A DNA stretch of 64,000 nucleotides. Origin: Nanobdellota archaeon (GTDB taxonomy: Archaea > Nanobdellota > Nanobdellia > Woesearchaeales > UBA11576). The position numbers and the translations under genes were made by a program. Shown piece after piece: positions 1 to 64,000 of the stretch. The stretch spans positions 3,438-67,437 of the forward strand of contig JBHPEY010000003.1 of assembly GCA_042576705.1 (NCBI GenBank), read 5' to 3'. Under the pieces are notes generated by a model. The model saw nothing but the letters and a program-made list of their open reading frames with translations. It was not told the DNA's origin and did not search any database. Numbering within the stretch: the first letter of the stretch is position 1; each line of letters starts with the position of its first letter.

Positions 1-726
1 AGACTCTGAGAGTTTCTTCACCAGGTTCTCTTTTGTCTTTGGGTGCTTCTTTACCAGGCCTTTGAGGAGTTCCCTTACCTCTCTTCTGAATGCACCTACA
101 GAGCAGGGGCAGGGTTCGTATACAATGTCCCACTTCATGGCCTCTGTGAACTTTCGGATTTCATTGTTTGTGCAGAAGTATAATGGCTTTATGCGCGGGA
201 CGAACTTGGGGTCCTCTATCATGCCTGTCCTGGGGCCCATGTTTGCGAAGAGCTCTGGCTTGCCCTTGAAGAGGTTCATCAGTATGTTCTCTGCTTCGTC
301 ATCCAGGTTGTGGCCTGTGACTATCTTTGCTGCGCCCAGTTCTCTTGCTTTCTTGTTGAGAAGCCATCTCCTCACCACTCCGCAGATCGTGCAGTTGCCT
401 ATGCGGTCTCGCTCCTGGATTGTGGATCTTATGTAGCAGATTGAAGCGCCGTGTTCTTTCCTCAGGTCTATGAGGTTCAGTTTTATCTTATGTGTCTCGC
501 AGAACGTGCGTATGTTATTGAGGTTGCGGTCAGACCAGTCGCCCATCTTGAGGTCTATCATGAGGGCTTCTACATTGTAGCCTAACTTGTTGAGAAGGTA
601 GAGTGCTGTGGTTGAGTCTTTTCCTCCAGAGCAGGCTACAAAGACCTTGTCCTTTTTGGTCAGGAGGTTGTGGTCCTTGATTGTCTTGCGTATCTTCTTC
701 TCGAAATCCTTGATGATGTCAGGCAT
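1..726 (-). CDS. PP-loop ATPase, tRNA thiolase family (TtcA/NcsA-like); C-terminus runs off the window
   Basis: My own reverse-complement translation from the ATG at 726-724 reads MPDIIKDFEKK...VFVACSGGKDSTT (SGGKDS PP-loop motif) with downstream CxxC clusters. It is absent from the ORF track because it has no stop inside the window. Confidence 0.7.
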   Translation of the reverse strand, partial: MPDIIKDFEKKIRKTIKDHNLLTKKDKVFVACSGGKDSTTALYLLNKLGYNVEALMIDLKMGDWSDRNLNNIRTFCETHKIKLNLIDLRKEHGASICYIRSTIQERDRIGNCTICGVVRRWLLNKKARELGAAKIVTGHNLDDEAENILMNLFKGKPELFANMGPRTGMIEDPKFVPRIKPLYFCTNNEIRKFTEAMKWDIVYEPCPCSVGAFRREVRELLKGLVKKHPKTKENLVKKLSES

Positions 727-743
727 GGCAGAATATTGTCTTT

Positions 744-1265
744 GTGCTGTTTATAACCTTTTCTACGTCTATTCCTGCAAAACATTTAAAAATGGATTTT
801 GCCTTGCGTTTATATATGGCAGGTTCACTAGTCGTCCAGGTAATATCAATAGTTATCGTGGCAGGTTTGTTCCTTCTTATGGTACTGTGGAAGAAAGCGC
901 ACTATGTTATCGGCGGCCTCACGCTTTGTGCCATATCGACCCTCACAGTATTGTTCAAGATAGGCAAGACCACGTTTGATGTGGGGCAGTATCCTATTCT
1001 GCATTATGCTGTCTACTTCTTTGTGGCATTTGCAGGCAAGGACCTTATCAAGGAAGGGTTCAAGGAGAAGGAGAGTGCATTGAAATGGCCCAGCCTCATC
1101 CTGGGAGTGGTGTTGATTGTCATAACTACAATCCCTACGCTGAAGAAGATGCATGTGATTGAATGGGCGCTGCCAAAGAGTGTGTATGTGGATGCGTCAA
1201 TCTATGCTATTGCAGGGCTGTTCATGATAATCGGGGCGTTCACTATACTTGCTACAAAGGAATGA
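744..1265 (+). CDS. hypothetical polytopic membrane protein (about 4 TM)
   Basis: ORF track; hydrophobic helices throughout. The start may be the internal Met near 792. Confidence 0.4.
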   Translation: MLFITFSTSIPAKHLKMDFALRLYMAGSLVVQVISIVIVAGLFLLMVLWKKAHYVIGGLTLCAISTLTVLFKIGKTTFDVGQYPILHYAVYFFVAFAGKDLIKEGFKEKESALKWPSLILGVVLIVITTIPTLKKMHVIEWALPKSVYVDASIYAIAGLFMIIGAFTILATKE

Positions 1266-1297
1266 TAGTAGAAAAAGAAAATTATGGAAAGAAAAAA

Positions 1298-1861
1298 TTA
1301 AAACTCTACCTTGACATCCTTCTTGTCTGCTTCTGAGACCTTGTACATCTCTTTCGCAGTGAGCTTCATCATGTTTGCTATGACCATGTCTGGGAAGCTC
1401 TCTATTCGGATGTTGAAGGTGTTGCAGGAGTCGTTGTAGAACTCTCTCCTGTCTGCGAGCTCGTTCTCCAGTCCTGAGATTCGCTGCTGAAGGTGCATGA
1501 AGTTCTCATTGGCCTGCAGTTTCGGATAGTTCTCTGCAACTGCGAACAATGTCTTCAGTGCGCCGGTTATCTGGTTGTCTGCTTTGGCCTTTTCCGGCAT
1601 TGATTTTGCCTTGAGGAGAGCGCTTCTTGCGTTTGTTATCTCTGTGAGGACACCTTTCTCGTGCTTCATGTAGCCTTTTACAGAGTTGATGAGTTTTGGG
1701 AGCTCGTCTGATCTCTGCTTGAGGAGGACGTTTATGTTTCCCCAGGATTTCTTTATGTTGTTCTTCAGTCTTACTAGACTGTTGTATACGCCTACAATCC
1801 ATCCTATCAGGCCTAGTAAGACTAGGATGATTACGACGGTGACTATTATTCCGACTATCAT
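1298..1861 (-). CDS. lemA: LemA family membrane protein
   Basis: N-terminal TM followed by the LemA-type helical domain (NSLVRLKN...YPKLQANENF...). Confidence 0.8.
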   Translation of the reverse strand: MIVGIIVTVVIILVLLGLIGWIVGVYNSLVRLKNNIKKSWGNINVLLKQRSDELPKLINSVKGYMKHEKGVLTEITNARSALLKAKSMPEKAKADNQITGALKTLFAVAENYPKLQANENFMHLQQRISGLENELADRREFYNDSCNTFNIRIESFPDMVIANMMKLTAKEMYKVSEADKKDVKVEF

Positions 1862-1906
1862 TTTGTTACCTCCGATGTTCTTGATTGTTATGTTGGGCCT
1901 TTTTTC

Positions 1907-2025
1907 GCTTTTGGCCCTGAGCCTCTACTCCGCTTTTTGCTTTGCAAAAAGCTCCGCCTGGCCACGCAAGCAACTGCTACGCAGCAGCTTGCTCTCGAGG
2001 CACAGACGGTCTCAGGGCCAAAAGC
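1907..2025. repeat. TIR-bounded palindromic intergenic element (MITE-like or structured RNA), copy A
   Basis: 15-bp perfect terminal inverted repeats gcttttggccctgag / ctcagggccaaaagc. Internal palindrome ctccgctttttgctttgcaaaaagctccgc is shared with the elements at 16993 and 32727. Right end gaggcacagacggtctcag recurs at 42752. Confidence 0.5.
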
Positions 2026-2070
2026 TGCGTAGGCCCTTGTGTTGTTATCGTGAATGATTGATGTGTTATT

Positions 2071-2832
2071 TTAGTATATTCCTAACTGTAAAAGGAAAAG
2101 TGCAAGGCAAATGACAATCAAAGCTCCGCCGCCGAAGAGGCCACCTATCACTTTCCACTTGAATTTCTTAAGTACGCCTTCTTCAGAGCTGTCAGATATA
2201 TAGTAAATACCTTCGTCTCCTTTCTGGATCATTATGTCTTCTGTGTTCTGTTGGCCAGTGGCTTCCTCTACATGAGGGTTGTCGCCTGCGTGGCCTAGTA
2301 TGTATAGCTTATCCTTTGGAGCAATGTAGTATTCATAGTAGCGCATGTTCTTGTTTGTGCCTAGAAATGTCTCAAAGTTCAGACTGTTTTTCTTTAGGAA
2401 TTTCTGAACTACCTGTGGTGGGTCCTTGCGCCATCTTGACTGGTACTTGAAGTCTGGCGGGATGTCAATCTGGGCCTTTTGCGGCTGCACAAGGACCTTT
2501 CCTGTGCTGTCCTTCAGGAAGAATTCCTGCATGTCAGTGCCTGCCTTGAGCGTGTACCAGTAGCGGTGTTTTCCAGAGCCGCGCTCTTCCTTCACACTGT
2601 ACTTGTAGTAGACGCAGCTCTTGCCTGTGAGTGGGGACTTGAGCGTGGTCTTCTTTGCAGGGACCACATTACCTGCTATCTCTACCAGGCCCATGGCCAG
2701 GCCCCTTATCTTGGAGGTCGGCATGTTCTCTATCATGCGCTTTGTCTTGAACCATTTGAAGCCTTTGTAGAACAGAAAACCACCTATACCCATACCTGCA
2801 ATGCAATAGCCCAGAGACTCAAGGTCGACCAT
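2071..2832 (-). CDS. hypothetical membrane protein with N- and C-terminal TM helices
   Basis: ORF track; TM at both ends and a soluble central domain. Divergently placed next to lemA. Confidence 0.45.
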   Translation of the reverse strand: MVDLESLGYCIAGMGIGGFLFYKGFKWFKTKRMIENMPTSKIRGLAMGLVEIAGNVVPAKKTTLKSPLTGKSCVYYKYSVKEERGSGKHRYWYTLKAGTDMQEFFLKDSTGKVLVQPQKAQIDIPPDFKYQSRWRKDPPQVVQKFLKKNSLNFETFLGTNKNMRYYEYYIAPKDKLYILGHAGDNPHVEEATGQQNTEDIMIQKGDEGIYYISDSSEEGVLKKFKWKVIGGLFGGGALIVICLALFLLQLGIY

Positions 2833-2879
2833 ATCAGAGCGTTAGGGATGTTTATATTTAAATCTATTTGGTGTTTTGG

Positions 2880-4025
2880 TCATAGAAGTATGTTGAACAG
2901 GTATCCAAGCACCAGTATCTGCGGGACGGTTATTATCGGGAGCCAGATCGCTGCGCGTCGTCCTATGTTTGACCATATCAAGCCTATCTCTGTGTAGTCT
3001 GTGGCTACGCCTGCCATCAGGAACACAAAGCTGTTCCCGAATGCTCCTGTCTGCTTGAATATCTCGAATGCCATCGGGGCTGAGCCTTCTGAGCAGACCT
3101 CAATAATTGTTGCGAGGACGAGGACCACTATCATTCCCAGGGCTGTTGCGCCCATGTAGGCCACGAAGAAGTGCTGAGGGACATAGGCTCTTGCTATGCT
3201 CGCTATTATCATACCTATGAGTATCCACCACATCACCATCCTTGAGAGTGACCAGCTGCCTGACAGGACACCTTTGATGGTCGCTTTGTTGTTCTTTGCG
3301 TTGAAGTCGTATGCTTTCCAGCGCTTCTTCATGTCCTGTAGTATGGAGAAATCATGATGCTTGTCCTTGAGTCCGCACTTGTCACACTCTACCATCTTCT
3401 TGCGCTCCAGGATCTGGTAGATCAGTCCTGTTATTATCGCTATGACTATTGCGCTGAAGACTATGAACAGGGCTTTCCAGCCGAAAAAGCCGAAGAACAG
3501 GATTGTTATCGGGAAGTTTGCCCACGGGCTTGCCAGCAGGAATGCTATGACTGAGGATGTGTTTGCGCCTTTCTTGTACAGCTCCATCGCGATGGCAAGT
3601 ATGCCGTGGCTGCACGCGCTCATCAGGAAGCCGAACACCACTGAGTAGAAGATTGTGCGTTTCTTGTGCTGGCCCAGGTACTTTTCTATGTATGCTCTTG
3701 GGACGAGATGGTCGATGACTCCTCCCAGGAGCAGGCCTAGCAGGATTGCCCACCATATCAGTTTCAGGTAATCTACCAGTGCGTCGAAGAGTGGGTTCAG
3801 GAATGTTATCTGGTAAGATATCATGAAAAGCAGAACTGTCATGATTGTTATTATGTATAGTTTCTCCTTGTACCAGGGCTTTTTCTCGTGGGTGCTGCAA
3901 TCTGGACAGATCTCTTTTATCTTGTTCTTCTTCTCGTACTTCTTTATGCAGTTCTCACTGCAGAAATAATGGCCGTGCGCTTTTATACGGCCTTTCATGC
4001 CGCAGATTGGGTCGATTTTTTCCAT
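2880..4025 (-). CDS. TRASH/YHS metal-binding domain fused to a COG0701/ArsP-like permease
   Basis: N-terminus ICGMKGRIKAHGHYFCSENC has the TRASH/YHS cysteine pattern. The rest is a polytopic permease with a mid-protein CDKCG motif. Confidence 0.55.
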   Translation of the reverse strand: MEKIDPICGMKGRIKAHGHYFCSENCIKKYEKKNKIKEICPDCSTHEKKPWYKEKLYIITIMTVLLFMISYQITFLNPLFDALVDYLKLIWWAILLGLLLGGVIDHLVPRAYIEKYLGQHKKRTIFYSVVFGFLMSACSHGILAIAMELYKKGANTSSVIAFLLASPWANFPITILFFGFFGWKALFIVFSAIVIAIITGLIYQILERKKMVECDKCGLKDKHHDFSILQDMKKRWKAYDFNAKNNKATIKGVLSGSWSLSRMVMWWILIGMIIASIARAYVPQHFFVAYMGATALGMIVVLVLATIIEVCSEGSAPMAFEIFKQTGAFGNSFVFLMAGVATDYTEIGLIWSNIGRRAAIWLPIITVPQILVLGYLFNILL

Positions 4026-4037
4026 GATTTCTCTTGC

Positions 4038-4463
4038 TCATCCCTTGACGAAAAGTCCGCACCAGCATTCACCTTTCTCTTTCCAGGTCTCGTGGGTCTT
4101 GAAGTTGCATGGGCAGATAAGCTCCAGGTCCCTTGGCCTTGAACCGTCGCGCAGCCTGCACGGGCAGAGCTTCAGGCCGAACTTGTCCTCGTTCTTGTAG
4201 ACGCCTTCAAGCACTGTGTCGACGTGTTCTTTGTCAGGGTTCAGGATGAAATCGTTCTTTTGGGTGAAGTTTTCCCAGGCTGTGCGTGTCTGTTCAGGCT
4301 CCAGGTTGGTGCCGCCTTCTGCGCTGATGAGGTTCCTTGCTTCGTTCTCTGAGATCTCGCAGTATGCGTTCTTCATTCCGCATGTCGGGCAGGTCTCGGG
4401 GCCTGCGTTGCCGTGATGGATGTCATTGCAGACATTGCATCGCCAGAATTTCTTACCGGTCAT
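4038..4463 (-). CDS. rubredoxin-domain / ferredoxin:thioredoxin reductase catalytic-subunit-like fusion protein
   Basis: N-terminus CNVC...CPTCG is rubredoxin-like. C-terminus CPCR...CPC...CWC matches the FTR-beta CPC...CPC...CHC motif. Confidence 0.6.
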   Translation of the reverse strand: MTGKKFWRCNVCNDIHHGNAGPETCPTCGMKNAYCEISENEARNLISAEGGTNLEPEQTRTAWENFTQKNDFILNPDKEHVDTVLEGVYKNEDKFGLKLCPCRLRDGSRPRDLELICPCNFKTHETWKEKGECWCGLFVKG

Positions 4464-5287
4464 TATTCTATGACTTCGACATACTCAGGAATAGTATCCT
4501 TGGCGAATGCCTTCATGCCTTCCATCGTCTTCGTATGGTCCAGCAGCTTCTTTATCACGCTGAAAGGGATTGTCGCAAGATGTGCTCCTGCAAGCGCACA
4601 CTCCCTTACCTGGCGGGTGTTCCGCAGGCTGGCTGCCAGGACCTCGCACGTGTCTATCCCGTGCTGTTCGAATATCTCCACGATCTCAGCGACGAGCTCT
4701 ACACCTGAGACCATTCCGTTGTCATTCAGCGTCTTGTTGTCTTTTTCCATGCCTTCTGCAGGGAAGTAAGCGCTTTTGTCGAACTCCATGCCCTGGCTCT
4801 TGCGTATGAAATCATCTATGCGGCCTGCGAAAGGGCTGACGAACTTCGCTCCAGCCCTTGCAGCGAGCAGGGCCTGCTCTGGAGTGAATACTAATGTGCA
4901 GTTCACAGGGATGCCTTCTTTTGAAAGGTCCTTTATAGCCTTTATCCCGTCGTACTCTTTGTTGTCGCCAGGCTCCATCGAAGGATTCACAGGGATCTTG
5001 ATGTACACGTTGTCCGCTACAGGGTTGAACTTCTCGAAGATCTTCTTCCCTTGTTCCACCATGCCTCTGTAGCTCGTCTCTGTGACCTCAAGGCTTACTG
5101 GAGTGCCTTTCGCTGTGAGCAGGATGTCCTTGATGTATCCTTCCATGTCTACTTTCTCGCCTTTCTCTTTCAGGATGTCGACGGCTTTCTTTATCAGGCT
5201 TGGATTGGTTGTCACGCCATCCACTACGCCGCCTGAGTATGCGTATCTTATCTCTTCAATGTTTGCAGAATCTACAAATATCTTCAT
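4463..5287 (-). CDS. tal: transaldolase (Tal/FSA family)
   Basis: TTNPSL, SPFAGRIDD and ASLRN motifs. Confidence 0.85.
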   Translation of the reverse strand: MKIFVDSANIEEIRYAYSGGVVDGVTTNPSLIKKAVDILKEKGEKVDMEGYIKDILLTAKGTPVSLEVTETSYRGMVEQGKKIFEKFNPVADNVYIKIPVNPSMEPGDNKEYDGIKAIKDLSKEGIPVNCTLVFTPEQALLAARAGAKFVSPFAGRIDDFIRKSQGMEFDKSAYFPAEGMEKDNKTLNDNGMVSGVELVAEIVEIFEQHGIDTCEVLAASLRNTRQVRECALAGAHLATIPFSVIKKLLDHTKTMEGMKAFAKDTIPEYVEVIE

Positions 5288-5317
5288 GTTATCAACCCCT
5301 CTATCGATTATATATGA

Positions 5318-7099
5318 TTATCTTCTTGTGATCTTCTTCACAGCAGCTTCTATTGCTTTTGCGTCGATTTTGAACATCCTTCGTAGCTGTCCGGGCTTGC
5401 CTGATCTTGGCGTGCCCCTGACATAGAGCTGCTCGACCTTGCCGACAGCTTCAGCGACGACAGATCCTATGCCGCCGAAGTAATGGTCCTCGACTGTGAT
5501 GACTCTGTTTTTGCATTCTTTTGCGTTCCTTATGAGTGCTGCCTTGTCGACAGGTTTCACTGAATAAAGATCGATTACCCTGATGTTAATCCCTTTTTTC
5601 TTCAGGTTCCCATGCGCTTTCAATGCTTCATGCACTGTCTCTCCTGCACCGATGACCAACACCCTGTCCTTCCCGCTCCTGCGCAGGACCTTCAGTTTCC
5701 CTATCGGGAACTTCTCTGTCCTTTTGTATATGGTTGGTGTCTTCTCTCTTGTCGTCCGCAGGTATGCGAGGCCTTTGTGCCTTGCCATCTCTTTTGTGCA
5801 GTATTCTGCAGAGACTGCGTCGCAGGGATAGAGCACCACGCTGTCAGGAATCCCCAGGTACATAGATAGGTCCTCAAGACCCATCTGGCTCGGGCCGTCC
5901 TCGCCTATGCTCACTCCGGCATGGGACCCGACAATCTTGATGTTTGCCCTTGAGTATGCTGCCATGCGGATGAAATCATGCGCGCGTGTCAGGAACGTCG
6001 CGAATGTGCTGACAAAAGGCACAAATCCCTGGGTCGCGAATCCTGCAGCCATGCCGACCATGTTCTGCTCTGCGATGAAAGACTCGAAACCTCTCTGAGG
6101 GAATGTCTTGCAGAACTCGAGCGTCATTGTCGAGTTCTTGACATCACCATCGACTGCTACGATGTTGTCGTTCTTGAGGCCGAGATGTACAAGGGCTTTT
6201 CCGAATGCACCCCTTGTCGCGACCATCTCACCCTGTTGGTATCTGCTTATCGGGACATCCTTTATCTTTACAGGTGTCGGTCTGACATAGGCAACTTTTG
6301 AAGAGAGAGATATCTTTGCAGGGCCGATCCCGTCGATGGCTTGCGCAGCCTCCTCCTTGTTCAGTGTCTTCCCATGCCAGCCTTCCTTGTTCTCAATGAA
6401 GGGTATACCTTTGCCTTTGATTGTCCGCGCTATTATGGCGAAAGGCTTGCTGCTGTGCCTTGCCTGCTTCAGTGCATTGCGCAGCTCCTTGACATCATGG
6501 CCGTCGACCACTTTCGCGTTCCAGCCGAATGCCTTGAATTTTTTACTGTATGCCTGCGTGTTGTGGCCGTGCATTGTCGGCTGTGATTGGCCCAGCCTGT
6601 TGCAGTCGATAAATGCTACCAGGTTGTTGAGCCTGAAATACGCGGCGCTGTTCGCTGCTTCCCAGGTGCTGCCTTCGAACGACTCGCCGTCGCCCATCAG
6701 CACATAGATACGGTCTTTGTTCTTCTGGAGGCGCTTTGCGAGCGCCATGCCGACGCCTGCAGACAGGCCCTGGCCCAGGCTGCCTGTGGCGATCTTTATC
6801 ATCTTCATTCGCGGGGTGGGGTGGCCTTCGAGCTCGCAGTCGATCTTCCTAAGGTCCAGCAGTTCTTTTTTAGGTATTATTCCTGCTTCTGCGTAAGCTG
6901 CCCAGAGTATCGGCGCTGCATGGCCCTTTGACATTATGAACTCGTCATCCTTCTTGAGTTCGTCGAAGAAAAGAGTGCTCATGATCTCTGCGCAGGAACA
7001 GCATGACGTCGGGTGTCCTGATCCTGCGGCTGTGGTGGCTTGTATGCTGTGTATCCTTAGCCTGTTGGCCATCAGCTTAAGTGAGTCACTCTTGTCCAT
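5318..7099 (-). CDS. tkt: transketolase, single-chain short form (593 aa)
   Basis: GSGHPTS and GDG TPP-binding motifs, followed by the pyrimidine-binding and C-terminal domains. Confidence 0.9.
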   Translation of the reverse strand: MDKSDSLKLMANRLRIHSIQATTAAGSGHPTSCCSCAEIMSTLFFDELKKDDEFIMSKGHAAPILWAAYAEAGIIPKKELLDLRKIDCELEGHPTPRMKMIKIATGSLGQGLSAGVGMALAKRLQKNKDRIYVLMGDGESFEGSTWEAANSAAYFRLNNLVAFIDCNRLGQSQPTMHGHNTQAYSKKFKAFGWNAKVVDGHDVKELRNALKQARHSSKPFAIIARTIKGKGIPFIENKEGWHGKTLNKEEAAQAIDGIGPAKISLSSKVAYVRPTPVKIKDVPISRYQQGEMVATRGAFGKALVHLGLKNDNIVAVDGDVKNSTMTLEFCKTFPQRGFESFIAEQNMVGMAAGFATQGFVPFVSTFATFLTRAHDFIRMAAYSRANIKIVGSHAGVSIGEDGPSQMGLEDLSMYLGIPDSVVLYPCDAVSAEYCTKEMARHKGLAYLRTTREKTPTIYKRTEKFPIGKLKVLRRSGKDRVLVIGAGETVHEALKAHGNLKKKGINIRVIDLYSVKPVDKAALIRNAKECKNRVITVEDHYFGGIGSVVAEAVGKVEQLYVRGTPRSGKPGQLRRMFKIDAKAIEAAVKKITRR

Positions 7100-7727
7100 C
7101 TCTTTCCACCTCTTTTTTCAGCTCTGCAATCGCGGATTTTGGGTCATCAGCTTTTATTATGAATGAACCTGAGACAAAAAGATTTGCACCTGCGTCTGCG
7201 GCGAGTTTTATAGTGTCCTTGTTTATGCTGCCGTCTACTTCTATGTCGATGCCTGGCGCCAGCTTCCTCAATTCCCTGACCTTGTCCAGGGTCTCTGGCA
7301 GGAACTCTGCGCCATATGTGCCAGGATTAACTGTCATGACAAGCACCTGATCAATCCTGTCCAGGTAAGGTCTTATCAGCTCGACAGGGGTCTCTGGATT
7401 CAGGGCGAAGCCCACGCGCCTGCCTTTCTGTCTGACCATCTCGATGATCTCTGCAGGGTCATTGCAGGCCTCGATGTGCGCCAGTATCGTATCGGCTTTA
7501 TCTGCCTTGAGTTCAATCCAGTTCTTCGGATTGCTGACCATGAGATGGGCTTCGTAGTTTGCTTCTGGAAGCCTGAAATCAAAATCCAGAGAATGGTTCT
7601 TGACGAAGACGCCGTCCATGATGTCCAGCTGGAACAGGTCTGTAGCGTCCTTTACATTGTCCATCAGCTTGTCAAGCTCTTCCTGTGATGCTGCGATCAG
7701 TGAAGGCACTATCCTCTTCTCAGTCAT
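7086..7727 (-). CDS. rpe: ribulose-phosphate 3-epimerase
   Basis: DIMDGVFV and related motifs. The true start is probably MTEKRIV at 7727, overlapping the rpiB stop by 4 nt; the 5' extension in the ORF track overlaps rpiB. Confidence 0.85.
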   Translation of the reverse strand: MTEKRIVPSLIAASQEELDKLMDNVKDATDLFQLDIMDGVFVKNHSLDFDFRLPEANYEAHLMVSNPKNWIELKADKADTILAHIEACNDPAEIIEMVRQKGRRVGFALNPETPVELIRPYLDRIDQVLVMTVNPGTYGAEFLPETLDKVRELRKLAPGIDIEVDGSINKDTIKLAADAGANLFVSGSFIIKADDPKSAIAELKKEVERDGQE

Positions 7728-8167
7728 GTTCTCTCGAGCCTCTTTATCTTTGCTATCCTTTGCTTGTGCCTGGGACTGTTGCTGAAGGGGGTCTTCAGCC
7801 AGATGTCTATGATCTTTTCTATCTTGTCGAGCGGGAATCGCCTTCCTCGGAGGCATAGGACATTGGTGTCGTTGTCCTGGCGGGACATCCTGGCTGTGTA
7901 GGTGTCATACGCGGCAACAGCGCGGACGCCTTTCACCTTGTTGGCTGCGATCGCCATGCCTGTGCCAGAGCCGCAGACCAGGAGTCCTTTGCCTGTCCTG
8001 CTTTTCGCGACCTTTCCTGCGACCTTCTTTGCGATGTCAGGATAGTCTATGCTCTTTGTCGAGTCAGTTCCCATATCTTCGAAAGGGATGTTCTTTTTTT
8101 GCAGAAATCTCTTCAGTTTCTCTTTTGTGCTGAAACCAGCATGGTCAGATCCTATTATGATATTCAT
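7724..8167 (-). CDS. rpiB: ribose-5-phosphate isomerase B (RpiB/LacAB family)
   Basis: MNIIIGSDHAGF...LLVCGSGTGM signature. Confidence 0.85.
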   Translation of the reverse strand: MNIIIGSDHAGFSTKEKLKRFLQKKNIPFEDMGTDSTKSIDYPDIAKKVAGKVAKSRTGKGLLVCGSGTGMAIAANKVKGVRAVAAYDTYTARMSRQDNDTNVLCLRGRRFPLDKIEKIIDIWLKTPFSNSPRHKQRIAKIKRLERT

Positions 8168-8294
8168 CTTATCAACCCTTTTTCTCAACAGTGAGATTGT
8201 TTTTATCTATATCCACTATCAGATGTTCTGTTCCTTAAAAAAGTTACTGAATGATCAAAACATTGGAGAGCATCTGTTGTCTGTTTCTTGATTG

Positions 8295-8681
8295 TCAATC
8301 TGATTTCCACAGGCCGTGAAGGTTGCAGAACTCCCTTGCTGTGATGTTGTCAGCGCTGATCTCGAATTCAGCCTCTGGCGGTTCACCTGGCTTCAGGAAC
8401 TTACGATAGCTCAATCCTTTGTCTGTAATGACCTGTATCCATTCTATATGGTGAGCTTCCTCCATAGGATGCTCTACAGAACCGACCTTGATATTGAATC
8501 CTTTTTCTGTCTTCTCTACGACAGGCACGTGCTTCTCAGTGGCAGCGTCTGTGGTGTTCTCCTTGAGAAGCTCCATCGGCTGGTTGCAGCATACCAGTTG
8601 TCCTGTGCTTGCGTGCACGACATCTACAATGTTGCCGCAGACATTGCATTTATAGATCTGATTAAGTTCTGTCATTTTCAC
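8295..8681 (-). CDS. dfx: desulfoferrodoxin (2Fe superoxide reductase)
   Basis: N-terminal desulforedoxin CxxC...CC motif. C-terminal SOR domain with His ligands (HIEWIQV). Confidence 0.85.
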
Positions 8682-8710
8682 ACCTCATGATCCTGATTTT
8701 TTATTCTTCC

Positions 8711-9619
8711 TTATTCTTCTTCTTTGTGTGCAAGGTATCTTGCAGCCTTGATGAGCGCCATGCAACCCTGGCCGGCAGCGATCACGTACTGGTACTCGTG
8801 GCCTGCGGCGCAGTCTCCTGCGGCGAATATCCCTGGGACGCTGGTGTGGCCCTGGCAGTCGATCTCGATATGATTGTGGTCGTCGAGCTTCAGCAGGTCC
8901 TTGAACGGTTCTGTGTTCGGCACGCGGCCGATCTCTATTATCACGCCCTGTAGTTCCAGTTGCTTCTCTTCATCACCCTGCTTGTACTTCATTCCACTCA
9001 CGAACTGATCTCCCCGTATCTCTGTGGTGTCTGCGTTGAACAGGATATCGACCTTGTCGTTCTTCTTGACCTGCTCTATGAGATACTCATGGCCTGTAAA
9101 GCTGTCGCCGCGGACAAGCAGGTACATCTTTGACACGATGTCCTTCAGGAAGTCTACAGCCTCGAGGGCAGCGTCTCCGCCACCGACCACTGCCACTGTC
9201 TTCCCTGCAAAGAGCGGACCGTCGCAGATAGAGCAGTATGTGACACCGCGCTTTGCGAATTTGTCTTCACCAGGCACGCCTAGCTTCCTTGCCCTTGCGC
9301 CGGATGCTACTATGACTGTCTTGGTGTCATACTCGCCCTTGTCTGTGGTGACCTTGAAGTTCGTGCCTTCCCTGGTGACTGTCTTGACAGTCTCTGTCTT
9401 GACATCCACCTTGTTGAACTTCATCTGCTCTTCCATGGTCATGGCAAAATCCACGCCCGTGGTCTTGACGATGCCAGGGTAGTTCAGGACCTCTCCGCTC
9501 ACCATGAACTGGCCGCCGGGCTCAGAGGTGAATATCTCGAAATCAATCTTCTTCCTTGCGGCGTACATGGCGGCGGTCATGCCTGCGATCCCGCCTCCAA
9601 TTATTATCGTGTCGTGCAT
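8711..9619 (-). CDS. trxB: thioredoxin-disulfide reductase
   Basis: GGGIAG FAD motif, CSICDG redox motif, VVGGGDAA NADPH motif, and GDCAAGH. Confidence 0.85.
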   Translation of the reverse strand: MHDTIIIGGGIAGMTAAMYAARKKIDFEIFTSEPGGQFMVSGEVLNYPGIVKTTGVDFAMTMEEQMKFNKVDVKTETVKTVTREGTNFKVTTDKGEYDTKTVIVASGARARKLGVPGEDKFAKRGVTYCSICDGPLFAGKTVAVVGGGDAALEAVDFLKDIVSKMYLLVRGDSFTGHEYLIEQVKKNDKVDILFNADTTEIRGDQFVSGMKYKQGDEEKQLELQGVIIEIGRVPNTEPFKDLLKLDDHNHIEIDCQGHTSVPGIFAAGDCAAGHEYQYVIAAGQGCMALIKAARYLAHKEEE

Positions 9620-9630
9620 TTTTCTGAAGC

Positions 9631-9897
9631 TTAAGCGGTTGCTTTCTCTTCGCTACCTGCATCCATCGCTTTGAGTTCTGCCTCGATCGCTTCCTGGTTG
9701 AAGCCCACTATCATCTTGCCGTTGATCTCTGTCTGGGGCACGCCCATCTGGCCGGACTTCTTTATCATCTCCTGAGAAACAGCCTGGTCGGCAGAGACAT
9801 CTATGTCGTCGTACTTGACCCCTTTCTCGTCAAGCCATGCCTTGAGCTTCTTGCACCAAGGGCATGTGGGTGTTGAATAGATTTTTATATCAGTCAT
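9631..9897 (-). CDS. glutaredoxin-like protein (CPWC)
   Basis: MTDIKIYSTPTCPWCKK... The 5' extension in the track is unlikely to be translated. Confidence 0.75.
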   Translation of the reverse strand: MTDIKIYSTPTCPWCKKLKAWLDEKGVKYDDIDVSADQAVSQEMIKKSGQMGVPQTEINGKMIVGFNQEAIEAELKAMDAGSEEKATA

Positions 9898-9931
9898 TTT
9901 GTGCACCTCTTGATTATTGTATATCGTATTA

Positions 9932-10294
9932 TCATCTACAGGACTTGCAAAGCCCCCTGAATATGATCGTGACGCAATTCGGTTCAAAGTATCTTGACCT
10001 TATCCTCTTCATCGCATGGTCTGAGATCTCTGTCTGCATGACATCCATTATCTTTCCGCAGCTCTCGCACACGCAGTGCTGGTGTCCGCAGACGTCGCCG
10101 TCAAAGCGGTACTCGCCGTTGATCTCGAGCTTGAGTATCTGGCCTTCTTCTGCGAGAAGGTTCAGATTGCGGTAGACAGTACCCAGGCTTATCGCGGGAA
10201 GGTCCTTCTTCACGGTGTTGTAGACCATCTCTGCTGAGGGGTGGGTCTTGACGCTCTTCAGGAACTCCAGTATCTTTATGCGCTGGCTTGTCAT
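9932..10294 (-). CDS. Fur-family (PerR-like) metal-dependent transcriptional regulator
   Basis: Winged HTH followed by the HxH...CxxC C-terminal metal site (CGHQHCVCESCG). Confidence 0.8.
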   Translation of the reverse strand: MTSQRIKILEFLKSVKTHPSAEMVYNTVKKDLPAISLGTVYRNLNLLAEEGQILKLEINGEYRFDGDVCGHQHCVCESCGKIMDVMQTEISDHAMKRIRSRYFEPNCVTIIFRGLCKSCR

Positions 10295-10423
10295 GCGCCT
10301 TCCCGGCCTGTTTTGTTTATTGAGAACCATTATTAATTAGGAGGTGTTACTGATATATAAATGTTGTGGATTCTGTGGCCTGACAAAAGAAAAGTTATTA
10401 AAAGCAGACCACCAATATGTAAA

Positions 10424-10966
10424 TGCATGGAAAACAAGACCCTCGGAACACTCCTAGTAATCTCGTCTGTCGTGCTTCTGATACTCCTTGTACTGATACG
10501 CCAGATTGTCGTCGGTGCTTACCAATCAGAGATAGACAGGAACGTGAAGCTGGAAGGCGTGTGCCATGCTGATGAGGGAGTCTGCCCGCATGAGAGCATG
10601 CTTCAGGCACAGGTGCCTATATTCCTGGCAGGGATAGTGCTTGTGGGTGTAGCCAGCCTGGGTGTATATATCATATTCTTTGAGAGGTCGCAGAAAGAGA
10701 TAGTGTCTGCGCTTCGGAAGCAGAAGCTGATGAAGATTAAGGAGGAGAAGTTCTCACTGCTGCTTCGAGGGATGGACAAGGATGAGCAGAAAGTCATGAA
10801 GGCTGTAAAGGAGCAGGATGGGATAACCCAGCAGACGCTGCGGCTCAGGACAGACCTTCACAAGTCCAAGCTCAGTATAGTGCTTGACGGCCTTGAGAAG
10901 AAGGGGCTGGTCAGGAGGGTGCTGAAGGGCAAGACCAAGCAGGTGTTCCTCAAGATACGGATATAA
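10424..10966 (+). CDS. membrane-anchored winged-helix (MarR-like) DNA-binding protein
   Basis: Two TM helices, then a C-terminal wHTH (ITQQTLRLRTDLHKSKLSIVLDGLEKKGLVRR). Confidence 0.45.
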   Translation, partial: CMENKTLGTLLVISSVVLLILLVLIRQIVVGAYQSEIDRNVKLEGVCHADEGVCPHESMLQAQVPIFLAGIVLVGVASLGVYIIFFERSQKEIVSALRKQKLMKIKEEKFSLLLRGMDKDEQKVMKAVKEQDGITQQTLRLRTDLHKSKLSIVLDGLEKKGLVRRVLKGKTKQVFLKIRI

Positions 10967-11165
10967 AAATAATCCTGACATCTGGTGTCGGGATTATTGA
11001 ACAATGTAAGTTCCTTTCTTTTTCAGTCTAATAACTCAAGCAGGTAGTTTTCGATGCGGAACTTGTATGTAAACGGTAACTCCTTTGAATTCTGTTGTTT
11101 CAGGCTTTTTTTGATGGTCAGTTTCAGCGCTAAAATATATCTAAATGCTATGCTTTCTTGTTTCC

Positions 11166-11528
11166 ATGAAACCGGTCAAGATACGATTCACATGGGTGCT
11201 GGTGCTGCTGGTGCTTGTGATTGCAGGTGTCGTCTATGCCAGGAGCAGGCCTGTCGAGGGGCTGGATGGGTTTGCGCAATGCCTCTCAGAGAAAGGCGCT
11301 GTGATGTATGGGACCTACTGGTGCAGCCACTGTAATGCACAGAAGGCGGATTTTGGTGATGCGTTTTCGCATATCGAGTATGTGGAATGCTCTGACCAGA
11401 AAGAGCTCTGCGCAGAGAATGATGTGCAGGGCTTTCCCACATGGATCATAGATGGAGCAAAGTATGAAGGGCGGCAGCCATTGTCCAGGCTGAGCGCACT
11501 TACCGGTTGCGATCTGGAAAAGAGTTGA
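11166..11528 (+). CDS. membrane-anchored thioredoxin-fold thiol-disulfide oxidoreductase (CSHC)
   Basis: TM anchor followed by a YWCSHC active-site motif in a thioredoxin fold. Confidence 0.6.
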   Translation: MKPVKIRFTWVLVLLVLVIAGVVYARSRPVEGLDGFAQCLSEKGAVMYGTYWCSHCNAQKADFGDAFSHIEYVECSDQKELCAENDVQGFPTWIIDGAKYEGRQPLSRLSALTGCDLEKS

Positions 11529-11541
11529 TGAGGTGAATAAG

Positions 11542-11760
11542 ATGCAGAAGATAACCATAATATCAGTAGTGCTTGCGATCCTGTTGGTTGCAGGGGCGGT
11601 ATTCGCTGCGGCAGACTTCCTTGGAAGCGAAGAACCTGTTGAGAGCCAGGAACAACCTGTTGTGAGCCAGGGAAGCTGTGCCAGCGGTGCCTGCGGAGCA
11701 GGATGCGACAGTAGCTGCGGCGGAAGTTGCGGGGTCCCCAGCTGCGGCTGCGGAAGCTAA
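11542..11760 (+). CDS. small secreted Cys/Gly/Ser-rich peptide (signal peptide plus a C-terminal segment with 8 Cys in 28 aa)
   Basis: GAGGTGA Shine-Dalgarno-like site 8 nt upstream of the ATG at 11542. Signal peptide ...AVFA|AAD, then GSCASGACGAGCDSSCGGSCGVPSCGCGS. Confidence 0.45.
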   Translation: MQKITIISVVLAILLVAGAVFAAADFLGSEEPVESQEQPVVSQGSCASGACGAGCDSSCGGSCGVPSCGCGS

Positions 11761-11836
11761 TCTTTTCTTTCTTTTTTTTGTTTTTTGAATAGGAATATTT
11801 ATAACTGAGAGGTCGACGTTTCTTTTTGGGTGGATT

Positions 11837-12463
11837 ATGGCCAATGCGATACAGTGTGCAAGAGAGATCAGGAATGACGCAATAAAAGACCTTGTAGACA
11901 GACGTCTCGCGGGGTTCAAACGGCTCGGCAGGAAATCGAGCAGGGAACTGTTCAAGGAACTGTGCTTCTGCATACTGACTGCGAATTACTCTGCAGAGGG
12001 CGGCATCCGTATCCAGAAGAAGATAAATAATGGATTTCTTACATTGAGTGAGAAGCAGCTGGCCAAGGCGCTCAAGGAGCAGAGGTATCGGTTCCCTAAT
12101 GTGCGGGCGGGCTATATTGTCGAGGCTCGGAAGCATGCGGTGGATATCAAGAAGAGATTGGCGGGTTTCGATTGCGAGAAGGATGCACGTGACTGGCTGG
12201 CCCGGAATGTCAAGGGGTTAGGGTACAAGGAAGCGAGCCATTTCCTGCGGAATGTCGGTTACGAGAGTGTCGCAATCATTGATTTCCACATCATAGATTT
12301 CCTTGTGGGCCATGGGCTTATAGAGAAGCCCAAGACCATGACGCCTAAAAGATATGTTGAGATTGAGAACGTGCTGCAGGATGTGGCAGACAAGGCAAGC
12401 ATGCATCTGGGTGAGCTTGACCTTTACATGTGGTATTGTGAGACTGGGAGAATATTGAAGTAA
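11837..12463 (+). CDS. ogg: archaeal 8-oxoguanine DNA glycosylase / AP lyase (Ogg2-type HhH-GPD)
   Basis: GLGYKEASHFLRNVG...DFHI helix-hairpin-helix Gly/Pro...Asp motif with the catalytic Lys. Confidence 0.7.
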   Translation: MANAIQCAREIRNDAIKDLVDRRLAGFKRLGRKSSRELFKELCFCILTANYSAEGGIRIQKKINNGFLTLSEKQLAKALKEQRYRFPNVRAGYIVEARKHAVDIKKRLAGFDCEKDARDWLARNVKGLGYKEASHFLRNVGYESVAIIDFHIIDFLVGHGLIEKPKTMTPKRYVEIENVLQDVADKASMHLGELDLYMWYCETGRILK

Positions 12464-12485
12464 GGGCGTCAATATCTGTCTTTGG

Positions 12486-13619
12486 TCATCTTGGGTTGTC
12501 CTTTGCTGAGTCGTAAACAAAAACTTCATTCTTGTATTTCTGGTCGCAGACTGATTTCAGGTTCCTGGCGCGTCTTGTCAGGGATGCCCTGTTCTTTTCC
12601 ACCACGTTATCAAGACTCTCTTTGTTGATCCTTGTGTACTCTATTGTGCTGTAGTCATACTCGTAGATGGTTATCGCAAGGTTCCTTGAGCAGGTCAGGG
12701 TCATCGAGTGGATGTATGTCAGCTTTGTCTCTTCTATGCCCTTGAACTGCTCGATGGTAAATACCTCGTTGTTATCATAATCATGGTCTGTGAATTCACC
12801 TGATTTGTATGTTATGTCGTAGTCTGTTATGCTTCCGTAGACAGATTCGACGAGCCAGTCCTCAATCTCGGTGACATTGTTGTAGATGATATCCTCTTCT
12901 TTTGTGAAGTTCCTGAACTCCCACTCAGAGTATTCATACCATTTCTCATATCCTGTGCGTTGTGTCGGGTATTGTGCAGTCGCTTCGCTCTTGGTTATCC
13001 TCTCTTCGTATGTCTGAGCCTCCCTGCTCTTCAGGCTGTGTATCACATACCAGTTCATGAACTCAGAATACTTCAGCAGGTTGCCTGACGTGTTCAGGAG
13101 GTACACATCATTCACTATATTGCTCAGCAGCATCCACCTGCTTACTACCAGCGGCTTGTACTTCACATCAAGGAAGTCTGCCATGTAGCGCGGGATCTGC
13201 AGGTCATAGTAGAAAAGCTTGGCCACTACCTCATTCACGTTGATGTCCTTGCGGAACTTTATGCCATTCCTGTAGATACCATTGATATCATGGGTGATCT
13301 CACCAAGCGTGAAGTTCCTTGGGATGTACTTGTAGATGATTATCTTGCACGCGCCGCAGTCCTTCCAGCAGGTGGTGCAGTTCTCTGTCGCGTTCTCGCA
13401 GGCGCCATTGCCGCAGGTGTTTGGGATGAATTCTGTTTCGTTGACTACTGCTTCATCATCGCAGATGTTGTCTGAGTCTGTGTCTGCGCAGCAGCGTTCG
13501 CCGATTATCGTATCATTAGGTTCGCAGACTATCACTTCGGTCTTTTTGATGCAGCCTGAGACAACAAGGAGTAGAAGCACTAATAGAAATAATGCGATAA
13601 GTCCTCCTTTTTTGTCCAT
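12486..13619 (-). CDS. hypothetical secreted lipoprotein with Cys-rich N-terminal region
   Basis: Lipobox LVVSGC, many N-x-S/T sequons, no recognisable domain. Confidence 0.45.
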   Translation of the reverse strand: MDKKGGLIALFLLVLLLLVVSGCIKKTEVIVCEPNDTIIGERCCADTDSDNICDDEAVVNETEFIPNTCGNGACENATENCTTCWKDCGACKIIIYKYIPRNFTLGEITHDINGIYRNGIKFRKDINVNEVVAKLFYYDLQIPRYMADFLDVKYKPLVVSRWMLLSNIVNDVYLLNTSGNLLKYSEFMNWYVIHSLKSREAQTYEERITKSEATAQYPTQRTGYEKWYEYSEWEFRNFTKEEDIIYNNVTEIEDWLVESVYGSITDYDITYKSGEFTDHDYDNNEVFTIEQFKGIEETKLTYIHSMTLTCSRNLAITIYEYDYSTIEYTRINKESLDNVVEKNRASLTRRARNLKSVCDQKYKNEVFVYDSAKDNPR

Positions 13620-14135
13620 GAGGGGGATTAGAGGAAACTGTTTTATAAATGTTGCCTCTGGTGGTGTGGGTCGGTCAGGGATTTTCTTTTTAATTCTTAA
13701 TTCAGCTTTGGTTTTGGTGGTGGATGTTGGTTTGACAATAGAGATGGGATTCGCACCAAAGCTGATGTATTGTTTGGAGTATTGGATGTAGCAAGCCTGA
13801 TTGGGAATGTTGCTGCTTATTGTGTATTTGATTAGGCAGCAGCCATTGCAACCGTTCGGTTGCAGGGTTGTCTGCGGCTGACGCCTTAGCCAACTTTCGG
13901 TAAATGAACGATATAAGGGAAATGGCCTTCGGCCGGAACGAATGACAAAACAGTCTTAGAACCTGAGTTCGTGATGGTTGCGGCAGATAGGTTTCCGGGC
14001 GCCCCAAAATATTTACCTTCAGATTGCACTATCCTGAAAAGATTCTGAGCTTTCCGTAACAGTGTCATCTGTGCCGCAATCTTATTGCTATTCCCCCTGA
14101 AGCCTTTATTAGGCAGTTTTGTGTATACTATCTCT

Positions 14136-14474
14136 ATGCAGGAGAAGACCTTGCTCAAGATAGCACTTGCGGTTGGCGTTGTGGGCTTGGCGGTGCTGTT
14201 TTTTATCTCACAAAGCATATCCATAGATGAAGCCATGCTCAACCGCCTGGATGGGATGGTCGATGAGACTGTGGTCATCACAGGAGTTGTGCTTGATGTG
14301 AGCACGTTTGGTTCTGTGACTTCTGTCATGATAGAGAAGAATGAGCTCACATCGGTCGTGCTTTTCGGGGATGCTCCCCTGCTGGAGACAGGGGATCTTG
14401 TGCAGGTCAGGGGAAAGGTTGTCGAGAATGAAGGAGAGACTGAGCTGATCGGTGAGGAAATAAGGGTAATATGA
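14136..14474 (+). CDS. hypothetical membrane-anchored OB-fold-like protein
   Basis: TM anchor followed by a beta-rich OB-like segment (VQVRGKVVENEGETELIG). Confidence 0.35.
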   Translation: MQEKTLLKIALAVGVVGLAVLFFISQSISIDEAMLNRLDGMVDETVVITGVVLDVSTFGSVTSVMIEKNELTSVVLFGDAPLLETGDLVQVRGKVVENEGETELIGEEIRVI

Positions 14475-14686
14475 GAAGAAACGCGCCAAAAACCGGTTTT
14501 TTCACATCGGTTGAGGGTCTTTAGTGTGGTTTTTCGTATACTGTTAGTTTTTTAACATCTCTGATTCTTTAACAAATGTATGCTTCACTATATAATAAAC
14601 GTAAGATTTATAAAACAGTTAATCATCGGTTTAATAGTTTGGGGGTTAGTAAACTCACAATTCAATGCTACAAACGAGGTGATTGA

Positions 14687-15271
14687 ATGAAATTAAGATA
14701 TCTGGCAGTAATTGTCGCGATAACGCTGTTGCTTCTTCTTGGAGGATGTGGAAAGAAGGCAGCTCCAGCTCCGGCTCCTGCTCCAGCTCCGGCACCAGCT
14801 CCAGCTCCGGCTCCAGCTCCGGCTCCAGCACCTGAGCCAGTTGTCGAAGAGGTTGTAGATGAGACTGCAGACGTTATCCTTGAAGAGGGTGGCGACGTGA
14901 CAGAAGCGGCTGAAGAAGAGAAAGAGTCAAAGGGACTTGCATCAGACCTTACAACAGTAACCGAAGCTTTCCCACAGGCTTCCTGCGATCTGAAACAGAT
15001 TGACGGCAAGGAAAAGAGAGTCATCAATGTCAAGATCATGAACATTGAGGACGAGACATGGGAGATCTACGGTAAGGAAAATCCGAAGGGTAAGGTAAGG
15101 ATCGGCAACAGGGCTGTGATACATATCATGCCTGGCTGTGAAAAGATGTCCCTTGAACCTGGCGAGGCTACAATCTGTGATACCATCAACATGGGTGTCA
15201 TAGAAGGTGAGAACAGGGTAACTGTTAACACGCCAACCGGCCAGTACGCAAGACTTGTCGACTGCCCATAA
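14687..15271 (+). CDS. secreted lipoprotein with a (Pro-Ala)n linker
   Basis: Lipobox LLGGCG followed by [30 protein letters not shown] and a C-terminal globular domain. Confidence 0.6.
   Translation: [194 protein letters not shown]
14760..14832 (+). repeat. GCTCCR hexanucleotide tandem repeat encoding (AP)n
   Basis: Direct reading of gctccagctccggctcc... repeats. Confidence 0.7.
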
Positions 15272-15320
15272 GGGTATATTTTTTTTCTTTTTTTAGTATC
15301 TTTTTCTGATAGGGTTAATC

Positions 15321-16283
15321 CTATAATCCACCAATTGTTCTGCTGTATTTCCCTTTGTGATTTTGATTGGGATTGTGGCTTGTGTACTCGCCGGGCTGGG
15401 AAGCAGATATCCATATGTAGTTGGTGCCATTTAACTTACGCAGGAACGGGTTAGGCTCGTTGTACTTCCTGCGTCTTTGTCTTCTCTTCTTTGGTCTTGC
15501 TCTGATGCGTTTTGTAGGTTTCTTTATGATGGGGTGGTAATCCTCTGCTAAAGAGGCAATCCTGTCCAGTTCGTAGTCTATCTTTGTATTATCGACAGCA
15601 GCAACTTTTTTTGGGTAGGGTGGCTTTACAGGTGTCTCTGCTGCTGCTTTGTTCTCTGCTGTCTTGGGATATAGTGATTCACACGACGGATAGAATGTGT
15701 GGGCAATCAGGCTGACGGCAACTGCTGCCTGGAGTACCTTATGCAGTATCTTTGGAAGCCGCCTGTCTTTTGATCTTTCCTGCATGCTGATTTCTGGACT
15801 ATCTTCCGGCTCCTGCATAGGTGCTTGATACTGTTGGTTTCCGTACAATCCCACACCCATGTTTATCAGACCTCTGTCAGGATCCTTCCTGCTAGTCACA
15901 AAATCCTCCAGGTGGAAGGGCTCATCCCTGATCGGATTGTTCTCTTCATCGTAAAGCATTATCGCGAGCCTGTTTGAAGGGTTGTCCTGCTTCGTGAGCC
16001 TGTCATACTTCATGAGTCCATCTACCAGGCTGAGCAGTCCTTGCTCTTCTTCTGTGCAGTCGTCTCTATTGTGGACAAGTCCCGTGATGACCTGCTCAAA
16101 GGTCTTGAATAGGTATTTTGGGCGGTCATCATTGCAGATGCTTCTTGTTATCTGACCGTACCCGCTATTGTTGTTCTGGTGGTGTACATCAAGATTGAGT
16201 CTGATTTCAAGATTGTCTGGCAATATATCACACCTCCATGGAGAGATATACGCATCCAGGCTTAATAGTCCCTTCGCAGGCAT
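15321..16283 (-). CDS. hypothetical protein with Arg/Lys-rich C-terminal tail
   Basis: ORF track; no recognisable domain. C-terminus KRIRARPKKRRQRRRK. Confidence 0.4.
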   Translation of the reverse strand: MPAKGLLSLDAYISPWRCDILPDNLEIRLNLDVHHQNNNSGYGQITRSICNDDRPKYLFKTFEQVITGLVHNRDDCTEEEQGLLSLVDGLMKYDRLTKQDNPSNRLAIMLYDEENNPIRDEPFHLEDFVTSRKDPDRGLINMGVGLYGNQQYQAPMQEPEDSPEISMQERSKDRRLPKILHKVLQAAVAVSLIAHTFYPSCESLYPKTAENKAAAETPVKPPYPKKVAAVDNTKIDYELDRIASLAEDYHPIIKKPTKRIRARPKKRRQRRRKYNEPNPFLRKLNGTNYIWISASQPGEYTSHNPNQNHKGKYSRTIGGL

Positions 16284-16444
16284 TGGCGTGGATCTTCTGG
16301 CTTAGCCGGATGTATTTCAGGCAGGAGATTGTGCTTCCGGAATCGATCCATAATGCTGAAATTCTTTCGGATCAGATGCAAGAAAAAGGGAAATATTTAC
16401 GGCACTATCAATAGCACCGCGATGATAAAAAGCGCACCACCCCC

Positions 16445-16864
16445 TTATTTTGCTGCCTTCTTCTTCAGTTTGCGCTGGTTGAATCTGATGAACTTCATCA
16501 GCTTCTCAGAGTAACGGTTCAGCTTGGAGTTCAGGTCAAGGAACCTCTCAGAAGGGATGTAGTTAAGGTCGTTGCAGAGCAGCAGAAGTGTGGTCAGCTG
16601 CTTTGTAGACACGTATGCCCGCTTTAGATGCCGCAGGTACTGTTTGCAGAGCTTGAAGCTTGCTGCTTTTGACAGGTTGATCGGCAGCTCGATCGCTGCG
16701 GATTTGAGCTCCTGCGTAATGACATTGTTCTGGTCGAAATTGTCGGATTCCCTGCAGATGTCAAGACAAAGGTTGTAACCCCCTTCCCAAACAGCCATGT
16801 TCCTGAAGGCAGATGCGCCGGAACTGGATACTTCCAGTTGTTTGGTTATTGTCACAGATCTCAT
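16445..16864 (-). CDS. four-helix-bundle protein (TIGR02436 / Avd-like family)
   Basis: C-terminal pattern AYVSTKQLTTLLLLCNDLNYIPSERFLDLNSKLNRYSEKLMKFI fits the family consensus (A.GS..E..T.L.LA..L.YI...F..L......I.KML). Confidence 0.45.
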   Translation of the reverse strand: MRSVTITKQLEVSSSGASAFRNMAVWEGGYNLCLDICRESDNFDQNNVITQELKSAAIELPINLSKAASFKLCKQYLRHLKRAYVSTKQLTTLLLLCNDLNYIPSERFLDLNSKLNRYSEKLMKFIRFNQRKLKKKAAK

Positions 16865-16992
16865 GTAGAGTATAATGTTTTGGTGATTCTTAAATATTGA
16901 TTCGGGGTTTTTTACTTAAATCTTGTATTTTTAGGGATTTGTTCATTTTTATATAAATTGTTGGGGGGTTTTTAAACACTCTTCAGCTGGGC

Positions 16993-17185
16993 GGGGTAAA
17001 TCCAAGGCCTGCTCCGCTTTTTGCTCGCTGCGCTTCGCAAAAAGCTCCGTGCGCTGCCAGGCGAAGCGCTTAATGTATTACTACATAGGGCCGCCGTCCC
17101 CGTAGGGGCCGTCCCCCCGGCGGCCTGCATATCCTTGCTGGAATGCGCTTCGCAAAGGGGGCAGCGGCGGCCTTGGATTTACCCC
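16993..17185. repeat. TIR-bounded palindromic intergenic element, copy B (193 bp)
   Basis: 17-bp perfect TIR ggggtaaatccaaggcc / ggccttggatttacccc. Internal palindromes gctccgctttttgc...gcaaaaagctccg and ggccgccgtccccgtaggggccgtccccccggcggcc. Confidence 0.6.
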
Positions 17186-17265
17186 TGGATGTTATTATTA
17201 AAGTGGGAGTGGGTCATGCGAAAGTTTTATATCATTCGCGACTATGGATTTATCTGGGTGATCAT

Positions 17266-18090
17266 ATGGAGAATAAGCTATTTTATGGAATATCGATTCT
17301 GTTTGTCATCTTTATTCTTATGCTGTCTGGCTGTGCGCCTAAGATGGTGCAGCCTGATGTGAAGGACACTACTGATACAGTGAAGAAGACAGAGACTGTG
17401 AAGGAAGAGACAACTACTGAGACAGAGACTGAAGAAGAGGAAGAAGAGACTGTTGTTGAGGAAGTAGAGGAAGAAGAAGAGGATGTGGATTATAATTTCG
17501 AGGCGCTTCCAAAGGAACAGCAGAGAAAGGTCAAGCTTGTACGTAATCTGCTTGAGGAAGCACGGGGTAGGGACGAGAATTACTTCTTCAGGTTCTCCAG
17601 TCCCAAAATACTCCAGACAGCTGTCTGGGTCAAGAGTGATGTGATCAAGCGTGAGATACGAAGGCCTTCAGAGATGGACAAGACAAAGCCATACAATATG
17701 GTGTATCTTGATACCGGAGCCTTGACTGCAAAGGGATACTGCGAGACTTCAAAGGCAAAGTGCTGGGAAGGGAAAGGACCTTTTTCAGAGAACTACAACA
17801 AATGGCTGATCAAGACTCCGAAACAATGGGTCATGGAGCTTGGGGATGAGTTCACCTTTGCGCTTGACAATAAGATTGGGGACCAGCTGTACCACATCGT
17901 TGATTTCAGGAAGGACGGCAAGACAATCCGAGTCTATGTGAATGACTACCGTGGCTGGCCTGCAAGGGTTGAGGTGTACAACAGGGAAGTCGCTCTTGAT
18001 AGCCTGCCTACGGGAAGTCCTGATGAAGAATATATCTATGATGACATGGATATCGGCGGGGTCAGCGAGGATGATGTGACGCCTGGTTAA
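17266..18090 (+). CDS. secreted lipoprotein with acidic (Glu-rich) linker
   Basis: Probable true start MENKLFYGISILFVIFILMLSGC (lipobox). The upstream extension in the track reads through the repeat element. Confidence 0.5.
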   Translation: MENKLFYGISILFVIFILMLSGCAPKMVQPDVKDTTDTVKKTETVKEETTTETETEEEEEETVVEEVEEEEEDVDYNFEALPKEQQRKVKLVRNLLEEARGRDENYFFRFSSPKILQTAVWVKSDVIKREIRRPSEMDKTKPYNMVYLDTGALTAKGYCETSKAKCWEGKGPFSENYNKWLIKTPKQWVMELGDEFTFALDNKIGDQLYHIVDFRKDGKTIRVYVNDYRGWPARVEVYNREVALDSLPTGSPDEEYIYDDMDIGGVSEDDVTPG

Positions 18091-18107
18091 GAATCTTTTT
18101 TAATATT

Positions 18108-19187
18108 TTATTTTCTTTTGACAAGATTTAGCACAGTAATCTCACTTCTAGAACCGAATCTCATCGGAGGGCCCCATGTCCCTGTGCCGGGTGAGACGTG
18201 AAGGTACATGTCATTGTGCATGTAAATGCCGCTAATCTTTGGGTAGAATATCCTGGTGATAAGATTGAACGGGAATATCTGTCCGTTGTGGGTGTGGCCT
18301 GAGAGCTGGAGGTCGACGCCTGCTCTGCTTGCGTCCTCAAGACCCTGCGGCGGATGGAACATCAGGACAGATGGTCTTTTCTTGTCGAACTTTATCTTGC
18401 TGATCTCATCATTTGTCCTGCGCATCTCCCTTGCGGGATTGTCGATGCCTATAACCTGGATGCCCTTGTACTCGACAACCTCGTTCCGCAGGACCTCGAC
18501 TTTGGTCATCTCAAGGAGACCGATCACTTCATCTATGCCTTCGTACATCTCGTGGTTGCCTGTTGAGAAGAATGTCTTTGGCCTGAGCTTGTTGAGCGGG
18601 GCGACGCTGTGCTCTACTATCTTTCCGCTGCCGTCCACAAAGTCGCCTGTGATCAGTACCATGTCCGGGTTGATGTCGTTGATCTTATCGACTATGCGGG
18701 TCATGTAGCCGGAGTTATGGATTGTTCCCAGATGCACGTCAGATATCTGCACTAGAGTGGTTTCTTTCTCCAGGTTGTCTATTGGAATCTCTATCGTGTT
18801 GACTCGTATGAAGAATGCGTTTATTATCCCGTAGAAGACGATGACCAGCACCACGAGCATGATGACAAGGCCTGCTGTCTTGTCATTAGTCTTTGTTATC
18901 AAGCGCACTATCTCATAGACTGCTAGTGAGACCAGCAGTAGGAAGACTGCTCCGAGCCAGGTCGCGGCCAGCGCATAAAAGACCCGAGCTATCTGGCCGC
19001 CGATGAACCGTTCCATGAAGCTCATCAAGGGGAATGACAGGGTCAATGCGACCATCGCCAGATAGAACCACAGGTTCCGGTGCATCTTCAGGAATGCGCT
19101 CAGGCGCATGAATGTATAGAAGTGCATGCCGAAGTATATCGTGAAGAATATGCCAAAAAATATGATGAATGCAAGTATGCGGTTCAT
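18108..19187 (-). CDS. membrane-anchored calcineurin-like metallophosphoesterase
   Basis: Four N-terminal TM helices, then DVHLG...GDFVD...GNHE...GHTH phosphoesterase motifs. Confidence 0.8.
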   Translation of the reverse strand: MNRILAFIIFFGIFFTIYFGMHFYTFMRLSAFLKMHRNLWFYLAMVALTLSFPLMSFMERFIGGQIARVFYALAATWLGAVFLLLVSLAVYEIVRLITKTNDKTAGLVIMLVVLVIVFYGIINAFFIRVNTIEIPIDNLEKETTLVQISDVHLGTIHNSGYMTRIVDKINDINPDMVLITGDFVDGSGKIVEHSVAPLNKLRPKTFFSTGNHEMYEGIDEVIGLLEMTKVEVLRNEVVEYKGIQVIGIDNPAREMRRTNDEISKIKFDKKRPSVLMFHPPQGLEDASRAGVDLQLSGHTHNGQIFPFNLITRIFYPKISGIYMHNDMYLHVSPGTGTWGPPMRFGSRSEITVLNLVKRK

Positions 19188-19289
19188 GAGATTATCATCT
19201 GCGGTTGTTGTTTAAAAATCTATCTGCAGAGCTCACGCTAATACCAAGCGTTTCATTATAGAAAAAAAAAGAAAAAAATAATGAAAACC

Positions 19290-22230
19290 GCGCATAGGAA
19301 GTACATAAAGAACGGTTAGTACACGCGTGCTGAACACGTCGCCGAAGCTTCGTGCTTACACACCGTGCCTATCAAACGAGTCTTTTACTCGAGTTCAAGG
19401 TGTCTCTTTTTGCGGGGGGTTTCGTGCTTAGATGCTTTCAGCACTTATCCCTGAAGGCGTAGCTGCCCTGCGTACCTTGTCAGATAACAGGTAGACCAGA
19501 GGCCTCGAGCCCCCGTTCCTCTCGTACTAAGGGGTCCTTCCACTCAGACACCAAACATTTCCAGTAGATATCAAACAAACTGCCTCACAGCGTTCTGAAC
19601 CCAGCTCACGATCCCTTTTGATGGGTGAACACCCCCACCCTTGGATGCTTCTGCACATCCAGGATAGGAAGAGCCGACATCGATGTAGCAAGCCGCGCCG
19701 TCGATAAACTCCAAGCTTTCTTGTGAAAACCTGTATGAGCTCTCGGGCGCGACAACTCTGTTATCCCCGGAGTAACTTTTCGGTCATCTCTAGCTCCCAT
19801 CAAGGAAGCATAGAGGTTCGCTAGACCAAACTTTCGTTTTTGGATTCCTCATTGACCAGAATCCAATCAGGCTGGCTTTTGCTCTTGCACTCCACGGCGG
19901 ATTTCTGACCCGCCTGAGCCAACCTTAGGGCACCATTGATAAATTTTCAACGGTGTGCCACCCCAGCCAAACTGTCCACCTGCCGCTGTCCTTGTCTCCA
20001 AGTGAGCGACGTAAGTCTAGAAGAGTGGTGTTACATTTTTGTCTATTCATGATCTGGCGACCATAACATAACGACTCCCACTTACACTATACAACAAAAC
20101 TCACGTCGCAACAACAAGCTACAGTAAAGTTTCACGGGGTCTTCGCTTCCCACTGGAAATCACTGGCCTTTGCACCAGTAAAGAGTGTTCGGGGGATTCA
20201 GTCTTGGGACAGTGAGGATCTCGTTACGCCATTCATGCAGGCCGTCATTCAAACGGCAAGGCATTTCGCTACCTTAAGAGAGTTATAGTTACTCCCGCCG
20301 TTTACCAGCTCTTAGCTCCCTTGGAAGGAAGTTTGAAGTACTGGCACTGGGCAGACGTCACCTTCTGTACACACCTTTGCAGGCTAGCAGAAAGTTAAGT
20401 TTTTGTTAAACAGTCGGACCCTCTGAGTCACTGCGCCCTATGTTTGCAGTCATGCGACTACAAGCATAGGGACCCCTTATACCGAAGATACGGGGCGAAT
20501 TTGCCGAATTCCCTAAAACTGATTAATCCCTCACACCTTAGGCTTCTCACCTAGGGGCACCTGTGCTGGTTCTGGGTATGATTGCTAAAGTTCCATTCCT
20601 GTTCCTTTTTCATGGAGTCCAGGCATTGACTGAATGGACCAAAGGCCCACTATTCCCGAGTTTATTCAACTTCTCATCATTAAGATTCTCCATTGAATTG
20701 TCTTGGTTAACACAATAGATGACTTGTGTCAGTCTAGCCAGAACCGTCAGAAACAAGACTTGTGTTGCCACGTGTACTAAAGCAGTAAAGGAATCTTAAC
20801 CTTTTTCCCTTTCCCGTGTTGCCAGTTAGGCAGACGGTTAGGATCAACTTACCCTTGACTGAACTGCATTGTCAAGGAACCCTTGCCCTTTCGGTGGTAG
20901 TGATTCTCACACTACTATGATCCTACTCTCACCAGGATCCTCATTTCTACGAGGTTCACTCCCTCTCTCGAGAAAGCTTTTGCCCTCGCAGAGCGCCTAC
21001 CTACCACAATCCTTTCGGATGTCTGAAGTATCGGTAACCTGCTTAGCCCCGTCCATTTTCGGGGCCCACATTCTTGACAAGTAAGCTGTTACGCACTTAT
21101 TATAGGGTGGCTGCTTCTAAGCCAACCTCCTCGCTGTCTGTGAATGTAAACACCCTTCACCCGTTAACACTTAGCAGGTATTTTGGGACCTTAACTTCAG
21201 TCTGGGTTGTTCCCCTCTAGCTACTCACCCTTACGACGAGTACCCGTCTCCCGGAATCTACGACGTTGAAACATTCGGAGTTGGACAGGAAACCGAGGAA
21301 TTTCTTCCCCTAAATCCCCAATCCGTATCTCTACCTTTTCAACTATCTCATCCGAGGTTTGACTACGGCCAATTTTGGTAGGAACCAGCTATCACCGTGT
21401 TCGATTGGCTTTTCACCCCTAGCCCAAAGTTAGAAGACTACTTGCCCGTAAGTTCTCTGCAGGCCTCCACGGGATTTTACTCCCGCTTCACCTTACCCTG
21501 GGTTAGATCACACGGCTTCGGGTCTGGCCCAAGTGACTCAAGGCATTTTCATACCTAGTCCCTCATTGCTTGCGGACTTATTGATTTCTCTGCGGGTACC
21601 TCTTTACAAGTTACCCTTGCCACTTAGACAAACTCCCTGGCACGTTATTCAAAACGGACGTTACAACTCCGAAGAGCCGTAACCCACTATAGCTATTAGG
21701 TTTCAAGGTCTTTTAACTCCCTGTCAAGGGTTCTTTTCAACATTCCATCACTGTACTGTACGCTATCGGACTCAAGACGTGTTTAGGGTTGGAGGTTGAT
21801 GCCCCCCATATTCGTACCAAATATCCAATTGATACTACTCTGGAACTCACTAAACCTTTCTGGTTTTCCCTTACGGGACTATCACCCTTTATCGTGCTGC
21901 TTTCCAGCAGACTTCAAGTCAACCAGCGAAGGCGAAAAAGTGGTCCAAACACCACATCTCTTACATCTTTCAATGCAAGATTCAGTTTGCCCTATACGGT
22001 TTTCAGTCGCCCTTACTCACCGCATCCCAATTGGTTTCTTTTCCTGCAGGTACTAAGACGTTTCAATTCCCTGCGTTCCCTTACCTTTCGGCATTAAAGC
22101 GAAGTCGCATTAAGGCACCCCCGGTTCAAAGCATACATGCTGCTAGCCGGGGCATATCGTAGCTTGTCACGCCCTTCGTCGGCGTCTTGAGCCAAGTCAT
22201 CCACCTAATAGCTTAAATTGTACTTCCTAT
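19290..22230 (-). rRNA. rrl: 23S rRNA (ends approximate)
   Basis: Reverse complement contains the 5'-region GCCGACGAAGGGCGTGACAAGCTACGATA and the 3'-region GCTGAAAGCATCTAAGC. Length of about 2.9 kb. Confidence 0.85.
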
Positions 22231-22502
22231 GCACGGCATCATTAACATGATGTGGGAAAAAAATGAACAGTCTGAGTGTTCTTCATGTCTTGCCCTTGAT
22301 ACAGAAAAATACATTCCTGCACTGCAGCGACCTTCTGTCGCGTGTGCCCTTATGGTGTGAATATGATGTTTTGTGAATTTGGAAAATGTGTTCTGTGGGA
22401 AAACTTCGTTTTCCCATATATAGAAAATCCCGACTTCATCGGGATTTTCAGACATTCGAAAACCAATTTAGCCGACTTCGTCGGCGAAATTGTTTTGTCG
22501 AA

Positions 22503-22646
22503 TGGACCCGTCGGGACTTTCATGATAATGCCCCTTGAGTCACCATCTTTTCGAACCCGAGGCCCCCGCCTTGCAAGGGCGGTGCTCTTTTCCGCTCCGC
22601 GCAAACCTTCGTTCGCAGACGAAGTACCAGACTGAGCTACGGGCCC
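22503..22646 (-). tRNA. tRNA-Ala(UGC) with two non-canonical introns (D-loop and T-loop 59/60), in the 16S-23S spacer
   Basis: Exons assemble to GGGCCCGUAGCUCAGUCUGGUA|GAGCACCGCCCUUGCAAGGCGGGGGCCUCGGGUUCGAA|UCCCGACGGGUCCA. Contains the G3:U70 Ala identity pair, anticodon TGC and a perfect T-stem. Confidence 0.7.
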
Positions 22647-22761
22647 AATTAATGTAATAAAAAACGTTGGAGTGTTTGGCAAACTTTAGCATTATCCCGT
22701 CGAAGACGAGCATCGCTTATTTAGTGGTTTTTTATCTTATCATTACTGATAAAATAAAAAA

Positions 22762-24340
<1,579 letters not shown>

Positions 24341-24561
24341 TGTTATTTTGGTCGCAAGAATTGAAATTTTGGTTTGGTCGAGAAAAGAGCAATTCGTCCG
24401 TTTTATTGACTAAAACGTCCAATTATTGCTCTATGTTTGCCAAACACTCCTAATTCATACTTAACAGCATCGTGTCAAGCATACACGTTTTCTTCCTTTG
24501 AATAAAGGAGAATTATGGAGTGGATAAAACAACAAGGTAGATTCTACGGAAAAATCGGTAA

Positions 24562-24570
24562 TTTATAAAT
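24562..24570 (-). promoter_or_regulatory. candidate TATA box for the rRNA operon
   Basis: tttataaat lies about 220 nt upstream of the 16S 5' end. The assignment is by eye only. Confidence 0.2.
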
Positions 24571-24868
24571 GTTTCGGCTTGTTTCAGGCGTTTTGCAGGG
24601 TTAAATCCCGGCCTACAGGCTAGCTAGGTAAATTGCCAAAAAATAGCTAAGAATAGTAGAATTACTTGGATCTAGCAAGCCTTCTTCTTTTCTCTTTCCT
24701 CATACGTTTGCGCTGCCATTTCCACCGCATCTGCTGCTTCTTTTTCCAGCGCCTTGAACTTCGTTTCATTCTTGTGTGTCTTCACAACCTTTGTGGTTGC
24801 TAGTTAACCTCGATATTTGATGTATCTGGGGGTCTAGAGGGGTTATTTAAAGGTTTGGTTTGGGAGCA

Positions 24869-25132
24869 TTACCTGCTGTACTTGTGTTTGAGGGTCAACT
24901 GTATGATGCTTATTATCAGTGCGATGAAGTTGCAGATCACGACGGGCATCGCCTTTATCATCGCACCGTATGTGAGCCAAAGGGTGCAGTTGAAGAAGTA
25001 TAACCATAGGGTTCCCCACGATAAGTCTCTGACTTTCTTTGTTGTTATTATCTTGATTACTTGGGGAAGCATCAGTGCTGTACCGACGACAGCTGCGGTG
25101 TATCCTATGAGTTCTGCGAGAATCCAAACCAT
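24869..25132 (-). CDS. SemiSWEET / PQ-loop family small membrane transporter
   Basis: 87 aa with 3 TM helices and a PQ motif (LMLPQVIKI). Confidence 0.65.
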   Translation of the reverse strand: MVWILAELIGYTAAVVGTALMLPQVIKIITTKKVRDLSWGTLWLYFFNCTLWLTYGAMIKAMPVVICNFIALIISIIQLTLKHKYSR

Positions 25133-25166
25133 ATTTTTCTACAAAGAATTCCGGTATAAAAAACTA

Positions 25167-25241
25167 TGCTCCCGCCGGGATTTGAACCCGAGTCTTTGCC
25201 TCGAAAGGGCAAAATGATTGGCCGGACTACACCACGGGGGC
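25167..25241 (-). tRNA. tRNA-Glu(UUC)
   Basis: Cloverleaf with anticodon loop CUUUCGA and T-loop TTCAAAT. One C3:A70 mismatch in the acceptor stem. Confidence 0.75.
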
Positions 25242-25345
25242 ATTTTTTTGTCCGTGTGAATATGAAAGTTTGTCAAGAGTCAGCGACCACCACTCTATGA
25301 GATAATGGACAGCAACTCTTGACAAACTAAGTTGACCATAATAGG

Positions 25346-25513
25346 TGAGCCCGCCGGGACATTCATCAAAGCTGCTTTGCGGTTCTGATTTTGAACCCGG
25401 GACCACCGGTTTACTTAAGCTGTGCGAAGCGTTGCCATATAAGACCGGCGCTCCAATTACCCGCTTTTTACGCGAGATGAGCGCTATAAGCACCAGGCTA
25501 AGCTACGGGCTCG
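25346..25513 (-). tRNA. tRNA-Ile(UAU) with three introns (D-loop, canonical 37/38, T-loop 59/60)
   Basis: Exons GAGCCCGUAGCUUAGCCUGGU|GAGCGCCGGUCUUAUA|AACCGGUGGUCCCGGGUUCAAA|UCCCGGCGGGCUCA. All stems pair and the anticodon is TAT. Confidence 0.6.
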
Positions 25514-25559
25514 CAATATAGTCTTTTTAAGGAGAAATTTGGGGTATTTATAAAATTTT

Positions 25560-26471
25560 GTGTTTGTCGGGTGTCTGGTATCAATAATTTTAATAATGTG
25601 TGCCTACTCTTTTTTTGACATGTTGGGGGATTATAATAGACGGGAGTCGTTCTATCACGCAGCGCTGATAAACTCTAAAACGGTGCGTCCGGGCACTTTA
25701 GCGGGTGAAAAGGCACTCAGGGCAAAGCTCCAGGAGCATGGCAGCTTTGAGGAGATATATCTTTCTGAGTCCGGCGGCCTTCTTGTTGATGATGAGATCA
25801 GTAGGGACAAGAGTCTTGTCAGTCTTCTGAAGCGGATTGATAAGATCAGTTTTGACTTCAGGGTCCTGACTGTGAATGATGTTGATTTCCCGCAGCACCT
25901 TAAGGATGTTGAGGGTTCTACCCCTGTGTTGTACACCTGTGGGGATGTGGGTCTTATGGATGAGCAGTCCATCTCTGTTGTTGGTACACGGAAGCTTGAG
26001 GACAGGGTTGATATCGAGGAAGGGGCAGCGGTCGTCAAGCGGCTTGTCGCAAAAGGCTATGTTGTGGTCAGCGGACTCGCAGCAGGGTGTGATACACTCG
26101 GGCACACAAAAGCGATCGAGCATGGCGGGAAGACTATTGCTGTTTTGGGGACTCCTCTTGATAGGTTCTATCCTAAAGAGAACAAGATGCTGCAGGAAAG
26201 GATTGCTGCGGAACATCTTGTCGTATCGCAGTATCCCATCGGTGTAAGGACTTTCCCTTCTTACTTTGCGCACAGGAACCTGACTACGGTGTCTTTGTCT
26301 ACGGAAGGTGTTGTTGTGGTACGTTCAGGAGACAAGAGCGGGACACAGCACGCGATACGCCACTGCGTGGCGCAGGAAAAGCCGTTGTATGTCATGGCTA
26401 ATAACTTTGGCAAGGGCTATGCCTGGGTAAAGGAGAGGAGACAATATCTCAAGGTGCCGAATGGAAGATGA
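25560..26471 (+). CDS. DprA/Smf-like Rossmann-fold protein with N-terminal TM segment
   Basis: VVSGLAAGCDTLGHTKAIEHGGKTIAVLGTPLDRFYPKENKMLQERIA matches the DprA core (SGLARGID...GG.TIAVLGTGLD..YP.EN). Confidence 0.75.
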   Translation: MFVGCLVSIILIMCAYSFFDMLGDYNRRESFYHAALINSKTVRPGTLAGEKALRAKLQEHGSFEEIYLSESGGLLVDDEISRDKSLVSLLKRIDKISFDFRVLTVNDVDFPQHLKDVEGSTPVLYTCGDVGLMDEQSISVVGTRKLEDRVDIEEGAAVVKRLVAKGYVVVSGLAAGCDTLGHTKAIEHGGKTIAVLGTPLDRFYPKENKMLQERIAAEHLVVSQYPIGVRTFPSYFAHRNLTTVSLSTEGVVVVRSGDKSGTQHAIRHCVAQEKPLYVMANNFGKGYAWVKERRQYLKVPNGR

Positions 26472-27670
26472 AAGGGTTCTATCTTTTTGATTCAGACATG
26501 ACACTTCTTGATACTACGTCGGTCAAGCCTCATATGATCACCAATGAAGGCAAGTCTTATGTTGTGGATAATCCTGGGAAATGTGGAGTGCACATCATTG
26601 ATGATTCTCTGCGTGATACAGTCAACAGCATGTACTCGCGTCATGAGAATGTCGCTATAGTCACTAACTCTCCGGAACGGTGCGCGCGCGCATTGCTTGT
26701 GCATCATGGATTCAACACAGGTATCCCTGTATTCGGTGCACTTTCGAAACCCAAGCCCGGCAGCCTTGAGGGTGTCATAAGATCCTTGGGCTGGGACTCG
26801 TCGAATGCTGTGATAATCGGCGACAGCCCTGGCGATATACTTGCGGGGCATGAATGCGGAGTGGCTGGTGTCGGCGTGACATGGGGTGATTTCCCTGAGA
26901 AGAAGCTCCTGAAAGCTGAACCTGCTGATATGATCCATGATCCTGTCCAGCTCGAAGACGTGATCGACTGTTTTGAGAATGATGAACTGGAATATTCTCC
27001 CCGAAGCGCTCCGGGTGAACATATCTTTCTTGAGAAGGAGCGCTGGGGTGTTGCTGAAGATGTGGTGGTCATTAAACTGTGGGATTATTACAAAAAAGAA
27101 CATCCTAATTTCAGGGATTCTAATTCGAGGACTGTCCTAAACTACAAGAGGATCAAGGAGTTCTCTGTTAACGATACTAAGCAAGGAGTCTGTGACAGAT
27201 TTTTCTATTCAGGAGAGGTCAGGAATGGCGCAGTATTGTACAAACTGATGAGGGTCGTCAAAAATGGGTTGCTGCACAAGATTGATCAGATGAATCTGCA
27301 GGGGTCGACATATGTCTTTGCTGCACCGAACTCGTTTCCTGAGTATTGCTATCGTTGTGATGCTAACCAATGGATGGCGAACCAGATCAACAGGCATCTC
27401 CAGAATGATTCTAAGACGCAGAGGAAGATGTTCCGCGTCTATCCGAAAGCAGAGGCGCATAACAATGGAAGCAGGGACCTGCCCACGCACTACAGGACAA
27501 TGGGGATGCTTGCCAAGAGGAGTGTTCCCAAGCCTGATAATGCCATACTGTTAGATGATGTCACCTCATCCGGCAGCCAGATCAAGGCGATGGCAAAGAT
27601 GATGCGGGGGTTCCTCAGGTATGAAGGCAACATATATGGGCTTGTCGTCGGTAAGAATGTCGGTTGGTGA
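26468..27670 (+). CDS. fusion of HAD-superfamily phosphatase (N) and ComF-like type I phosphoribosyltransferase domain (C)
   Basis: HAD motifs FDSDMTLLDT (DxDxT) and IIGDSPGDI. C-terminal PRTase motif AILLDDVTSSGSQI. Four-nucleotide ATGA overlap with the upstream DprA-like gene. Confidence 0.7.
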   Translation: MKGFYLFDSDMTLLDTTSVKPHMITNEGKSYVVDNPGKCGVHIIDDSLRDTVNSMYSRHENVAIVTNSPERCARALLVHHGFNTGIPVFGALSKPKPGSLEGVIRSLGWDSSNAVIIGDSPGDILAGHECGVAGVGVTWGDFPEKKLLKAEPADMIHDPVQLEDVIDCFENDELEYSPRSAPGEHIFLEKERWGVAEDVVVIKLWDYYKKEHPNFRDSNSRTVLNYKRIKEFSVNDTKQGVCDRFFYSGEVRNGAVLYKLMRVVKNGLLHKIDQMNLQGSTYVFAAPNSFPEYCYRCDANQWMANQINRHLQNDSKTQRKMFRVYPKAEAHNNGSRDLPTHYRTMGMLAKRSVPKPDNAILLDDVTSSGSQIKAMAKMMRGFLRYEGNIYGLVVGKNVGW

Positions 27671-27683
27671 GTTGGGGGTCTTA

Positions 27684-29231
27684 TTATATTGGCACGCACG
27701 CTGTTCCTTGCGGTGTATTCCTGCAGGTGCCTGTTATTGTCCTGTCCGGAGCCTTGAAGCTGCAGGATGCGCCTTCTGATTTCCCGCTGCATGCTGCGGT
27801 CGCTTCTGGAGGTGGTGTCCCTTGGCTATTTGGTGGTGTCTGGGTTGGTGGTTGCTGCTGCGTTGTGGTCGGTTGTGTGCTGGTGAACTTGACATCCACC
27901 AGTTCTGCTCCGCCTCTTACACATCTTGCGTAATTATATATCCTCCTTGCGTCGCCTTGCGGGCCGTGTCCTGTGGGGTAATCATCAGGGTCGCCTGACT
28001 TCGGGTCGCTTCTTTGGCAGCCTGCGCCGTGGACATCGAGCCAGACATTGTTCATGTAGCCCATCGCCCTTCCGAAGGAGATGTATGCAGCGCTGTCTGC
28101 GCTCCGTTCGTTCACGTGGGTTGTGCCTGTCCAGAAGAATGGGTAGTCTTTCTTTCCTGCTTCGTTTGTGATATCTGTTGTGTCGAAGATGGGGTCTATC
28201 GCTGCGGAGGATGTGGCGTCTGGCGATCTTGTGTAGTCTACTATTGACTGCAGTTCTTTTGCGTCTGGCAGGCGCCAGTCATCGTGTGTCGCTAGGTTGA
28301 GTTCTTCGCAATAATTGAGTGCGTCTTTCCATGTCATGCCTTTTTTGCTGTCCTGCTCCTGCCAGGTGAGCCCGCTCCAGTCGTCGGTGATTGTGTTGTC
28401 GTTGTTGTCCTTGAACCTGTTTATGCCGTAATCCTTACCTCTTACGTAGATGACGAAGAATGTCTTTTTCCCTCGGGGGGTTTCAATCCCATACCCTTTT
28501 ATCCTGCCGTCTGCGAAGTTCACGCCGAACACTGTCTCGTCTCCGCCCATGGTCGTTGAGATGTATTTCGTGCCTGAGGCCCACTGTGAATCTATGATGC
28601 GGTCACCTGTGCTTGTGTCTCCGTATTCGAAATTGAAGTAATCTGTGTCTATGAATGGGGTGAGGCCTGATGTGTCTTGTCCTGTGCTGTCTGGGTCTAT
28701 GCCTCTGAAATCCATGAGAGAGTATAGCTCTTTTATCGTCGGGATGCGCCAGTCGTCATGGCCTGCGAGACGGAAGTCTGCAGCTCCATCAATTGCTTGG
28801 TCGTATGTCTTTTTGCTTTTAGGGTCTTGCTGCCACATGAGTCCTGTGCTGAGGTCGGTTATTGTTCCGTCGTTGTTGTCTTTGTACTTCGGAGTCGTTG
28901 TCTGGTATTGTGCGTCCTGGCCGAAGAAGTCTGCGCCTTCGCTTGGGCAGCGCATTTTTCTTGTGTTGTCGTAGCAGTTGTCTTGGGATGTGTCTATGAT
29001 CGCTTTTTTATTTGTTGTTGCGGGTTTGTATTTTGATGTTGGTTCTTCTTGTTTGGTGTCTGTTGTCTTTTGTGTTTCTGTCGCAGGTGTTGTCTGTGTG
29101 GGTGTCTCTTCTGCTGTCTGCTCTGGTGTTGGTTGTGTTGTCGGTGTCTGCGTGGGTTGCACTGCGCAGCCTGCTATGAGAATAAGGATGATTGATAGTG
29201 CTATTAGCAGCCTCTTTTTCATGTTGGCCAT
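27684..29231 (-). CDS. secreted lipoprotein with two DUF1566 (Lcl C-terminal-like) domains and Thr/Pro/Gln-rich linkers
   Basis: Lipobox LIAGC; probable start MANMKK. Two repeats of ...GLMWQ/LTWQ...DDWRIPT/LPDAKEL... Confidence 0.6.
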   Translation of the reverse strand: MANMKKRLLIALSIILILIAGCAVQPTQTPTTQPTPEQTAEETPTQTTPATETQKTTDTKQEEPTSKYKPATTNKKAIIDTSQDNCYDNTRKMRCPSEGADFFGQDAQYQTTTPKYKDNNDGTITDLSTGLMWQQDPKSKKTYDQAIDGAADFRLAGHDDWRIPTIKELYSLMDFRGIDPDSTGQDTSGLTPFIDTDYFNFEYGDTSTGDRIIDSQWASGTKYISTTMGGDETVFGVNFADGRIKGYGIETPRGKKTFFVIYVRGKDYGINRFKDNNDNTITDDWSGLTWQEQDSKKGMTWKDALNYCEELNLATHDDWRLPDAKELQSIVDYTRSPDATSSAAIDPIFDTTDITNEAGKKDYPFFWTGTTHVNERSADSAAYISFGRAMGYMNNVWLDVHGAGCQRSDPKSGDPDDYPTGHGPQGDARRIYNYARCVRGGAELVDVKFTSTQPTTTQQQPPTQTPPNSQGTPPPEATAACSGKSEGASCSFKAPDRTITGTCRNTPQGTACVPI

Positions 29232-29274
29232 GTCTAGACTAACATTTATATAGTTTTGGTATGTTTTCTGGTGC

Positions 29275-29865
29275 ATGAAACTTATCCTTACGCGGCATGG
29301 TGAGACTGAAGAGAATCGCAAGCTAATAATGCAAGGACAGTCCGATGGAAAGCTGTCTGCTGATGGGATCTCTCAGGCAAAGAAGCTCGCCCTGCGGCTG
29401 AAGGACGAGAAGATTGACTGTATATATTCTAGTGATCTTTCCCGGGCTGCGGATACTGCGAAAGAGATTGCAGTGTATCATCCTGATGTTCCATTTGAGG
29501 TTGTTGCTGAGTTGCGTGAATGTTCATTGGGGGTCATGGAAGGGAAGACAAAGAAAGAGATGGGATTCTCAGATGGCGAGCGGCCGCCCAAGGAATTGCG
29601 TGATACCTGTGAAGGCTTTGATGTGCTGTTCTCTCGTGCAGAGAATTTTTTGCATAAGGTCTTGAGTAAGCATGCTGATGATGTTGTGCTTTTTGTTGCA
29701 CATAGCATCATCAATCGCGCTTTGATTGCCGTGATAACTGGAAAGGGTCATGAGGATGTGCCTTTTGTTGAGAGAGTAGGTAATGCTAGTGTCTCTGTGT
29801 TTGAGATTGATGAGGACAAGAACCATAAGATACATCTGTTCAATTGTGTTGGGCATCTGGAGTAG
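29275..29865 (+). CDS. histidine phosphatase superfamily (phosphoglycerate-mutase-like)
   Basis: LILTRHGETEEN RHG motif; C-terminal His (VAHS). Confidence 0.75.
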   Translation: MKLILTRHGETEENRKLIMQGQSDGKLSADGISQAKKLALRLKDEKIDCIYSSDLSRAADTAKEIAVYHPDVPFEVVAELRECSLGVMEGKTKKEMGFSDGERPPKELRDTCEGFDVLFSRAENFLHKVLSKHADDVVLFVAHSIINRALIAVITGKGHEDVPFVERVGNASVSVFEIDEDKNHKIHLFNCVGHLE

Positions 29866-29881
29866 TCCTGCGGGATGTCTG

Positions 29882-30088
29882 CTATCTTTTCTTCTTTCCT
29901 TCAAAGATAAACAGCTCGTCAATACTTGTCTTCAGTGCTTTGGCTACGTCGTGCGCGAGCTGGAGTGAAGGGTTGTATTTCCCTTTCTCCAGGAAGACTA
30001 TGGTCTCTCTTCTCACTCCGACTTTCTTCGCAAGGTCTTCCTGGGTAAGGTCGTATCTTGCCCTTAGTTCTTTTATCCGTGTTTTCAT
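29882..30088 (-). CDS. XRE-family helix-turn-helix transcriptional regulator (YozG-like)
   Basis: [39 protein letters not shown]. Confidence 0.8.
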
Positions 30089-30089
30089 T

Positions 30090-30422
30090 TTACTTATCCA
30101 TCTTATCATAATAAAACAAGGAAATAAGACAGATGATCAAAGCACCTCCAAAGAGGATGACGAATGCTGGAAGCATTATCTCAATATTTTTTGTCAGATA
30201 CCCGTATGCAACTGTCGCAGATCCAAAAAATATCGTGTATAAAAAAGCATTCCTTGTCGCCTTTCCGATATTGATCTCTATCCGTTCATCACTCATCTTA
30301 TACACTGAAAAATATGAGATGAATCCAAGAAAGCCCAGGAAACCTACCTTGCCTTCAACAAAATACAACAAGCTCAAGACTGATAGGAATCCGAGGTACC
30401 AAAACGCGTTTTTCTTTTTCAT
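30090..30422 (-). CDS. small membrane protein (DUF2178-like) partnered with the XRE regulator
   Basis: ORF track; 3-4 TM. Typical HTH + membrane-protein gene pair. Confidence 0.4.
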
Positions 30423-30423
30423 T

Positions 30424-30858
30424 CTATATCACCTGCCTGTTGTAGTATGCCCAGCAAAGACCAAAGATCACTGCCATGCCGAGTATTCCTGTTCCTGTCG
30501 CTTGTGAAACATCCCTGAACTGGACCCATCCATTTGAAGAGGCCCATCCTATTATCAGTATCCACCAAACAGAGATCAGGAATGCTTTGGATCCTGCAAG
30601 TGTCATCACTTTATTTGATCTTTCGTCATGGGCTGGAAATCCTTTCTTGACGTCTGTGTATCGCTTTTTCAAGAAAATAATGAGCGCCACTAATACAATC
30701 ACTCCGATGATCAACGCGACAGCTGATTCTGTTATCTGTCCTTTTCTGAAGACTGTTATCGCAAACAATACAAAGGTTGAGAAGAGCAATAAGGCTAAGA
30801 TCCCTACTGTGAGGATCTTTATCTTGTCCTGTTCTTTTGGATTATTTTTTGTTTTCAT
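30424..30858 (-). CDS. membrane protein (DUF2178-like paralogue)
   Basis: ORF track; 4 TM. Confidence 0.4.
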   Translation of the reverse strand: MKTKNNPKEQDKIKILTVGILALLLFSTFVLFAITVFRKGQITESAVALIIGVIVLVALIIFLKKRYTDVKKGFPAHDERSNKVMTLAGSKAFLISVWWILIIGWASSNGWVQFRDVSQATGTGILGMAVIFGLCWAYYNRQVI

Positions 30859-31017
30859 TTCTCTAACCCCCTTAGTTAGTTATTTATCATATTTTGTTAG
30901 GTATTTTTAACCTTATGTTAGATATATATAACATGGTTGTATATAAATGTTTTGGTTTATTGGGTGGTTTTGGGAGTTTGTGGTCGGAGATGTGTGGAGA
31001 AGTCGGTGAAGGGTACT

Positions 31018-31154
31018 ATGCGCCGACTGGGCGGCGACAACCTTTGGTTGTGAGCCCGGTAGCCGTATTACTCACTACGTTCGCAATGCGCCGACCGGGC
31101 GGCGACAACCTTTGGTTGTGAGCCTGGTAGCCGTATTACTCACTACGTTCGCAA
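31018..31154. repeat. two tandem 66-bp direct repeats, each starting with a copy of the 3'-terminal 13 nt of the adjacent tRNA-Gly
   Basis: tgcgccgac(t/c)gggcggcgacaacctttggttgtgagcc(c/t)ggtagccgtattactcactacgttcgcaa occurs twice, and the third tgcgccgaccggg is the tRNA itself. Confidence 0.75.
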
Positions 31155-31225
31155 TGCGCCGACCGGGAATTGAACCCGGGCCTAAGCGTTGGCAACGCCC
31201 AATTGTACCACTCAACCACCGGCGC
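31155..31225 (-). tRNA. tRNA-Gly(GCC)
   Basis: GCGCCGGUGGUUGAGUGGUACAAUUGGGCGUUGCCAACGCUUAGGCCCGGGUUCAAUUCCCGGUCGGCGCA. Confidence 0.75.
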
Positions 31226-31339
31226 GAATTAGACAACTGAAAAATCAGATGTTAATAAAGTTTATGATGGGAGACTGTGTCTCCCATACAAAGAAAACCT
31301 CGACTCGCAAGCTCATCGGGGTTTTCGAGCATGTGAAAA

Positions 31340-31379
31340 GGCATTTAGCCGACTTTGTCGGCGAAATGCCTTTCTCTCA
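31340..31379 (-). terminator. conserved 11-bp-stem hairpin immediately 3' of tRNA-Val; the same motif follows tRNA-Ala at 22466-22494
   Basis: atttagccgactttgtcggcgaaat versus atttagccgacttcgtcggcgaaat. Confidence 0.4.
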
Positions 31380-31452
31380 TGGGCCTGCCCGGACTCGAAC
31401 CGGGGATCAATGCCGTGTAAGGGCACTGTCATAGCCACTAGACCACAAGCCC
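31380..31452 (-). tRNA. tRNA-Val(UAC)
   Basis: GGGCUUGUGGUCUAGUGGCUAUGACAGUGCCCUUACACGGCAUUGAUCCCCGGUUCGAGUCCGGGCAGGCCCA. Confidence 0.8.
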
Positions 31453-31688
31453 AATATTGCTTTTTCTGGGGATTTGGCCTGCTTATAAACTTTACTTTCG
31501 CTCGAAAGTAAAGGGGAAGAGAGCTCTGCGAGCTCTCGACAGGTTATTGTTGGATGGTTTATCTTGTTTTTCTGGTGTTTTTGTCTCTTTTAAGTGGTTA
31601 CAAATCGAAAGATTTTTAAAGGGTAAATGGGCTCTAGGGCTTCATAGCCTAAATAACTTTAAATACAACTGAATTTTGTGATATAACA

Positions 31689-32711
31689 ATGCCTGAAGAA
31701 GAGATGCCGGAGAAGGAAGCTGTTTCTGAGCAGAGTGAGGTTTCTGAGACTGTTGAGGATGACTCTTCAGAGGTCTCTCCTGAGGTGGCTGCTGTTGCTG
31801 TAGGGCATCAGATAGACCCTAATAAGGAGCATCATGAGAATATCTATGACATCCTGATGAAGCAGGATGAGATCACCTGGCAGACCATCATCAAGGAGCT
31901 CATCAAGACTGATCAGATGGATCCGTGGGACATCAATGTGTCACGGTTGTCTGCCATGTTCATCAAGACACTTAAGAAATTGAAGGAGATGAACCTTCAT
32001 CTTTCCGGGAAGATATTGTTGGCAGCTGCTTTATTGCTGCGCATCAAATCATCTCGGCTTGTTGGAGCGGACATGATGGAGTTCGACCGGCTTTTGGCTT
32101 CTGGTGAGGATGATGATCTTTATTCTGATACGGACTTTGTCGAGGGGCAGTTGAATACATTTGGCATGACTCTTGGTCCTGAGCATCTTAAGTTGGTGCC
32201 TAAGACGCCGCAGCCTCGGAAGAGGAAGGTGTCTGTTTATGACTTGATTGATGCTCTTGCTATTGCCTTGAAGGTGAAGCGTCGGCGTGTGCTTAGTGAG
32301 ATACAGACAACTGCTATGGACATGCCTGAGAAGACGATTGACATCTCGTCTATGATGGATGATCTTTATTCTTGTGTCATTAATTATCTTTCTGAAGAGC
32401 AGGCTGAACGTGTTTCATTTTCTTACTTAGTGCCTGGTGAGACCAAGGCGCATAAGATACATACCTTTATTCCACTTCTGCATCTTACCAATGCGCGGAA
32501 GGTTGACCTTGACCAGAGGGAGCATTTTGGGGAGATATGGGTCAGTCTGAACAAGAAGCATCAGAAGAAGATTGAGGGTGATGATGAGGGTGAGGATTCT
32601 GAGGGTGATGATAAGGCTGAAGAGGAGAAGGTTGGGGATGTGAAGGTTGAGGAAGTTAAGCTTGCTGAGCCTGTTGTTGAGAGTTCTGATTCAGAGACTG
32701 TTTCTGGTTAA
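31689..32711 (+). CDS. scpA: segregation and condensation protein A (ScpA kleisin)-like, with acidic N- and C-terminal tails
   Basis: IYDILMKQDEITWQTIIKELIKTDQMDPWDINVSRLSAMFIKTLKKLKEMNL...LLAAALLLRIKSSRL matches the ScpA N-terminal domain. Confidence 0.65.
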   Translation: MPEEEMPEKEAVSEQSEVSETVEDDSSEVSPEVAAVAVGHQIDPNKEHHENIYDILMKQDEITWQTIIKELIKTDQMDPWDINVSRLSAMFIKTLKKLKEMNLHLSGKILLAAALLLRIKSSRLVGADMMEFDRLLASGEDDDLYSDTDFVEGQLNTFGMTLGPEHLKLVPKTPQPRKRKVSVYDLIDALAIALKVKRRRVLSEIQTTAMDMPEKTIDISSMMDDLYSCVINYLSEEQAERVSFSYLVPGETKAHKIHTFIPLLHLTNARKVDLDQREHFGEIWVSLNKKHQKKIEGDDEGEDSEGDDKAEEEKVGDVKVEEVKLAEPVVESSDSETVSG

Positions 32712-32726
32712 GTGATTTCTTCTTGT

Positions 32727-32918
32727 GGAGCAAATCCGACACACTACTCCGCTTTTGCTTCACTGCGTTACGCAAAAGCTCCGTCAGCCGCCAGGCTCCG
32801 CGCTGTTCTTCTTTTCCTTATGATGCCGCACCCCCGTAGGGGGCGTCCCCCCGCGGCATCCATACCATTCACTTATAGGCGCTACGCGAAGGGCGGCTAC
32901 GGTGTCGGATCTGCTCCT
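32727..32918. repeat. TIR-bounded palindromic intergenic element, copy C (192 bp)
   Basis: TIR ggagcaaatccgacac / gtgtcggatctgctcc with one mismatch. Internal motifs homologous to copy B, with compensatory substitutions. Confidence 0.6.
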
Positions 32919-33008
32919 GGAGCTATTTCTGGAGTTAGTATTATTAGTGATGTAATGGTGGTTTCTTCTTCATAAGCTTTATATACTACTAATCCTCTGT
33001 TTTAAGGC

Positions 33009-35129
33009 ATGGCAAAGAAAGAGGGTAGAAAGAGTGCTAGAAGGGGTGCTCGAAAGAGTGTTCAGAAGAGTTCTGGAAAAGCTAAAGTGGTTGCTCGTTC
33101 TCAGAAAGCTGAAGCTTCTGCTATGTCGCATGCCCGAGTTGTTGAGCCTGATCCTGAGGTCAAGAGGAAACGGGAGGCTGAGAAGAAGGCTGCTGCTAAG
33201 TTGGCTAAGGATGAGGCTGCTGGTAAGAAGCCTGTGATGAAGGGGTCGCCCAGTACAATGTTCTCTAAGCTCAAGGATACCGGCGAGATAGATGTGTCCA
33301 AGAGGATAGTCGATCAGGTCATTGGCCAAGAGGCAGGTGTCAATCTCATCCGCAAGGCGGCGCTTCAGAGACGGCACGTGTTTTTGATCGGTGAGCCTGG
33401 GACAGGTAAGTCCATGCTTGGCCTTGCGTTGGCAGAGCTGTTGCCTAAGGAGAAGCTGCAGGATATCATATCTTTTCCTAATCCTAATGATGAGAACCAG
33501 CCAGTGATCAGGACAGTGACTGGTGGAGAAGGCCGCGAGCTTGTGAGCAAGGCACGTGTCGATTCCATGTCCATGTTCAAGAACCAGAATATATTCCTTT
33601 TCATACTCGCGATTGTCGCGATGATCGCTCCATGGTGGGTGCGGTCATACTATAAATCAGACATCATGTTCGCGGCGTTCTTCCTTGGAGGGATGATGTT
33701 CCTTGCGGCGTTTGTCATCTTCATCAATCTCGGACGAAGAGGACAGATGGGCAAGGACGGCGGAGCGCCGAAAGTGATAGTTGACAACTTCAAGAAAGAG
33801 CAGGCCGCATTCCTGGATGCTACAGGTGCGCATGCAGGCGCGCTTCTTGGTGATGTACTGCACGACCCGTTCCAGAGCGGTGGGTTGGGGACACCGGCGC
33901 ACGAAAGAGTTGTCGCTGGAATGATACACAAGGCCAACAAAGGAGTGCTGTTCATCGATGAGATAGCTACACTGCAGCCGCATACCCAGCAGGAATTGCT
34001 GTCGGCTCTGCAGGAGCGCAAGTATTCTATTACAGGGCAGTCTGAGAGGAGCGCTGGTGCGATGGTGCGTACTGAGCCAGTGCCGTGTGATTTCATCCTT
34101 GTCGCTGCAGGGAATCTTGAGACGGTCAAGAAGATGCATCCTGCATTGCGCTCGAGGATACGAGGTTATGGTTATGAGGTATACATGAATGAGACCATGC
34201 CAGACACTGCAGAGAACCGCTGGAAGATTGCATTGTTTGTCGCGCAGGAGGTCATCAAGGACCAGAAGATACCGCATTTCTCAAAAGAGGCAGTCGAGGA
34301 GATAATCGAGGAAGGCAAGAGACGGGCGAACCGGAAGAAGCATCTCACACTCCGACTCAGGGATCTCGGCGGACTCATACGCGCTGCAGGAGACCTTGCG
34401 ATAGAGAAGAAATCAAAGATTGTCGAACGCGAGCACGTAATCGGCGCGAAGAAGATTGCCAGATCTCTCGAACAGCAGATAGCAGACAAGTTCATAGACC
34501 GGAAGAAGGAATACGAGGTCATCATCACAGAAGGAAGGCTGGTCGGCAGGGTCAACGGGCTCGCGGTGATAGGTGGCGAGGCATCATACTCAGGGATTAT
34601 ACTGCCTATCGAAGCACAGGTCACACCGGGCGGAAAAGAGAAGGAGTTCGTTGCTACAGGAAAGCTCGGTGAGATTGCCAAGGAAGCAGTGAAGAATGTC
34701 TCTGCGATAATAAAGAAATACTTTGGCGAGGACATCAAGGCGTATGATGTGTATGTCCAGTTCCTGCAGACCTATGAAGGTGTGGAAGGAGACTCTGCAT
34801 CCATCGCAGTAGCTACATCCATAATATCCGCGCTCAAGAAGATCCCTGTGAAGCAGGATACTGCAATGACAGGCTCGTTGTCTGTGCGTGGTGAAGTATT
34901 ACCTGTCGGGGGAGTATCTGCGAAGGTCGAGGCGGCTATTGAAGCAGGGGTCAAACAAGTGATAGTCCCAAAATCTAATCTTCAGGATATTGTCATCTCA
35001 AAAGACAAGCTGGGTAAGATAAAGATTATCCCTGTGGAGACAATCTCGCAGGTGCTCAAGGAAGCGCTTGACTTCAAAGGCAAACAAAGCCTACTCAAGA
35101 CAATCAAGAATATCAACGGCAATGATTAA
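33009..35129 (+). CDS. lonB: archaeal membrane-bound Lon protease (LonB) with about 95-aa Lys/Ala-rich N-terminal extension
   Basis: Walker [11 protein letters not shown] insertion, and proteolytic domain with DSASIAVA Ser and a Lys dyad. Confidence 0.9.
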
Positions 35130-35316
35130 GTCATGACTATTTCTTGCCGGTTCGATTTAAACATAGTTGGCTTGTTCTGTTTTCCTTTATGGTATATACA
35201 ATATATGCCTGGATTTTTTGGCTGTTTATCTCGTCACTGTTGTTGTTCGGTGACCAATGGTGATAGAGGTCAGGCGTTTCAAAAAATTTATATATGAATA
35301 AATCAACTCTATACTC

Positions 35317-35535
35317 ATGCCGCCGAAAAAAAAGAAGGTGAAACGAGCAAAGGCAACAGAGGAAGCGACTGGTCAGAGGGAATCCAAAAGACGGAAGGAC
35401 TGTCCTGACTGCGGGAGTGTCAACATACTCTTTGACGCAGACACAGAGCAGATCATATGCCATGATTGCGGACTCATGTTCGAGGAGATTCCGCCAGAAT
35501 TTGCAAAACGGTATGATGAGATAGAATTCCTTTAG
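35317..35535 (+). CDS. small basic zinc-ribbon protein (TFIIB-type ribbon)
   Basis: CPDCGS...ICHDCGL; Lys-rich N-terminus. Confidence 0.4.
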   Translation: MPPKKKKVKRAKATEEATGQRESKRRKDCPDCGSVNILFDADTEQIICHDCGLMFEEIPPEFAKRYDEIEFL

Positions 35536-35537
35536 TT

Positions 35538-36524
35538 TTACCAGAATACCTCGATGTCATCTGTCCTTAGATACGGCTTGATATCTGCTTCTTCGATCTT
35601 CATCCTCTTTCCTGCGTTGTACTCAAGCAGGCCAAGCCATGCTATCATCAGGCCGTTGTCTACATTGACATCTGTGGGGAGAGAATAAGATATTGCGCCG
35701 CGTTCCTTGCACATGATGTCGCACATCTCCTGCAGTCTTTTTGAGGATGCAACGCCTCCGCCCAGGAGGAGCTCTTCTTTCCCGCAGTGCGCCATTGCGC
35801 GCTCGCTGACCTCGACAAGCATGGCGAATGCTGTCTCCTGGAGGGAGTATGCGAGGTCCTCTTTTGAGAATTGTTTTGAGTCGAATTTCTGTTTGAGGTT
35901 AGTGAGGAGTCCGCCGAAGGATACGTCCATGCCTTTGACTACGTATGGGAGTTCTATGAGTTGCTTTGCGTTCAAGGAGAGCTGGTATAGTTTTGGTCCT
36001 CCGGGAAATCCTAGGCCCATATGCCTTGCGAATGCATCGATGAAATTGCCTATTCCGCAGTCAAGGGTCTCTCCGAATATGCGGTACTTGCCACCGTCGT
36101 ATGCGATTATCTGGGTGTTGGCGCCGGATGCGTAGAGAAATACCGGATCCTTTGCATCGCTGAGGAGCTTTCCGATCTCCAGGTGTGCTATGCAGTGGTT
36201 GACTCCGATTATCGGTTTGTCGTAAGTGGCTGCTATGCTCCTTGCGAGCATCGCGCCGATCCTCAGGCAGTTTCCTATGCCTGGGCTCTGGGAGTAGGTG
36301 ACCAGGTCTATCTTGTCTAGTGTTGTTCCTGCTTTGGTGAGGGCTTTGGTGAGAACGTCCTTGAAGCAGTGTGCGTGATGTTCAGCGACCTCTGCTGGGA
36401 TCATGCCGCCTTCACCTTCTTTTGTGGTGAAGACCTCTCGCTCGTTTGCCAGGATATTGCCATCTGAGTCTATCAATCCTATGCCGAATGTGTGGGCTGT
36501 TGATTCGATTCCCAGGGATATCAT
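35538..36524 (-). CDS. kae1: tRNA N6-threonylcarbamoyladenosine synthase Kae1 (KEOPS catalytic subunit)
   Basis: MISLGIESTAHTFGIGLID...; ASKH-fold and metal-binding His motifs. Confidence 0.9.
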   Translation of the reverse strand: MISLGIESTAHTFGIGLIDSDGNILANEREVFTTKEGEGGMIPAEVAEHHAHCFKDVLTKALTKAGTTLDKIDLVTYSQSPGIGNCLRIGAMLARSIAATYDKPIIGVNHCIAHLEIGKLLSDAKDPVFLYASGANTQIIAYDGGKYRIFGETLDCGIGNFIDAFARHMGLGFPGGPKLYQLSLNAKQLIELPYVVKGMDVSFGGLLTNLKQKFDSKQFSKEDLAYSLQETAFAMLVEVSERAMAHCGKEELLLGGGVASSKRLQEMCDIMCKERGAISYSLPTDVNVDNGLMIAWLGLLEYNAGKRMKIEEADIKPYLRTDDIEVFW

Positions 36525-36691
36525 CTTATTGACTGTGTAGAAAGGCCCGCCCCCGCCTTGAAACCGCTTGGGCCCGCCCCTATCAAATCATGCGCACAAT
36601 TGAAATGTCTATTTGTGCGGATTTAAAGGGAATTAGGAAAAACATATAAATGTTGTCAAGAATAATATACATGAGCTTGTGTTGAGAAACG

Positions 36692-38638
36692 ATGGCATTT
36701 GAGTCTAAACCTATCACTTTCGAGGAATTCATCGATCAAGTTAAAGAGCACAATCCTAATGCTAATTTCAAGCTCATAGAGAAGGCATACAGGTTTGCTG
36801 AGCAGGCTCATAAAGGGCAGAAGAGGAGTTCTGGAGAGGCGTTCTTTGTGCACCCGCTTGAGGTAGGGCGCATACTAATCCATCTCAAGGCAGACAGTGC
36901 CACGATCTGCGCAGCACTATTGCACGACACAGTAGAGGATACAAGCACGTCAACAAAGACTGTGCGGGATGAGTTCGGCAAGGAGATAGCAGGCCTTGTA
37001 TCAGGCATGACCAAGATAACCGGCAAAAAATACGAATCAAAGGAGGATTACAAGGCAGAGAACCTGCGGAAGATACTGCTGGCAACTACCAAGGACATCA
37101 GGGTCATCCTCATCCGGCTCGCGGACAGGCTGCACAACATGAGGACGCTCGCGACATTCCGCTCAGACAAGCGGAAGAGGATAGCGCATGAGACCCTTGA
37201 GATATATGCGCCTATCGCGCACAAGCTTGGCATGTGGCGGCTGAAAGGTGAGCTGGAGGATCTGTCATTTAGGTATCTTGATTATGATACCTATGTCCGG
37301 CTTAAGGAGAGCATTGCAGAGAAACGGGTGCAGCGAGAGCAGGCCACTTCAAAGATAGTCAGCATGATCAGGGAGTCACTCCAGGAAAAGAACATAGAAT
37401 CGGATGTGTTCGGCAGGGCGAAATACTTCTACTCAATCTACAAGAAGATGAAGAAGAAGCAGAGGGACTTTGACCAGATATACGACCTGATCGCCATCAG
37501 GATAATAGTCAACACCATCCCTGAATGCTATAAATCACTCGAGATCATACACACGCTTTTCGAGCCGCAGCTGGAACGGTTCAAGGACTACATCCAGCAC
37601 TCTAAAGCGAACGGCTACCAGTCTATACACACTTCTGTAATATATGGACGGAAGATCATAGAGGTGCAGATCAGGACGCACGCGATGCACGCCATTGCAG
37701 AGGCAGGGATAGCGGCGCACTGGAAATACAAAGGAACAGAGAAGGACAAGGCATTCGACAGGAAGATCATGTGGCTCAAGCAGATACTTGAATGGCTGAA
37801 CAAGTCAAAGAATGCGCGGGATTTTGTGGAGACATTGAAGATAGACCTTTTCGAGAATGAGATCATCGTGCTGACTCCCAAGGGTGACCCGATATCGCTG
37901 CCAGAAGGGGCGACACCTGTCGACTTCGCATATGCTGTGCATACAGGCGTAGGCAACCACTGCTCCAAGGCAAAGGTCAATGACAGGATAGAGCCGTTGG
38001 ATCATCCGCTCAACAGCGGGGATGTCGTCGAGATAATGACAAGCAACAATGCGAAGCCTTCACGGGGATGGCTGAATTTCGCTGTCACTTCAAAGGCAAA
38101 GAGCAAGATCCGTTCATTCCTGGGTATAGAGTTTGATCACAAGCCGCGGGAAGCGGCTGCTTCTTCTGATTACGATAAGATAAAGCCGCACCTTGACAGG
38201 TTCATAAAGATACTCGGCAAGAAAGCGCCGCTCAAGCTGTCGAAGTGCTGCCAGCCAGGTTTCAATGACAGCATCATCGGGCTCAACACAAAAGACGGCA
38301 AGATAACCATCCACAAGAGTGACTGCATCAATGTACATAGTGTCGATGAATCTAAGCAGGTCAAGCTTGAGTGGGTGAAGCCTGAAGACAGCAATGTCCG
38401 TAAGCTTAAGGTCTATGTGACTGAGAGGCCGGGTGTGCTTGCGGATCTTCTTAACCTTATGGCTGTAGAGAAGGTATCTGTTAAATCTGTGAATACAAGG
38501 GTCCGGAAGAAGAAGATAATGCTTACGTTTAAGATAGAGGTGGATGAGGATGAAGAGCTTGAGCGAATTGTTGACAAGCTTAACGCGTTGCGGGACGTGA
38601 GTAATGTCAAGGTGGATGAGCAGGGGATAGGGGTTTGA
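36692..38638 (+). CDS. long RelA/SpoT homologue (HD hydrolase + (p)ppGpp synthetase + TGS + ACT domains)
   Basis: HD motif (HDTVEDT), synthetase motif (YQSIHTSV...EVQIRT), TGS domain (LTPKGDPISLPEGATPVDFAY) and C-terminal ACT. Confidence 0.85.
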   Translation: MAFESKPITFEEFIDQVKEHNPNANFKLIEKAYRFAEQAHKGQKRSSGEAFFVHPLEVGRILIHLKADSATICAALLHDTVEDTSTSTKTVRDEFGKEIAGLVSGMTKITGKKYESKEDYKAENLRKILLATTKDIRVILIRLADRLHNMRTLATFRSDKRKRIAHETLEIYAPIAHKLGMWRLKGELEDLSFRYLDYDTYVRLKESIAEKRVQREQATSKIVSMIRESLQEKNIESDVFGRAKYFYSIYKKMKKKQRDFDQIYDLIAIRIIVNTIPECYKSLEIIHTLFEPQLERFKDYIQHSKANGYQSIHTSVIYGRKIIEVQIRTHAMHAIAEAGIAAHWKYKGTEKDKAFDRKIMWLKQILEWLNKSKNARDFVETLKIDLFENEIIVLTPKGDPISLPEGATPVDFAYAVHTGVGNHCSKAKVNDRIEPLDHPLNSGDVVEIMTSNNAKPSRGWLNFAVTSKAKSKIRSFLGIEFDHKPREAAASSDYDKIKPHLDRFIKILGKKAPLKLSKCCQPGFNDSIIGLNTKDGKITIHKSDCINVHSVDESKQVKLEWVKPEDSNVRKLKVYVTERPGVLADLLNLMAVEKVSVKSVNTRVRKKKIMLTFKIEVDEDEELERIVDKLNALRDVSNVKVDEQGIGV

Positions 38639-39056
38639 TTGAGTTGAAGGGCTTTTTCTTTGCTGCCTGCTCTGCTGAGACCACGATGTCTGATTCTGAA
38701 ACTGTCTGGCTATCGTTCTGGCCGAAGGCCTTCTCTTTTGATATCGTTTCTTTTACCTGAAGCGCAGCGCGCACATATCAGAATTCCTGAAGCGCGCGAA
38801 GAAACTACTTCAGCGCCTTTCTGTGAGGGGGTCGCCGTAGCAACACTTAGGGCAAATCCTATGATGATGCCGCGCTCTGCAAGCACGGCATACGGATTTG
38901 CTACTATTCTAGTTTCGCCGTTTCCCACCCGCCTCCCCTAAGGTGGCGACTCCCTCTATGGTGGAAGGGCGAAAAATATCCCTGCCTGTGTAATGTGTTT
39001 ATAAGTTAGATTTGCTGCTGGAAATCATTTTTTTCTTCGTAAGGTTTAAATATTAC

Positions 39057-39407
39057 ATGACATTTTCTCTGCTTATGGATGTCATACGAGACCCTCAGGA
39101 AAAGGAAATCAAGGTTTCTGCAAAGAGTGCGCTTATTGGACGTATGCCGCGCAGGGAAGGGGATAAGTTCAAGACATTTGTTGTCAGGCTTTTTGATGTC
39201 AACAATCCGCACAAGACTACAGAGTTCCCTATCAAGACCTATGAGTTCACGAATACAGAGAAGGTCCGGATAAGGCAGCTGAATATATCATACTATCTTG
39301 AAGGCAATGACGTTGTCATAAACGACCTTGACGAGCTCTTGATTGTGCATGAGGGGACACAGCTTGTGCTCAAGGGCTACCAGAAGGAAATCGAGAAGAG
39401 GGCATAA
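39057..39407 (+). CDS. hypothetical small protein
   Basis: ORF track; probable start MTFSLLMDVIRDPQ. Confidence 0.3.
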   Translation: MTFSLLMDVIRDPQEKEIKVSAKSALIGRMPRREGDKFKTFVVRLFDVNNPHKTTEFPIKTYEFTNTEKVRIRQLNISYYLEGNDVVINDLDELLIVHEGTQLVLKGYQKEIEKRA

Positions 39408-39460
39408 GGCTTTTTCTTTCTATACAAACATATTTAAACGATAGCCAGTTCTGTCAAGCT

Positions 39461-40162
39461 ATGCATGTACTGAAAACCGGTTTTAATGGTAACCCCAATG
39501 TCGGGCTCTATGGGTACTGTAATGACTCATACTGCCTGCTCGGCAAGGACGTGCCTGAGAAGACTGCGAAGCAGGTGGAAAAGGTGCTGGGAGTGCCGGT
39601 GCACCAGATGACGATGTGCGGCACTTCACTTCTGGGAGTTTTCCTTGCAGGCAACAGCGACATGCTGCTTGTGCCTGAGATAGCTTTTGATTACGAGCTC
39701 AAGAATCTTGACAGGCTGAAGATGAATTATGAGGTGGTGAAGACGCGGCTGACTGCGTTGGGCAACAACCTCCTCTGTAATGATGTAGGGTGCCTCGCGA
39801 ACCCCGAGTTCTCAGCAGACCAGAAGAAAAGGATCAGGCAGGCATTGGGTGTCAAGCTCAAGCCGGGTACGATCGCTGACCTGGATACGGTCGGTAGCCT
39901 CGGAGTGTTGAACAGCGCGGGCTGTATGGTACATCGCGATATAACGAGGGCAGAGACCACATATGTCGAGGAGCTGCTTGCCACAAGGGTAGTGCCATCG
40001 ACAGTCAACATGGGCTCGCCATACATACGCAGCGGGCTGCTTTGCAATAATCATGGTTTTGTGATCGGTGACCATAGCGGCGGGCCGGAGATGATAAATG
40101 TTGAGGAGGAGCTCGGGTTCCTCGAGAGAATGCGTGCTTCAAAGAAAAAAGCAAAAAGGTGA
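39461..40162 (+). CDS. eif6: translation initiation factor 6 (aIF6)
   Basis: GNPNVGLYG...TALGNN...; pentameric repeat pattern. Confidence 0.85.
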   Translation: MHVLKTGFNGNPNVGLYGYCNDSYCLLGKDVPEKTAKQVEKVLGVPVHQMTMCGTSLLGVFLAGNSDMLLVPEIAFDYELKNLDRLKMNYEVVKTRLTALGNNLLCNDVGCLANPEFSADQKKRIRQALGVKLKPGTIADLDTVGSLGVLNSAGCMVHRDITRAETTYVEELLATRVVPSTVNMGSPYIRSGLLCNNHGFVIGDHSGGPEMINVEEELGFLERMRASKKKAKR

Positions 40163-40163
40163 T

Positions 40164-40334
40164 ATGATGAGCTTCACAGAAGATGAGAAGAAACTACTCA
40201 AGCTCCTTGTGCAAAAAGAACTGGAGTCTGTGGACTCCGAGGGTAAGACCGTCCTCATTGAGGACAATCCTGGCTTTCTGGCGCTTGAGGAGAGGTATAC
40301 AGGGTTTTTAGAAAACTTATTAAAGAAACTCTGA
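40164..40334 (+). CDS. small acidic hypothetical protein between aIF6 and prefoldin
   Basis: ATG one nucleotide after the aIF6 stop codon; reads MMSFTEDEKKLLKLLVQKELE... Confidence 0.3.
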   Translation: MMSFTEDEKKLLKLLVQKELESVDSEGKTVLIEDNPGFLALEERYTGFLENLLKKL

Positions 40335-40348
40335 ACCAACTGGATAAA

Positions 40349-40774
40349 ATGGCAGAAGATATGGACAAGAAACAGAAGGAGCTGCAGAAGAAATATCTGG
40401 AATACCAGATGATGGAGCAGCAGATAAAACAGCTCCAGCAGCAGCTCGAGAAGATGGAAGCACAGACGATGGAGATATCCACTGTTGACCAGAGCCTGGA
40501 GGACATCTCAAAGGCAAAAGCCGGTGATGAGGTGCTCGTGCCAGTGTCGGGAGGGATATTCTTCCGGACAACGATCAAGGAGACCGGCCAGTTCCTGGTG
40601 AATGTCGGCAGCGGCGTTGTCGTGGACAAGAACATCGACGGCACAAGGCAGCTCGTGCAGGGCCAGGCAATAGAGATAGACAAGTACAAGGAACAGGTCA
40701 TGCAGCAGCTTGCGCTTACACTTGCTAAGTACCAAGAGATGGAAAACGAACTCAAGAAACTTATTGAAGGATAA
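40349..40774 (+). CDS. pfdA: prefoldin alpha subunit
   Basis: Coiled coil, double beta-hairpin (VLVPVSGGIFFRTTIKETGQFLVNVGSGVVV), coiled coil. Confidence 0.7.
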   Translation: MAEDMDKKQKELQKKYLEYQMMEQQIKQLQQQLEKMEAQTMEISTVDQSLEDISKAKAGDEVLVPVSGGIFFRTTIKETGQFLVNVGSGVVVDKNIDGTRQLVQGQAIEIDKYKEQVMQQLALTLAKYQEMENELKKLIEG

Positions 40775-40775
40775 A

Positions 40776-42749
40776 ATGTTCAAGTTCTTAAAAGAGAAAC
40801 TGAAGAAGGCTGTATCTAAATTCTCCAGGGATGTAGAGGAAGAGGCAGAGGACATAGAGGCTCCTGTCGAGGCACTGGAAGAGGTGCCTGAGGACAAGCC
40901 TAAGCCTAAGAAGAAACCTGAGGCTGAGAAGCCTGAGGAGGATAAGGTTGAGGAAGAGGTGGAGCCTGAGGAGATAGAGGCACCTGTAGACGAGAAAGAG
41001 GAAGAGAAGGAAGAGGTTGAAGAGCCTGAGGAGAAAGAAGAGGTTGAGGAAGAGCCTGAGGCTGAAGAGGAGAAGGAAGAGACACCTGTTCTTGAACTAC
41101 CTGAGGAAGAGCTGAGCCCTGCGCTGGTCGGGCTCAAGGAGACACTTGATGCTTATTCTGACGAGGATATCGATTCATTGATGAACATACTTGGTTTTGA
41201 TGTTGATGCAAAAGGTAAGGCACGCGACGACAAGATCAATGACATACTTTCTAAACCTATCTTTGAGGTCAGTTCTGCCTTTGACAAGCTGGAGTCGATC
41301 CTGGCTGATCCAGAGGGAAAGGAAGAGCCTGAGGTTGTCGAGGAGCCTGAGGAGCCTGAGGAGCCTGAGCCTGAGGAGCCTGTCGAGGATACCAGCATCA
41401 AGGAGACAAAGGAAGAGCAGGCCATCAAGGAGCAGGACGAGGAACTCGAGGATCTCGACGAGAAGAAGGAAGAGGTCGAGGAGGATCTTGAGGAGGAGGA
41501 CAAGGAGATCGGCCCGCCTGAGGAGTATGAAGAACCTGAGGAGAAAGAAGAGAAGAAAGGCGGGTTCCTGAAGAAGATATTCGGCTTCGGAAAGAAGAAA
41601 GAGGAAGAGCCTGAAGAGAAAGAAGAGGTTGAGGAAGAGCCTGAGCCTGAGGAGACCGTCGAGGAGATAGAGGAAGAAGGCAGAGAGGACGAGGCAAAAG
41701 AAGAGGCTGAAGAAGAGAAAGAGGAAGAGGTCCTTGAAGAGGTCGAGAGAGAAGAGAAGGAACTTGAAGAGCCTGAGGAGAAGGAAGAGGTTGAGGAAGG
41801 GCCTGAAGAGGTTGAAGAGCCTGAGGAGAAAGAAGAGGTCGAGGAAGAGCCTGAGGATAAGAAAGGATTCTTCGGAAGGCTGAAGGAAGGGTTCGGGCTC
41901 AAGAAGCTATCAGAATCAAAATTCGAGGACATATTCTTCGAGCTTGAGATCGCGCTGCTGGAGAACAACGTGGCAGTCGAGGTCATCGAGAAGATCAAGG
42001 CAGACCTCAAGGAGAGGCTCGTCGACAAGAAGATCAAGCGGTCAGAGATTGAGGAGATAGTCCTGGACTCGCTGGTCAAGAGCCTTGACCAGATACTCAG
42101 CATAGAGCAGGTTGATGTGCTTGATAGGATTAAGAAGAAAGAAGGGGACAGGCCTTTTGTGATCACGTTTGTCGGCATCAACGGCTCCGGCAAGACCACT
42201 ACTATAGCCAAGATGGCAAAGTATTTCATGGACAATGACCTTAAGACCGTGCTTGTCGCTTCAGACACGTTCAGGGCAGCGGCGATACAGCAGCTTGAGG
42301 AGCATGCCAACAATCTCGGGGTCAAGGTGATAAAGCATGATTATGGAAGCGATCCTGCAGCAGTCGCTTTTGATGGCATCAAGTATGCAGAGTCCAAGGG
42401 GATCGATGTCGTGCTGATTGATACTGCAGGACGTCTGCATTCCAACATCAATCTCATGGATGAGATGAAGAAGATAATGAGGATAGCTAACCCTGACATG
42501 AAGATATTTGTGGGTGAGTCTATCACCGGGAATGACTGCATCGAGCAGGCGCAGAAGTTCAATGATGCTGTTGATATCGATGGTATTGTGTTGTCTAAGG
42601 CTGATGTTGATGAGAAAGGAGGGGCGGCGCTTTCTGTGTCTTATGTGACTGGCAAGCCTATACTGTTCATCGGGACAGGACAGACGTATGACAGCCTGCA
42701 GAGGTTTGATAAAGGGGTTGTGCTGGAGAATCTTGGGCTTTCTGAGTGA
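40776..42749 (+). CDS. ftsY: signal-recognition-particle receptor FtsY with about 370-aa acidic Glu/Pro-rich repeat N-domain
   Basis: C-terminal NG domain GINGSGKTTT...DTAGR...; N-terminal (EEPEE/KEEVEE)n repeats. Confidence 0.9.
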   Translation: MFKFLKEKLKKAVSKFSRDVEEEAEDIEAPVEALEEVPEDKPKPKKKPEAEKPEEDKVEEEVEPEEIEAPVDEKEEEKEEVEEPEEKEEVEEEPEAEEEKEETPVLELPEEELSPALVGLKETLDAYSDEDIDSLMNILGFDVDAKGKARDDKINDILSKPIFEVSSAFDKLESILADPEGKEEPEVVEEPEEPEEPEPEEPVEDTSIKETKEEQAIKEQDEELEDLDEKKEEVEEDLEEEDKEIGPPEEYEEPEEKEEKKGGFLKKIFGFGKKKEEEPEEKEEVEEEPEPEETVEEIEEEGREDEAKEEAEEEKEEEVLEEVEREEKELEEPEEKEEVEEGPEEVEEPEEKEEVEEEPEDKKGFFGRLKEGFGLKKLSESKFEDIFFELEIALLENNVAVEVIEKIKADLKERLVDKKIKRSEIEEIVLDSLVKSLDQILSIEQVDVLDRIKKKEGDRPFVITFVGINGSGKTTTIAKMAKYFMDNDLKTVLVASDTFRAAAIQQLEEHANNLGVKVIKHDYGSDPAAVAFDGIKYAESKGIDVVLIDTAGRLHSNINLMDEMKKIMRIANPDMKIFVGESITGNDCIEQAQKFNDAVDIDGIVLSKADVDEKGGAALSVSYVTGKPILFIGTGQTYDSLQRFDKGVVLENLGLSE

Positions 42750-42919
42750 TTTTGAGAGGCACAGACGGTCTCAGCAGCAAAACTTTCATGGCGGCAACTG
42801 ACGCTAATCTGTCTAGAACAGCTCTCTAATGCCTTAGATTTGTATTCTATGCTATCAAAACCTTTAAATACGCTCAGGGGTTGTGTGTCGGGTATTAACC
42901 TTTAAAGGAGGATGGTCAT

Positions 42920-43279
42920 ATGGCTAAAAAGAAAAAGGCAGCAAAGGTTGCTCCTAAGTCGAGTTCCAAAGAGGTGGATGATGGAAAGGCATTCGCTTTC
43001 CTCGGCGTGTTCTTGGGAATAATCGGCTTCATCATTGTCCTGCTGGCAAAGAAGGACAATAAGTATGCGATGTTCTATGCAAAGCAGGGGCTTGTGTTGA
43101 CAATAGCGTGGGTGATCCTGTGGGTCATCGGTATCATTCCAGTGCTTGGTTGGATAATAAGCTTCCTTGGAAGTATACTGCTGTTGGTGCTCTGGATCAT
43201 CGGCTGGGTGTATGCTCTCGGCGGAACTGAAAAAGAAATACCATTAATTGGCCAATTCGCTGAAAAAATCAACATTTAA
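42920..43279 (+). CDS. DUF4870-like small membrane protein
   Basis: Lys-rich N-terminus, 3 TM, YAKQGLVL motif. Confidence 0.45.
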   Translation: MAKKKKAAKVAPKSSSKEVDDGKAFAFLGVFLGIIGFIIVLLAKKDNKYAMFYAKQGLVLTIAWVILWVIGIIPVLGWIISFLGSILLLVLWIIGWVYALGGTEKEIPLIGQFAEKINI

Positions 43280-43562
43280 GCGTTTTTTGTTAATTTTTTA
43301 TTCTTTAATTTTATATATGATGCTGACTTCTATACTTCTGGGAAGTATGTTGAGCTATGCTTCGAGGGCAGAATCCAGTTCTGACCCTGTTGTTTACTCT
43401 TAATCACTTCTCAGTGATTAAAACCGTAAATTTTATATATCTGAGGTCATTGTTTATGATAGTTTCAGGGAACAACAAGGGGAAGCAAAAGGGAGCGATT
43501 ATTGAGTCATACTGTTCTATGCAGTGACTGATGAGCTTGAAATAAGACCAATAGGTGGTAAG

Positions 43563-46500
43563 ATGTCTGAAGGAAATGATGATACAAAGGTTGTTTGGGA
43601 CCAGGAAGCTATCAAGAGATGGGCCTGGCGCGTGCGAGAGATGTGGGCACAGCATCTCGGATCTAAAAGACTTCCTGATTCTGCTCTACCTGAAGCAGTG
43701 CTGAAGCATGCTTCAAAGATTGATTCTAAGGCCCCTTCGTGGAAACATGTACGTGCGGCTTATGGAGGCATAGCCCCTCTGGTACAAGCTGTTGAGGAGA
43801 AATACAACCGATGGAATGAAGACGAATGCGCTGTCTGGGGCTGGACGCTCAGGGAGCAGCTTTCCCAGGAGAGGGTGGCGAGAGGTGAAGAGACTTGTTC
43901 ACTTACAATCACAGATATTGTCAATGGCCTGCGGCAGGATGAGGATGCGCCTCTTCCTGAGACACTTGCCAGAGTGTATGGTAGTGATGTGCAAAGCATG
44001 ATCGATACTGTCGAACAGTTCTATGGATTGTCAAAAGGACGTAGTGCAGCACAGGCTGAAGAGGATGCGTTTGAGACAAAAGCTACTGCTGCTTTCGAAA
44101 GGCTCGACGAGGACAGAGATACAGATGTACTTGCAGACTCTCCTCCGGAAGAGAAGACACAACCGCTTTCTATGATTGCAAGCGCTATACAGGATCCTGA
44201 CGAGAGATACCAGGCTGCCAAGAGTGTCTGGAGAAAAGGCGGCAAGGTCATCGGTTCGGAACAGGAATTGGCCGAGCTTGAGATACATGATTCACTGCAG
44301 ACACCTGCAGAGGCGCATGATGAGAAAGTCGTCACTCTTGTAAATGATTTCATCTACTTACGGCAGCAGAGGGATGGGCCGCTCACTGAAGAGGATATTG
44401 AAACACACCTCGGTTCACTCAATGCATTCAATGCAGTATTCCACAGTCTCAACCGTGCTGAAGATGCTTACCAGATGGGTCAGAGGCACAGGGAACAGGT
44501 CACTGAAAGGAAGAGGATAATGGGGAGGGTACAGCTAGAAGAGCGAGAAGTACCGTCGGAACAGCCGAAACGGTTGAGAAAGATAAAGAACACACTGCAG
44601 GGAATGACTTCAGAGTATTCCTTTACATCCAGAGATCAGATACAGCATATACAGCAGGACTCGGCTGAAGGAGCAAAGGGGACCACGCTTGAGGGTGTGG
44701 GGCCGGAGCAGCAGTCAGAGTCACATCCAATACTTATGGGGATTGAACCTGAGCAAGCTCTTGCAAGACCAGAGCCTGGTGAGCTTGATGGTATTCCACA
44801 GACAGTCGTAGGCATGGGTCACGGAGAGCTGCGTGATATTCCAAAGACAACCCCTGGCTTTGGTGCAGAAAGCATAGAGGACGCGAATGACCTCAGAGTA
44901 TCAGGCGGGCCTAATCATGATGATGGGGCCTACAACACAAATCTCGCAAGTGCGCGGTCGATGAAGACTGCGGAGGATGTACGTGGGATCGCAAGGGAAC
45001 TTGGCTATACAGATGTTGAGGTCGGTGGTGAAGGCCCTGATGAATCTGAAGAGCATGAGGCCATAACGCACCCTGGCGGGAAGTTGCCAGGACTGGTGTC
45101 CGACGACGCTACAGAGGAACCTGCAGATGAAGATTATGAGTATACACCGGTCACCCTTCCGCAGGATGACCAGCCTGTCTTTGGCCAGTTTCAGGATGCA
45201 TTCCAGAAGCTGAGCGAAAAGGATCAGGAGGCTATCCTGGATGCTGCTTTGCAGAATGGCAAGGGTCATGCAGATGAGCCTACATTGGAAGACCAGATGC
45301 ATGAAGGGGATAATACAGAAGACATCACGGTCAAGAGACAGTATACTGCAGGTACATCTGAACCGGAATCTGTCGAACCTACAGGTCGTGTTGGTTCGGA
45401 AAGTGATGATACTGAGTTTGATGCCAACCCTGACACAAATGTGCCTTTTGAGCCGAGGCATGTACAGTCTTTTTTACAGCACTCTATCGATCAGATGAAG
45501 GAACACGCAGAACAAGGAGAGGGTCCCGAAGCGCAGGATGCATCACTTGATGCCCCGCAGAGTATGGGTACTGAAGTGGTTGGTGAGGAGCCTGTCACTG
45601 AACAGAGCGTGAACCGCAGGTTTGATCTCTCTGCGACTGGCCATACAGAAGAAGTTCCTTTTGACCAGCTTGCCCAGGCGAAACAGGGATATGCAGGCGA
45701 TATACCTGAGAGTGAGCTTGCAACAAAGAGTGATGTCATCTCTTCTGATCCTAGCGGTCCAACAGAGACCTCAGGCACCATCAACATATCAAAGCAATCC
45801 GCTGACCCTGGTGACAAGTCCATAGAGGCTAAGGTCGCGCAGGAACCCGCTGCAGAGAATGGCGGTGAGAGGGAGCGGAGCCCTACGCCCATGTCCGGGC
45901 AGGTATATGATCCTATGAAGCCTTCAGACACTGTGAAGCGGGCCATGCAGAGACAGATAGATGAGCTCAACAAGAGAGAGGCACAGGGGAAGACTGTCAA
46001 GAAAGAGAAGAAGTCCTGGAGCAGAAGCAAGAAGATGGTGGCAGCAGTCGCTGCTGGTGTCGGCGTCTTTGCTTTAGGCGGTGCAATCCTTTACTCTTCC
46101 TTCACGACACCTGACAAGGATATCTCCAACATGGTGGCTGCAAGCAATCAGTATGGAGTTATCGCTTCATTTGATGCTGGAACAAGAAGCATCGATGCTG
46201 CTGTTGACGCAATCGGTGCGGTTGCATATTCTAGTGATGCTGGAGAGGGAATGCAGACACCTGCAGTCGCTACAGCGTCTGCGGAAGAACCTGAGCCTAA
46301 GGTCGATAAGGCCGAGCCTAAAATACCGGGCATGCATCCGGAGAGGGCATGTAATCTCAGGCTTCAGATGGGATTTGATGATGTAAAGTATTCGAGTGCA
46401 AGTGCTGAGCAAGACCTTGAGGATTATGTCAGTTCCATGCTCAAGTCGGGCAAGAGGAAATTCAAGGTTTTTGGCACGGCAAGCATCGAGGATGCGAATG

Positions 46501-48335
46501 ACCTCAAGGTGTCAGGCGGGCCCCATCATGATGATGGAGACTACAACACCAAGCTCGCAGAGCAGCGGGCGATGAAGACTGTGGAGGACATACGCAGTAT
46601 CGCAAGGAACCTCGGCTATACAGACGTTGAGGTCGATGGTGAAGGCTGGTCAGAGAAGGATCTCTGGGCAAAGGGCAAAGATCCGCGAAGCCTTGCGCAG
46701 AACAGGGGTGTGTTTGTATCGACTGACTGGGTGCTGGATCCTGACCTTGAGGAAACTATCAGGGATGTGGTCGAGGACTATTCGTTCGGCGAGATGAACG
46801 GTGAGAGCTGTCCAGACGGAACAGGTGACGGCAGCAAAGGAAGCATGAACCAGCAGGATAATGCGCCTGATGATAATTTCATGCCTGATATTGATGATTC
46901 AGATGATGATTCATCTGACGGGACAGAGGCATATGCAGACAATTCAGATTCAATAGACCACCTTACAGGGATACAGAGGACTGTGGTGCATGACCGCATG
47001 GGCAAGTACCTCGATGGGGCAATCACCTGGTTTGAGCTGCGTGAAGATGTCGCGGAGTATGGAGTCCCGTATATTACAGGCGAAGAGGCATTGCAGGTCC
47101 ATGAGCTGCTCTCTGACGGAGTGGAAGCTACAGATAAGGTTGATTATGCTGTGCTCTCTTCGGGTTTCGTTGAGGGTGCCTGGTCAGATGAGGTGCTGAT
47201 GACCGAGGTTGCACCTGGCTATGCTTCAGAGAGGTTGGTCGGTAAGATACTGGAACAGGTGGAGAATCAGCAGTGTTCAAACGATACTGATGATGATGTC
47301 CTGTTCACACTCGACAAGTACGAGCAGCTGAAGACAGATAAAGCTCTCGCAGAAGCTGATGCTGATGATCCTGATGAGGAGATACCCAGCCTTCTGTATG
47401 AGGTCTCTGATGATACTGTGCTGTCTGCAGGGTTTGTTGATAATTCCCAGTCGGATCAAGAGGAAGCGATAATCGCTGAACTTCTGCCGGCCTATGCTGC
47501 AGATAAGTGCGTTGAAAACCTGAGGGCAGAGGCTGACAGCCAGCAGTCTTCAGATGCTGGTGATTCCGGCAAGGGGTCCGGCCTTTTGTATGTGGTTTCG
47601 GATGATACTGTGTTGTCTTCAGGGTTTATTGAGGATGCTCCGTCGGATGAAGAGTTGGTTGATGAGGTCCTGCCAGGGTATGCGCTACATAGGCGTGTTG
47701 AGAACAGAAGGCAGGATGAGAACCGCCGGGCTTCGGAAGTCATTGAGGATCTTACCAAAGACTTTGATGAGGCTAACCCTGATGCTTGTGCGACCCGGTC
47801 AGCGCTTTCCCTGCTCCAGTCCGAAGACACAGAACCAGATGATTACAATGTCGAGGGTAATGGCGATCCAGAGTATGACTCTGCCAAGGTAGCTGCTGAG
47901 GTCAAGGAAATGCAGAAGCAAGAGAAGGAAAGGGCACAGGATGTACTCGCCGATATCTTGTCAGATGTTGATAGAGAGTGTGCCAAGAGCGAGGCAGAGC
48001 GTGATTATATACCTCAGTATGGTGTTTTTGAGATAGATGCTCTCGGTGAGCTGCACTATGACTATGCAGAGTTCGAGGATGTCGACAGGATGGCAAGGAT
48101 CCATGGCATAGATAACTTCGGCAAGACAGTCCCCAAGCATGATTTCGCAAGATGGGCTACGATAGTTGAGCTCAGCAAGATGGATGATTGCGAGTGCGAT
48201 GAAGTGGGTGGGGCACTCTATGGGCTGAAAGAGATTGCGCAGAACCAGGATGTTGTTGCGCTTGAGAGGCCTGAGTCCAAGCCTAATCCTGAGCCAGAAG
48301 GCGCAGCACTTGAAGATTATCTCATGGCTGCATAA
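43563..48335 (+). CDS. giant acidic repeat protein (about 1,590 aa) with a single central TM helix
   Basis: Longest ORF in the window. One TM (MVAAVAAGVGVFALGGAILYSSF) near residue 840. Internal repeats on both sides of it (SIEDANDL[RK]VSGGP[NH]HDDG.YNT.LA...YTDVEV.GEG; three copies of TVLS[AS]GF[VI][ED]...). No recognisable catalytic domain. Confidence 0.6.
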   Translation: MSEGNDDTKVVWDQEAIKRWAWRVREMWAQHLGSKRLPDSALPEAVLKHASKIDSKAPSWKHVRAAYGGIAPLVQAVEEKYNRWNEDECAVWGWTLREQLSQERVARGEETCSLTITDIVNGLRQDEDAPLPETLARVYGSDVQSMIDTVEQFYGLSKGRSAAQAEEDAFETKATAAFERLDEDRDTDVLADSPPEEKTQPLSMIASAIQDPDERYQAAKSVWRKGGKVIGSEQELAELEIHDSLQTPAEAHDEKVVTLVNDFIYLRQQRDGPLTEEDIETHLGSLNAFNAVFHSLNRAEDAYQMGQRHREQVTERKRIMGRVQLEEREVPSEQPKRLRKIKNTLQGMTSEYSFTSRDQIQHIQQDSAEGAKGTTLEGVGPEQQSESHPILMGIEPEQALARPEPGELDGIPQTVVGMGHGELRDIPKTTPGFGAESIEDANDLRVSGGPNHDDGAYNTNLASARSMKTAEDVRGIARELGYTDVEVGGEGPDESEEHEAITHPGGKLPGLVSDDATEEPADEDYEYTPVTLPQDDQPVFGQFQDAFQKLSEKDQEAILDAALQNGKGHADEPTLEDQMHEGDNTEDITVKRQYTAGTSEPESVEPTGRVGSESDDTEFDANPDTNVPFEPRHVQSFLQHSIDQMKEHAEQGEGPEAQDASLDAPQSMGTEVVGEEPVTEQSVNRRFDLSATGHTEEVPFDQLAQAKQGYAGDIPESELATKSDVISSDPSGPTETSGTINISKQSADPGDKSIEAKVAQEPAAENGGERERSPTPMSGQVYDPMKPSDTVKRAMQRQIDELNKREAQGKTVKKEKKSWSRSKKMVAAVAAGVGVFALGGAILYSSFTTPDKDISNMVAASNQYGVIASFDAGTRSIDAAVDAIGAVAYSSDAGEGMQTPAVATASAEEPEPKVDKAEPKIPGMHPERACNLRLQMGFDDVKYSSASAEQDLEDYVSSMLKSGKRKFKVFGTASIEDANDLKVSGGPHHDDGDYNTKLAEQRAMKTVEDIRSIARNLGYTDVEVDGEGWSEKDLWAKGKDPRSLAQNRGVFVSTDWVLDPDLEETIRDVVEDYSFGEMNGESCPDGTGDGSKGSMNQQDNAPDDNFMPDIDDSDDDSSDGTEAYADNSDSIDHLTGIQRTVVHDRMGKYLDGAITWFELREDVAEYGVPYITGEEALQVHELLSDGVEATDKVDYAVLSSGFVEGAWSDEVLMTEVAPGYASERLVGKILEQVENQQCSNDTDDDVLFTLDKYEQLKTDKALAEADADDPDEEIPSLLYEVSDDTVLSAGFVDNSQSDQEEAIIAELLPAYAADKCVENLRAEADSQQSSDAGDSGKGSGLLYVVSDDTVLSSGFIEDAPSDEELVDEVLPGYALHRRVENRRQDENRRASEVIEDLTKDFDEANPDACATRSALSLLQSEDTEPDDYNVEGNGDPEYDSAKVAAEVKEMQKQEKERAQDVLADILSDVDRECAKSEAERDYIPQYGVFEIDALGELHYDYAEFEDVDRMARIHGIDNFGKTVPKHDFARWATIVELSKMDDCECDEVGGALYGLKEIAQNQDVVALERPESKPNPEPEGAALEDYLMAA

Positions 48336-48348
48336 TCATTTATTTTTC

Positions 48349-49014
48349 TTATTCAAATTCTATCTTTCCGTCGTGATAGACACCTTTATGCAGGTCTACA
48401 GGGCGCCAGGTGTCATGGACTAGCTTTGCGTCTAGCCATTCTGCGAGCTCGTCCTCATTCCCTATCGTCGCGCTGAGCCCTATGAACTGGACGTCTTTCA
48501 GGATCTGCTTAAGGATTGTTATGAGTATCTCCAGGGTGGGCCCCCTGCCAGGGTCATTCAGGAGGTGGATCTCGTCCACTATGACAACACTTATGTCCTT
48601 GAGCCAGGATGCATGGTGCCTTGTGAGTGAGTCTAATTTTTCTGAGGTTGTTATTATGAGGTCATAGGTGTGAAGATGCGGGTCAGATGCGTCTAGATCT
48701 CCTATCGACATGCCTATCTTGATGTGTTTTTCATATTTCTTCTTGAAATCTTTGTATTTCTCTGTGGCCAATGCCTTGAGAGGTACTATGTAGACGGCTT
48801 TTCCTTTCTGGTTGAGGATAGCGTTCATGAAGGCAAGTTCTGCTACCAGGGTCTTGCCGCTGGCTGTCGGGGTGCAGACGAGGAGGGATTTTCCTTCGAG
48901 AAGTCCGGTTTTTATTGATTTCTCCTGGCTGCGCCTGAGTTCGGATATGCCTGCGGTCTCAAGTGCTGTGTATAACTCTTCCGGAATCTTTTCTTTTATG
49001 TCGCTCAGTTGCAT
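48349..49014 (-). CDS. Ski2/Hel308-like helicase RecA1 domain only (truncated or split gene; pseudogene candidate)
   Basis: Motifs TPTASGKT (I), DEIH (II) and LSAT (III), then a stop after 221 aa abutting the 3' end of the giant gene. Confidence 0.65.
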   Translation of the reverse strand: MQLSDIKEKIPEELYTALETAGISELRRSQEKSIKTGLLEGKSLLVCTPTASGKTLVAELAFMNAILNQKGKAVYIVPLKALATEKYKDFKKKYEKHIKIGMSIGDLDASDPHLHTYDLIITTSEKLDSLTRHHASWLKDISVVIVDEIHLLNDPGRGPTLEILITILKQILKDVQFIGLSATIGNEDELAEWLDAKLVHDTWRPVDLHKGVYHDGKIEFE

Positions 49015-49101
49015 ACAGGGAAAAAAGTCAGTGGTGGTTAAATATATTGTGGTTGTCGTGCAAGAAAAGATTTATAAGCAGGGTGTAATTCTTTTTTTTG
49101 G

Positions 49102-49417
49102 CATGACATGCAAACCATCAGGCATATACCAGGATAAATTCGCCTGCTTCAGGTGCAGGAAGGTATTCAAGAAGGATCTCAATAGGGAATACTATCAGAA
49201 TATCCGTAAGCTCACCGGTTCTAACATAAAGAACAAGTGGGGCAAGATGAAACGATTCATGAGCGAGAACAAGCGTATCGAAACCACTTCCTGTCCTGGC
49301 TGCGGTGGAAAGATGACCATAGTGAGCACTGGATTCGAGGCTCCGAAAAAGAATGATGTGAAGGCCTGGAAAGATGCTGAGAAGATCTGCAGGTCTGGCG
49401 AGCCTTACAAACGCTGA
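49102..49417 (+). CDS. small zinc-ribbon protein
   Basis: FACFRCRK...CPGCGG. Confidence 0.35.
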
Positions 49418-49434
49418 ATAAGAATTATCTAGGA

Positions 49435-49920
49435 CTAACTGTTTCTGGCCCAGGGTGCTATCATCTCTTTCTCTTCGTACTGGTGGAAGCTGACCATGAG
49501 TCCGAGGCTCTTGTTTGTATTCTTGACACGCCTGACAGCAGATATCACGTCTTGTTCGGTCGGTCTTGCAGAGGTGCTATACATGCCGTCCTTATGTTCT
49601 ACATTGTTGTCTTCTGCCATCTGTACTGCCAGGGTCTCATATTCCGGCCCGTATTCTTCTATAGGTGTTCCCCTTACACGGATATCTGTCACAGAACTGT
49701 CGAACCAATAGTTGAACAGCACTTCAACACCGTCTGCTGAGAGCTGCGCTTCCCTGTAGAGCTCTTTGTTGTTTTTCCTGAATCTTGAGAACAATCCTTT
49801 TGGCTGATAACCGGGGGACTCCTGTGCCAGTGCAAGAAAATTGTCTGTGTCTATCTCACCTTCTGCCTTGAGAGCCCTTGCAAGGTCATCCAGTGTCATG
49901 TTTTCATCTATCAGTTCCAT
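49435..49920 (-). CDS. hypothetical protein
   Basis: ORF track only. Confidence 0.35.
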   Translation of the reverse strand: MELIDENMTLDDLARALKAEGEIDTDNFLALAQESPGYQPKGLFSRFRKNNKELYREAQLSADGVEVLFNYWFDSSVTDIRVRGTPIEEYGPEYETLAVQMAEDNNVEHKDGMYSTSARPTEQDVISAVRRVKNTNKSLGLMVSFHQYEEKEMIAPWARNS

Positions 49921-49996
49921 GGTGTATGAGAAGCAGGTATCACTTAAAAAGCTTGTGCACAGGAAGTTTACAGAAGATTATCTGACATGGTGCTGT

Positions 49997-51220
49997 TCAC
50001 TCCTTGTCTTCTATGTACTTGTTCGCGAGGTCTATGTAATCCTGGAGATGCCTTGTGATAAGGTAGTTCTGTCTTACGTGTTCCTTGCCTGCTTCACCTA
50101 GCCGGTTCCTTAGGTTGGGGTCTTTTATCAGGTCGATGCAGTGCTTTGTTCCCTGGTCTATGGTGTCCATTATGAAACCTGTCTTGTCATGGAGGACCTG
50201 CATCGGGAGGCCGCCCCTGTTTGTTGTTATGACTGGAGTGCCTTTCCACAATGCTTCGCTGACTGTGAGACCGAAGCCTTCTCTTATTGATTTCTGGATA
50301 ATCACTTGTGAGTCTGTCTGCAGGCAATTGACCAGGACGTCATTCCTTTCTGTTATCAGATGGACGTCAGGGTTGTCGCCTACTTTTGCTCTTACCTTTT
50401 CGTAGATGACAGGGCCTTCTGGATCATCGCTCGCCATGTCGCCCATGAGGACCAGCTGGCAGTCGGGAACCTTTTTCCTTACCTTTTCCCACATCTTTGT
50501 GACGCCGATCGGGTCTTTCCATGGATCGAATCTTGAGATCTGCGTGATTATGGGGCGGTCGATGTCGATTCCTCTCTTCTGCAGGACCTTGTTCCTGCGG
50601 TCTTTTCTTATCGGTAGGTTCTTGATGGAGAGCGGGTCTATGCTTGGCATTATTATGTGATTCGGAGGGGTCATGTCTGGCTTCTTGTATTTCTCCATGC
50701 TCACTATTGTTCCGTCATACTTGTTGACGAACGGCCTTATGAAATCCCAGATGTTCGGGTTCGCATGGACTATGTCTATATGGCAGCGCCAGATCCAGGG
50801 CTGTCTTCTCTTGTAGTGCTCAATCATCGCTGCAGGCTGGGGGTCATGGACTATCACTAGGTCTTCTACCTTGAAATGGTTCATTATGCAGTTCCTTTCT
50901 GTCTCTTCAAGATAGACCCGCTTCCTGAAGTTGGTCATCTTCACTGTCTGGTCGCCCTGCATGCCGTTGTGTATCTTCTTTGAGATGTTGAAGAAATGAT
51001 GGGAACCCTTGAAGATGCGCCATGCAGTGTCAATCTTCAGCTGGTTCATTAGAATTACTAGGGTGTTTAATATTTCTGCAACTCCGCCGCCTTGTGAAGT
51101 GGTGTTGACGTGAGAGATGTGCTTGCCCTGGAGTCGTTCTGAGGACTCTTTCAGCTTTGTGATTGTGTCTTTGCCTACTATTTTGGTGTAGTCTTCTAGG
51201 TGAGGTATCATTTTTATCAT
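49997..51220 (-). CDS. treT: trehalose glycosyltransferring synthase TreT-like GT4 glycosyltransferase
   Basis: Near-collinear resemblance to the archaeal TreT N-terminus (EDY...HVN[ST]TS.GGGVAEIL...FFN[IV][TS]K.[FI]HN..QG...VHDPQPAA). Confidence 0.75.
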   Translation of the reverse strand: MIKMIPHLEDYTKIVGKDTITKLKESSERLQGKHISHVNTTSQGGGVAEILNTLVILMNQLKIDTAWRIFKGSHHFFNISKKIHNGMQGDQTVKMTNFRKRVYLEETERNCIMNHFKVEDLVIVHDPQPAAMIEHYKRRQPWIWRCHIDIVHANPNIWDFIRPFVNKYDGTIVSMEKYKKPDMTPPNHIIMPSIDPLSIKNLPIRKDRRNKVLQKRGIDIDRPIITQISRFDPWKDPIGVTKMWEKVRKKVPDCQLVLMGDMASDDPEGPVIYEKVRAKVGDNPDVHLITERNDVLVNCLQTDSQVIIQKSIREGFGLTVSEALWKGTPVITTNRGGLPMQVLHDKTGFIMDTIDQGTKHCIDLIKDPNLRNRLGEAGKEHVRQNYLITRHLQDYIDLANKYIEDKE

Positions 51221-51291
51221 AGTTATTTAAAAAGGGTTTATATATCTTTTCACTTATTAATTAACCCATAAGAACTCCATATTGTTCAGCT

Positions 51292-51876
51292 TTAAACCGT
51301 CTTCTTCAGGAAATTGAAGTATAGCTGTTCTCCTAGATCCTCTGTCTTTTCTGGGTGGAATTGGACTCCATATATCTCTTTCTCGTTGTGCTTCATAGCT
51401 TCAACTTCTGTGCTGTCTGAAGAAGCCAGTCTTGTGAAGCATTCAGGCAGCGTGATCTCTTCTTCATGGTTGACATATGAGACAAAATCTTTCTCTAATC
51501 TGTCGAATAGATGCGAATCTGAGATGATATCAATCCTGTCATCTCCCTTTCTGACAGGGCCGCGTATCACTTTCGCGCCGAAGAACCAACCGATAAGCTG
51601 ATGGCCGAAGCATACGCCCAGAATTGGAAGGCCTGTGTTCATACACCAACGGATGTGCGGAAAGTAGTCTTCTTGCTTTGCTTCAGAAACAAATAAAGGC
51701 GAACCGCTAAAGATAATACAGTCGAAATCCTTTGGATCCAGCTGGCTCACTTCATTCAGGTACACGGTCGTAAGGCTGTCTGTATGCTTGCTGATGACTT
51801 TTTGCATATCAGGCAAAAACCAGCTCTTCCCGCAATCCAGCAAGAGAACCCTGCTCTTGAGTTTTTCTTCTGACAT
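51292..51876 (-). CDS. class I glutamine amidotransferase-like protein (PuuD / gamma-glutamyl hydrolase-like)
   Basis: GVCFGHQLI catalytic Cys motif and a C-terminal His. N-terminus SRVLLLDCG. Confidence 0.7.
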   Translation of the reverse strand: MSEEKLKSRVLLLDCGKSWFLPDMQKVISKHTDSLTTVYLNEVSQLDPKDFDCIIFSGSPLFVSEAKQEDYFPHIRWCMNTGLPILGVCFGHQLIGWFFGAKVIRGPVRKGDDRIDIISDSHLFDRLEKDFVSYVNHEEEITLPECFTRLASSDSTEVEAMKHNEKEIYGVQFHPEKTEDLGEQLYFNFLKKTV

Positions 51877-53146
51877 ATTCTGGTAATTCGCTCCTCTGTT
51901 TATCTTTTCTTTCTTTTGTTAAGTGTGTAAGCGCCCTAAGCATGAATTCTCTTTGAGGTACATATACATCTTCATAAATTGCTCGGTGGATATTGTGATT
52001 CACTGTCCGAGAGTCTGCTGCTTCTTTAATATAGTCTGCGGCGGTTTCACCATCATAAGTCATCCCTATGAACCTATCGACGAAAGCCTTTTCTCTATCT
52101 TCAAGTCCTTTATGCGCGAATTCCAGGAATGATATGCAGTATTCATTATTTTCTGTATTATTAAGACCGTATCTTGCTGCGTCATCGTGTAATCTTTTCA
52201 GTTTCTTAGAATCTCCCTTAAGGTCGTCTTTCATGAGAACACTTTCAAGCAGAGGATTTGTCACACCTTTTACGTCTCCAGATCTTATTCGTCTCATACC
52301 GCCTTCGAGTAAGGTCAGGTATGCTATGAGATTGTATAGGTAGGGATTCGATCCTGCAGTCCTGGCTTCGACTGTGCTGTGTTTTGGACTCAACCTAACC
52401 GGACCTGAAATGCTGCAATATTCATCATAATAGTCTAATTCAGTGAAAATATGCCCGTTTTCTACAGCTCTCTGCTTGAATTTTTTAAATTCTGCTTTCA
52501 CTTCTGCTTCATGTTCTTCAAGGCTTCTTTTAAGATCCTGCATCTGTCCTTGATACGGGAGTTTTCTGTGAGCAATATTTCTGTAGTTGTGAATCCTCCA
52601 GTTATGGAAGCCTTCAATTGGCGATGCAGATGTCAGCAGAATTGTAACAGGGTCTGAAGCTGTAAGATAGTTCATCTGGTCAATGACTTTTCCTTCTTCC
52701 TGTGAGAAGTGTATGTGGGTCCCATTGACTTTTGTTTTTATTTCAAGACCGTCCAGTCCAATTGTTTTAGTGATTAATCCTGCAACATCTGAATCATGTC
52801 TTCTTTCGTGCTCATATGGGATGAGTGATGTATCGAGGGGAAGAGTTAACAGGCCGGCGCCTTTTGCAATTTCATCCAGGCGTTTGGCTCTTTTCATGAG
52901 ATCAAGGGCTGTTTCAAAGATATTGTTGTGTGGTTCTGTGACTGTTTCTACTGAAGCTAGGCTGATTTCTTGGTGGTATCCTTCAGCTTTACCGATTCCG
53001 TTGATAATCTCATCTGCTTGGGGTGTGGGTATACCATCTTTGTCAAGTAGCAGGACTTCAAGTTCCATTCCTGTTTTGTCCAATGTTTTAGGTTCGAATT
53101 GACCCTCAATTGGTTCTAGAATTCGTAAAAATACGTTATTTGGCAT
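51809..53146 (-). CDS. glutamate-cysteine ligase family 2 (GCS2 / YbdK-type carboxylate-amine ligase) with C-terminal extension
   Basis: GMELEVLLLD (compare G.E.EF.LVD) and GTHIHFS (compare GLHVHVG). Confidence 0.7.
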   Translation of the reverse strand: MPNNVFLRILEPIEGQFEPKTLDKTGMELEVLLLDKDGIPTPQADEIINGIGKAEGYHQEISLASVETVTEPHNNIFETALDLMKRAKRLDEIAKGAGLLTLPLDTSLIPYEHERRHDSDVAGLITKTIGLDGLEIKTKVNGTHIHFSQEEGKVIDQMNYLTASDPVTILLTSASPIEGFHNWRIHNYRNIAHRKLPYQGQMQDLKRSLEEHEAEVKAEFKKFKQRAVENGHIFTELDYYDEYCSISGPVRLSPKHSTVEARTAGSNPYLYNLIAYLTLLEGGMRRIRSGDVKGVTNPLLESVLMKDDLKGDSKKLKRLHDDAARYGLNNTENNEYCISFLEFAHKGLEDREKAFVDRFIGMTYDGETAADYIKEAADSRTVNHNIHRAIYEDVYVPQREFMLRALTHLTKERKDKQRSELPEYVRRKTQEQGSLAGLREELVFA

Positions 53147-53444
53147 TTTATTAGTTAATTAGCCTCTCTTTTCTTTTTCTGAATCGCTAATTGTCGTCTA
53201 TTTTTGATTTAGCTCTTGTTTTACCTAATATATGTTGTTATTACTAGTATATTAATATTTCTTTTTTGATTTTTACAAGTTTCTGGTGTTTTAACTGGTT
53301 TTAACTGCTTTTTATCTATTTTTTACCTTAAAGGAGGCTAGAATGGCGGTTTCTTTTATGTCTTATCAGGGCATCACAGAACAATGCAGAATTTATTGAA
53401 AGCATTGTGACAAAAGAGTCACAATGTTTAAAAACCAATGACCT

Positions 53445-54059
53445 ATGTTGTGCTGTATGCAACACTACAAGCAGACGACAAAGTACACCTGCGCAGCGGC
53501 TTCTCTTGCCATGATAATCAACCATTTCAAGCCAGAGTTCGAGTTGAGTGTTGAGAACGAGTTCGACATCTGGCATTGTTCGGCTGCGCTGCCTACCAAG
53601 GGAAGCTCTATCTATGCGCTTGCATCTTATGCTGGTGGGAATGGTGTGCCTGTGATGGTTGTTGTGGGTGAGAAGGAGTACAAGTTCCCTGGCTACAAGT
53701 TCAAGGCATACAAGAAGAAGGAGATAGAGATTGCTGCGCAGAGCACGCAGTTCTATTATGAGAAGGCAGAGGATACTGGGATAACTATTGAGGTCAGGGA
53801 TTTCTCTCTTGATGAGGTGAAGAACCTCCTTGCGCAGGGCAAGGTGCTGTTGCTGCGGCTGATTGTTGGGATCGTTCGGCAGAGCAGGGACAATAAACGG
53901 AATCCGCATTACCTGCCTGTGTATGGGTTTGAGAAAGGGAAGTTCCTGGTGATGGACCCTCGGTTCGGGGCGAAGAAGGTTGATGAGGGTGTTGTTCAGG
54001 AGGCTTTTGACAAGGTGGTTGAGGTCAAGAGGGACCATCGGATGATTGTTTTTGGGTAG
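53445..54059 (+). CDS. papain-fold peptidase, C39-like (BtrH-like)
   Basis: YTCAAASLAMI Cys motif and downstream His (NPHYLPVYG). Confidence 0.5.
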   Translation: MLCCMQHYKQTTKYTCAAASLAMIINHFKPEFELSVENEFDIWHCSAALPTKGSSIYALASYAGGNGVPVMVVVGEKEYKFPGYKFKAYKKKEIEIAAQSTQFYYEKAEDTGITIEVRDFSLDEVKNLLAQGKVLLLRLIVGIVRQSRDNKRNPHYLPVYGFEKGKFLVMDPRFGAKKVDEGVVQEAFDKVVEVKRDHRMIVFG

Positions 54060-54069
54060 GTCTTATTTC

Positions 54070-55596
54070 TTAGTCTATCAACGGTCTGTCGTGCACCTTC
54101 GGTGCTTTCAGTCCCATCATCTTCAGTATGGTGGGGGATATGTCAGCAATACTATTGCTCTTTCTTTCTATTATCCTGTACTTCTGGTTTGCTAGCAGTA
54201 TGAACGGGACCTTGTTGAGGGTGTGGGATGTGCTATGTTTTCCTGACATCTCCTCTGCATTGCCGTGGTCTGCTGTGACAATCACGTTGTAGCTGTTCTT
54301 TCTTGCAGCGGTGACTACCTTCTTCAGGTTCGTGTCTGCTGCATTCACTGCTCTTATCGTCGCTTTCAGGTCGCCTGTGTGACCCACCATGTCTGCGTTC
54401 GCGAAGTTGAGTATGATCAGGTCGTACTTCTTTGTGTTTAGTCGCTTTACTGCCTCTTTTGCTATCTTCTGGGCGGACATTGCTGGTGTCTTGTCATAAG
54501 TCTCGACCCTTGGGCTCGGTATGAGAAATCTGTCTTCTCCTTTGAACGGTCCTTCCTTTCCGCCGTTGAAGAAGTATGTCACGTGGGCATACTTCTCTGT
54601 CTCTGCTATGCGGAACTGCTTTATGTTCTTTTTAGAGATAACCTCCGCGAGGATGTCTTTCGGGACTTTGGGGGGTAAAGCCACGGGAGCCTTTATCGCT
54701 TTATCATACTGTGTGAGGCAGACAAAATACAGGTGGATGAGCCTCTTTCTCTTGAACTTGTTGAACTTCCCTTGTACAAACGCTCTTGTTATCTCTCTTG
54801 CCCTGTCCTCGCGGAAGTTAAAGAATATGATGCTGTCGTGTTCTTTCACGTAATGCTTGATCTTCATGTGCTTTGACAGTATTATGGATGGCTTCACGAA
54901 CTCGTCAGTCTCTCCTCTCTTGTATGCGTCCTTTATCGCAGCGGTCGCTGAGTCGTAGATGCGGCCCTTGTGGTTGACCATTGCAGCGTATGCCTTGTGC
55001 TCGCGGTTCCAGCGATTATCCCTGTCCATCGCATAGAAACGGCCCATCATCGTGGCGATGCGACCGATATTGTTCTTTTTGCAGAACTGTTCCAGCTGTT
55101 TCAGGTACTTGATGCCGTTTTTCGGCGGTGTGTCCCTGCCGTCCAGGAAACAGTGGATGTAGACTTTCGGCACCTTGTGCTGTTTTGCCATCTTAAGGAG
55201 GGTGAAAAGATGGTTGATGTGGGAATGCACGCCGCCGTCGCTCAACAGTCCCATGAGGTGGAGTCCAGAACCGTTCTTCTTTGCGTTGTCTATCGCATTT
55301 AGTATGACTTTGTTCTTCTGGAATGTGCCTTTCTTTATATCCTGGTTTATCTTCAGCAGTTCCTGCGGGACTGTCCTTCCGGCGCCAAGATGCATGTGGC
55401 CTACTTCTGAGTTGCCGATGAATCCTTTGGGCAGTCCGACGTGTTGTTCTGAGGCGTGGAGCGTGGTGTGTGGGTGAGTTTTCCAGAGTCTGTCGAAATA
55501 GGGGGGCTTTGCCAGTGCTATGGCGTTGTCTTTCTTTGACTTTCTTAATCCCCACCCGTCCAGGATTATCAGCATGACTTTCTCTTTGGTCTTCAT
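54070..55596 (-). CDS. gpmI: 2,3-bisphosphoglycerate-independent phosphoglycerate mutase, bacterial GpmI type
   Basis: MLIILDGWG...SEVGHMHLGAGR...; 508 aa, collinear with GpmI rather than archaeal ApgM. Confidence 0.9.
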   Translation of the reverse strand: MKTKEKVMLIILDGWGLRKSKKDNAIALAKPPYFDRLWKTHPHTTLHASEQHVGLPKGFIGNSEVGHMHLGAGRTVPQELLKINQDIKKGTFQKNKVILNAIDNAKKNGSGLHLMGLLSDGGVHSHINHLFTLLKMAKQHKVPKVYIHCFLDGRDTPPKNGIKYLKQLEQFCKKNNIGRIATMMGRFYAMDRDNRWNREHKAYAAMVNHKGRIYDSATAAIKDAYKRGETDEFVKPSIILSKHMKIKHYVKEHDSIIFFNFREDRAREITRAFVQGKFNKFKRKRLIHLYFVCLTQYDKAIKAPVALPPKVPKDILAEVISKKNIKQFRIAETEKYAHVTYFFNGGKEGPFKGEDRFLIPSPRVETYDKTPAMSAQKIAKEAVKRLNTKKYDLIILNFANADMVGHTGDLKATIRAVNAADTNLKKVVTAARKNSYNVIVTADHGNAEEMSGKHSTSHTLNKVPFILLANQKYRIIERKSNSIADISPTILKMMGLKAPKVHDRPLID

Positions 55597-55624
55597 TTCT
55601 ACACCTTGTATCCTTGCTTTATCT

Positions 55625-56800
55625 TCAGATACCTGCCTCTTCCTGCAGTATCTCCATCACTATCCTTCTTACGTCATTCGATCTCAATGCGAAGCTCAGG
55701 CCTTCGAAGCCAGCCTTGGCGTACTTGAGCGTCGCTATGCCAATGACGTCCCCTTCCTTGTCTATGAGCGGCCCGCCTGAGTTGCCTGCGTTGATAGCCA
55801 CATCTGTCTGAATATAATATATGTTGAGTTCTCCTGTTATCAGCCTCTTCCTGTTGCTGATTATGCCCTCTGTGACCGTCGACTCGAACCCCACAGGGTT
55901 CCCTATGGCGATTACATGCTGGCCGACGAACGCATCGTCTGAGTTTGCCCAGTCGAGGTACTCGAATTCCTTTGTCGCAGGGATCTTGAGCACGGCGACG
56001 TCATGGTCCTCGTCCTTTCCTACGACACTTGCTAAATATTCTGTGCCTTCGCTTGTCCTGACTGTTATCTTGTTCAGCTCGTCGATCACATGCCAGTTCG
56101 TGACGATGTATCCTTTATCGTTTATGAACACTCCGCTGCCTGCATTGTTGAAATAGCCGGAACCCTTGCTGCCTATGTTGACCACTGCTCTTGTCGATTT
56201 GGGGATTATGGGGGTGAAGTCGACGCTTGCGTCCTTGACCTCCTGCAGCTGTTCACCGAATACTGAAAGCGTCGACAGGCTCCTGTTGTTGGCTTTCTGT
56301 ATCGAGTCAGAGAGCTGCCGGTCCCTGTTCATCGACTGGTAGTTGTATGTCTGGATGCTGGATTTCAGGTCCTGCTCCACGCTGTCTATCTTAGCGTCTG
56401 TCTGGGTAATGTCTTCCTTCAGATCATCCTTTGTGCTGGTCAGTTCTGACCTCAGCGAGTTCAGTGAGTTCTGTTGTGCAGAGATCTGCTGGGTCGTCGA
56501 CTCCAGGTCACTGTCCTGCTGCTGCTTGAGCAGTGTTATCTTATCGTTGTAGTCCTGGGTCACGTATACAAAGAACAGCCCGAACACGATCACCATGATG
56601 AAATTCAGCGCAAGGACGTGTCTTGTGCTTATGTTCCACTGGCTTTTCGCTGTTTTCTGCTGCTTCTTGTGCTTCTCGAGGATGTGCTTGAAGTGATGCT
56701 CCATGTAGCCTGCGTTCAGGAGGGACTTTACAATATCTTCATCCTTCACTCCCAGGCTCTTCTGGGTCTTTATGTAATCTTCAAGTTCGTTCTCGTCCAT
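55625..56800 (-). CDS. membrane-anchored trypsin-like serine protease (HtrA/DegP S1C family, no PDZ)
   Basis: TNWHV (His), DVAVLKI (Asp), GNSGGPL (Ser); N-terminal TM and coiled coil. Confidence 0.8.
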   Translation of the reverse strand: MDENELEDYIKTQKSLGVKDEDIVKSLLNAGYMEHHFKHILEKHKKQQKTAKSQWNISTRHVLALNFIMVIVFGLFFVYVTQDYNDKITLLKQQQDSDLESTTQQISAQQNSLNSLRSELTSTKDDLKEDITQTDAKIDSVEQDLKSSIQTYNYQSMNRDRQLSDSIQKANNRSLSTLSVFGEQLQEVKDASVDFTPIIPKSTRAVVNIGSKGSGYFNNAGSGVFINDKGYIVTNWHVIDELNKITVRTSEGTEYLASVVGKDEDHDVAVLKIPATKEFEYLDWANSDDAFVGQHVIAIGNPVGFESTVTEGIISNRKRLITGELNIYYIQTDVAINAGNSGGPLIDKEGDVIGIATLKYAKAGFEGLSFALRSNDVRRIVMEILQEEAGI

Positions 56801-56884
56801 CTTTCTGAAAGCCTAAGCTAGGCCTGCACAGTTTGAGCTGTGCAGGCCGTAAGGCTTATTGGTTGTGGTTTACTGTTGATTATG

Positions 56885-58150
56885 TTATCTGCGTAGTCTG
56901 GCCATGATCGCTTTATGGCCCAGTTCCTCTTCTATCCTCAGTAGTTGGTTGTACTTCGCTAGTCGTTCACTTCTACAGGGGGCGCCGGACTTTATCTGGC
57001 CTGTACCAAGGCCCACGACAAGGTCGGCTATGAATGTGTCGCATGTCTCTCCGCTGCGATGGCTTACCATCACATTCCAGCCTGCCTTCATCGCCATCTT
57101 CGCGGCTGTCGTGGCTTCTGTGAGAGAGCCTATCTGGTTCACTTTCAGCAGCAGGGCATTGCAGAGCTTCTTCTGGATGCCTGTCTTTATGCGTTCGGGG
57201 TTTGTCACAAGGAGGTCGTCGCCCACAATCTGGACTTTCTTCTTCTTTGCAGACTGTGTCAGTATGGGGTAGGGATCGAAGTCATCCTGCTCGAACGGGT
57301 CTTCTATAGAGAATACCGGATAATGGTCCATGATGTGCTCGTAGAGATTTGTGAGCCGGTCTGCGGTCATCCACTTGCCGTCGACAAGATACTTCTGTCT
57401 CTTCTTGCTGTAGAACTCGCTGGATGCCGCGTCTATGGCGATCTTTATGAGTCCATCATAGCCTGCGTCTTTTATGGCCTTGTCTACTATCTTGAGTGCT
57501 CCTTCGACTGTCTTTATGTTGGGAGCAAACCCGCCTTCATCACCTACATTGGTAGAGTCCTTACCGTAAGCCTTTATTATGTCCTTCTTCAGCACCTGGT
57601 ATGTCTCTGCGCCCATGCGCAGCGAGTCTGCGAATGTCCGTCCTTTCGGGCAGATCATGAACTCCTGGAACTGCAGCTTGTTGTCTGCATGCTTTCCGCC
57701 GTTGATTATGTTCATGCAGGGGACCGGCATGATCTTTTTTGTGCCCAGCAGTGAGTATAGCGGCTTGTTCTGGGTCACGGATGAGAGCCGTGCTGCTGCG
57801 AGGCTGACTCCAAGGATTGCGTTTGCGCCCAGGTTCGATTTGTTCGGAGTGCCGTCGAGCTTGAGCATCGCCGCGTCGAGCGGTTTCTGTTTTCGACAGT
57901 CCATGCCTTTGACGACTTTTATTATCTTGGTGTTGGCGTTCATCACGGCTTTGCGTACGCCTTTACCGTGGAAACGGGGTCCGCCGTCCCGCAGTTCCAT
58001 TGCTTCATGAATACCTGTTGAAGCACCAGATGGAACTGCGGCACGAGCGGAATGCGATTTCGTGTGGAGCATGACCTCGACAGTGGGGTTTCCCCTGCTG
58101 TCCAGTATCTCTCTTGCGTGCAGTTTCCTTATCTTGTAGTCTGTCCTCAT
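56885..58150 (-). CDS. eno: enolase
   Basis: SRGNPTVEV...; full-length collinear. Confidence 0.9.
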
Positions 58151-58313
58151 TGTTCTACCTCTTTTTTGATCTTGACCTCTGGTTCTCGAAATAATCGTTG
58201 ATCATTATGTTCAAGAAAGCGGATTTCGATGGGTAGCGGTATTTGTTATCCTGTCGCTTGATGAATGCGGCTATCTCCTTTTCCAGAGCGTTGTCGATGC
58301 GTACTACTCCCAT
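58145..58313 (-). CDS. candidate ribbon-helix-helix (CopG/Arc-like) small DNA-binding protein (55 aa, not in ORF track)
   Basis: My own translation reads [52 protein letters not shown], a beta-strand then two helices. It ends overlapping the enolase start. Confidence 0.35.
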
Positions 58314-58456
58314 GTTTTCGCCTGTTACAAATTGTTACTTTGGATAACTATTTGTAACTTGGGTATTTAAATGTTTCGGTTTTGCGTTTTGATTAAATTT
58401 CTGAAGGGTTGTTTTAAAGGGGGATTCAATCATAGGCAACATATAACTCGCGGAAG

Positions 58457-59254
58457 GTGATGCTGATGTCTAAAGAGGATGTGCGTAAGTTAGTTCTTTT
58501 CGAAAGGATGCTCGGTGATTATCTCGCTGCGGGGGCGATATATTCGTATGGTGATGCGTTTGGGTTCTTTGATGGCAAGGCAAAGGGTGTGGTGATCGCT
58601 GATACCTGCGGGCATAACAAGAAGATGGGTGATGCGATGCAGGGATTCCTTGATGATGTGATACGTGCCGGTTGGGGGTGCTCAGGTGATGCTGCTCATG
58701 AAGTATTGGATCTTGGGCCGCGGCTTGTGCTCGCTGGGACGGGAAAACCTGAGCTTGAGAAGAAGATTTCACATCTGGATTATGATGCTGAGTGGTGGTC
58801 GTGTCTTGCAGTGCATTATATGAGCCTGCGTGGGGATGATGTGCAGCTGTCTGGCATCGGGAGCTATGTATTCCGTCAGGACATGGGCTTTGAGAGGTAT
58901 GTTACTACGCTGTGTCCTTTTCATTATCTGGAGGAGCCTTCAAATGAGTTTGAGGAGATGCGGAGGCCTGTGAAGACTTCGCTGGGGGAGGGGGACTTTG
59001 TGCTTCTGGCAAGTGATGGGCTGGAGCATAACATCGGGACTTCGCTGTATCGCGGTGGGAATGACAGTTCGCTTGAGAGCGTACAGGAGCTTCTTGTGGG
59101 GAGTGTGTTGTGTAATCATGAGAAGAGTGCTGTGGGGATACGGGATGCGCTTGTCTACGAGCTGTCCAGATATTTTGTGCCGCAAGAGGGGGAGGAAGAT
59201 CCTTTGAGGTATTTTGATGATGTTACTTTTGTTGTGGTGAAGAAAGTTAGGTAA
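58457..59254 (+). CDS. PP2C/SpoIIE-type serine/threonine phosphatase domain protein
   Basis: VIADTCGHNKKMGD, LLASDGL and DDVTFVVV metal-site motifs. Confidence 0.55.
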   Translation: MMLMSKEDVRKLVLFERMLGDYLAAGAIYSYGDAFGFFDGKAKGVVIADTCGHNKKMGDAMQGFLDDVIRAGWGCSGDAAHEVLDLGPRLVLAGTGKPELEKKISHLDYDAEWWSCLAVHYMSLRGDDVQLSGIGSYVFRQDMGFERYVTTLCPFHYLEEPSNEFEEMRRPVKTSLGEGDFVLLASDGLEHNIGTSLYRGGNDSSLESVQELLVGSVLCNHEKSAVGIRDALVYELSRYFVPQEGEEDPLRYFDDVTFVVVKKVR

Positions 59255-59411
59255 GATGTTTTGTATCGAGTCTTCTCTTAGGTGCTGCGTCTTTAGGAGA
59301 AGGAACGATATATAGAAGATGCCTTCGGCAAGTAACGATACGAACTCAGTCTTAGAATCAGACGTCGTGGTTTCAGCGGCCTGGAGCTTGATAGGATTTG
59401 GTGCGTGGTCC

Positions 59412-59990
59412 TTATCTCTTGGGCTTGACGACCAGGAAACCGCGTTCTTCGCCGTTCCATCTCGGGTGCATCGCATCCACCAGCTTCTGCAGGTCGTATT
59501 TCTGGTAGTTCTTCTCTTCTGTGCTGGGGTCGCAGATCGTGACTTCCTTTGTTTCAGGGTCGTAGCTGCAGACCAGCACGTAGTGGCCGTTCTGCTTTCC
59601 GTTTATGGGTCCCCACCAGAAGTTTGCCATTATGTCATGGTCTGCGTCTAGATTATCTATCAGGAACTGGTGTGGATTGTCTATATCTCTTATCAGATGG
59701 ACCTGCGGCATCATGCTGTGGTCTTCTAATGCTTCTTTTGCCTTGGAGTCATTGAACTCGGTCAGTTTTATGCCGAGCATCGAGAGGTTGTCTTTTGGTG
59801 CTGTTTCCAGCGGGAGCATGTATAATTGGCGGTCATCTTCGTCGATCCTTAGGCCGATCCTCGCTGCCAGGGCTTCCTGGTCCATCCATACTCCCCAGCG
59901 GAACAGTATCATCTGGAGACATGTCGGACCGCAGAGATTCTTCTTCTGTTTTATGCTGTGGTATCTCTGCCCTTCCACTGTGGACACCAT
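59412..59990 (-). CDS. papain-fold peptidase, C39-like (second paralogue)
   Basis: QKKNLCGPTCLQMIL (Gln...Cys of the C39 type) and downstream HYVLV His. Confidence 0.55.
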   Translation of the reverse strand: MVSTVEGQRYHSIKQKKNLCGPTCLQMILFRWGVWMDQEALAARIGLRIDEDDRQLYMLPLETAPKDNLSMLGIKLTEFNDSKAKEALEDHSMMPQVHLIRDIDNPHQFLIDNLDADHDIMANFWWGPINGKQNGHYVLVCSYDPETKEVTICDPSTEEKNYQKYDLQKLVDAMHPRWNGEERGFLVVKPKR

Positions 59991-60784
59991 TACCCTATGT
60001 AGCTCATCTCTTTCTGTACGCGGTTCTGCAGCTTCTTGAGTGCCTGCTTCTTAGAAATCTTGCCCAGCTCCTGGGTCTTTGTGAGGATCTCTGTCTCTAT
60101 GTCCTCTATCTCCTTGTCCAGGTCGCTTATCTTTATGTTCAGCGTGAGTTTCTTGTTGAGTGTCTTGACGGTCTCTCGGGCGCCTTTTATGCCGAGGTAT
60201 GCAGGGTGGCCTAATGTCTCTGCAAGGAGGCAGACTGCAGGGATCTTTTTTCTCTCTGCGAGGCCGACGAGAAGTCCGCTTACTCCTATTATCGGGCCTA
60301 CTATGCCGTACAGTTTCTCGTTTATCTTCAGGCCTTTCTGGAACTTTGCGATTATCTCTTTTGAGTTGCCTGTGACAAAGACCTGCGGCTTCTTCGGGAC
60401 CTCTGCAAGACCTATGCCGCCCAGTGTGATTATCAGTTCTACGCCCAGCTTTTTTGCTGTGTCAAGCAGTGCTTCGCAGAACTCGTATGAGCTGGCCTCA
60501 TCTGCGGGCTGGACATCACCTGTCAGGATGAGGAGGTCACCTTTGCCGTTGCGCTTTTTCATGTACATCTCTATCGTCGGCAGCTCTATCAGGTTCTTGT
60601 CATTGACAAAGACTGAGTTCGGCAGGTCGTGTGAGAACAGGTTGTATAGAGGTTTTGCATTCACCTCATCGATTATGAAATCTGCTGCTATCTTGCCTAC
60701 GTTGGCTATGCCTGGCAGGCCCACTATCAGAATCGGTCTTGTTAGCTTAGGTGCTTTCTTTGAAATCTGCTCGAATTTCCACAT
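59990..60784 (-). CDS. PAC2-family proteasome assembly chaperone (PbaA/B-like)
   Basis: ILIVGLPGIANVG...LILTGD...GIVGPIIGVSG pattern. Confidence 0.6.
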   Translation of the reverse strand: MWKFEQISKKAPKLTRPILIVGLPGIANVGKIAADFIIDEVNAKPLYNLFSHDLPNSVFVNDKNLIELPTIEMYMKKRNGKGDLLILTGDVQPADEASSYEFCEALLDTAKKLGVELIITLGGIGLAEVPKKPQVFVTGNSKEIIAKFQKGLKINEKLYGIVGPIIGVSGLLVGLAERKKIPAVCLLAETLGHPAYLGIKGARETVKTLNKKLTLNIKISDLDKEIEDIETEILTKTQELGKISKKQALKKLQNRVQKEMSYIG

Positions 60785-60786
60785 CT

Positions 60787-60966
60787 TTATAGTATGCCCT
60801 CTTTCTTCAGCTGTTCCTTCTTTGCTTCACGTCGGTATTTTCCGTATGGGTCCTCTGGTGAGTATTTTGCCGGCAGCGGCGGGATTGTCTTTACCTTGCA
60901 GTCTGCACACTCAGGTCTCATCGTGTACTTCCTGCACTTCGGGCACTTCAGAATGTGATTTGTCAT
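60787..60966 (-). CDS. nop10: H/ACA ribonucleoprotein subunit Nop10
   Basis: MTNHILKCPKCRKYTMRPECADCKVKTIPPLPAKYSPEDPYGKYRR. Confidence 0.8.
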   Translation of the reverse strand: MTNHILKCPKCRKYTMRPECADCKVKTIPPLPAKYSPEDPYGKYRREAKKEQLKKEGIL

Positions 60967-60979
60967 TTTAGTATGTGCT

Positions 60980-61783
60980 TTATGCAGAAGCCTTCTTCTG
61001 CTGTTTCTTCTCAACTCGCTGGAAGCTGAATTCGCACTCTCTTTTCTTCGCTGCTTTCTCTATATTCTCTGTCGCTGTCTCCATTATCTTTTCTGCATCC
61101 TTATAATTATCATAATTGACTGTGATCGAGTAGCTGCCGCCGCCTTTGTATCTTATCTTGACAGAATCGTCTTTTGCTCCTGCAGCAAGAATATCTTTCA
61201 CCAGATTGACACCCTCAGGATCATAGGTCTTCAGCTTTATCTCACCCTCAATCTCCACTTCGGGCGGTTTTATCCTCTGCCTGATGACCTCTGCAAGCTT
61301 GTCGAAGATCTTCTTGTCCAGCTTCAGGTTGGTCAGGGCTGTGTCGTCGATGATGAATTCCTCGAACATGTCGTGCAGCGAGGCATATTCCTTTGTGCTC
61401 TCCTTCAGCAGTTCCTCATGGAGTTTGTCCTTGTCTATCTTCAGCTGCTGGGCTACAAACTCCACTATCTTCTCTGCCTTCTGGTCCTTTTTTATGATCT
61501 CGGCCTTCTCTTTCTTCTGGCCTTCGCTGACCCGTCTCAATGAGAGGTCTATATGGCCGCGCTCGAGGTCAATCTTCAGGACCTTGCAGATCACTTTCTT
61601 ACCGATCCTCACGTAGTCGTTGATGTTCCTGATCCTTCCAGGAGATATCTCAGAAATATGTATCATTCCCTGTTTGTTCTCATAGTCGTCGATGTTCGCG
61701 AACACGCAATGAGGATATATCTTGGTTACTGTACAGAGAACAAGTTCTGCTTCTTCAGGCATGCCCTGCTTTTTCTTGATCAT
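60980..61783 (-). CDS. eif2a: translation initiation factor 2 alpha subunit (aIF2-alpha)
   Basis: S1 domain (GMIHISEISPGRIRNINDYVRIGKKVICKVLKID), then helical and alpha-beta domains. Confidence 0.85.
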   Translation of the reverse strand: MIKKKQGMPEEAELVLCTVTKIYPHCVFANIDDYENKQGMIHISEISPGRIRNINDYVRIGKKVICKVLKIDLERGHIDLSLRRVSEGQKKEKAEIIKKDQKAEKIVEFVAQQLKIDKDKLHEELLKESTKEYASLHDMFEEFIIDDTALTNLKLDKKIFDKLAEVIRQRIKPPEVEIEGEIKLKTYDPEGVNLVKDILAAGAKDDSVKIRYKGGGSYSITVNYDNYKDAEKIMETATENIEKAAKKRECEFSFQRVEKKQQKKASA

Positions 61784-61785
61784 CC

Positions 61786-61974
61786 TTACTCAAGCACCTC
61801 AAGAATCCTTGCTTTGACCTTGGACTTTCCACCAGTGGATTCTGCGAGAGGCTTGTCACAGACAAGGCATTTTACATCTGTAGAAGTCTTGCCGAACATT
61901 ATCTGCTCGTTCTTGCATTTAGGACAACGGATCTTTATGAACTTGCTTGTTGGTTCTTTGAGAGATTTTGCCAT
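61786..61974 (-). CDS. rps27e: ribosomal protein S27e
   Basis: FIKIRCPKCKNEQIMFGKTSTDVKCLVCDK zinc finger. Confidence 0.85.
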   Translation of the reverse strand: MAKSLKEPTSKFIKIRCPKCKNEQIMFGKTSTDVKCLVCDKPLAESTGGKSKVKARILEVLE

Positions 61975-61983
61975 TTTGTAACC

Positions 61984-62295
61984 TTATTTCAATTCAACTT
62001 TCTTAGCCCTCACACCTTTCTTCTGGGCATGGGTCTTCTTGCATTCTTTGCACTGGTATCGGAGGTCTGTCTTCTTGCTTGACTTCTTCCCAGTCATCTT
62101 GAAGCTGCCTATCGGAGGCTTTGATCCCCTGGTGCCAAGGTTGCCGTGTCCTTTACCGAAGCCGCGCCTCTTCTTGCCTGACTTGCTCAGCGGCCTGACT
62201 GAGAACGGGGTCTTCTTCTTTGCCTGGCTTACCTTGTGCTCTGTGTGCTTCTTGCAAAACGGGCACAGCCTTTTCATCAGCTTTGGGATCTTCAT
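61984..62295 (-). CDS. rpl44e: ribosomal protein L44e
   Basis: CPFCKKHTEHKV...KGHGNLGTRGSKPP...YQCKECKK. Confidence 0.85.
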   Translation of the reverse strand: MKIPKLMKRLCPFCKKHTEHKVSQAKKKTPFSVRPLSKSGKKRRGFGKGHGNLGTRGSKPPIGSFKMTGKKSSKKTDLRYQCKECKKTHAQKKGVRAKKVELK

Positions 62296-62333
62296 TCAAT
62301 GCACCTGATATGATATAATCGTTGAGGCGAGCA

Positions 62334-63086
62334 TTAGTTTATAAGCTCTTCGGCCTGCTTTTTATCGAGCAAAACGCTTACGAGCTCGTTTGGAAGCGAT
62401 ATTACGGCTCCTTCATCGAAAGGCCCGTAAATCTGCAGGTCAGGACCTACAATCTCGCCAATTGCAGTCAAAAACCTCACCTGTTTGGTATTTTCCTGTT
62501 TTTCAGTTGAATCCAGGGTTGTTTTTAACTCTTTCGGTTGTTCAAGGCTCTGGGAGGCAGTCTCAGGGCCTGTCTGGGGCTCATCGCAAGGAGGCTTATC
62601 AGGCATCATATCTGTCTTACTGCTTCTGAGCTTTGATAATAAGTTATCATGCAGGGAATCCATCTCAGGCAGCTCACAGCAGGCAAGCTTGAAAAGTATA
62701 TTCTGCCTGAATTCAGAGAGCACAGTGCTGGCAGAGTCGAAAAGCAGCTTTTCAGAAGGGAGCATGTTGGCTGTGTTGACAAGGGTTACGCCTGTCCTTG
62801 CCTTGCTCAGCGCGACATTGATTATCTTCTTCTCTCTCCTGTCGTACAGCTCTTTGAGTATCCGCTTTATGTTCTCGAACTCCAGGCGGGACTTCTCTTT
62901 CTCATCTGCTGCGAATAGGGTGTTCTGGCTCTCGGTGTTCTCAAAACTACTCTTCTTCTCATTCAGGTATTCGAGGACATCCTTGAAGAAGGTCGCGTCC
63001 AGTTTCTGGAGGTCTTCGCGATTCTTCTCTATCCTAAGAAGCTCGAACAAGGTCTCGTAAGTGATTACCACGTCTTTTTCGCTCAT
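62334..63086 (-). CDS. GINS-subunit-like protein (Gins51/Gins15 type)
   Basis: Helical N-domain (ITYETLFELLRIEKN...FFKDVLEYL) and beta-rich C-domain. Position upstream of L44e-S27e-eIF2a-Nop10 is typical. Confidence 0.4.
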   Translation of the reverse strand: MSEKDVVITYETLFELLRIEKNREDLQKLDATFFKDVLEYLNEKKSSFENTESQNTLFAADEKEKSRLEFENIKRILKELYDRREKKIINVALSKARTGVTLVNTANMLPSEKLLFDSASTVLSEFRQNILFKLACCELPEMDSLHDNLLSKLRSSKTDMMPDKPPCDEPQTGPETASQSLEQPKELKTTLDSTEKQENTKQVRFLTAIGEIVGPDLQIYGPFDEGAVISLPNELVSVLLDKKQAEELIN

Positions 63087-63205
63087 ATAATACCCCCTAA
63101 GGTGATGGAAATGTTGTCTGTTTTTATAGTTTGCTTTTGGTTATTAAAGCAAAACTATAGAGGGAAACATGGGTTTTATAAATCATATTGAAAATATCCT
63201 TTTGC

Positions 63206-64000
63206 ATGGCAAAGCTTGAATTTGAGGATATACGTTTTGATGCGGATCCTGATGATGGCAGAGTGCGGCTTGTGTTCATGAAGGTATTTGAGATGTTTAT
63301 CGATGCTTCTGCGCTTGAGAAAGTGGGTGAGTATTCTATCGGCGAGCATCATGTTGATTTTCCTGAGCTGTCTGAGAAATCTGCGAGCAACAAGTTCATG
63401 CAGCTGTTGGATCATGCTTTCTTGGGTCTTCGGAGTGTGTTGACCGGGCGTCGGGCTGTGTATGTGCATCAGCATTCTGGGATTCCGCTTATCGGGTCGC
63501 TTTATTTTGGGTTGGTGGACCGTGGTACTAATATGCTTGAGGTGAAACCCATCACTGGATGTAATATCGACTGCAGTTTCTGCTCTGTGGGTGAAGGGAA
63601 ATCGTCTAAGCGTCTGGTTGATTTTGTCGTCGAGACAGACTATCTTGTTTCCGAGACACGGAAGCTTGTCGATTATAAGTGTGCTGGTGGTTGTAAGATA
63701 GATGTGTTCATCAACACGCATGGTGAGCCTCTGCTTTATGCTGGTATGATTGATCTTGTGCGTGGGTTGTGTGGGATCTCTGGTGTGGGTGTGGTGTCTA
63801 TCATCACTAATGGGACTTTGTTGTCTGAGAAGATGGTGGATGAGCTCGTCGATGCCGGGCTTAGCCAGTTGAATATCTCTATCAATGCGTTTTCTGCTGA
63901 TAAGGCGAAAGAGCTTGCTGGAATCGGGTCTTATGATGTGGAGCGTGTCAAGTCTGTGGCTAAATATGCTGCGGAAAAGATTAAAGTGGTGGTGGCGCCT
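63206..64000 (+). CDS. radical SAM domain protein; C-terminus beyond the window
   Basis: My own translation from the ATG at 63206 reads ...KPITGCNIDCSFCSV (CxxxCxxC) and IITNGTLL. It is absent from the ORF track because it has no stop in the window. Confidence 0.55.
   Translation, partial: MAKLEFEDIRFDADPDDGRVRLVFMKVFEMFIDASALEKVGEYSIGEHHVDFPELSEKSASNKFMQLLDHAFLGLRSVLTGRRAVYVHQHSGIPLIGSLYFGLVDRGTNMLEVKPITGCNIDCSFCSVGEGKSSKRLVDFVVETDYLVSETRKLVDYKCAGGCKIDVFINTHGEPLLYAGMIDLVRGLCGISGVGVVSIITNGTLLSEKMVDELVDAGLSQLNISINAFSADKAKELAGIGSYDVERVKSVAKYAAEKIKVVVAP

Follow-up and report, generated by a model that had tools for sequence, protein, structure and literature searches.

Short GC-rich palindromes recur between the genes of the 64-kb stretch of DNA analysed here (the window), and the question is whether they are mobile elements or structured RNAs. 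The initial annotation allowed both, a MITE family or a structured RNA family. Our data indicate that the 110-210-nt GC-rich elements of the window are a real, previously undescribed family with a conserved three-armed fold. The family is present in several genomes, its members behave like insertions, and their closing stem covaries. It does not have the character of a classical MITE, and no evidence for an RNA gene was obtained. A literature search on DPANN MITEs, Woesearchaeota non-coding RNAs, archaeal REPIN/RAYT systems and the element motif returned no description of this element.

The window has a GC content of about 48%. Its LonB protein (33009-35129) is 100% identical to an NCBI protein, annotated there with a shorter start and labelled Nanoarchaeota archaeon, and has next-best homologues that are 79-87% identical and labelled Woesearchaeota or Nanoarchaeota. 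Judged from its sequence, the DNA is that of a DPANN archaeon of Woesearchaeota type. The Rfam comparison suggested by the initial annotation matched no family to the elements. A gathering scan of the window with Rfam release 15 returned only archaeal 23S (19296-22228) and 16S (22764-24340) rRNA genes on the minus strand and three tRNAs, and E-value scans of copies B and C, described below, gave only chance matches of 11-15 bits. Other features near the RNA genes were also noted. The 16S match is 1577 nt long against a model of 1478 positions, which suggests an insertion or expansion of about 100 nt. A GC-rich unit of 68 nt occupies 31018-31153 as two tandem copies that are 97% identical, directly beside tRNA-Gly (31155-31225, minus strand); ARAGORN called no tRNA in this unit. 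An 83-nt repeat (76% identity) is common to 22436-22518 in the 16S-23S spacer and to 31313-31395 in the trailer or 3' end of tRNA-Val. Within it, at 31337-31373, is a near-perfect hairpin of 17 nt, and the repeat could represent either a tRNA remnant or a processing stem common to both sites. Next to tRNA-Glu, at 25267-25328, the arms AGTTTGTCAAGAGT / ACTCTTGACAAACT form a perfect inverted repeat of 14 nt around a loop of 34 nt.

Three full copies, each bounded by terminal inverted repeats of 15-17 bp, had been proposed for the window, and all three were found on the plus strand. Copy A (1907-2025, about 119 nt) is flanked by two minus-strand genes, one LemA-like (1298-1861) and one with a GIDE domain (2071-2832). 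Copy B (16993-17185, 193 nt) lies between divergent genes at 16445-16864 (minus strand) and 17266-18090 (plus strand), the second of which encodes a lipoprotein-like product. The open reading frame at 16445-16864, near the rRNA operon, matches the Pfam family 23S_rRNA_IVP (E = 3e-11), a family of four-helix-bundle proteins. Copy C (191 nt) begins at 32727 and ends at 32917; upstream of it is the scpA stop codon (32711) and downstream the LonB promoter (TATA box at 32978, ATG at 33009). The copies are intergenic as had been claimed, but no 3' flank holds copy B, which lies between divergent genes. The GC content is 57-63% in the copies and 31-43% in their flanks; for copy B the values are 0.63 against 0.31-0.35. 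Perfect 15-mer inverted repeats with a spacer of 40-260 nt occur in the window only in copies A and B, where a first-order Markov model of the window predicts 0.01 by chance. The internal palindrome said to be common to all copies is present in A, B and C as the hairpin CTCCGCTTTT(T)GC...GC(A)AAAAGCTCCG. It was found nowhere else in the window, even with two mismatches per half, and a covariance model (R1, see below) run with filters off gave no further copies. The second shared motif of the initial annotation, a GC-rich hairpin CCCCGTAGGGG(C/G)CGTCCCCCC, did not hold for all copies; it is identical in B and C and absent from A. Mechanically called reading frames cross copies A, B and C (1686-2057, 16972-17130, 17021-17362 and 32712-32975). 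They are spurious, as had been suspected, and mis-annotation is possible at such places.

Two partial copies had also been proposed, and each was confirmed in part. The match placed at 42752-42785 exists, but it is limited to 27 nt (fragment D, 42756-42782, plus strand) and matches only the 3' part of copy A, namely the 3' strand of the rod and the 3' arm of the closing stem, at 89%. Fragment D lies directly 3' of the ftsY stop codon and is probably the remnant of an internally deleted copy. The region 38849-38976 proved to be composite. Its first part, fragment or variant E (38850-38901, plus strand), has a closing stem, GGGCAAATCC / GGATTTGC, that resembles those of B and C, and a hairpin, TGATGATGCCGCG...CACGGCAT, similar to the apical stem of C. 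E has neither the side hairpin nor the rod of the full copies. The second part, at 38913-38976, is a GC-rich hairpin (TTTCGCC...GGCGAAA) that follows E directly but is unrelated to it; the spacer of relatives has neither. The density of elements in the 64-kb window is therefore three full and two partial copies.

Homology between copies B and C extends over about 200 nt (70% identity, E = 2e-22), and both fold more stably than dinucleotide shuffles (z = -3.8 for B and -5.4 for C). Covariation between the two that preserves pairing had been read from their hairpin arms, and the alignment bears this out. At least 8 of 46 predicted pairs were changed on both sides and none was broken; 1 of 500 shuffles reached this result and slid controls gave 0. 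The count of eight is a lower bound because the apical arms were misaligned by MAFFT. Read directly from the sequence, these arms are GGCCGCCG/CGGCGGCC in B and GATGCCGC/GCGGCATC in C, and would add further compensated pairs.

Copies beyond the window, for which the initial annotation had proposed a search, were found with the same architecture in five other bins or contigs. The side-hairpin (P2) motif was searched in a genome collection and then in a metagenome collection, and both gave the full architecture. These copies come from two contigs of a Nanoarchaeota bin (L004 and L014/L027), an unclassified archaeon (L007), a Woesearchaeota bin (L012), "Euryarchaeota SM23-78" (L013/L016) and a sediment metagenome contig (L018). 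Together with the window, nine copies from six genome bins or metagenome contigs share one layout and score 24-71 bits with R1, which was built from the aligned cores. Copies outside the window score 31-71 bits and window copies 28-49 bits (A 49, B 27.7 and C 37.8). R1 also found a further variant, L027b, in which P2 is shortened to GCUUGC/GCAAGC.

The nine folded copies have a single three-way-junction architecture, P1/J12/P2/P3. P1 is a variable closing stem of 9-17 bp and corresponds to the terminal inverted repeat of the initial annotation. It is followed by a single-stranded junction of 6-10 nt that ends in CUCC, usually as CUACUCC. P2 is an invariant side hairpin, GCUUUUGC-loop-GCAAAAGC, separated from P3 by one U. 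The rod P3 begins with CCG...GCC on its 5' side and ends with GGC...CGG on its 3' side, directly before the 3' arm of P1. Because P1 abuts P3 directly, the two form one long rod and P2 is a branch. P1 of copy A is formed by 1907-1921 and 2011-2025 (15 nt, 100% complementary), followed by the junction strand CCTCTACTCC (1922-1931), P2 (1932-1952) and P3 with a simple hairpin extension (1954-2009). Copy B has P1 at 16993-17009 and 17169-17185 (17 nt, 100% complementary), P2 at 17016-17045 and the apical motif of the P3/P4 rod, CCCCGTAGGGGCCGTCCCCCC, at 17098-17118. The corresponding parts of copy C are P1 at 32727-32742 and 32902-32917 (16 nt, 94% complementary), P2 at 32751-32779 and the apical motif CCCCGTAGGGGGCGTCCCCCC at 32832-32852. 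The copies differ in how P3 ends. It is capped by a simple hairpin in the small copies (A, L012, L016 and L018; 112-119 nt). Additional helices are present in the large copies. In B, C, L027a and L027b (191-212 nt) these include an apical hairpin of conserved sequence, CCCCG(U/G)A(G/U)GGGG, with a run of C behind it; the apical module is CCCCGNAGGGG. The other large copies, L004 (171 nt) and L007a (169 nt), each have a different extended interior, which lacks the conserved apical motif. Decayed or modular forms are also found, namely D, E, the variant in L052, and L007b, which consists of P3 and the apical module only. The family is therefore modular and leaves decayed or partial copies.

The P2 pattern also matched bacterial and viral sequences. 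These were not counted as family members since they scored only 13-25 bits with R1, mostly from the enforced motif, and L001-L003, L005, L006, L008-L011, L017, L019-L026, L028-L034 and L040-L047 were left out. The bacterial sites may be chance matches of a palindromic pattern. Non-coding ones occur in L017, L021 and L030, in L019, L024 and L026, and in L031; one bacterial site is upstream of a MobV-like relaxase gene and one directly follows a tRNA 3' end. Three marine contigs with the pattern are identical up to ...GCGGCGTTA and diverge beyond it, like a cassette or attachment boundary. Two IMG/VR viral contigs, L044 (about 1400-1560, minus strand) and L045 (about 7050-7150, plus strand), have GCTCCGCTTGCTTCCGCAAGCTCCG within a three-way fold whose closing stem covaries (GGCTATGGTG/CACCATAGC against GGCTGTACG/CGTACAGCC). 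Two reading frames, unrelated but for a common ending APLASASSDPN, have 3' ends that overlap the motif, and an Rfam scan of a viral look-alike gave no match. A relation of these viral folds to the archaeal family is possible.

The distribution of conservation along the element bears on the first of the possible identities, a classical MITE, that is, an internally deleted derivative of an IS with a DDE transposase, moved through its terminal inverted repeats. The elements are short, multi-copy, bounded by inverted repeats and have no open reading frame, and their presence is polymorphic between genomes, all as expected of a MITE. Several of them, including unrelated ones in relatives, also have the ends GCAG...CTGC. 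Conservation, however, is found in the wrong place. The core alignment has 32 invariant columns, four of which are an artificial GAAA linker closing P3, and all lie in the interior (the junction strand, P2 and both ends of P3). In P1, by contrast, all ten pairs were changed on both sides between copies, 94.7% of cells remained paired and none of 500 shuffles reached the covariation score, although P1 was picked in each copy by complementarity, which inflates the count. An inverted repeat of at least 9 bp is present at a constant position relative to the core in all nine copies. The claim that the ends vary and the interior is conserved was thus upheld, and it is clearest in L016 and L018, which have nearly identical interiors and unrelated ends. 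A Pfam scan of ten reading frames of the window, beside the copies or of unassigned function, found no transposase, HUH nuclease or reverse transcriptase. Because the ends are the least conserved part and the L016 and L018 interiors are nearly identical with unrelated ends, we consider a classical MITE very improbable. Two other explanations of P1 were considered. A target palindrome that existed before insertion found no support, since B, C, E and L027b have one P1 sequence in common although their loci and genomes differ, and another sequence is common to A and D. A bulge-helix-bulge processing motif was rejected, as the stems are perfect duplexes.

Comparison with related genomes showed that the elements behave as insertions into intergenic spacers, present in one genome and absent from another. 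They typically lie just 3' of a stop codon or beside a neighbour's promoter, in either orientation. The gene order around copy C is kept in relatives (ScpA, LonB, Zn-ribbon protein, TsaD, RelA/SpoT, eIF6, prefoldin and FtsY), and so is the LonB promoter, CTTTATATACTACTAATC. L035 and L038, with a LonB that is 82-86% identical and conserved synteny, have no copy C upstream of this promoter. An extra gene separates scpA from LonB in L036 and L048, and neither spacer contains C. R1 found no copy in about 90 kb from the closest relatives. At the site of E, the spacer between RelA and the next gene is about 75 nt in relatives and about 210 nt in the window. The site of D is occupied in relatives by other sequence or by a different element bounded by inverted repeats. 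Related Woesearchaeota contigs have other families of 120-260-nt GC-rich elements with inverted-repeat ends of 10-16 bp in similar spacers, after ftsY and upstream of S17e (L038, 10810-10959; L049, 6513-6773; L054, 9058-9299; L056, 1167-1288).

Two sites outside the window were informative about the history of single copies. In L050 a PD-(D/E)XK nuclease gene is followed by L027a, a 212-nt copy with about 28 extra bases, located after the nuclease stop codon and before the ribosome-binding site of the gene that comes next. Measured from stop to start codon, this spacer has 13 nt in L052, whose nuclease is 87% identical, and 27 nt in L054, where the identity is 72%. Since both outgroup states agree, L027a is an insertion of about 240 nt in the L050 lineage. 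The insert falls between ...GGTGA and TCGAAAG..., with at most a 5-nt CTTTC repeat, and the flanks are too diverged for certainty (87% at the protein level). No clean target-site duplication was evident in this comparison, in which the best filled and empty pair is 87% identical at the flanking protein; this may also speak against a MITE. The second site lies upstream of the S17e promoter, between the conserved flanks TGTGGCCACGCCTTCA and TG(G/T)TTGCAGTAATCTTTATATAATAGTGG, and its occupants differ. It holds L027b in L050, a degenerate variant of the large type in L052, and an unrelated 122-nt element bounded by inverted repeats in L054 (two in tandem) and L056 (one). The flank of L027b beside the promoter of the divergent neighbour is nearly identical in L052 and similar in L007, which carries L007b. 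The elements of L050, L052 and L007 at one site may descend vertically from one old insertion. If so, this would mean long-term retention rather than turnover. An integron attC site was rejected as the identity of the element, as the ends have no R''/R' cores (RYYYAAC / GTTRRRY) and the neighbours are housekeeping genes in conserved synteny. A retron msr-msd was rejected likewise, because the genes downstream of A, B and C encode GIDE-domain, lipoprotein-like and LonB proteins and no reverse transcriptase.

Conserved pairing raises the question of whether the elements act as RNA. One possibility is that they are independently transcribed, trans-acting structured small RNAs, for example the RNA part of an RNP. 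In such an RNA the junction and P2 would be the protein-binding part. P1 would serve for processing or closure, its pairs being free to covary, and the extension of P3 would vary as a module. Conserved loops and a conserved junction with covarying stems across distant lineages are the classic signature of a functional RNA, and P2 and the base of P3 are invariant across such lineages. The apical motif CCCCGTAGGGG.CGTCCCCCC of B and C is found again, slightly altered, in L052 and L007, and L050 has a looser form of it. The similarity of B and C extends a few bases beyond P1 into a U-rich tail. Promoters in this lineage have TTTAWATA about 31 nt before a leaderless ATG, and 45 nt upstream of copy B lies a consensus TATA box that is not required by any protein-coding gene. 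However, B is the only copy with such a box in sense orientation, and the box is palindromic. Copy C begins 16 nt after a stop codon and has no promoter of its own. Taken over all copies, independent transcription is thus not generally supported. The genes on both sides of A, and likewise of L027a, run in the opposite direction to the copy. In every copy the two strands fold about as well as each other, and G·U accounts for about 4% of pairs on each, with no excess on the proposed sense strand; P1 has no one-sided wobble intermediates. Further points against such RNAs are the absence of copies from the fetched regions of the closest relatives, the existence of truncated copies and the lack of an Rfam match. 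We therefore regard independently transcribed small RNAs as unlikely, if still the strongest of the RNA-based alternatives. An essential RNA gene is also unlikely, because the occurrence of copies is polymorphic and patchy, their orientation varies and truncation is frequent. Identity with SRP RNA or RNase P RNA was rejected on their defining features or for lack of a model match. Equal folding of both strands, rare G·U pairs and mixed orientation make selection on RNA indistinguishable from selection on single-stranded DNA, and pairing could be selected on a transcript or on a DNA strand.

The elements might instead be cis-acting parts of the flanking mRNAs, such as an intercistronic or 3'-UTR stabiliser, a processing site, or a 5' leader of translation-related genes. 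REP and ERIC elements act on mRNAs in cis in bacteria. A distance of 25-70 nt separates the small copies L012, L016 and L018 from the downstream start codons of rps15, pheT and aspS, and C, D, E and L027a directly follow stop codons. On the other hand, there is no relation among the genes that follow the elements, which encode LonB, a lipoprotein-like product, S17e and a Zn-ribbon protein. The genes downstream of B, C and L027b are each served by a promoter of their own, located past the element and before the gene. Orientation is also inconsistent, with C, D, L012, L016 and L018 in the sense direction of the upstream gene and A and L027a antisense. Orthologous genes in relatives manage without the element, and a generic stabiliser role would leave the invariant sequence of P2 and the junction unexplained. 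A cis-acting role is accordingly rather improbable, somewhat more so than a trans-acting RNA. A T-box-like element at the pheT and aspS copies was rejected, as the P2 loops do not track the amino acid.

The reading we prefer, with about even confidence, is that the elements are a non-autonomous foldback interspersed repeat family of Woesearchaeota-type (DPANN) archaea that behaves like REPIN, BIME or ERIC elements. The invariant P2 hairpin and the flanking CUCCG strands would be the recognition site of a putative host-encoded protein that mobilises or binds the element. This protein may act on a folded single strand, either DNA or transcript. Recognition of a folded strand would explain why pairing is conserved rather than the sequence of the ends. 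The repeat would spread or persist through recognition of the invariant hairpin and junction, and inserted copies might be co-transcribed with their neighbours as stable hairpins, by analogy with REP and ERIC elements. Several points weigh against this reading. The Pfam scan of ten window reading frames revealed no mobilising enzyme, and the filled and empty sites compared yielded neither a clean target-site duplication nor an exact junction. The RNA-like pattern of conservation and the possible vertical descent of the elements at one site count against it as well. More tentatively, the three-way junction is possibly the handle of a new archaeal system, either a DPANN-specific class of structured non-coding RNA or the first archaeal counterpart of the REPIN-RAYT type. 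In the latter form, the element would be a long-lived, vertically inherited replicator, mobilised as folded single strands by a putative enzyme.

Protein recognition of a folded single strand is the logic of REP/REPIN-RAYT systems and of IS200/IS605 ends, which would be realised here with a different and larger architecture and in archaea. Like REP, BIME and REPIN sequences, the elements are short extragenic palindromic units in high copy number, located after stop codons or between operon genes. Sites have a modular or mosaic composition, presence varies between related genomes, and the hairpin is kept by matched changes. As in REP systems, a hairpin with a short conserved single-stranded tag would be recognised rather than terminal repeats. 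REP systems have no target-site duplication, and no clear one was found here. REP (20-40 nt) and REPIN (about 100 nt) sequences, however, are simple hairpins, whereas the present elements have a three-way junction with an invariant side hairpin and reach 212 nt. The 5' GTAG/CGTC tag of REP sequences is not found in the REP position; CUAC is 5' of P2, and GTAG is 3' of the hairpin on the other strand. To our knowledge, RAYTs have been described only in bacteria, and no RAYT-like gene was seen among the ten window reading frames scanned with Pfam.

The ERIC (IRU) and Correia elements are similar in that they are imperfect palindromes of 100-150 nt, bounded by inverted repeats, in co-transcribed intergenic DNA, with insertion sites that vary between species and with internally deleted or extended variants. 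Selection acting on the RNA has been put forward as the reason why their secondary structure is conserved. They show no sequence similarity to the present family, are bacterial (enterobacteria and Neisseria, respectively) and have conserved ends and TA duplications, unlike the variable ends and conserved internal junction and hairpin found here. Archaeal MITEs of Sulfolobus and haloarchaea, and the PATEs derived from IS200/IS605, are likewise non-autonomous, multi-copy archaeal elements without open reading frames. PATEs resemble our family further in depending on hairpins rather than terminal repeats, and they leave no target-site duplication, of which no clear case was found here either. Classical archaeal MITEs share their ends with a resident IS. 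PATEs have subterminal hairpins at both ends without a closing inverted repeat and insert beside a fixed tetra- or pentanucleotide. None of these traits was seen in our elements. The GC clusters of yeast mitochondria are GC-rich palindromic mobile elements in AT-richer intergenic DNA and form families by core motif. They are organellar simple hairpins of 30-50 nt with no relation in sequence or architecture, and the likeness is one of analogy only.

DPANN archaea have very small genomes, and we know of few reports on their non-coding DNA. A conserved, structured, multi-copy mobile element would mean that repeats of a selfish or regulatory kind are active, or were until recently, even in genomes as reduced as these. 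The covariance model gives a handle for annotating spurious reading frames, several of which cross copies. The element also raises the question of which protein recognises the invariant hairpin, and the interest would be wider if this were a new single-strand-specific enzyme or an RNP. If the elements are merely tolerated hairpin repeats, the result is a useful annotation of ordinary biology. Compared with the known systems, the element belongs among the structured intergenic repeats, and its interest lies mainly in its conservation across DPANN lineages and in the putative protein that recognises it.

Follow-up and report, generated by a model that had tools for sequence, protein, structure and literature searches.

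The window, a 64,000-nt (64-kb) stretch of DNA from a Nanobdellota archaeon, carries an rRNA operon in which a tRNA-Ala(UGC) gene lies between the 16S and 23S rRNA genes, all on one strand (Table 1). The tRNA gene starts 118 nt after the 16S gene and ends 274 nt before the 23S gene, and this layout is repeated in 14 related loci. A run of nine Ts (T9) directly follows the 16S 3' end and could attenuate read-through. Open reading frames in the spacer, on both strands, are short mechanical ones of 110 aa or less that overlap the RNA genes. The tRNA-Ala gene is interrupted twice, the 16S gene once, and a tRNA-Ile(UAU) gene ~1 kb upstream of the 16S gene three times.

Table 1. Features of the rRNA operon and the neighboring tRNA-Ile gene, with positions in the window
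Feature	Positions	Strand	Basis and remarks
tRNA-Ile(UAU) gene, three introns	25346..25512	minus	custom scan, sequence, BHB scoring, shuffles
16S processing stem, 5' strand GGAGUGUUUGGCAAAC	24435..24450	minus	duplexfold/cofold; pairs with 22684-22669
16S rRNA gene	22764..24340	minus	Rfam RF01959, 1426 bits; archaeal; upstream of tRNA-Ala
BHB intron in 16S gene, 108 nt	23506..23613	minus	BHB scoring and homologue comparison
16S processing stem, 3' strand GUUUGCCAAACACUCC	22669..22684	minus	23 nt upstream of tRNA-Ala
Interrupted tRNA-Ala(UGC) gene	22503..22646	minus (22646→22503)	exons located, spliced, ARAGORN call
tRNA-Ala exon 1	22626..22646	minus	tRNA positions 1-20; BHB register, cut after precursor nt 21
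tRNA-Ala intron 1, 37 nt, D-loop 20/21	22589..22625	minus	MFE fold and BHB scoring
tRNA-Ala exon 2	22550..22588	minus	tRNA positions 21-59
tRNA-Ala intron 2, 33 nt, T-loop 59/60	22517..22549	minus	BHB scoring
tRNA-Ala exon 3	22503..22516	minus	tRNA positions 60-73
23S rRNA gene	19296..22228	minus	Rfam RF02540, 2627 bits; downstream of tRNA-Ala

Removal of both inserts yields a canonical tRNA-Ala. The precursor body of 144 nt shortens to 74 nt once spliced, and CCA is not encoded. Exon 1 supplies the 5' strands of the acceptor and the D-stem together with the D-loop through U20; exon 2 supplies the 3' strand of the D-stem, the anticodon arm with UGC, the variable loop, the 5' strand of the T-stem and the T-loop through A59; exon 3 adds U60, the 3' strand of the T-stem and the 3' strand of the acceptor with U70 and the discriminator A73. 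Joined, the exons form a cloverleaf that ARAGORN calls tRNA-Ala(tgc), with the conserved G3:U70, U8, A14, G18G19, A21, U33 and T-loop UUCGAAU all in place. The unspliced gene gave no ARAGORN match, either in the 64-kb window or as the precursor alone, and the locus gave no Rfam tRNA match at the gathering threshold or at E ≤ 1. The first-pass annotation had described a tRNA-Ala(UGC) with G3:U70 between 16S and 23S, in three exons and with two introns away from the canonical 37/38 site. Its coordinates are correct, on a minus strand that it left unstated, and its three exons are all present exactly, separated by inserts of 37 and 33 nt. The identity and setting of the gene agree with the ARAGORN call on the spliced product and the Rfam rRNA matches, and the intron positions are borne out by exon mapping and BHB scoring.

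Both introns have their junctions in bulge-helix-bulge (BHB) motifs, the substrate of EndA, the splicing endonuclease of archaea: a 4-bp helix with a 3-nt bulge at each end, one on either strand. Intron 1 takes the relaxed form. Its central helix (UCUG/CGGA) has all four pairs, with bulges GU|A and AA|A, and its 6-bp inner helix is followed by a further 6-bp hairpin; the D-stem serves as the outer helix, offset by the unpaired A14 and G15, which face the 3' bulge. This motif is part of the minimum free energy (MFE) structure, with central-pair probabilities of 0.90-0.99. Intron 2 forms a near-canonical hBHBh' motif with the 5-bp T-stem as its outer helix. Here, U54U55C56G57 pairs with UGAA (4/4 pairs) between bulges AA|A and AG|U, and the inner helix has 7 bp beyond one A.A mismatch; the central helix is marginally stable alone, with a pair probability of ~0.1 without protein. 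The precursor folds with an MFE of −63.9 kcal/mol (z = −3.1), and a structure that holds the cloverleaf and both BHBs together is feasible (−58.1 kcal/mol). Among 20,000 shuffles of each intron with the splice sites fixed, the fraction that reached BHB geometry was 7.5 × 10−4 for intron 1 and 5 × 10−5 for intron 2.

Two further claims of the first-pass annotation bear on these motifs. The T-loop intron does lie between positions 59 and 60, as it stated. The other intron, of 37 nt, is indeed in the D-loop, but the 21/22 register that it implied leaves just one of the four central pairs and was rejected in favor of 20/21, as set by the BHB cleavage rule. Because the boundary A is ambiguous, the mature tRNA sequence is the same in both registers. 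Secondary-structure prediction at the junctions, which the annotation had proposed as a check, thus returns a BHB-type motif at each intron, beyond what shuffled introns give.

Spacer tRNA-Ala genes with a D-loop intron occur in 14 other archaeal MAG loci, mostly Woesearchaeota, a set picked by a pattern that demands a D-loop insert, so that the count does not tell how common the trait is in DPANN spacers. Many of these genes add introns at 37/38 and/or 59/60, and about nine homologues have a 59/60 intron of matching site and geometry. The central helix of the D-loop intron is fully paired in 13 of 15 genes (the window gene included), as is that of the homologues' 59/60 introns where these could be scored with clean 3' ends (4/4 pairs). 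Exons are 86 to 96% identical to those of the homologues, with compensatory changes in the stems and an invariant G3:U70. Intron identity equals the shuffle baseline. Selection of this kind, with exons conserved, intron sequence free and BHB geometry kept, runs across the homologues. The junction of exons 2 and 3, GGTTCGAA^TCCCGACGGGTCCA, is identical to the T-arm of the homologues L013 and L015, where it is uninterrupted.

Sharing of introns extends beyond tRNA-Ala. Intron 1 is homologous to an intron in the tRNA-Ala of L003 and to one in a tRNA-Lys of L020, and among these three introns the inner helix shows one compensatory C-G/U-A pair. A metagenome scan with the pattern common to the window and L003 returned two loci, one of which has a tRNA-Ala gene identical to that of L003. 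Synteny sampling through DprA relatives found no rRNA near six loci (L017-L019 and L022-L024); L016 ends at an rRNA operon. The recurring pattern of intron insertion that had been suggested from the window is seen outside it as well, in the spacers of 14 other DPANN-type MAGs and in one tRNA-Lys. In this lineage, the introns belong to a fast-turnover population, gained, lost and apparently copied between tRNA genes.

The neighboring tRNA-Ile(UAU) gene was missed entirely by ARAGORN and the Rfam tRNA model and was located by a custom scan for interrupted tRNAs, an acceptor/T-arm pairing search of the window. It carries a D-loop intron of 34-36 nt, a canonical 37/38 intron of 26 nt and a 59/60 intron of 30 nt with a strict hBHBh' motif (shuffle P = 1.5 × 10−4 to 1.6 × 10−3). 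For the D-loop intron, the best placement is 19/20 or 20/20a, close to the site used in tRNA-Ala but not strictly the same. Two placements were rejected: the naive junction GGUG^GAGC, which has no BHB, and a splice that assumes A21, which is absent from the sequence. Cuts consistent with a BHB are GG^UUGGAGC or GGU^AUUGGAGC, as candidates for the mature D-loop of the window tRNA-Ile; the relative L016 carries GGUGGAGC without interruption. The two tRNAs had been said to be interrupted at the same two positions, which holds for 59/60, whereas the D-loop sites are merely near each other. The same scan also gave several chance pairs, among them plus-strand segments at 35216-35329 (no tRNA features on reading), 30609-30795 and 52244-52481.

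The insert in the 16S gene is an archaeal BHB rRNA intron in a conserved region. Its central helix (UUAG/CUAA) has 4/4 pairs, with bulges AU|A and UU|A and an inner helix of 12 bp. Its removal restores GGAUUAGAU^ACCC, and the insert is absent from the 16S genes of L008, L013 and L015 (three DPANN genes). Because of this intron, the operon transcript probably still needs the endonuclease. The 16S gene is also flanked by long inverted repeats, which form a processing stem with a 16-bp perfect helix and further pairing beyond it. Around the 23S gene, pairing is limited to the first nine nucleotides past the 3' end (AUGCGCGGU) and the nine that directly precede the 5' end (GCCGUGCAU), with no evident longer stem. 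In a strict BHB scan, the best score was 8 for the 16S flanks (shuffle mean ~8, maximum 11-15) and 8-9 for the 23S flanks (shuffle mean ~8). Canonical BHBs were thus not found in the processing stems, in the window or in 7-8 related DPANN loci, with a simple scanner that relaxed motifs may escape. A relaxed scan returned one BHB-like candidate adjoining the 16S stem, with <AUAG>[AGCA](AUAA) on the 5' strand and [UGCU](AAA) on the opposite one.

These results bear on a proposal of the first-pass annotation, that excision of the spacer-tRNA introns is mechanistically tied to BHB-dependent excision of pre-16S and pre-23S, within one transcript and by one coordinated endonuclease. In Haloferax and other archaea, EndA does cut BHBs that lie in the processing stems of rRNA (PMC7714728), and several features here suit such a link: the short distances between the three genes on one strand, the 16-bp stem that ends just upstream of the tRNA, the canonical BHB intron inside 16S and the relaxed element of the 16S stem, which resembles the relaxed D-loop BHB in form. 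However, the flanks of both rRNA genes score no better than shuffled flanks, and a common enzyme does not imply coupling. The T9 run after 16S could even attenuate read-through, and L020 has the matching intron type in a tRNA-Lys that lies outside any rRNA operon. As stated, with no canonical processing-stem BHB above shuffles, the coupling is unsupported, and we consider it unlikely.

Another reading treats the tRNA-Ala as a decaying pseudogene with two insertions, whose transcript is never spliced and whose role in alanine decoding has passed to another gene. Standard tRNA finders do miss the interrupted gene, and EndA (PF01974/PF02778) and RtcB had no Pfam match among the 43 window ORFs of at least 150 aa that were scanned (out of 65 listed), so that this stretch shows no splicing enzymes among its scanned ORFs. 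Moreover, 64 kb of the genome is in view, and a second tRNA-Ala(UGC) could lie elsewhere. A decaying gene would nonetheless have to retain intact exons with every conserved tRNA nucleotide, and exon identity with compensatory stem changes at the level reported above, although the 16S genes of the compared genomes are just 74 to 84% identical. It would also have to keep BHB geometry in both inserts far beyond chance and an interrupted architecture that is maintained in 14 other archaeal MAGs. We regard this reading as highly improbable.

That the inserts are self-splicing (group I or II) or ribozyme-type introns, or structural expansions kept in the mature tRNA, is effectively refuted by their size (33-37 nt, against more than 200 nt for typical group I/II introns) and by the lack of any Rfam intron or ribozyme family match in the spacer, even at E ≤ 1, although group I introns occur in the 23S genes of the related loci L001 and L012 and are reported to be widespread in archaea (PMC6125680); in addition, retained inserts would break the G18G19-U55C56 tertiary interaction between D-loop and T-loop, and the BHB geometry specifically fits a protein-endonuclease substrate.

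We therefore conclude, with high confidence, that the spacer tRNA-Ala(UGC) gene of this DPANN (Nanoarchaeota/Woesearchaeota-type) archaeon is functional and contains two protein-spliced archaeal introns. The conclusion is built on computed features, namely the exons and their cloverleaf, BHB geometry that shuffled introns rarely reach, exon conservation without intron conservation, and the presence of the same arrangement in relatives. From there, we infer which enzymes act, that the cuts are made, that the tRNA is co-transcribed with the rRNAs and in what order the steps follow. The tRNA would be transcribed as a precursor, probably inside the 16S-tRNA-23S transcript, and folding of the precursor would put each intron-exon junction in a BHB. 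In that fold, nucleotides 16-18 of the D-loop (intron 1) or 54-57 of the T-loop (intron 2) would form the 4-bp helix with the 3' end of the intron, bordered by the two 3-nt bulges, with the D-stem or T-stem as the outer helix and the intron hairpin as the inner one. EndA would then cut between the second and third bulge nucleotides, at 20/21 and 59/60, after which an RtcB-type ligase may join the exons and circularize the introns. RNase P, tRNase Z and the CCA-adding enzyme would presumably finish maturation. Precedents exist for such steps: introns at 59/60 are cleaved in vitro by the EndA of ARMAN-2 (PMC3239211), D-arm HBh' introns are processed in Methanopyrus kandleri, and in DPANN a correlation links disrupted tRNAs to alpha4 EndAs that have the L3 loop (both PMC5829648).

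The two-intron spacer tRNA-Ala adds a newly recognized case to a phenomenon already known in archaea. Published work covers tRNAs with several introns, introns at 59/60 and in the D-arm, and disrupted tRNAs in DPANN, and current understanding is not overturned. Among DPANN-type genomes, at least 15 that are deeply diverged have a spacer tRNA-Ala predicted to need one to three EndA cuts. Quick intron turnover and sharing between tRNA species extends the picture of intron transposition past Thermoproteales. The operon itself holds several predicted EndA substrates (the 16S intron and the two tRNA introns) without obvious canonical processing-stem BHBs, which recommends this lineage for studies of rRNA processing in reduced archaea. 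Furthermore, 'missing' tRNAs have been reported for DPANN/Nanobdellota genomes (PMC5829648; bioRxiv 10.64898/2026.05.13.725050). Such genes may often be multi-intron genes rather than losses or split genes, because ARAGORN and Rfam miss both tRNA genes here and the training set for the BHB models of tRNAscan-SE came from Cren-, Eury- and Thaumarchaeota (PMC8450103).

A bolder possibility, to which we give little credence, is that the introns of the D-loop (19/20-20/21) and of the T-loop (59/60) make up a mobile population of BHB introns, peculiar to Nanoarchaeota/Woesearchaeota, which copies itself into rRNA and among the tRNA genes for Ala, Lys, Ile and Glu, with EndA reaching the operon transcript through the 16S intron, the introns of the spacer tRNA and relaxed BHBs of the internal-loop type instead of canonical stem BHBs. 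If true, tRNA-Ala splicing would be an obligatory, ordered step of ribosome biogenesis.

To our knowledge, Crenarchaeota normally have no spacer tRNAs, and euryarchaeal spacer tRNAs are described without introns. Multi-intron tRNA genes are known from Thermoproteales and elsewhere among the archaea (Sugahara et al. 2007/2008; reviews PMC4033280, PMC4090602, PMC8450103). As in those genes, the introns described here are short and noncanonical, have strict or relaxed BHBs, number up to three per tRNA and would be removed by EndA. As summarized in a review, Thermoproteales also have similar introns in different tRNA species, which were read as intron transposition (Fujishima 2010, via PMC4033280). 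The present genes differ in their DPANN/Nanoarchaeota rather than crenarchaeal host and in the location of the tRNA-Ala in a 16S-23S spacer. The endonuclease probably differs as well, being an alpha4 enzyme with the L3 loop (PMC5829648) and not the crenarchaeal (alpha-beta)2 form with a crenarchaeal loop.

Parallels in single features come from ARMAN-2 (Micrarchaeota, DPANN), which uses the 59/60 site and has two introns in one tRNA: its disrupted tRNAs include pre-tRNA-Cys (59/60) and tRNA-Pro (53/54 and 59/60), and its tRNA-Ile(UAU) carries a 37/38 intron (PMC3239211). ARMAN-2, however, has a three-unit epsilon2 EndA and, in its 59/60 example, a relaxed hBH (PMC3239211), where the BHB here is nearly strict. 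The gene described here differs further in being a tRNA-Ala of the rRNA spacer and in having a D-loop intron besides. The pre-tRNA-Glu(UUC) of M. kandleri likewise combines a relaxed-BHB D-arm HBh' intron with a second intron, and the mature tRNA is present by RNA-seq (PMC5829648). That gene belongs to another phylum, encodes another tRNA, is interrupted at another exact site and lies outside the rRNA spacer.

In operon order, in the spacer tRNA-Ala(UGC) and in the long inverted repeats that flank 16S, the locus resembles the euryarchaeal 16S-tRNA-Ala-23S operons of Haloferax (PMC7714728). Their transcript depends on EndA (PMC7714728), as is predicted for this one. Haloferax-type processing stems have clear canonical BHBs, whereas none is detectable here by the strict scan. 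Unlike Haloferax-type operons, this one carries two introns in its tRNA-Ala and an internal BHB intron in its 16S gene.

Very probably, the spacer tRNA-Ala(UGC) is a functional gene whose two introns are both removed by EndA, the archaeal splicing endonuclease, at bulge-helix-bulge (BHB) motifs. The gene lies within a 535-nt 16S-23S spacer. The three exon strings of the first-pass annotation are found there exactly, with only the strand to be added; between them lie inserts of 37 and 33 nt. The joined exons (74 nt) are folded by ARAGORN as a flawless tRNA-Ala(UGC) with the G3:U70 pair that had been read from the sequence, as well as U8, A14, G18G19, A21, U33 and the T-loop UUCGAAU; CCA is absent from the gene sequence. 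Unspliced, the gene is missed by both ARAGORN and the Rfam tRNA model, even at E ≤ 1. In the pathway that we infer, the tRNA would be co-transcribed with the rRNAs, EndA would excise both introns, an RtcB-type ligase would join the exons, and end-processing followed by CCA addition would complete the molecule. Scans of 43 window ORFs of at least 150 aa revealed neither EndA nor RtcB.

Positions of the features discussed (in the window unless another contig is named)
Feature	Position	Strand	Basis or remark
23S rRNA gene	22228-19296	minus	Rfam
tRNA-Ala(UGC)	22503-22646	minus	in 16S-23S spacer
tRNA-Ala intron 1	22625-22589	minus	BHB register 20/21
16S rRNA gene	24340-22764	minus	Rfam
16S insert, 108 nt	23613-23506	minus	alignment to three DPANN 16S genes
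16S stem, perfect 16-bp helix	24450-24435 with 22684-22669		ends 23 nt before tRNA-Ala
16S stem with relaxed candidate	24427-24450 / 22669-22691	minus	adjoins 16-bp helix
Nine-T run	22755-22763	minus	directly after 16S 3' end
tRNA-Glu(UUC), uninterrupted	between tRNA-Ile(UAU) and 16S		ARAGORN
tRNA-Ile(UAU), three inserts	25512-25346	minus	custom scan; 1 kb upstream of 16S
DprA-like gene	25560-26471	plus	
RelA/SpoT-type gene	36692-38638	plus	full length
1603-aa ORF	43524-48335	plus	no Pfam match
L016, syntenic relative	GCA_964563755.1, CAZLYC010000010.1, 1-1750	reverse	
L020, tRNA-Lys(UUU)	SDBT01014699.1, from about 8103	reverse	outside any rRNA operon
23S group I intron matches	L001:1950-2246; L012:2319-2614		Rfam; two Woesearchaeota MAGs

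The substrate of EndA comprises two 3-nt bulges on opposite strands with a 4-bp helix between them, and cleavage falls between the second and third bulge nucleotides. This hBHBh' rule reproduces the canonical 37/38 site; the anticodon intron of tRNA-Ile(UAU) served as our internal control. Structure prediction places a BHB at both tRNA-Ala junctions. When the 144-nt precursor is folded without constraints, the MFE structure (−63.9 kcal/mol, z = −3.1) already contains the intron 1 motif, in which the D-stem (GCUC/GAGC) forms the outer helix and D-loop nucleotides 16-18 pair with the 3' end of the intron in a central helix, UCUG/CGGA (ensemble probability of the pairs, 0.90-0.99). Its bulges are GU^A and AA^A, and the 6-bp inner helix is capped by a second hairpin. 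Two nucleotides facing the 3' bulge, A14 and G15, have no partner, and for this reason we class the BHB as relaxed. The 37-nt D-loop intron is present as first proposed and is BHB-bounded in register 20/21. The 21/22 register originally assigned retains only 1/4 central pairs; the mature tRNA is identical in both because the boundary A is ambiguous. The 33-nt intron at 59/60 also held up, with nearly canonical geometry: the 5-bp T-stem is the outer helix, U54U55C56G57 pairs with UGAA, the bulges are AA^A and AG^U, and one A.A mismatch precedes a 7-bp inner helix. This central helix is A/U-rich and marginally stable alone (pair probability about 0.1), and a fold that combines the complete cloverleaf with the two BHBs is energetically possible at −58.1 kcal/mol. 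Among 20,000 intron shuffles with splice sites fixed, a 4/4 central helix plus an inner helix no shorter than that observed arose at frequencies of 7.5 × 10−4 (intron 1) and 5 × 10−5 (intron 2).

We scanned GTDB species representatives for tRNA-Ala(UGC) with any 16-46-nt D-loop insert and obtained 15 loci, 14 of them archaeal, with the tRNA inside the 16S-23S spacer in 14/14. The remaining match, on an Acidobacteriota contig (L009), arose from duplication of a 5' segment and involves no intron. The archaeal loci are mostly labeled Woesearchaeota or Nanoarchaeia; other labels include "Euryarchaeota archaeon SM23-78", a "Methanosarcinales" MAG, an unclassified "archaeon" MAG and one Coxiellaceae label (archaeal in type). 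Introns occur in the D-loop only (L008 and L014), in the D-loop and at 37/38 (L012, L013 and L015), in the D-loop and at 59/60, the arrangement of the window (L005, L006, L010 and L011), or at all three sites (L002, L003, L004, L007 and probably L001). Counting the window, 13 of 15 genes have a 4/4 D-loop central helix, and all 59/60 introns scored with clean 3' ends show the T-stem plus UUCR/YGAA geometry. The 16S genes of these relatives are only 74-84% identical to that of the window. Spliced tRNA-Ala exons are 86-96% identical across relatives; their acceptor and anticodon stems show compensatory changes, and G3:U70 is invariant. Intron identity equals the shuffle baseline except for the D-loop intron of L003 (0.81 versus a baseline of 0.55). 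Conserved exons around introns at baseline are a pattern of purifying selection, which contradicts the reading of this gene as a pseudogene. Self-splicing introns are excluded by insert size and by Rfam, in which no intron family matched the spacer even at E ≤ 1. Among the relatives, Rfam matches group I introns in the 23S genes of L001 and L012, in agreement with their reported wide distribution in archaea (PMC6125680), and in several related 23S genes the length exceeds that of the model by 200-800 nt.

The window's tRNA-Ile(UAU) gene, missed by ARAGORN and Rfam, has inserts in the D-loop (BHB-consistent at 19/20 or 20/20a), at the canonical 37/38 and at 59/60, the last with a strict hBHBh' (shuffle P for the three introns, 1.5 × 10−4 to 1.6 × 10−3). 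Its D-loop splice register is ambiguous: cuts that fit a BHB leave a D-loop exceeding that of L016 by 1-3 nt. The suggestion that tRNA-Ala and tRNA-Ile share the same two positions is thus exact for 59/60 and approximate for the D-loop. For Ile, archaea normally rely on CAU plus agmatidine, and a genome-encoded UAU anticodon is unusual among them. ARMAN-2 has a tRNA-Ile(UAU) (PMC3239211). L016, the closest syntenic relative (DprA identity 60%), has only the 37/38 intron in tRNA-Ile(UAU), and its next gene, tRNA-Glu, carries a D-loop insert with no counterpart in the window's tRNA-Glu; neither gene was found by ARAGORN, and the contig stops at the expected start of the rRNA operon. From these differences, introns are gained and lost fast and appear to pass from one tRNA species to another. 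Scanning metagenomes for the motif common to the window and L003 also recovered a homologous D-loop intron in tRNA-Lys(UUU) (L020), beside an 18-nt 59/60 intron. In an alignment of the three homologs, a single inner-helix pair varies in a compensatory way (C-G / U-A / C-G), alongside compatible changes on one side only. The L020 intron suggests either that introns were transferred across tRNA species or that gene conversion affected the D-arm.

The 16S gene exceeds its expected length by about 100 nt, and its 108-nt insert is a mini rRNA intron. The ends of the insert lie in a textbook BHB (central helix UUAG/CUAA; inner helix of 12 bp; bulges AU^A and UU^A), and its removal restores the universal GGAUUAGAU^ACCC (motif GGAUUAGAUACCC). 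This intron would disrupt a standard 16S primer site.

In Haloferax and other archaea, EndA excises pre-16S and pre-23S at processing-stem BHBs (PMC7714728), and the first-pass annotation proposed that rRNA maturation and tRNA splicing here both depend on this endonuclease, so that the two processes may be coupled. The 16S flanks form a strong stem. Strict BHB scans of the 16S and 23S flank pairs scored no better than shuffled flanks in the window and 7-8 related DPANN loci; coupling of tRNA splicing to BHB-dependent rRNA excision is therefore not supported by the sequence. The sole candidate in the 16S stem is relaxed, <AUAG>[AGCA](AUAA) / [UGCU](AAA), with a 4x3 internal loop, a 4-bp helix AGCA/UGCU and a 4-nt bulge, a form resembling the relaxed D-loop BHB. 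What stands is that the predicted operon transcript would need EndA to remove three introns, one in 16S and two in tRNA-Ala. Oligo-T tracts are archaeal termination signals, and the nine-T run after 16S is followed by ATTTT; read-through into the spacer tRNA-Ala may therefore be partial.

Elsewhere in the window, the DprA-like ORF near tRNA-Ile is 100% identical to the NCBI protein "DprA [Nanoarchaeota archaeon]", and its next matches are Woesearchaeota and Pacearchaeota MAG proteins at 50-60% identity. Its nearest non-DPANN homologs are Vibrio and enterobacterial DprA (about 50% identity), similarity that hints at inter-domain transfer in this gene family. The (p)ppGpp synthetase/hydrolase of RelA/SpoT type (HD, RelA_SpoT, TGS and ACT domains), conserved in L016, resembles the bacterial type and may be a product of lateral transfer. 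GC and AT skew are strongly positive at 40-42 kb and 44-46 kb, around the 1603-aa ORF.

The tRNA-Ala feature is real and was read correctly, and its mechanism is an ordinary one among archaea; the lineage is under-annotated and the genomic position uncommon. We found no description of an intron-bearing spacer tRNA-Ala in these lineages in the open-access literature, and a 2026 survey that covers 208 complete Nanobdellota genomes treats missing tRNAs only as loss or split genes (bioRxiv 10.64898/2026.05.13.725050). The practical relevance of the two-intron gene is to tRNA annotation in DPANN genomes. Alpha4 EndAs with an "L3" loop occur in DPANN lineages, Woese- and Pacearchaeota included, and are associated with a marked excess of disrupted tRNAs and with predicted tRNA sets that are incomplete; D-arm HBh' introns are processed in Methanopyrus (PMC5829648). 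Multi-intron tRNAs with BHB or relaxed-BHB junctions and up to three introns per gene are known from Thermoproteales and elsewhere, where similar introns in different tRNA species are read as transposition (PMC4033280, PMC4090602, PMC8450103). The window tRNA-Ala has multiple BHB introns per tRNA in common with Thermoproteales, and shares with the DPANN organism ARMAN-2 the 59/60 site, which is documented and cleaved in vitro there (PMC3239211).

Follow-up and report, generated by a model that had tools for sequence, protein, structure and literature searches.

A tRNA-Ile gene with genomic UAU anticodon and three bulge-helix-bulge introns in a DPANN archaeon

The window, a 64-kb stretch of archaeal DNA, carries a gene that is very probably functional and, judged from its sequence, encodes an AUA-decoding tRNA-Ile with genomic UAU anticodon. 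The host is a DPANN archaeon of Woesearchaeota/Nanoarchaeota type and probably a mesophile. Three introns, located in the D-loop, at canonical position 37/38, and in the T-loop at 59/60, interrupt the gene. A sequence-only reading had proposed this combination of anticodon and intron positions, and both the ARAGORN assignment of the spliced product and the bulge-helix-bulge (BHB) motifs at the junctions bear it out. Here, we describe the gene anatomy, the BHB motifs with their covariation, and the conservation of the gene among related genomes.

Results

Anatomy of the tRNA-Ile(UAU) gene

The coding region of pre-tRNA-Ile(UAU) occupies 167 nt on the minus strand (25346..25512) and comprises four exons and three introns, the spliced product of which is tRNA-Ile(tat) according to ARAGORN. 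The gene had originally been delimited as 168 nt (25346-25513); it is real, but base 25513 lies one nucleotide upstream of G1. All exons and introns are on the minus strand. Exon 1 (25493..25512; 20 nt, GAGCCCGUAGCUUAGCCUGG) contains the 5' strand of the acceptor stem, U8 and A9, the 5' strand of the D-stem, and the D-loop up to G19, and is identical in the homologous loci L002 and L171. It is followed by intron 1 in the D-loop at 19/20 (25457..25492; 36 nt), which is backed by a BHB and by covariation across ten genes and is absent from the syntenic locus L001. Exon 2 (25438..25456; 19 nt, UUGGAGCGCCGGUCUUAUA) provides the end of the D-loop, the 3' strand of the D-stem, G26, the 5' strand of the anticodon stem, and C32, U33, U34, A35, U36, and A37. 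Intron 2 (25412..25437; 26 nt) sits at the canonical position 37/38 in a strict hBHBh' motif. A38, the 3' strand of the anticodon stem, the variable loop, the 5' strand of the T-stem, and T-loop positions 54-59 form exon 3 (25390..25411; 22 nt, AACCGGUGGUCCCGGGUUCAAA). Intron 3 in the T-loop at 59/60 (25360..25389; 30 nt), again within a strict hBHBh', is likewise absent from L001. Finally, exon 4 (25346..25359; 14 nt, UCCCGGCGGGCUCA) supplies U60, the 3' strands of the T-stem and the acceptor stem, and the discriminator A73. CCA is not encoded after exon 4, where the next bases are CCU.

Removal of the introns at the BHB cut sites yields a canonical cloverleaf of 75 nt, which ARAGORN identifies as tRNA-Ile(tat) with stems of 7/4/5/5 bp and discriminator A73. 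The genomic TAT at positions 34-36 is flanked by U33 and A37. In the raw window, the gene is invisible to ARAGORN and to Rfam, even at E<=1. Rfam at E<=1 matches neither a tRNA nor a spacer hairpin around the gene. A split or permuted tRNA gene is ruled out, as all four exons follow one another in order on the same strand in a span of 167 nt. Group I and group II self-splicing introns are likewise ruled out by the intron lengths of 26-36 nt and the lack of an Rfam match.

BHB motifs at the three junction pairs

Every position pair in the precursor was scanned for a central helix of 4 bp with a 3-nt bulge on either side, and cleavage was placed after the second nucleotide of each bulge. This 3-4-3 geometry is present at all three junction pairs. 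At 37/38 (p=75, q=101), C32-A35 pair with the intron 3' end (CUUA/UAAG) between the bulges UA|U and UA|A, with 7 bp in the outer and 3 bp in the inner helix (GGC/GCU). This strict BHB fixes the anticodon as UAU. At 59/60 (p=123, q=153), the central helix is formed by U54-A57 (UUCA/UGAA) with bulges AA|A and UG|U and a 5-bp inner helix, and the T-stem acts as outer helix. In the D-loop (p/q=20/56), G15-U18 pair as GCCU/GGGU with bulges GG|U and AA|U. Here, a 4-bp inner helix (GCUU/AAGC) is combined with a weak 3-bp outer helix of A14-U, U13.G, and U12.G.

Enforcing all three BHBs results in a folding energy of -50.5 kcal/mol versus -63.4 kcal/mol for the unconstrained minimum. In the D-arm, the strict BHB (-11.3 kcal/mol) competes with a structure of -13.3 kcal/mol in which the mature D-stem is retained and the 3' site lies in a larger loop, and with a pairing of the intron with exon 2 (-18.2 kcal/mol). 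The D-arm BHB is thus thermodynamically marginal, so that the gene has two strict motifs and one that is in effect relaxed. Such a set is compatible with a broad-specificity endonuclease and is no proof of one.

Placement of the D-loop intron

The introns had previously been sized at about 38, 26, and 30 nt. The lengths of the 37/38 (26 nt) and 59/60 (30 nt) introns hold, while the D-loop intron measures 36 nt rather than 38 nt. The exon strings proposed at the time occur in order at 25512-25492, 25453-25438, 25411-25390, and 25359-25346, and their concatenation is indeed called tRNA-Ile(tat) by ARAGORN. A BHB check at the corresponding junctions succeeds for introns 2 and 3 but finds no motif at the D-loop junctions GGU|G...UUG|GAGC. 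The corrected intron reads ..AGCCUGG|...AA|UUGGAGC (25492..25457), and exon 2 begins with UUGGAGC. Consequently, the mature tRNA has 75 nt in the BHB register instead of the 73 nt that followed from the earlier boundaries.

This placement is backed by the BHB register, by covariation in nine related genes, and by intron-free homologues. The nine other genes with an intron at the D-loop site are L002, L171, L005, L022, L114, L038, L060, L073, and L105. In a trimmed alignment of the ten genes, the D-loop helices are paired in 88.9% of cells, compared with 33-43% when the partners are displaced by 1-3 columns. Among these ten genes, both sides are changed in five pairs of the D-loop BHB, for example C16-G to U16-A, and the observed values are reached in no more than 2 of 500 shuffles. 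Applied to the window group, the cut rule gives the 10-nt D-loop AGCCUGGUUG, the same loop that four homologues without a D-loop intron, including L009, possess among the matches listed. Applied to L105, it gives AGCCUGGUA, a classical form ending in A21, and for L038 and L073 it gives AGCCUGGUUA, the commonest D-loop of homologues lacking the D-loop intron among the matches listed. The nearest homologues without D- and T-loop introns among the matches listed, L052 and L001, have the 9-nt D-loop AGCCUGGUG versus the 10 nt predicted here; loops of 9 nt and of 10 nt both occur among the homologues.

Other registers were rejected. The pairing p=21/q=55 (CCUG/CGGG) would leave a 12-nt D-loop, which is present in no homologue among the matches listed, and L105 and L005 fix the central helix at 15-18. 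The registers that yield AGCCUGGUG (20/57, 21/58, and 22/59) are devoid of a BHB. We also consider it very unlikely that the gene has the earlier D-loop boundaries and otherwise the structure given here, that is, a 38-nt intron, the D-loop AGCCUGGU, and a 73-nt tRNA. The concatenation with 38 nt removed does fold and is called tRNA-Ile(tat) as well, yet its junctions have no BHB, and none of the 62 homologues lacking a D-loop intron among the matches listed has the 8-nt loop AGCCUGGU. Moreover, in L038, L073, and L105, the BHB cut rule produces loops ending in A21, which a cut one base later would not do.

Conservation in syntenic and metagenomic loci

Syntenic loci were obtained from contigs encoding relatives of the adjacent DprA protein. 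In L001 (GCA_964563755.1), the DprA-HAD...ScpA-LonB neighbourhood is the same as in the window, and the tRNA-Ile(UAU) gene has the 37/38 intron only. L002 and the partial locus L005, both beside the same DprA gene, display the three-intron architecture of the window. A further complete three-intron copy, L171, comes from a metagenome contig; it was the one true homologue among 103 loci retrieved in a metagenome scan with a 17-mer of the D-loop intron. L003 and L004 were discarded, as they share the DprA and HAD hydrolase genes but have protein genes and no tRNA upstream.

Between the window and L002, 2 of 75 exon positions differ, namely those of a single anticodon-stem pair that changes in a compensatory manner from C28-G42 to U28-A42. 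In contrast, 23 of 92 intron positions differ, and the interior of the T-loop intron is essentially replaced. Exons and BHBs are thus kept while intron interiors diverge, which argues for a functional spliced gene and not for a pseudogene. The spliced window tRNA matches the tRNA of L052, which has neither a D- nor a T-loop intron, at 71 of 75 positions.

Distribution of tRNA-Ile(UAU) among archaeal genomes

A scan for the anticodon-arm string GAGCGCNGGTCTTATA, in which each species was represented by one genome, returned at least 119 loci. Among the matches listed, 69 archaeal tRNA-Ile(UAU) genes were fully parsed, most of them DPANN by label; together with the window, L001, and L002, they make up a set of 72 genes. 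By label, the genes among the matches listed are assigned to Woesearchaeota (26), Nanoarchaeota, Nanoarchaeia, or Nanobdellati (8), Micrarchaeota (7), Pacearchaeota (3), Aenigmarchaeota (2), and Nanohalarchaeota (1), and further to 'uncultured Methanosarcinales' (11), records labelled archaeon only (8), Promethearchaeota (1), and bacteria (2). These counts suggest that a genomic UAU anticodon is widespread in the DPANN archaea sampled. ARAGORN with introns allowed proved unreliable on the homologous loci, with calls such as 'tRNA-Ser(tga)', and served as rough background only.

Among the matches listed, the 37/38 intron alone is found in 49 of the 72 genes, 37/38 together with 59/60 in 13, and 37/38 with a D-loop insert in 3. 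Six genes (window, L002, L077, L089, L105, and L114) have all three introns and one gene is intron-free. The 37/38 intron is accordingly present in 71 of 72 genes among the matches listed, with a length of 17-70 nt (median 36). Its central helix has 3 or 4 of 4 pairs formed in each of these 71 homologues and all four in 51, again among the matches listed. In L029, the anticodon loop is uninterrupted and reads CUUAUAA. A73 is the discriminator in 72/72 genes among the matches listed.

T-loop insertions are invariably located at 59/60 (19 of 19 genes with such an insertion, including the window, among the matches listed). Here, the central helix forms four pairs in 13 of these 19 genes and three of four in the other 6, among the matches listed. 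Fully paired helices combine UUCA with UGAA or UGGA, while L114 has UUCG/CGAA. Thus, BHB pairing is kept by compensatory change in homologues in both the D-loop and the T-loop.

Genomic context and codon usage

The window contains archaeal 16S (22764-24340) and 23S (19296-22228) rRNA genes, both on the minus strand. Their G+C content of ~0.47-0.49 is similar to that of the genome as a whole and suggests a mesophilic host. The DprA gene (25560-26471) is divergent from the tRNA-Ile(UAU) gene. Its product is 100% identical to NCBI MFC1741136.1 ('Nanoarchaeota archaeon'), the next relatives having ~60% identity; named relatives are Woesearchaeota and Pacearchaeota. This agrees with the DPANN/Nanoarchaeota-like lineage that the sequence-only reading had suspected. 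Between the two genes, a putative TATA-like box, TTTTATAAATA (25545..25555, minus strand), ends ~33 nt upstream of tRNA position 1, and TTTATAAA, located 27-35 nt upstream of G1, also occurs in L001, L002, L005, and L171. On the other side, an intron-free tRNA-Glu(UUC) gene (25166..25242, minus strand) lies 103 nt downstream. It is a conserved partner of tRNA-Ile(UAU), as ARAGORN reports 26 occurrences of tRNA-Glu(ttc) across the tRNA-Ile(UAU) loci retrieved.

In the 22 confident window genes, AUA accounts for 337 of 690 isoleucine codons (49%), corresponding to 34 per 1000 codons. It is the most used isoleucine codon of these genes, so that the organism needs an efficient decoder of AUA. A tRNA-Ile2(CAU) gene is not found within the 64-kb window. 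Likewise, Pfam matches for EndA, TiaS, and RtcB are absent from the ~60 ORFs of this 64-kb stretch.

Discussion

Alternative readings of the gene

The gene could be a pseudogene in decay, derived from a tRNA-Ile that three insertions have disrupted and that has ceased to be processed. Its escape from standard tools and a minimum-free-energy fold other than the BHB fold would fit such decay, but the exons are strongly constrained, with both of the 2/75 differences being compensatory against 25% divergence in the introns. Moreover, the BHB pairing survives sequence change, the promoter shows conservation, isoleucine is encoded by AUA more often than by any other codon in the window, and at least four other species-level genomes retain the three-intron architecture. 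We therefore regard decay as highly improbable. One might also suppose that only the 37/38 intron is removed while the D- and T-loop inserts stay in the mature RNA as expansion segments. Nothing speaks directly for this beyond the weakness of the D-arm BHB, and it conflicts with the precise BHB geometry that is kept across divergent sequences and with the existence of close relatives that lack the inserts and are otherwise unchanged. With one insert separating G19 from U20 and the other within the T-loop, the conserved contact between D-loop and T-loop would also be broken, and we consider retention of the inserts extremely improbable.

Different splice points in the anticodon loop would produce another anticodon, for example UGU or AGU (threonine), and no AUA decoder. 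On paper, CUUAUAU...CUUAAGUAA permits several 7-nt loops. However, only the UA|U...UA|A junction lies in a 3-4-3 BHB, which is strict with outer and inner helices of 7 bp and 3 bp, and the precursor scan gives no BHB for the loops with UGU or AGU. The same junction is paired in the 71 homologues with a 37/38 intron described above, and L029 has its CUUAUAA loop without interruption, so that an anticodon other than UAU is close to inconceivable. Removal of all three introns, giving a tRNA-Ile with the anticodon UAU, is the reading that we follow below.

Proposed processing and decoding

For transcription, cleavage, ligation, isoleucine charging, any modification of U34, and the absence of TiaS, we infer the following course from the motifs and from known systems. 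Transcription would start from the TATA-box promoter ~35 nt upstream and deliver a 167-nt precursor that would show three independent BHB motifs, one per arm. The 3' end of each intron would pair with four nucleotides of the respective loop (15-18, 32-35, or 54-57), and EndA would cut after the second nucleotide of each 3-nt bulge, which amounts to six cuts. An RtcB-type ligase could then join the four exons to the 75-nt tRNA, to be finished by RNase P, 3' trimming, and CCA addition. The mature tRNA would read AUA and, by precedent, replace the system of tRNA-Ile2(CAU) and TiaS, which depends on agmatidine. The precedent of ARMAN, Nanoarchaeum, and Korarchaeum makes the absence of tiaS from the genome a reasonable prediction. 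A literature search combining TiaS or agmatidine with DPANN returned nothing relevant.

The view that introns of this kind require an epsilon2 or alpha2beta2 EndA is outdated (PMC5829648), and with two of three motifs being strict BHBs, such an enzyme is not forced here. Kaneta et al. 2018 described an alpha4-type EndA with an L3 loop in DPANN lineages with many disrupted tRNAs; their genomes included one Woesearchaeota and one Pacearchaeota, two groups whose intron-rich tRNA sets were noted in 2018 (PMC5829648).

Relation to known tRNA-Ile(UAU) and multi-intron genes

All components of the gene were known already, namely UAU with a 37/38 intron in DPANN, D-loop and 59/60 introns, and three-intron genes. 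The gene is a new instance combining known features and is ordinary for DPANN. The ARMAN lineages were found in 2011 to have a tRNA-Ile(UAU) with a 37/38 intron, which is cleaved in vitro, while TiaS and tRNA-Ile(CAU) are missing (PMC3239211). The closest case, ARMAN-2 (Candidatus Micrarchaeum; Fujishima et al. 2011, PMC3239211), is likewise a DPANN archaeon with genomic UAU and a strict hBHBh' at 37/38, the intron having 25 nt there and 26 nt here. In ARMAN-2, however, this is the only intron of the gene, whereas the window gene has two more, at 19/20 and 59/60; a 59/60 intron does occur in another tRNA of the ARMAN-2 genome. The EndA types differ as well, since that of ARMAN-2 is epsilon2, while alpha4 with an L3 loop is suggested for Woesearchaeota/Pacearchaeota lineages (PMC5829648).

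Nanoarchaeum equitans and Korarchaeum cryptofilum, the lineages to which the sequence-only reading had largely confined a UAU anticodon, also use an AUA decoder with genomic UAU in place of tRNA-Ile2(CAU) (PMC6000648, PMC8450103). The Korarchaeum gene has an intron, but a single one (PMC6000648, PMC8450103). Nanoarchaeum equitans is a hyperthermophilic symbiont and Korarchaeum a korarchaeon, so that both represent lineages other than the one here. The list given in that reading is incomplete, with ARMAN (PMC3239211) and the 69 archaeal genes among the matches listed to be added. Recent reviews nevertheless still call UAU lost in prokaryotes (PMC8007984, PMC6000648). The tRNA genes of Thermoproteales can have up to three BHB introns at non-canonical sites including the D- and T-arms (cited in PMC8450103 and PMC5829648) and, as here, need iterative intron detection. 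Thermoproteales are thermophilic Crenarchaeota with an (alpha-beta)2 EndA, while the present host would be a mesophilic DPANN archaeon, judged from rRNA G+C.

Possible role of the 37/38 intron

The 37/38 intron always pairs with C32-A35 (71 genes having one, among the matches listed), whereas D- and T-loop introns vary between close relatives. This contrast between near-permanence and quick turnover allows for, but does not show, an intron-dependent step in anticodon maturation. In eukaryotes, tRNA-Ile(UAU) has a genomic UAU as well, and its single intron, located beside the anticodon and cut by the Sen complex, pairs with the anticodon in the precursor. Pseudouridines at 34 and 36 of this tRNA are made in an intron-dependent manner, and we know of no archaeal equivalent. 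It is conceivable, though rather unlikely, that U34 (or U36) of the archaeal tRNA is modified so as to keep UAU from reading AUG, and that this modification depends on the helix between anticodon and intron in the precursor. Such an intron-dependent modification of U34/U36 might then be the archaeal counterpart of the eukaryotic pseudouridylation, an equation that we regard with similar reserve. Alternatively, the 37/38 intron may simply be inherited and neutral.

Significance

No concept is changed by the finding. Its added value lies in the corrected D-loop boundaries, in the indication that UAU is widespread in the sampled DPANN, and in the fast turnover of D- and T-loop introns. The gain or loss of 19/20 and 59/60 introns between close relatives offers material for studying intron turnover and endonuclease specificity. 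Further, as standard tRNA finders miss the gene, a genome annotated with them would wrongly appear to be without what is presumably its only AUA decoder. The same tools also miss a tRNA-Ala(UGC) gene in the rRNA spacer of the window, which has two introns, in the D-loop and at 59/60. Among the protein-coding ORFs of the window, the Pfam scan additionally identified a Kae1/TsaD homologue at 35538-36524.

Disrupted tRNA genes in the window and in related loci

Besides tRNA-Ile(UAU), the window holds a second disrupted tRNA gene, tRNA-Ala(UGC), which lies within the 16S–23S spacer (22503–22646, minus strand, 144 nt). It carries two non-canonical bulge-helix-bulge (BHB) introns, one of 37 nt in the D-loop at position 20/21 (22625..22589, minus strand) and one of 33 nt in the T-loop at position 59/60 (22549..22517, minus strand). 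The spliced product of 74 nt is called as tRNA-Ala(tgc) and contains the G3·U70 pair. ARAGORN and Rfam, run on the window, did not detect tRNA-Ala(UGC) at 22503–22646.

tRNA-Glu(UUC), downstream of tRNA-Ile, is free of introns in the window, while its counterparts in two loci that share the DprA neighbor, L001 (~1300–1465, minus strand) and L002 (~70–330, minus strand), are apparently split by several inserts. In L001, the 3′ end of this gene is also duplicated (cggcgggagca, two copies). Because tRNA-Glu is intact in the window and apparently interrupted in L001 and L002, intron content differs gene by gene among close relatives.

The spacer between tRNA-Ile and tRNA-Glu (25243–25345, minus strand) contains a hairpin of 14 bp without mismatch (AGUUUGUCAAGAGU/ACUCUUGACAAACU; stems at ~25328–25315 and ~25281–25268) with a minimum free energy of −32.6 kcal/mol (z = −5.1). 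L002 and the metagenome contig L171 carry a hairpin at the equivalent site, and its stem sequences are unrelated to those of the window. A similar element of the form TGAGAGAAAGG-stem-CCTTTTCACATG is located 3′ of tRNA-Val in the window (~31300–31378), and in L171 such an element likewise lies 3′ of tRNA-Ile. Such an element may be a terminator, a processing signal, or something else.

tRNA-Ile(UAU) genes under non-DPANN labels

Among the matches listed, at least 11 loci with this tRNA-Ile(UAU) gene are labeled “uncultured Methanosarcinales”, and the remaining occurrences are mainly in DPANN genomes. L060 (CP070655.1, 1080001–1088000), a 1.14-Mb chromosome labeled “Candidatus Omnitrophota bacterium bin81”, has a tRNA-Ile(UAU) gene of the archaeal type, interrupted by BHB introns in the D-loop and at 37/38; this taxonomic label is probably wrong. 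The case of L026, labeled “bacterium isolate CTOTU29499”, is similar. Further, a tRNA-Ile(UAU) with a 41-nt 37/38 intron occurs in the Asgard-labeled genome of L045 (JBGLND010000001.1, Promethearchaeota, 3.7-Mb scaffold). If this label is right, the genomic UAU anticodon extends beyond DPANN and Korarchaeota. Three Streptomyces records among the matches listed (L006, L103, and L115), the first of them a plasmid, hold intron-free tRNA genes with the identical anticodon arm GAGCGCCGGTCTTATAAGCCG; these are bacterial tRNA-Ile(UAU)-like genes.

Other genes of the window

The 16S rRNA (22764–24340) matches over 1577 nt against 1478 model positions and thus contains ~100 nt of insertions. A 1603-aa ORF (43524–48335, plus strand) has no Pfam match at E ≤ 1e-5. 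Several genes on this DPANN contig look bacterial, namely an ORF of the “23S rRNA-intervening sequence protein” family (PF05635; 16445–16864, minus strand), a full-length RelA/SpoT homologue with HD, RelA_SpoT, TGS, and ACT domains (36692–38638, plus strand), and DprA (25560–26471, plus strand), which outside DPANN is related to proteins from Vibrio and enterobacteria at ~50% identity.

Follow-up and report, generated by a model that had tools for sequence, protein, structure and literature searches.

A giant acidic single-pass membrane protein with a predicted extracellular OmpA-like domain in a Woesearchaeota-like archaeon

Domains of the OmpA type (PF00691), as found in OmpA, Pal, RmpM and YfiB, combine a beta-alpha-beta-alpha-beta-beta fold of ~110-140 residues with the signature motifs F-D-x-(D/S), G-H-T-D, Y-N-x-x-L-(S/G)-x-x-R-A and N-R-R-V. 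The carboxylate of m-DAP in peptidoglycan is gripped by an Asp/Arg pair, the complex of A. baumannii OmpA being an example. In the inner-membrane proteins MotB, PomB and TssL such a domain is periplasmic and is preceded by one helix with its N-terminus inside and by a linker. The polar landmark proteins HubP of Vibrio and FimV of Pseudomonas are single-pass proteins of giant size and extreme acidity that carry imperfect acidic repeats of ~46 aa and a wall-binding domain beside the membrane. Among the DPANN archaea, giant surface proteins are represented by the SPEARE proteins of Nanohaloarchaeota; for Woesearchaeota, little is known of their hosts and of how they attach. A search of the literature for archaeal OmpA-like domains, those of DPANN and Woesearchaeota included, brought up no relevant work.

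The protein described here is encoded on the forward strand at positions 43,563 to 48,335, stop codon included, of the window, by which we mean the whole stretch of 64,000 nucleotides that was analysed. Its ATG-initiated reading frame of 1,590 aa is the longest in the window, as the preliminary description of this DNA had noted, the runner-up measuring 706 aa. An alternative GTG start 39 nt upstream of the ATG would give a product of 1,603 aa; the sequence GGTGGT lies shortly 5' of the ATG (43,554-43,559), and an orthologue, P0002, starts at the residue equivalent to the methionine of this ATG. The NCBI entry of the identical 1,590-aa product reads 'hypothetical protein ACFL3V_01315 [Nanoarchaeota archaeon]'. 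The protein is highly acidic, also as described before, with a pI of 4.3 and 335 Asp and Glu residues (21%) as compared to 152 Lys and Arg residues (9.6%). This acidity is particular to the protein: the median pI across the ORFs of the window is 8.3, and a salt-in halophile proteome as its source was therefore rejected. Antisense ORFs of up to 186 aa within the gene are Ser/Cys/Leu-rich mirrors of its GAN-rich codons and were treated as non-coding. Searches with the whole protein against Pfam, NCBIfam and PDB sequences gave no matches, segment-wise searches against Pfam and, with phmmer, against PDB gave noise only (POTRA, prolyl hydroxylase, zf-HC2 and others, all with E > 0.01), and the Pfam and NCBIfam scans revealed no domain of a protease, a nuclease or an adhesin (laminin-G and the like).

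The one transmembrane helix that had been placed near residue 840 is found at residues 825-847 (MVAAVAAGVGVFALGGAILYSSF; 46,035-46,103, forward strand as are all features of the gene). It is the sole strong hydrophobic segment, with a Kyte-Doolittle mean of 2.25 as compared to 0.94 for the second-best segment in the whole protein, and contains no acidic residue. The K/R-rich flank in front of it, KKEKKSWSRSKK (residues 813-824; 45,999-46,034), is predicted to be cytoplasmic and had been read as a Lys-rich stop-transfer sequence. This reading is not upheld. The N-terminus of the protein is hydrophilic and carries no signal sequence, and eight Lys and Arg residues in the 15 residues preceding the helix stand against one in the 15 following it; the helix is therefore best described as a signal-anchor that leaves the N-terminus in the cytoplasm. 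This charge bias argues for an N-in/C-out orientation and would thus put the OmpA-like domain, and beyond it an acidic C-terminal region of ~530 aa with the B repeats, outside the cell. As judged from this charge distribution, the C-terminal half of the protein is very probably extracellular. In all homologues the number of Lys and Arg residues before the helix is at least as high as that after it, and in P0009 the helix begins at residue 15. A linker that is predicted to be extracellular follows (residues 848-929; 46,104-46,349) and contains a family-conserved DAGT..ID motif at residues 871-878 (alignment consensus).

Some 80 residues past the helix begins a domain, likewise predicted to be extracellular, that is shown by modelling to adopt an OmpA-like fold of the type of the OmpA C-terminal domain, Pal and MotB (fold at residues ~930-1062, ~135 aa; 46,350-46,811 with the bracketing Cys930 and Cys1083). 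The AF2 model of the domain (pLDDT 77, pTM 0.77) has the element order E-H-E-(H)-H-E-E, that is beta-alpha-beta-alpha-beta-beta, and the top 50 PDB matches found with it by Foldseek are all OmpA-like, with a probability of 1.00 and target TM-scores of up to 0.72; they include OprF (5u1h, E = 7e-6), Pal, YfiB, MotB and TssL. In a search of the PDB with a profile of the protein family, 22 of the 24 matches are OmpA-like, Pal, YfiB, OprF and PomB among them, with E-values that are individually weak (best E = 0.0064), and the FD.DS, YN..L..RRA and NRRV motifs of these matches all have an aligned equivalent in the consensus of the family. Pfam OmpA is weakly matched by three of the nine family members (best E = 6.5e-4); the giant protein itself gave no match to this model (PF00691), neither as a whole nor, at E <= 10, when its domain was searched by itself. 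Its own sequence contains YN..L..RA (YNTKLAEQRA, residues 994-1003) and NRGV (residues 1047-1050, within NRGVFVS at 1047-1053), both of which align to Pal. The first motif, FDS in the family consensus, reads FDDV (residues 938-941), and the position of GHTD is occupied by ASIED (residues 973-977), followed by an insertion of 10-14 residues. Arg1002 is present in the protein, and the conserved Arg is in register in seven of the nine family members and out of register in P0004 and P0005. The possible equivalents of the DAP-binding Asp are D977 or D980, between which the alignment does not decide because the insertion makes it ambiguous. Finally, the Cys pair flanking the domain is conserved in the family and perhaps staples it.

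With the PF00691 domains of OmpA, Pal, RmpM and YfiB the domain shares the fold and, as predicted, a position near the membrane on its outer side; the family consensus has FD.DS, YN..L..RA and NR(R/G)V at corresponding positions, the first of them being FDDV in the giant protein. Different from these, however, it is archaeal (DPANN), falls below the Pfam threshold, carries ASIED and an insertion in place of GHTD, is bracketed by a Cys pair and is embedded in an acidic protein of 1,590 aa instead of a porin or lipoprotein. The family forms a small branch of the OmpA-like superfamily that had not been annotated before. A domain type that binds peptidoglycan in bacteria is here predicted on the outer side of an archaeon in which murein is not expected.

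The order of one N-in helix, a linker and an OmpA-like domain outside the membrane (here predicted) is that of MotB, PomB and TssL, and one could imagine the protein as a stator subunit of the MotB/TolR/ExbD type in a wall-anchored, ion-driven complex. MotB and PomB are both among the fold and profile matches, and the gene directly upstream, which is inherited together with the giant gene, encodes a small multi-pass membrane protein that would then serve as the MotA- or TolQ-like partner (42,920-43,279, forward strand, 119 aa). However, this neighbour is a member of Pfam DUF4870 (DUF4870/MamF_MmsF), and the neighbours scanned gave no MotA_ExbB match and include no partner of the MotA/ExbB type. 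Moreover, the helix of the giant protein lacks the protonatable Asp that is conserved in stator subunits, or any other carboxylate, no Asp or Glu is present in the helix of any of the eight homologues that have one, ~530 aa extend past the domain, and for the cytoplasmic N-terminus of 824 aa we know of no counterpart in stator subunits. The missing carboxylate by itself all but refutes a role as stator.

A repeat of ~60 aa, reported to occur once before and once after the helix, is indeed present at residues 433-494 and 970-1031 (repeat A; 73-79% identity, E = 8.5e-22). It had been regarded as novel and the protein as devoid of known domains, but profile, AF2 model and Foldseek search show that repeat A is the core of the divergent OmpA-like domain. 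Nor does its presence on both sides of the membrane appear to be a designed feature, as the copy in front of the helix (A1, residues 433-491; 44,859-45,035) is a partial in-frame duplicate of 177 nt that is 82% identical to positions 46,470-46,646 (A2). A1 spans the end of strand 2 to strand 3 and is without strand 1, helix 1 and strand 4. In the other homologues the ASIED-type motif is single, and the pre-helix copy exists in the genome of the giant protein alone. Over 66 aligned codons, slightly past the 59-codon duplicate, A1 and A2 show 12 synonymous-only and 20 residue-changing differences. A1 would be a passenger, a half-copy of the OmpA core inside the predicted cytoplasmic spacer.

An internal repeat of 177 bp could in principle seed a mis-join, and most of the protein is unconserved, low-complexity acidic sequence, which raises the question of whether the frame is a chimera of the assembly, or else an ORF in decay that has no function and is open by chance. 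We consider this extremely improbable. Assembly collapse is unlikely since the repeat copies, at 82% identity, are too divergent for it, the same architecture is found in the same slot in four independent assemblies, and 1,590 stop-free sense codons are impossible by chance. In addition, the domain motifs are conserved, and the codon pattern of A1 and A2 is compatible with some constraint. Together with the 4.8-kb open frame and the GGTGGT ahead of its ATG, this marks the giant ORF as a real gene, its product being a single-pass membrane protein of a Woesearchaeota-like (DPANN) archaeon.

The second repeat, described earlier as present in three copies in the C-terminal half, is confirmed at residues 1194-1243, 1277-1334 and 1341-1391 (B repeats; 47,142-47,735, predicted extracellular). 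Its core is (LLY.VS)DDTVLSsGF.e..sDEE...E.LPgYA...VEN, the pairwise E-values range from 1.5e-7 to 3e-14, and B2 and B3 have 77 nt in common at 82% identity. Repeats A and B are both far beyond chance. Among the homologues, only the fragment P0007 has B repeats in common with the giant protein. The acidic C-terminal region that follows (residues 1392-1590; 47,736-48,332) contains no second hydrophobic segment and therefore no C-terminal membrane anchor.

On the other side of the membrane, the first 824 residues would be cytoplasmic and consist of two helical units of ~70 aa and an acidic spacer of ~660 aa. The units (residues 8-82 and 83-155; 43,584-44,027) are Trp-rich and form a weak repeat (residues 12-81 versus 84-154, self-match E = 0.014). 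Three such units are present in P0002, where residues 7-85 are matched with E = 2.5e-4, and one each in P0003 and P0004. An AF2 model of the N-terminal 161 aa, based on an alignment of five rows, is all helical with a pLDDT of only 50 and too poor for a fold search, and a profile of seven units gave nothing significant in the PDB (best E = 0.068). A phage replisome organiser was rejected as a relative at this E-value. By eye, the units resemble the homing-endonuclease-associated repeat, a lead only; PF18780 (HNH_repeat) is not matched by the giant protein and is matched by one homologue with E = 0.058. The spacer (44,028-45,998, up to the K/R-rich flank) is of low hydrophobicity (21% hydrophobic residues and pI 4.5 over residues 161-824). 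Outside A1 it gave no homologue matches, and A1 matches the OmpA-like domains of the orthologues.

The order of N-terminal helical repeat, spacer, one helix and ectodomain would also suit a membrane-tethered regulator or cytoskeleton adaptor of the ToxR/CadC or RodZ kind, in which units of the HTH type bind DNA or a filament and the ectodomain serves as sensor or anchor. Apart from the faint HNH_repeat match, one family member matches HTH_23/HTH_7 with E = 4e-4 to 1e-3. In the giant protein, however, no HTH family is significant, neither the PDB search with the unit profile nor the AF2 model of the N-terminus lends the idea support, and P0008 and P0009, which have short N-termini, show no detectable match to the units. 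We regard such a function as quite improbable.

One also has to weigh whether the protein is a scaffold or landmark akin to HubP and FimV, which would be anchored to the cell's own envelope and recruit proteins through its acidic repeat regions with no host contact. The giant, very acidic single-pass design with a wall-binding-type domain near the membrane and imperfect repeats of ~45-60 aa is shared with these proteins, by analogy only and not by homology, and the N-terminal helical units are kept among orthologues, suggesting a cytoplasmic partner. Then again, neither LysM nor the FimV C-terminal domain was detected (Pfam, NCBIfam); where HubP and FimV have LysM and cytoplasmic repeats, the giant protein has an OmpA-like domain with the B repeats on the same, outer side. 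Furthermore, the cytoplasmic spacer cannot be aligned even between close genomes, which would be odd for a recruitment hub, and no polymer of the archaeon's own envelope is known for an OmpA-like fold to bind. We consider a landmark role unlikely.

When 1.84 billion representatives were searched exhaustively with HMMER, eight homologues were found, which makes a family of nine cluster representatives, all hypothetical or unlabelled. The family is tiny and thus not a general DPANN device. The architecture of long N-terminal region, one helix, OmpA-like domain and long C-terminal region recurs in independent assemblies, namely in P0002 (1,765 aa), P0003 (1,358 aa) and P0004 (1,214 aa), and the OmpA-like region is the only one kept in all eight homologues, the matches being confined to residues ~874-1084. 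A word-indexed search with the whole protein returned the self-match only. Word-indexed searches with the domain alignment or residues 1-431 returned nothing and are uninformative as they missed known members too, and the null result of contig scans for relatives (genome, metagenome twice, viral) means little since known members were not recovered either.

Comparison of the locus in relatives shows that the gene occupies a conserved chromosomal slot in a Woesearchaeota-like sub-clade: positional orthologues in four other assemblies lie in the order FtsY-DUF4870-giant gene, convergent with a DEAD protein of ~221 aa and then TreT. DUF4870 orthologues adjoin P0002 and P0003 and are absent from the related loci L001-L041; DUF4870 and the giant gene co-occur as a two-gene unit. 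Direct repeats on either side of the giant gene, as a mobile insertion would leave them, were looked for and not found. The proteins flanking it are 76-94% identical to their counterparts in locus L042, whereas the giant protein aligns only over 158 aa at 42% and, weakly, over 88 N-terminal aa at 27% identity (~25% globally). As these sequence comparisons show, it diverges far faster than its neighbours. It could do so because disordered acidic sequence is under weak constraint, and not through diversifying selection.

What, then, would an OmpA-like domain hold on to outside such a cell? We lean towards an envelope or host-wall tether, an N-in/C-out single-pass protein whose ectodomain would bind a wall-type glycan or peptide polymer non-covalently outside the membrane. 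This polymer may come from the wall of another cell, a partner or host, for instance as bacterial murein, or from the envelope of the archaeon itself; to our knowledge, murein synthesis is not known in DPANN archaea. The acidic extensions would be spacers, long and flexible, the helical units at the N-terminus may dock a cytoplasmic partner, and the adjacent, co-inherited DUF4870 membrane protein may work with the giant protein. The earlier proposal of a surface or host-interaction protein is in part sustained, in that an acidic single-pass DPANN protein with a C-terminal half that is very probably outside and with fast divergence fits it; its premise of a novel repeat A and no recognisable domain is not. 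Like the SPEARE proteins, the giant protein is a large, lineage-specific, fast-evolving and membrane-associated DPANN protein and a candidate for host contact, but it is much smaller, and its only recognisable module is OmpA-like. A more far-reaching version, which we think rather doubtful, is that the ectodomain is a grappling module for peptidoglycan or pseudomurein, by which a wall-less Woesearchaeota sub-clade latches onto the wall of a bacterial or methanogen host, and that the DUF4870-giant unit is a lineage-specific attachment cassette under diversifying selection. If true, these uncultured archaea would for the first time have yielded a molecular clue to their type of host. With its predicted place outside the cell, the OmpA-like domain offers a lead that can be tested as to the target to which these wall-less archaea attach.

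The gene downstream (48,349-49,014) had been taken for a truncated helicase, its locus disrupted by the giant gene. It encodes the first, DEAD/ResIII domain only (221 aa) and differs from Hel308/Ski2-type enzymes, which have both RecA-like domains in one polypeptide of ~700 aa; no second helicase half is present in the window or its flanks. The claim of disruption is refuted by the related loci. In 38 of these, two of which are cut by a contig end, the DEAD-only ORF measures 219-225 aa in ~30 and 234-350 aa in a few, and most of the ~30 Woesearchaeota loci with the ~221-aa ORF are without the giant gene. In three of them (L005, L009 and L014) FtsY directly abuts a DEAD ORF of the usual length with no giant gene, and beside every orthologue of the giant gene this ORF is 221-225 aa long. 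The corresponding proteins of more distant archaea have 670-715 aa. Since a length of ~221 aa recurs in ~30 Woesearchaeota loci, the DEAD protein is a conserved, lineage-wide short form and not, as one might be tempted to read it, the debris of an insertion.

The family of the giant protein is defined by an exhaustive HMMER search, in which aa 391-1590 were compared with 1.84 billion cluster representatives and eight other proteins were matched, all of them solely over aa ~874-1084, the stretch that directly follows the membrane helix and includes A2, the second copy of repeat A. In the alignment of the nine domains (consensus C-x-L-x-L-x-M-x-F-D-S ... V-x-G-x-A-S-I-E-D ... D-D-x-x-Y-N-x-x-L-A-x-R-R-A ... 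N-R-G-V-x-x-S ... C) a likeness to OmpA was first recognised by eye and then tested by Pfam, PDB profile, AlphaFold2 and Foldseek comparisons. Pfam OmpA matches three of the nine members (best E 6.5e-4); the giant protein itself is not among these and is no formal member of that Pfam family. The profile of the alignment yielded 24 matches at E <= 1 among all PDB sequences, 22 of which are OmpA-like (best E 0.0064), including Pal, YfiB, OprF, PomB, TssL and P6, and the motifs FDYDS, YN..LGERRA and ENRRV of A. baumannii Pal align with the corresponding positions of the family consensus. AlphaFold2 modelled the aligned domain with pLDDT 77, pTM 0.77 and a beta-alpha-beta-alpha-beta-beta order, and of the 58 PDB matches of this model in Foldseek at E <= 0.001 the best 50 are all OmpA-like, led by OprF (5u1h, 7e-6) and followed by Pal, the C-terminal domain of OmpA, YfiB, MotB and TssL, with target-normalised TM-scores of up to 0.72. 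Taken together, these outcomes make the assignment of a predicted OmpA-like fold to the domain solid. Different from the OmpA-like superfamily, however, the family has ASIED and a 10-14-residue insertion in place of the GHTD motif, and it is a divergent branch of that superfamily. The 60-aa repeat was thus wrongly taken for a novel element without a known domain, as A2 falls inside this fold. While the fold itself is already known, neither this archaeal sequence family below the Pfam threshold nor its occurrence within a giant, acidic, single-pass and fast-evolving protein is described in Pfam, NCBIfam or the literature searched.

Both repeats are real: in the protein self-comparison repeat A (aa 433-494 and 970-1031) scores E = 8.5e-22 and the three copies of repeat B (aa 1194-1243, 1277-1334 and 1341-1391) reach E values down to 3e-14. 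In the DNA, the first copy, A1 (window 44859-45035, +), is a 177-bp in-frame duplicate of 46470-46646 with 82% nucleotide identity; the second and third B copies share 82% identity over 77 nt. A1 extends from FG.(A/E)SIED to GEG and takes in the OmpA-like fold only from the end of strand 2 up to and including strand 3; strand 1, helix 1 and the NRGV strand are missing from it. A second ASIED-type motif is absent from each of the eight homologues, and A1 is a young, genome-specific segmental duplication inside an otherwise unalignable acidic region. Copies do lie on both sides of the membrane, as the preliminary description states, but A1 being a partial duplicate confined to this genome, the arrangement is an accident of history rather than an architecture. 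The B repeats recur in only one other protein, a 205-aa fragment (P0007) on a 1.2-kb contig.

The gene comprises 1,590 open codons from its ATG (window 43563-48335, +), which has GGTGGT a short way upstream at 43554-43559, and is indeed the longest ORF of the window. The mechanical ORF begins at a GTG 39 nt further 5', but two things favour the ATG: the NCBI product ('hypothetical protein ACFL3V_01315 [Nanoarchaeota archaeon]') has exactly 1,590 aa, and the N-terminus of the orthologue P0002 aligns with this start. The protein is highly acidic, as had been noted (D+E 21% versus K+R 9.6%, pI 4.3), and since the median pI of the window ORFs is 8.3 this is a trait of its own and not of the proteome. 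It contains one hydrophobic segment, aa 825-847 (Kyte-Doolittle mean 2.25; all others at most 0.94). The full-length homologues, too, each have only one hydrophobic helix, which precedes the OmpA-like domain by about 100-200 residues; the part before the helix varies from 14 to 824 residues. At the N-terminus lie two Trp-rich units of ~70 aa each (aa 8-82 and 83-155), of which P0002 has three and the homologues P0003 and P0004 one each. They look like small helical bundles; the AlphaFold2 model has pLDDT 50, no significant Pfam family was found (HNH_repeat at E 0.058 in one homologue only), nor did their profile match anything significant in the PDB (best E 0.068). The rest of the protein is acidic and of low hydrophobicity.

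On which side of the membrane does the OmpA-like domain lie? The giant protein has a hydrophilic N-terminus without a signal peptide, and eight K/R residues are found in the 15 positions before the helix versus one in the 15 after it; in all eight homologues K+R before the helix equals or exceeds that after it. In the homologue P0009 the helix starts at residue 15 and thus acts as a signal-anchor. Moreover, a Cys pair bracketing the domain is kept in eight of nine members (C930 and C1083 in the giant protein), which would fit an extracellular disulfide. On these grounds aa 1-824 are predicted to be cytoplasmic and aa 848-1590, with linker, OmpA-like domain, B repeats and tail, to be outside. 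The Lys-rich stretch before the helix had been read as a stop-transfer, but this would imply the opposite orientation, which the charge distribution and the lack of a signal peptide disfavour.

With fold and position of the OmpA-like domain established, we suggest that the giant protein would serve as an envelope tether. The domain, about 80 residues from the outer face of the membrane, would bind a wall-type polymer as its putative ligand, the long acidic spacers would reach out on both sides, and the conserved N-terminal helical units may contact something in the cytoplasm. Murein synthesis is not known in DPANN archaea, and the protein diverges like a contact-surface protein; we therefore give the host wall and the archaeon's own envelope roughly equal weight as the target. 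That it is instead a MotB-type stator is nearly excluded, as carboxylates are absent from all helices of the family and a MotA-like partner gene is lacking. A HubP/FimV-like hub or a RodZ/ToxR-like adaptor, both conceivable by analogy, has little direct support. The OmpA-like ectodomain of this Woesearchaeon should offer specialists a useful clue to host contact that can be put to the test, although its family is tiny and its function putative.

The genes of P0002, P0003, P0004 and P0006 are all convergent to a 221-225-aa DEAD-only gene and, where visible, preceded by eIF6-prefoldin-FtsY-DUF4870, a common setting that makes them positional orthologues of the giant gene. Compared with L042, the closest orthologous locus, identity is 94% for the FtsY GTPase (191 aa aligned), 86% for DUF4870 (106 aa), 79% for TreT (404 aa) and 76% for the DEAD-only protein (221 aa), and 42% for the OmpA-like region (158 aa) and 27% for the N-terminus (88 aa) of the giant protein; its global identity with P0002 is about 25%. 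The FtsY-DEAD interval (window 42750-48348) is a variable spot whose content of small membrane proteins, regulators or enzymes differs between genomes; it spans 5.6 kb here versus 0-3.7 kb elsewhere (L002-L035), and small unrelated genes occupy it in 22 other Woesearchaeota loci, with neither a giant-protein nor a DUF4870 homologue among them. From this absence, DUF4870 and the giant gene look like a two-gene unit that was probably acquired once in a sub-clade. No flanking repeats marking a mobile element were found around the giant gene, and no relatives in viral contigs, where such scans also missed known members. The DUF4870/MamF_MmsF small membrane protein (42920-43279, +) is restricted to genomes with the giant gene (86% identical in L042, 68% in the related locus L043, absent from 41 other related loci), and the two may be a functional pair. 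Adjacent paralogues can also occur outside this slot: two tandem genes of another locus (L046, 1486-3138 and 3240-4749, one being P0008) match the OmpA-like region at E 1e-11 and 5e-10.

The convergent neighbour (48349-49014, -; 221 aa) consists of the first RecA-like DEAD/ResIII domain only of a Hel308-like helicase; it had been read as a truncated helicase and as a sign that the giant gene, or its arrival, had disrupted the locus. Yet the short form (219-225 aa, 62-71% identity) stands alone in about 30 Woesearchaeota loci (L001-L029, L035, L039 and L042-L045 besides the window), including L005, L009 and L014, where FtsY abuts it without a giant gene. The 670-715-aa form is found in more distant archaea only, and a second helicase half is encoded neither in the window nor within 10 kb in relatives. 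The truncation is thus ancient and lineage-wide, and nothing was disrupted by the giant gene. Between it and TreT lies a 161-aa acidic hypothetical protein without Pfam match (49435-49920, -), a further local insertion as the two genes are directly adjacent in L042 and the related locus L044. Further downstream, L042 and L043 encode two PIG-L deacetylases and an ATP-grasp protein, different from the window, and L044 a D-Ala-D-Ala-ligase-C-like protein; all three clusters contain a Peptidase_C39-like (DUF3335) gene and may have a link to the chemistry of the envelope or of solutes. In the window, genes for GATase, GCS2 and the C39-like protein lie at 51292-54059.

The window is an ordinary archaeal chromosome: it carries an archaeal 16S-23S operon and encodes eIF6, prefoldin, FtsY, enolase, iPGM, LonB, Kae1, eIF2-alpha, ScpA, transketolase and DprA, and the nearest relatives of the flanking genes are in MAGs labelled Woesearchaeota or Nanoarchaeota. 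In the rRNA operon (19296-24340, -) the 16S match of 1,577 nt exceeds the 1,478-position model, suggesting an insertion of about 100 nt. FtsY (40710-42749, +) has an extremely Glu-rich N-terminal extension of ~380 aa (33% D+E, pI 4.2), whose length varies widely among relatives (FtsY ORFs of 369 to 601 aa). Possibly another surface protein is encoded at 27684-29321 (-); it has 545 aa and two matches to Lcl_C, the C-terminal domain of the Legionella collagen-like protein. Finally, this DPANN archaeon encodes a complete long RelA/SpoT homologue of 648 aa (36692-38638, +; HD_4, RelA_SpoT, TGS and ACT), a type of enzyme unusual in archaea.
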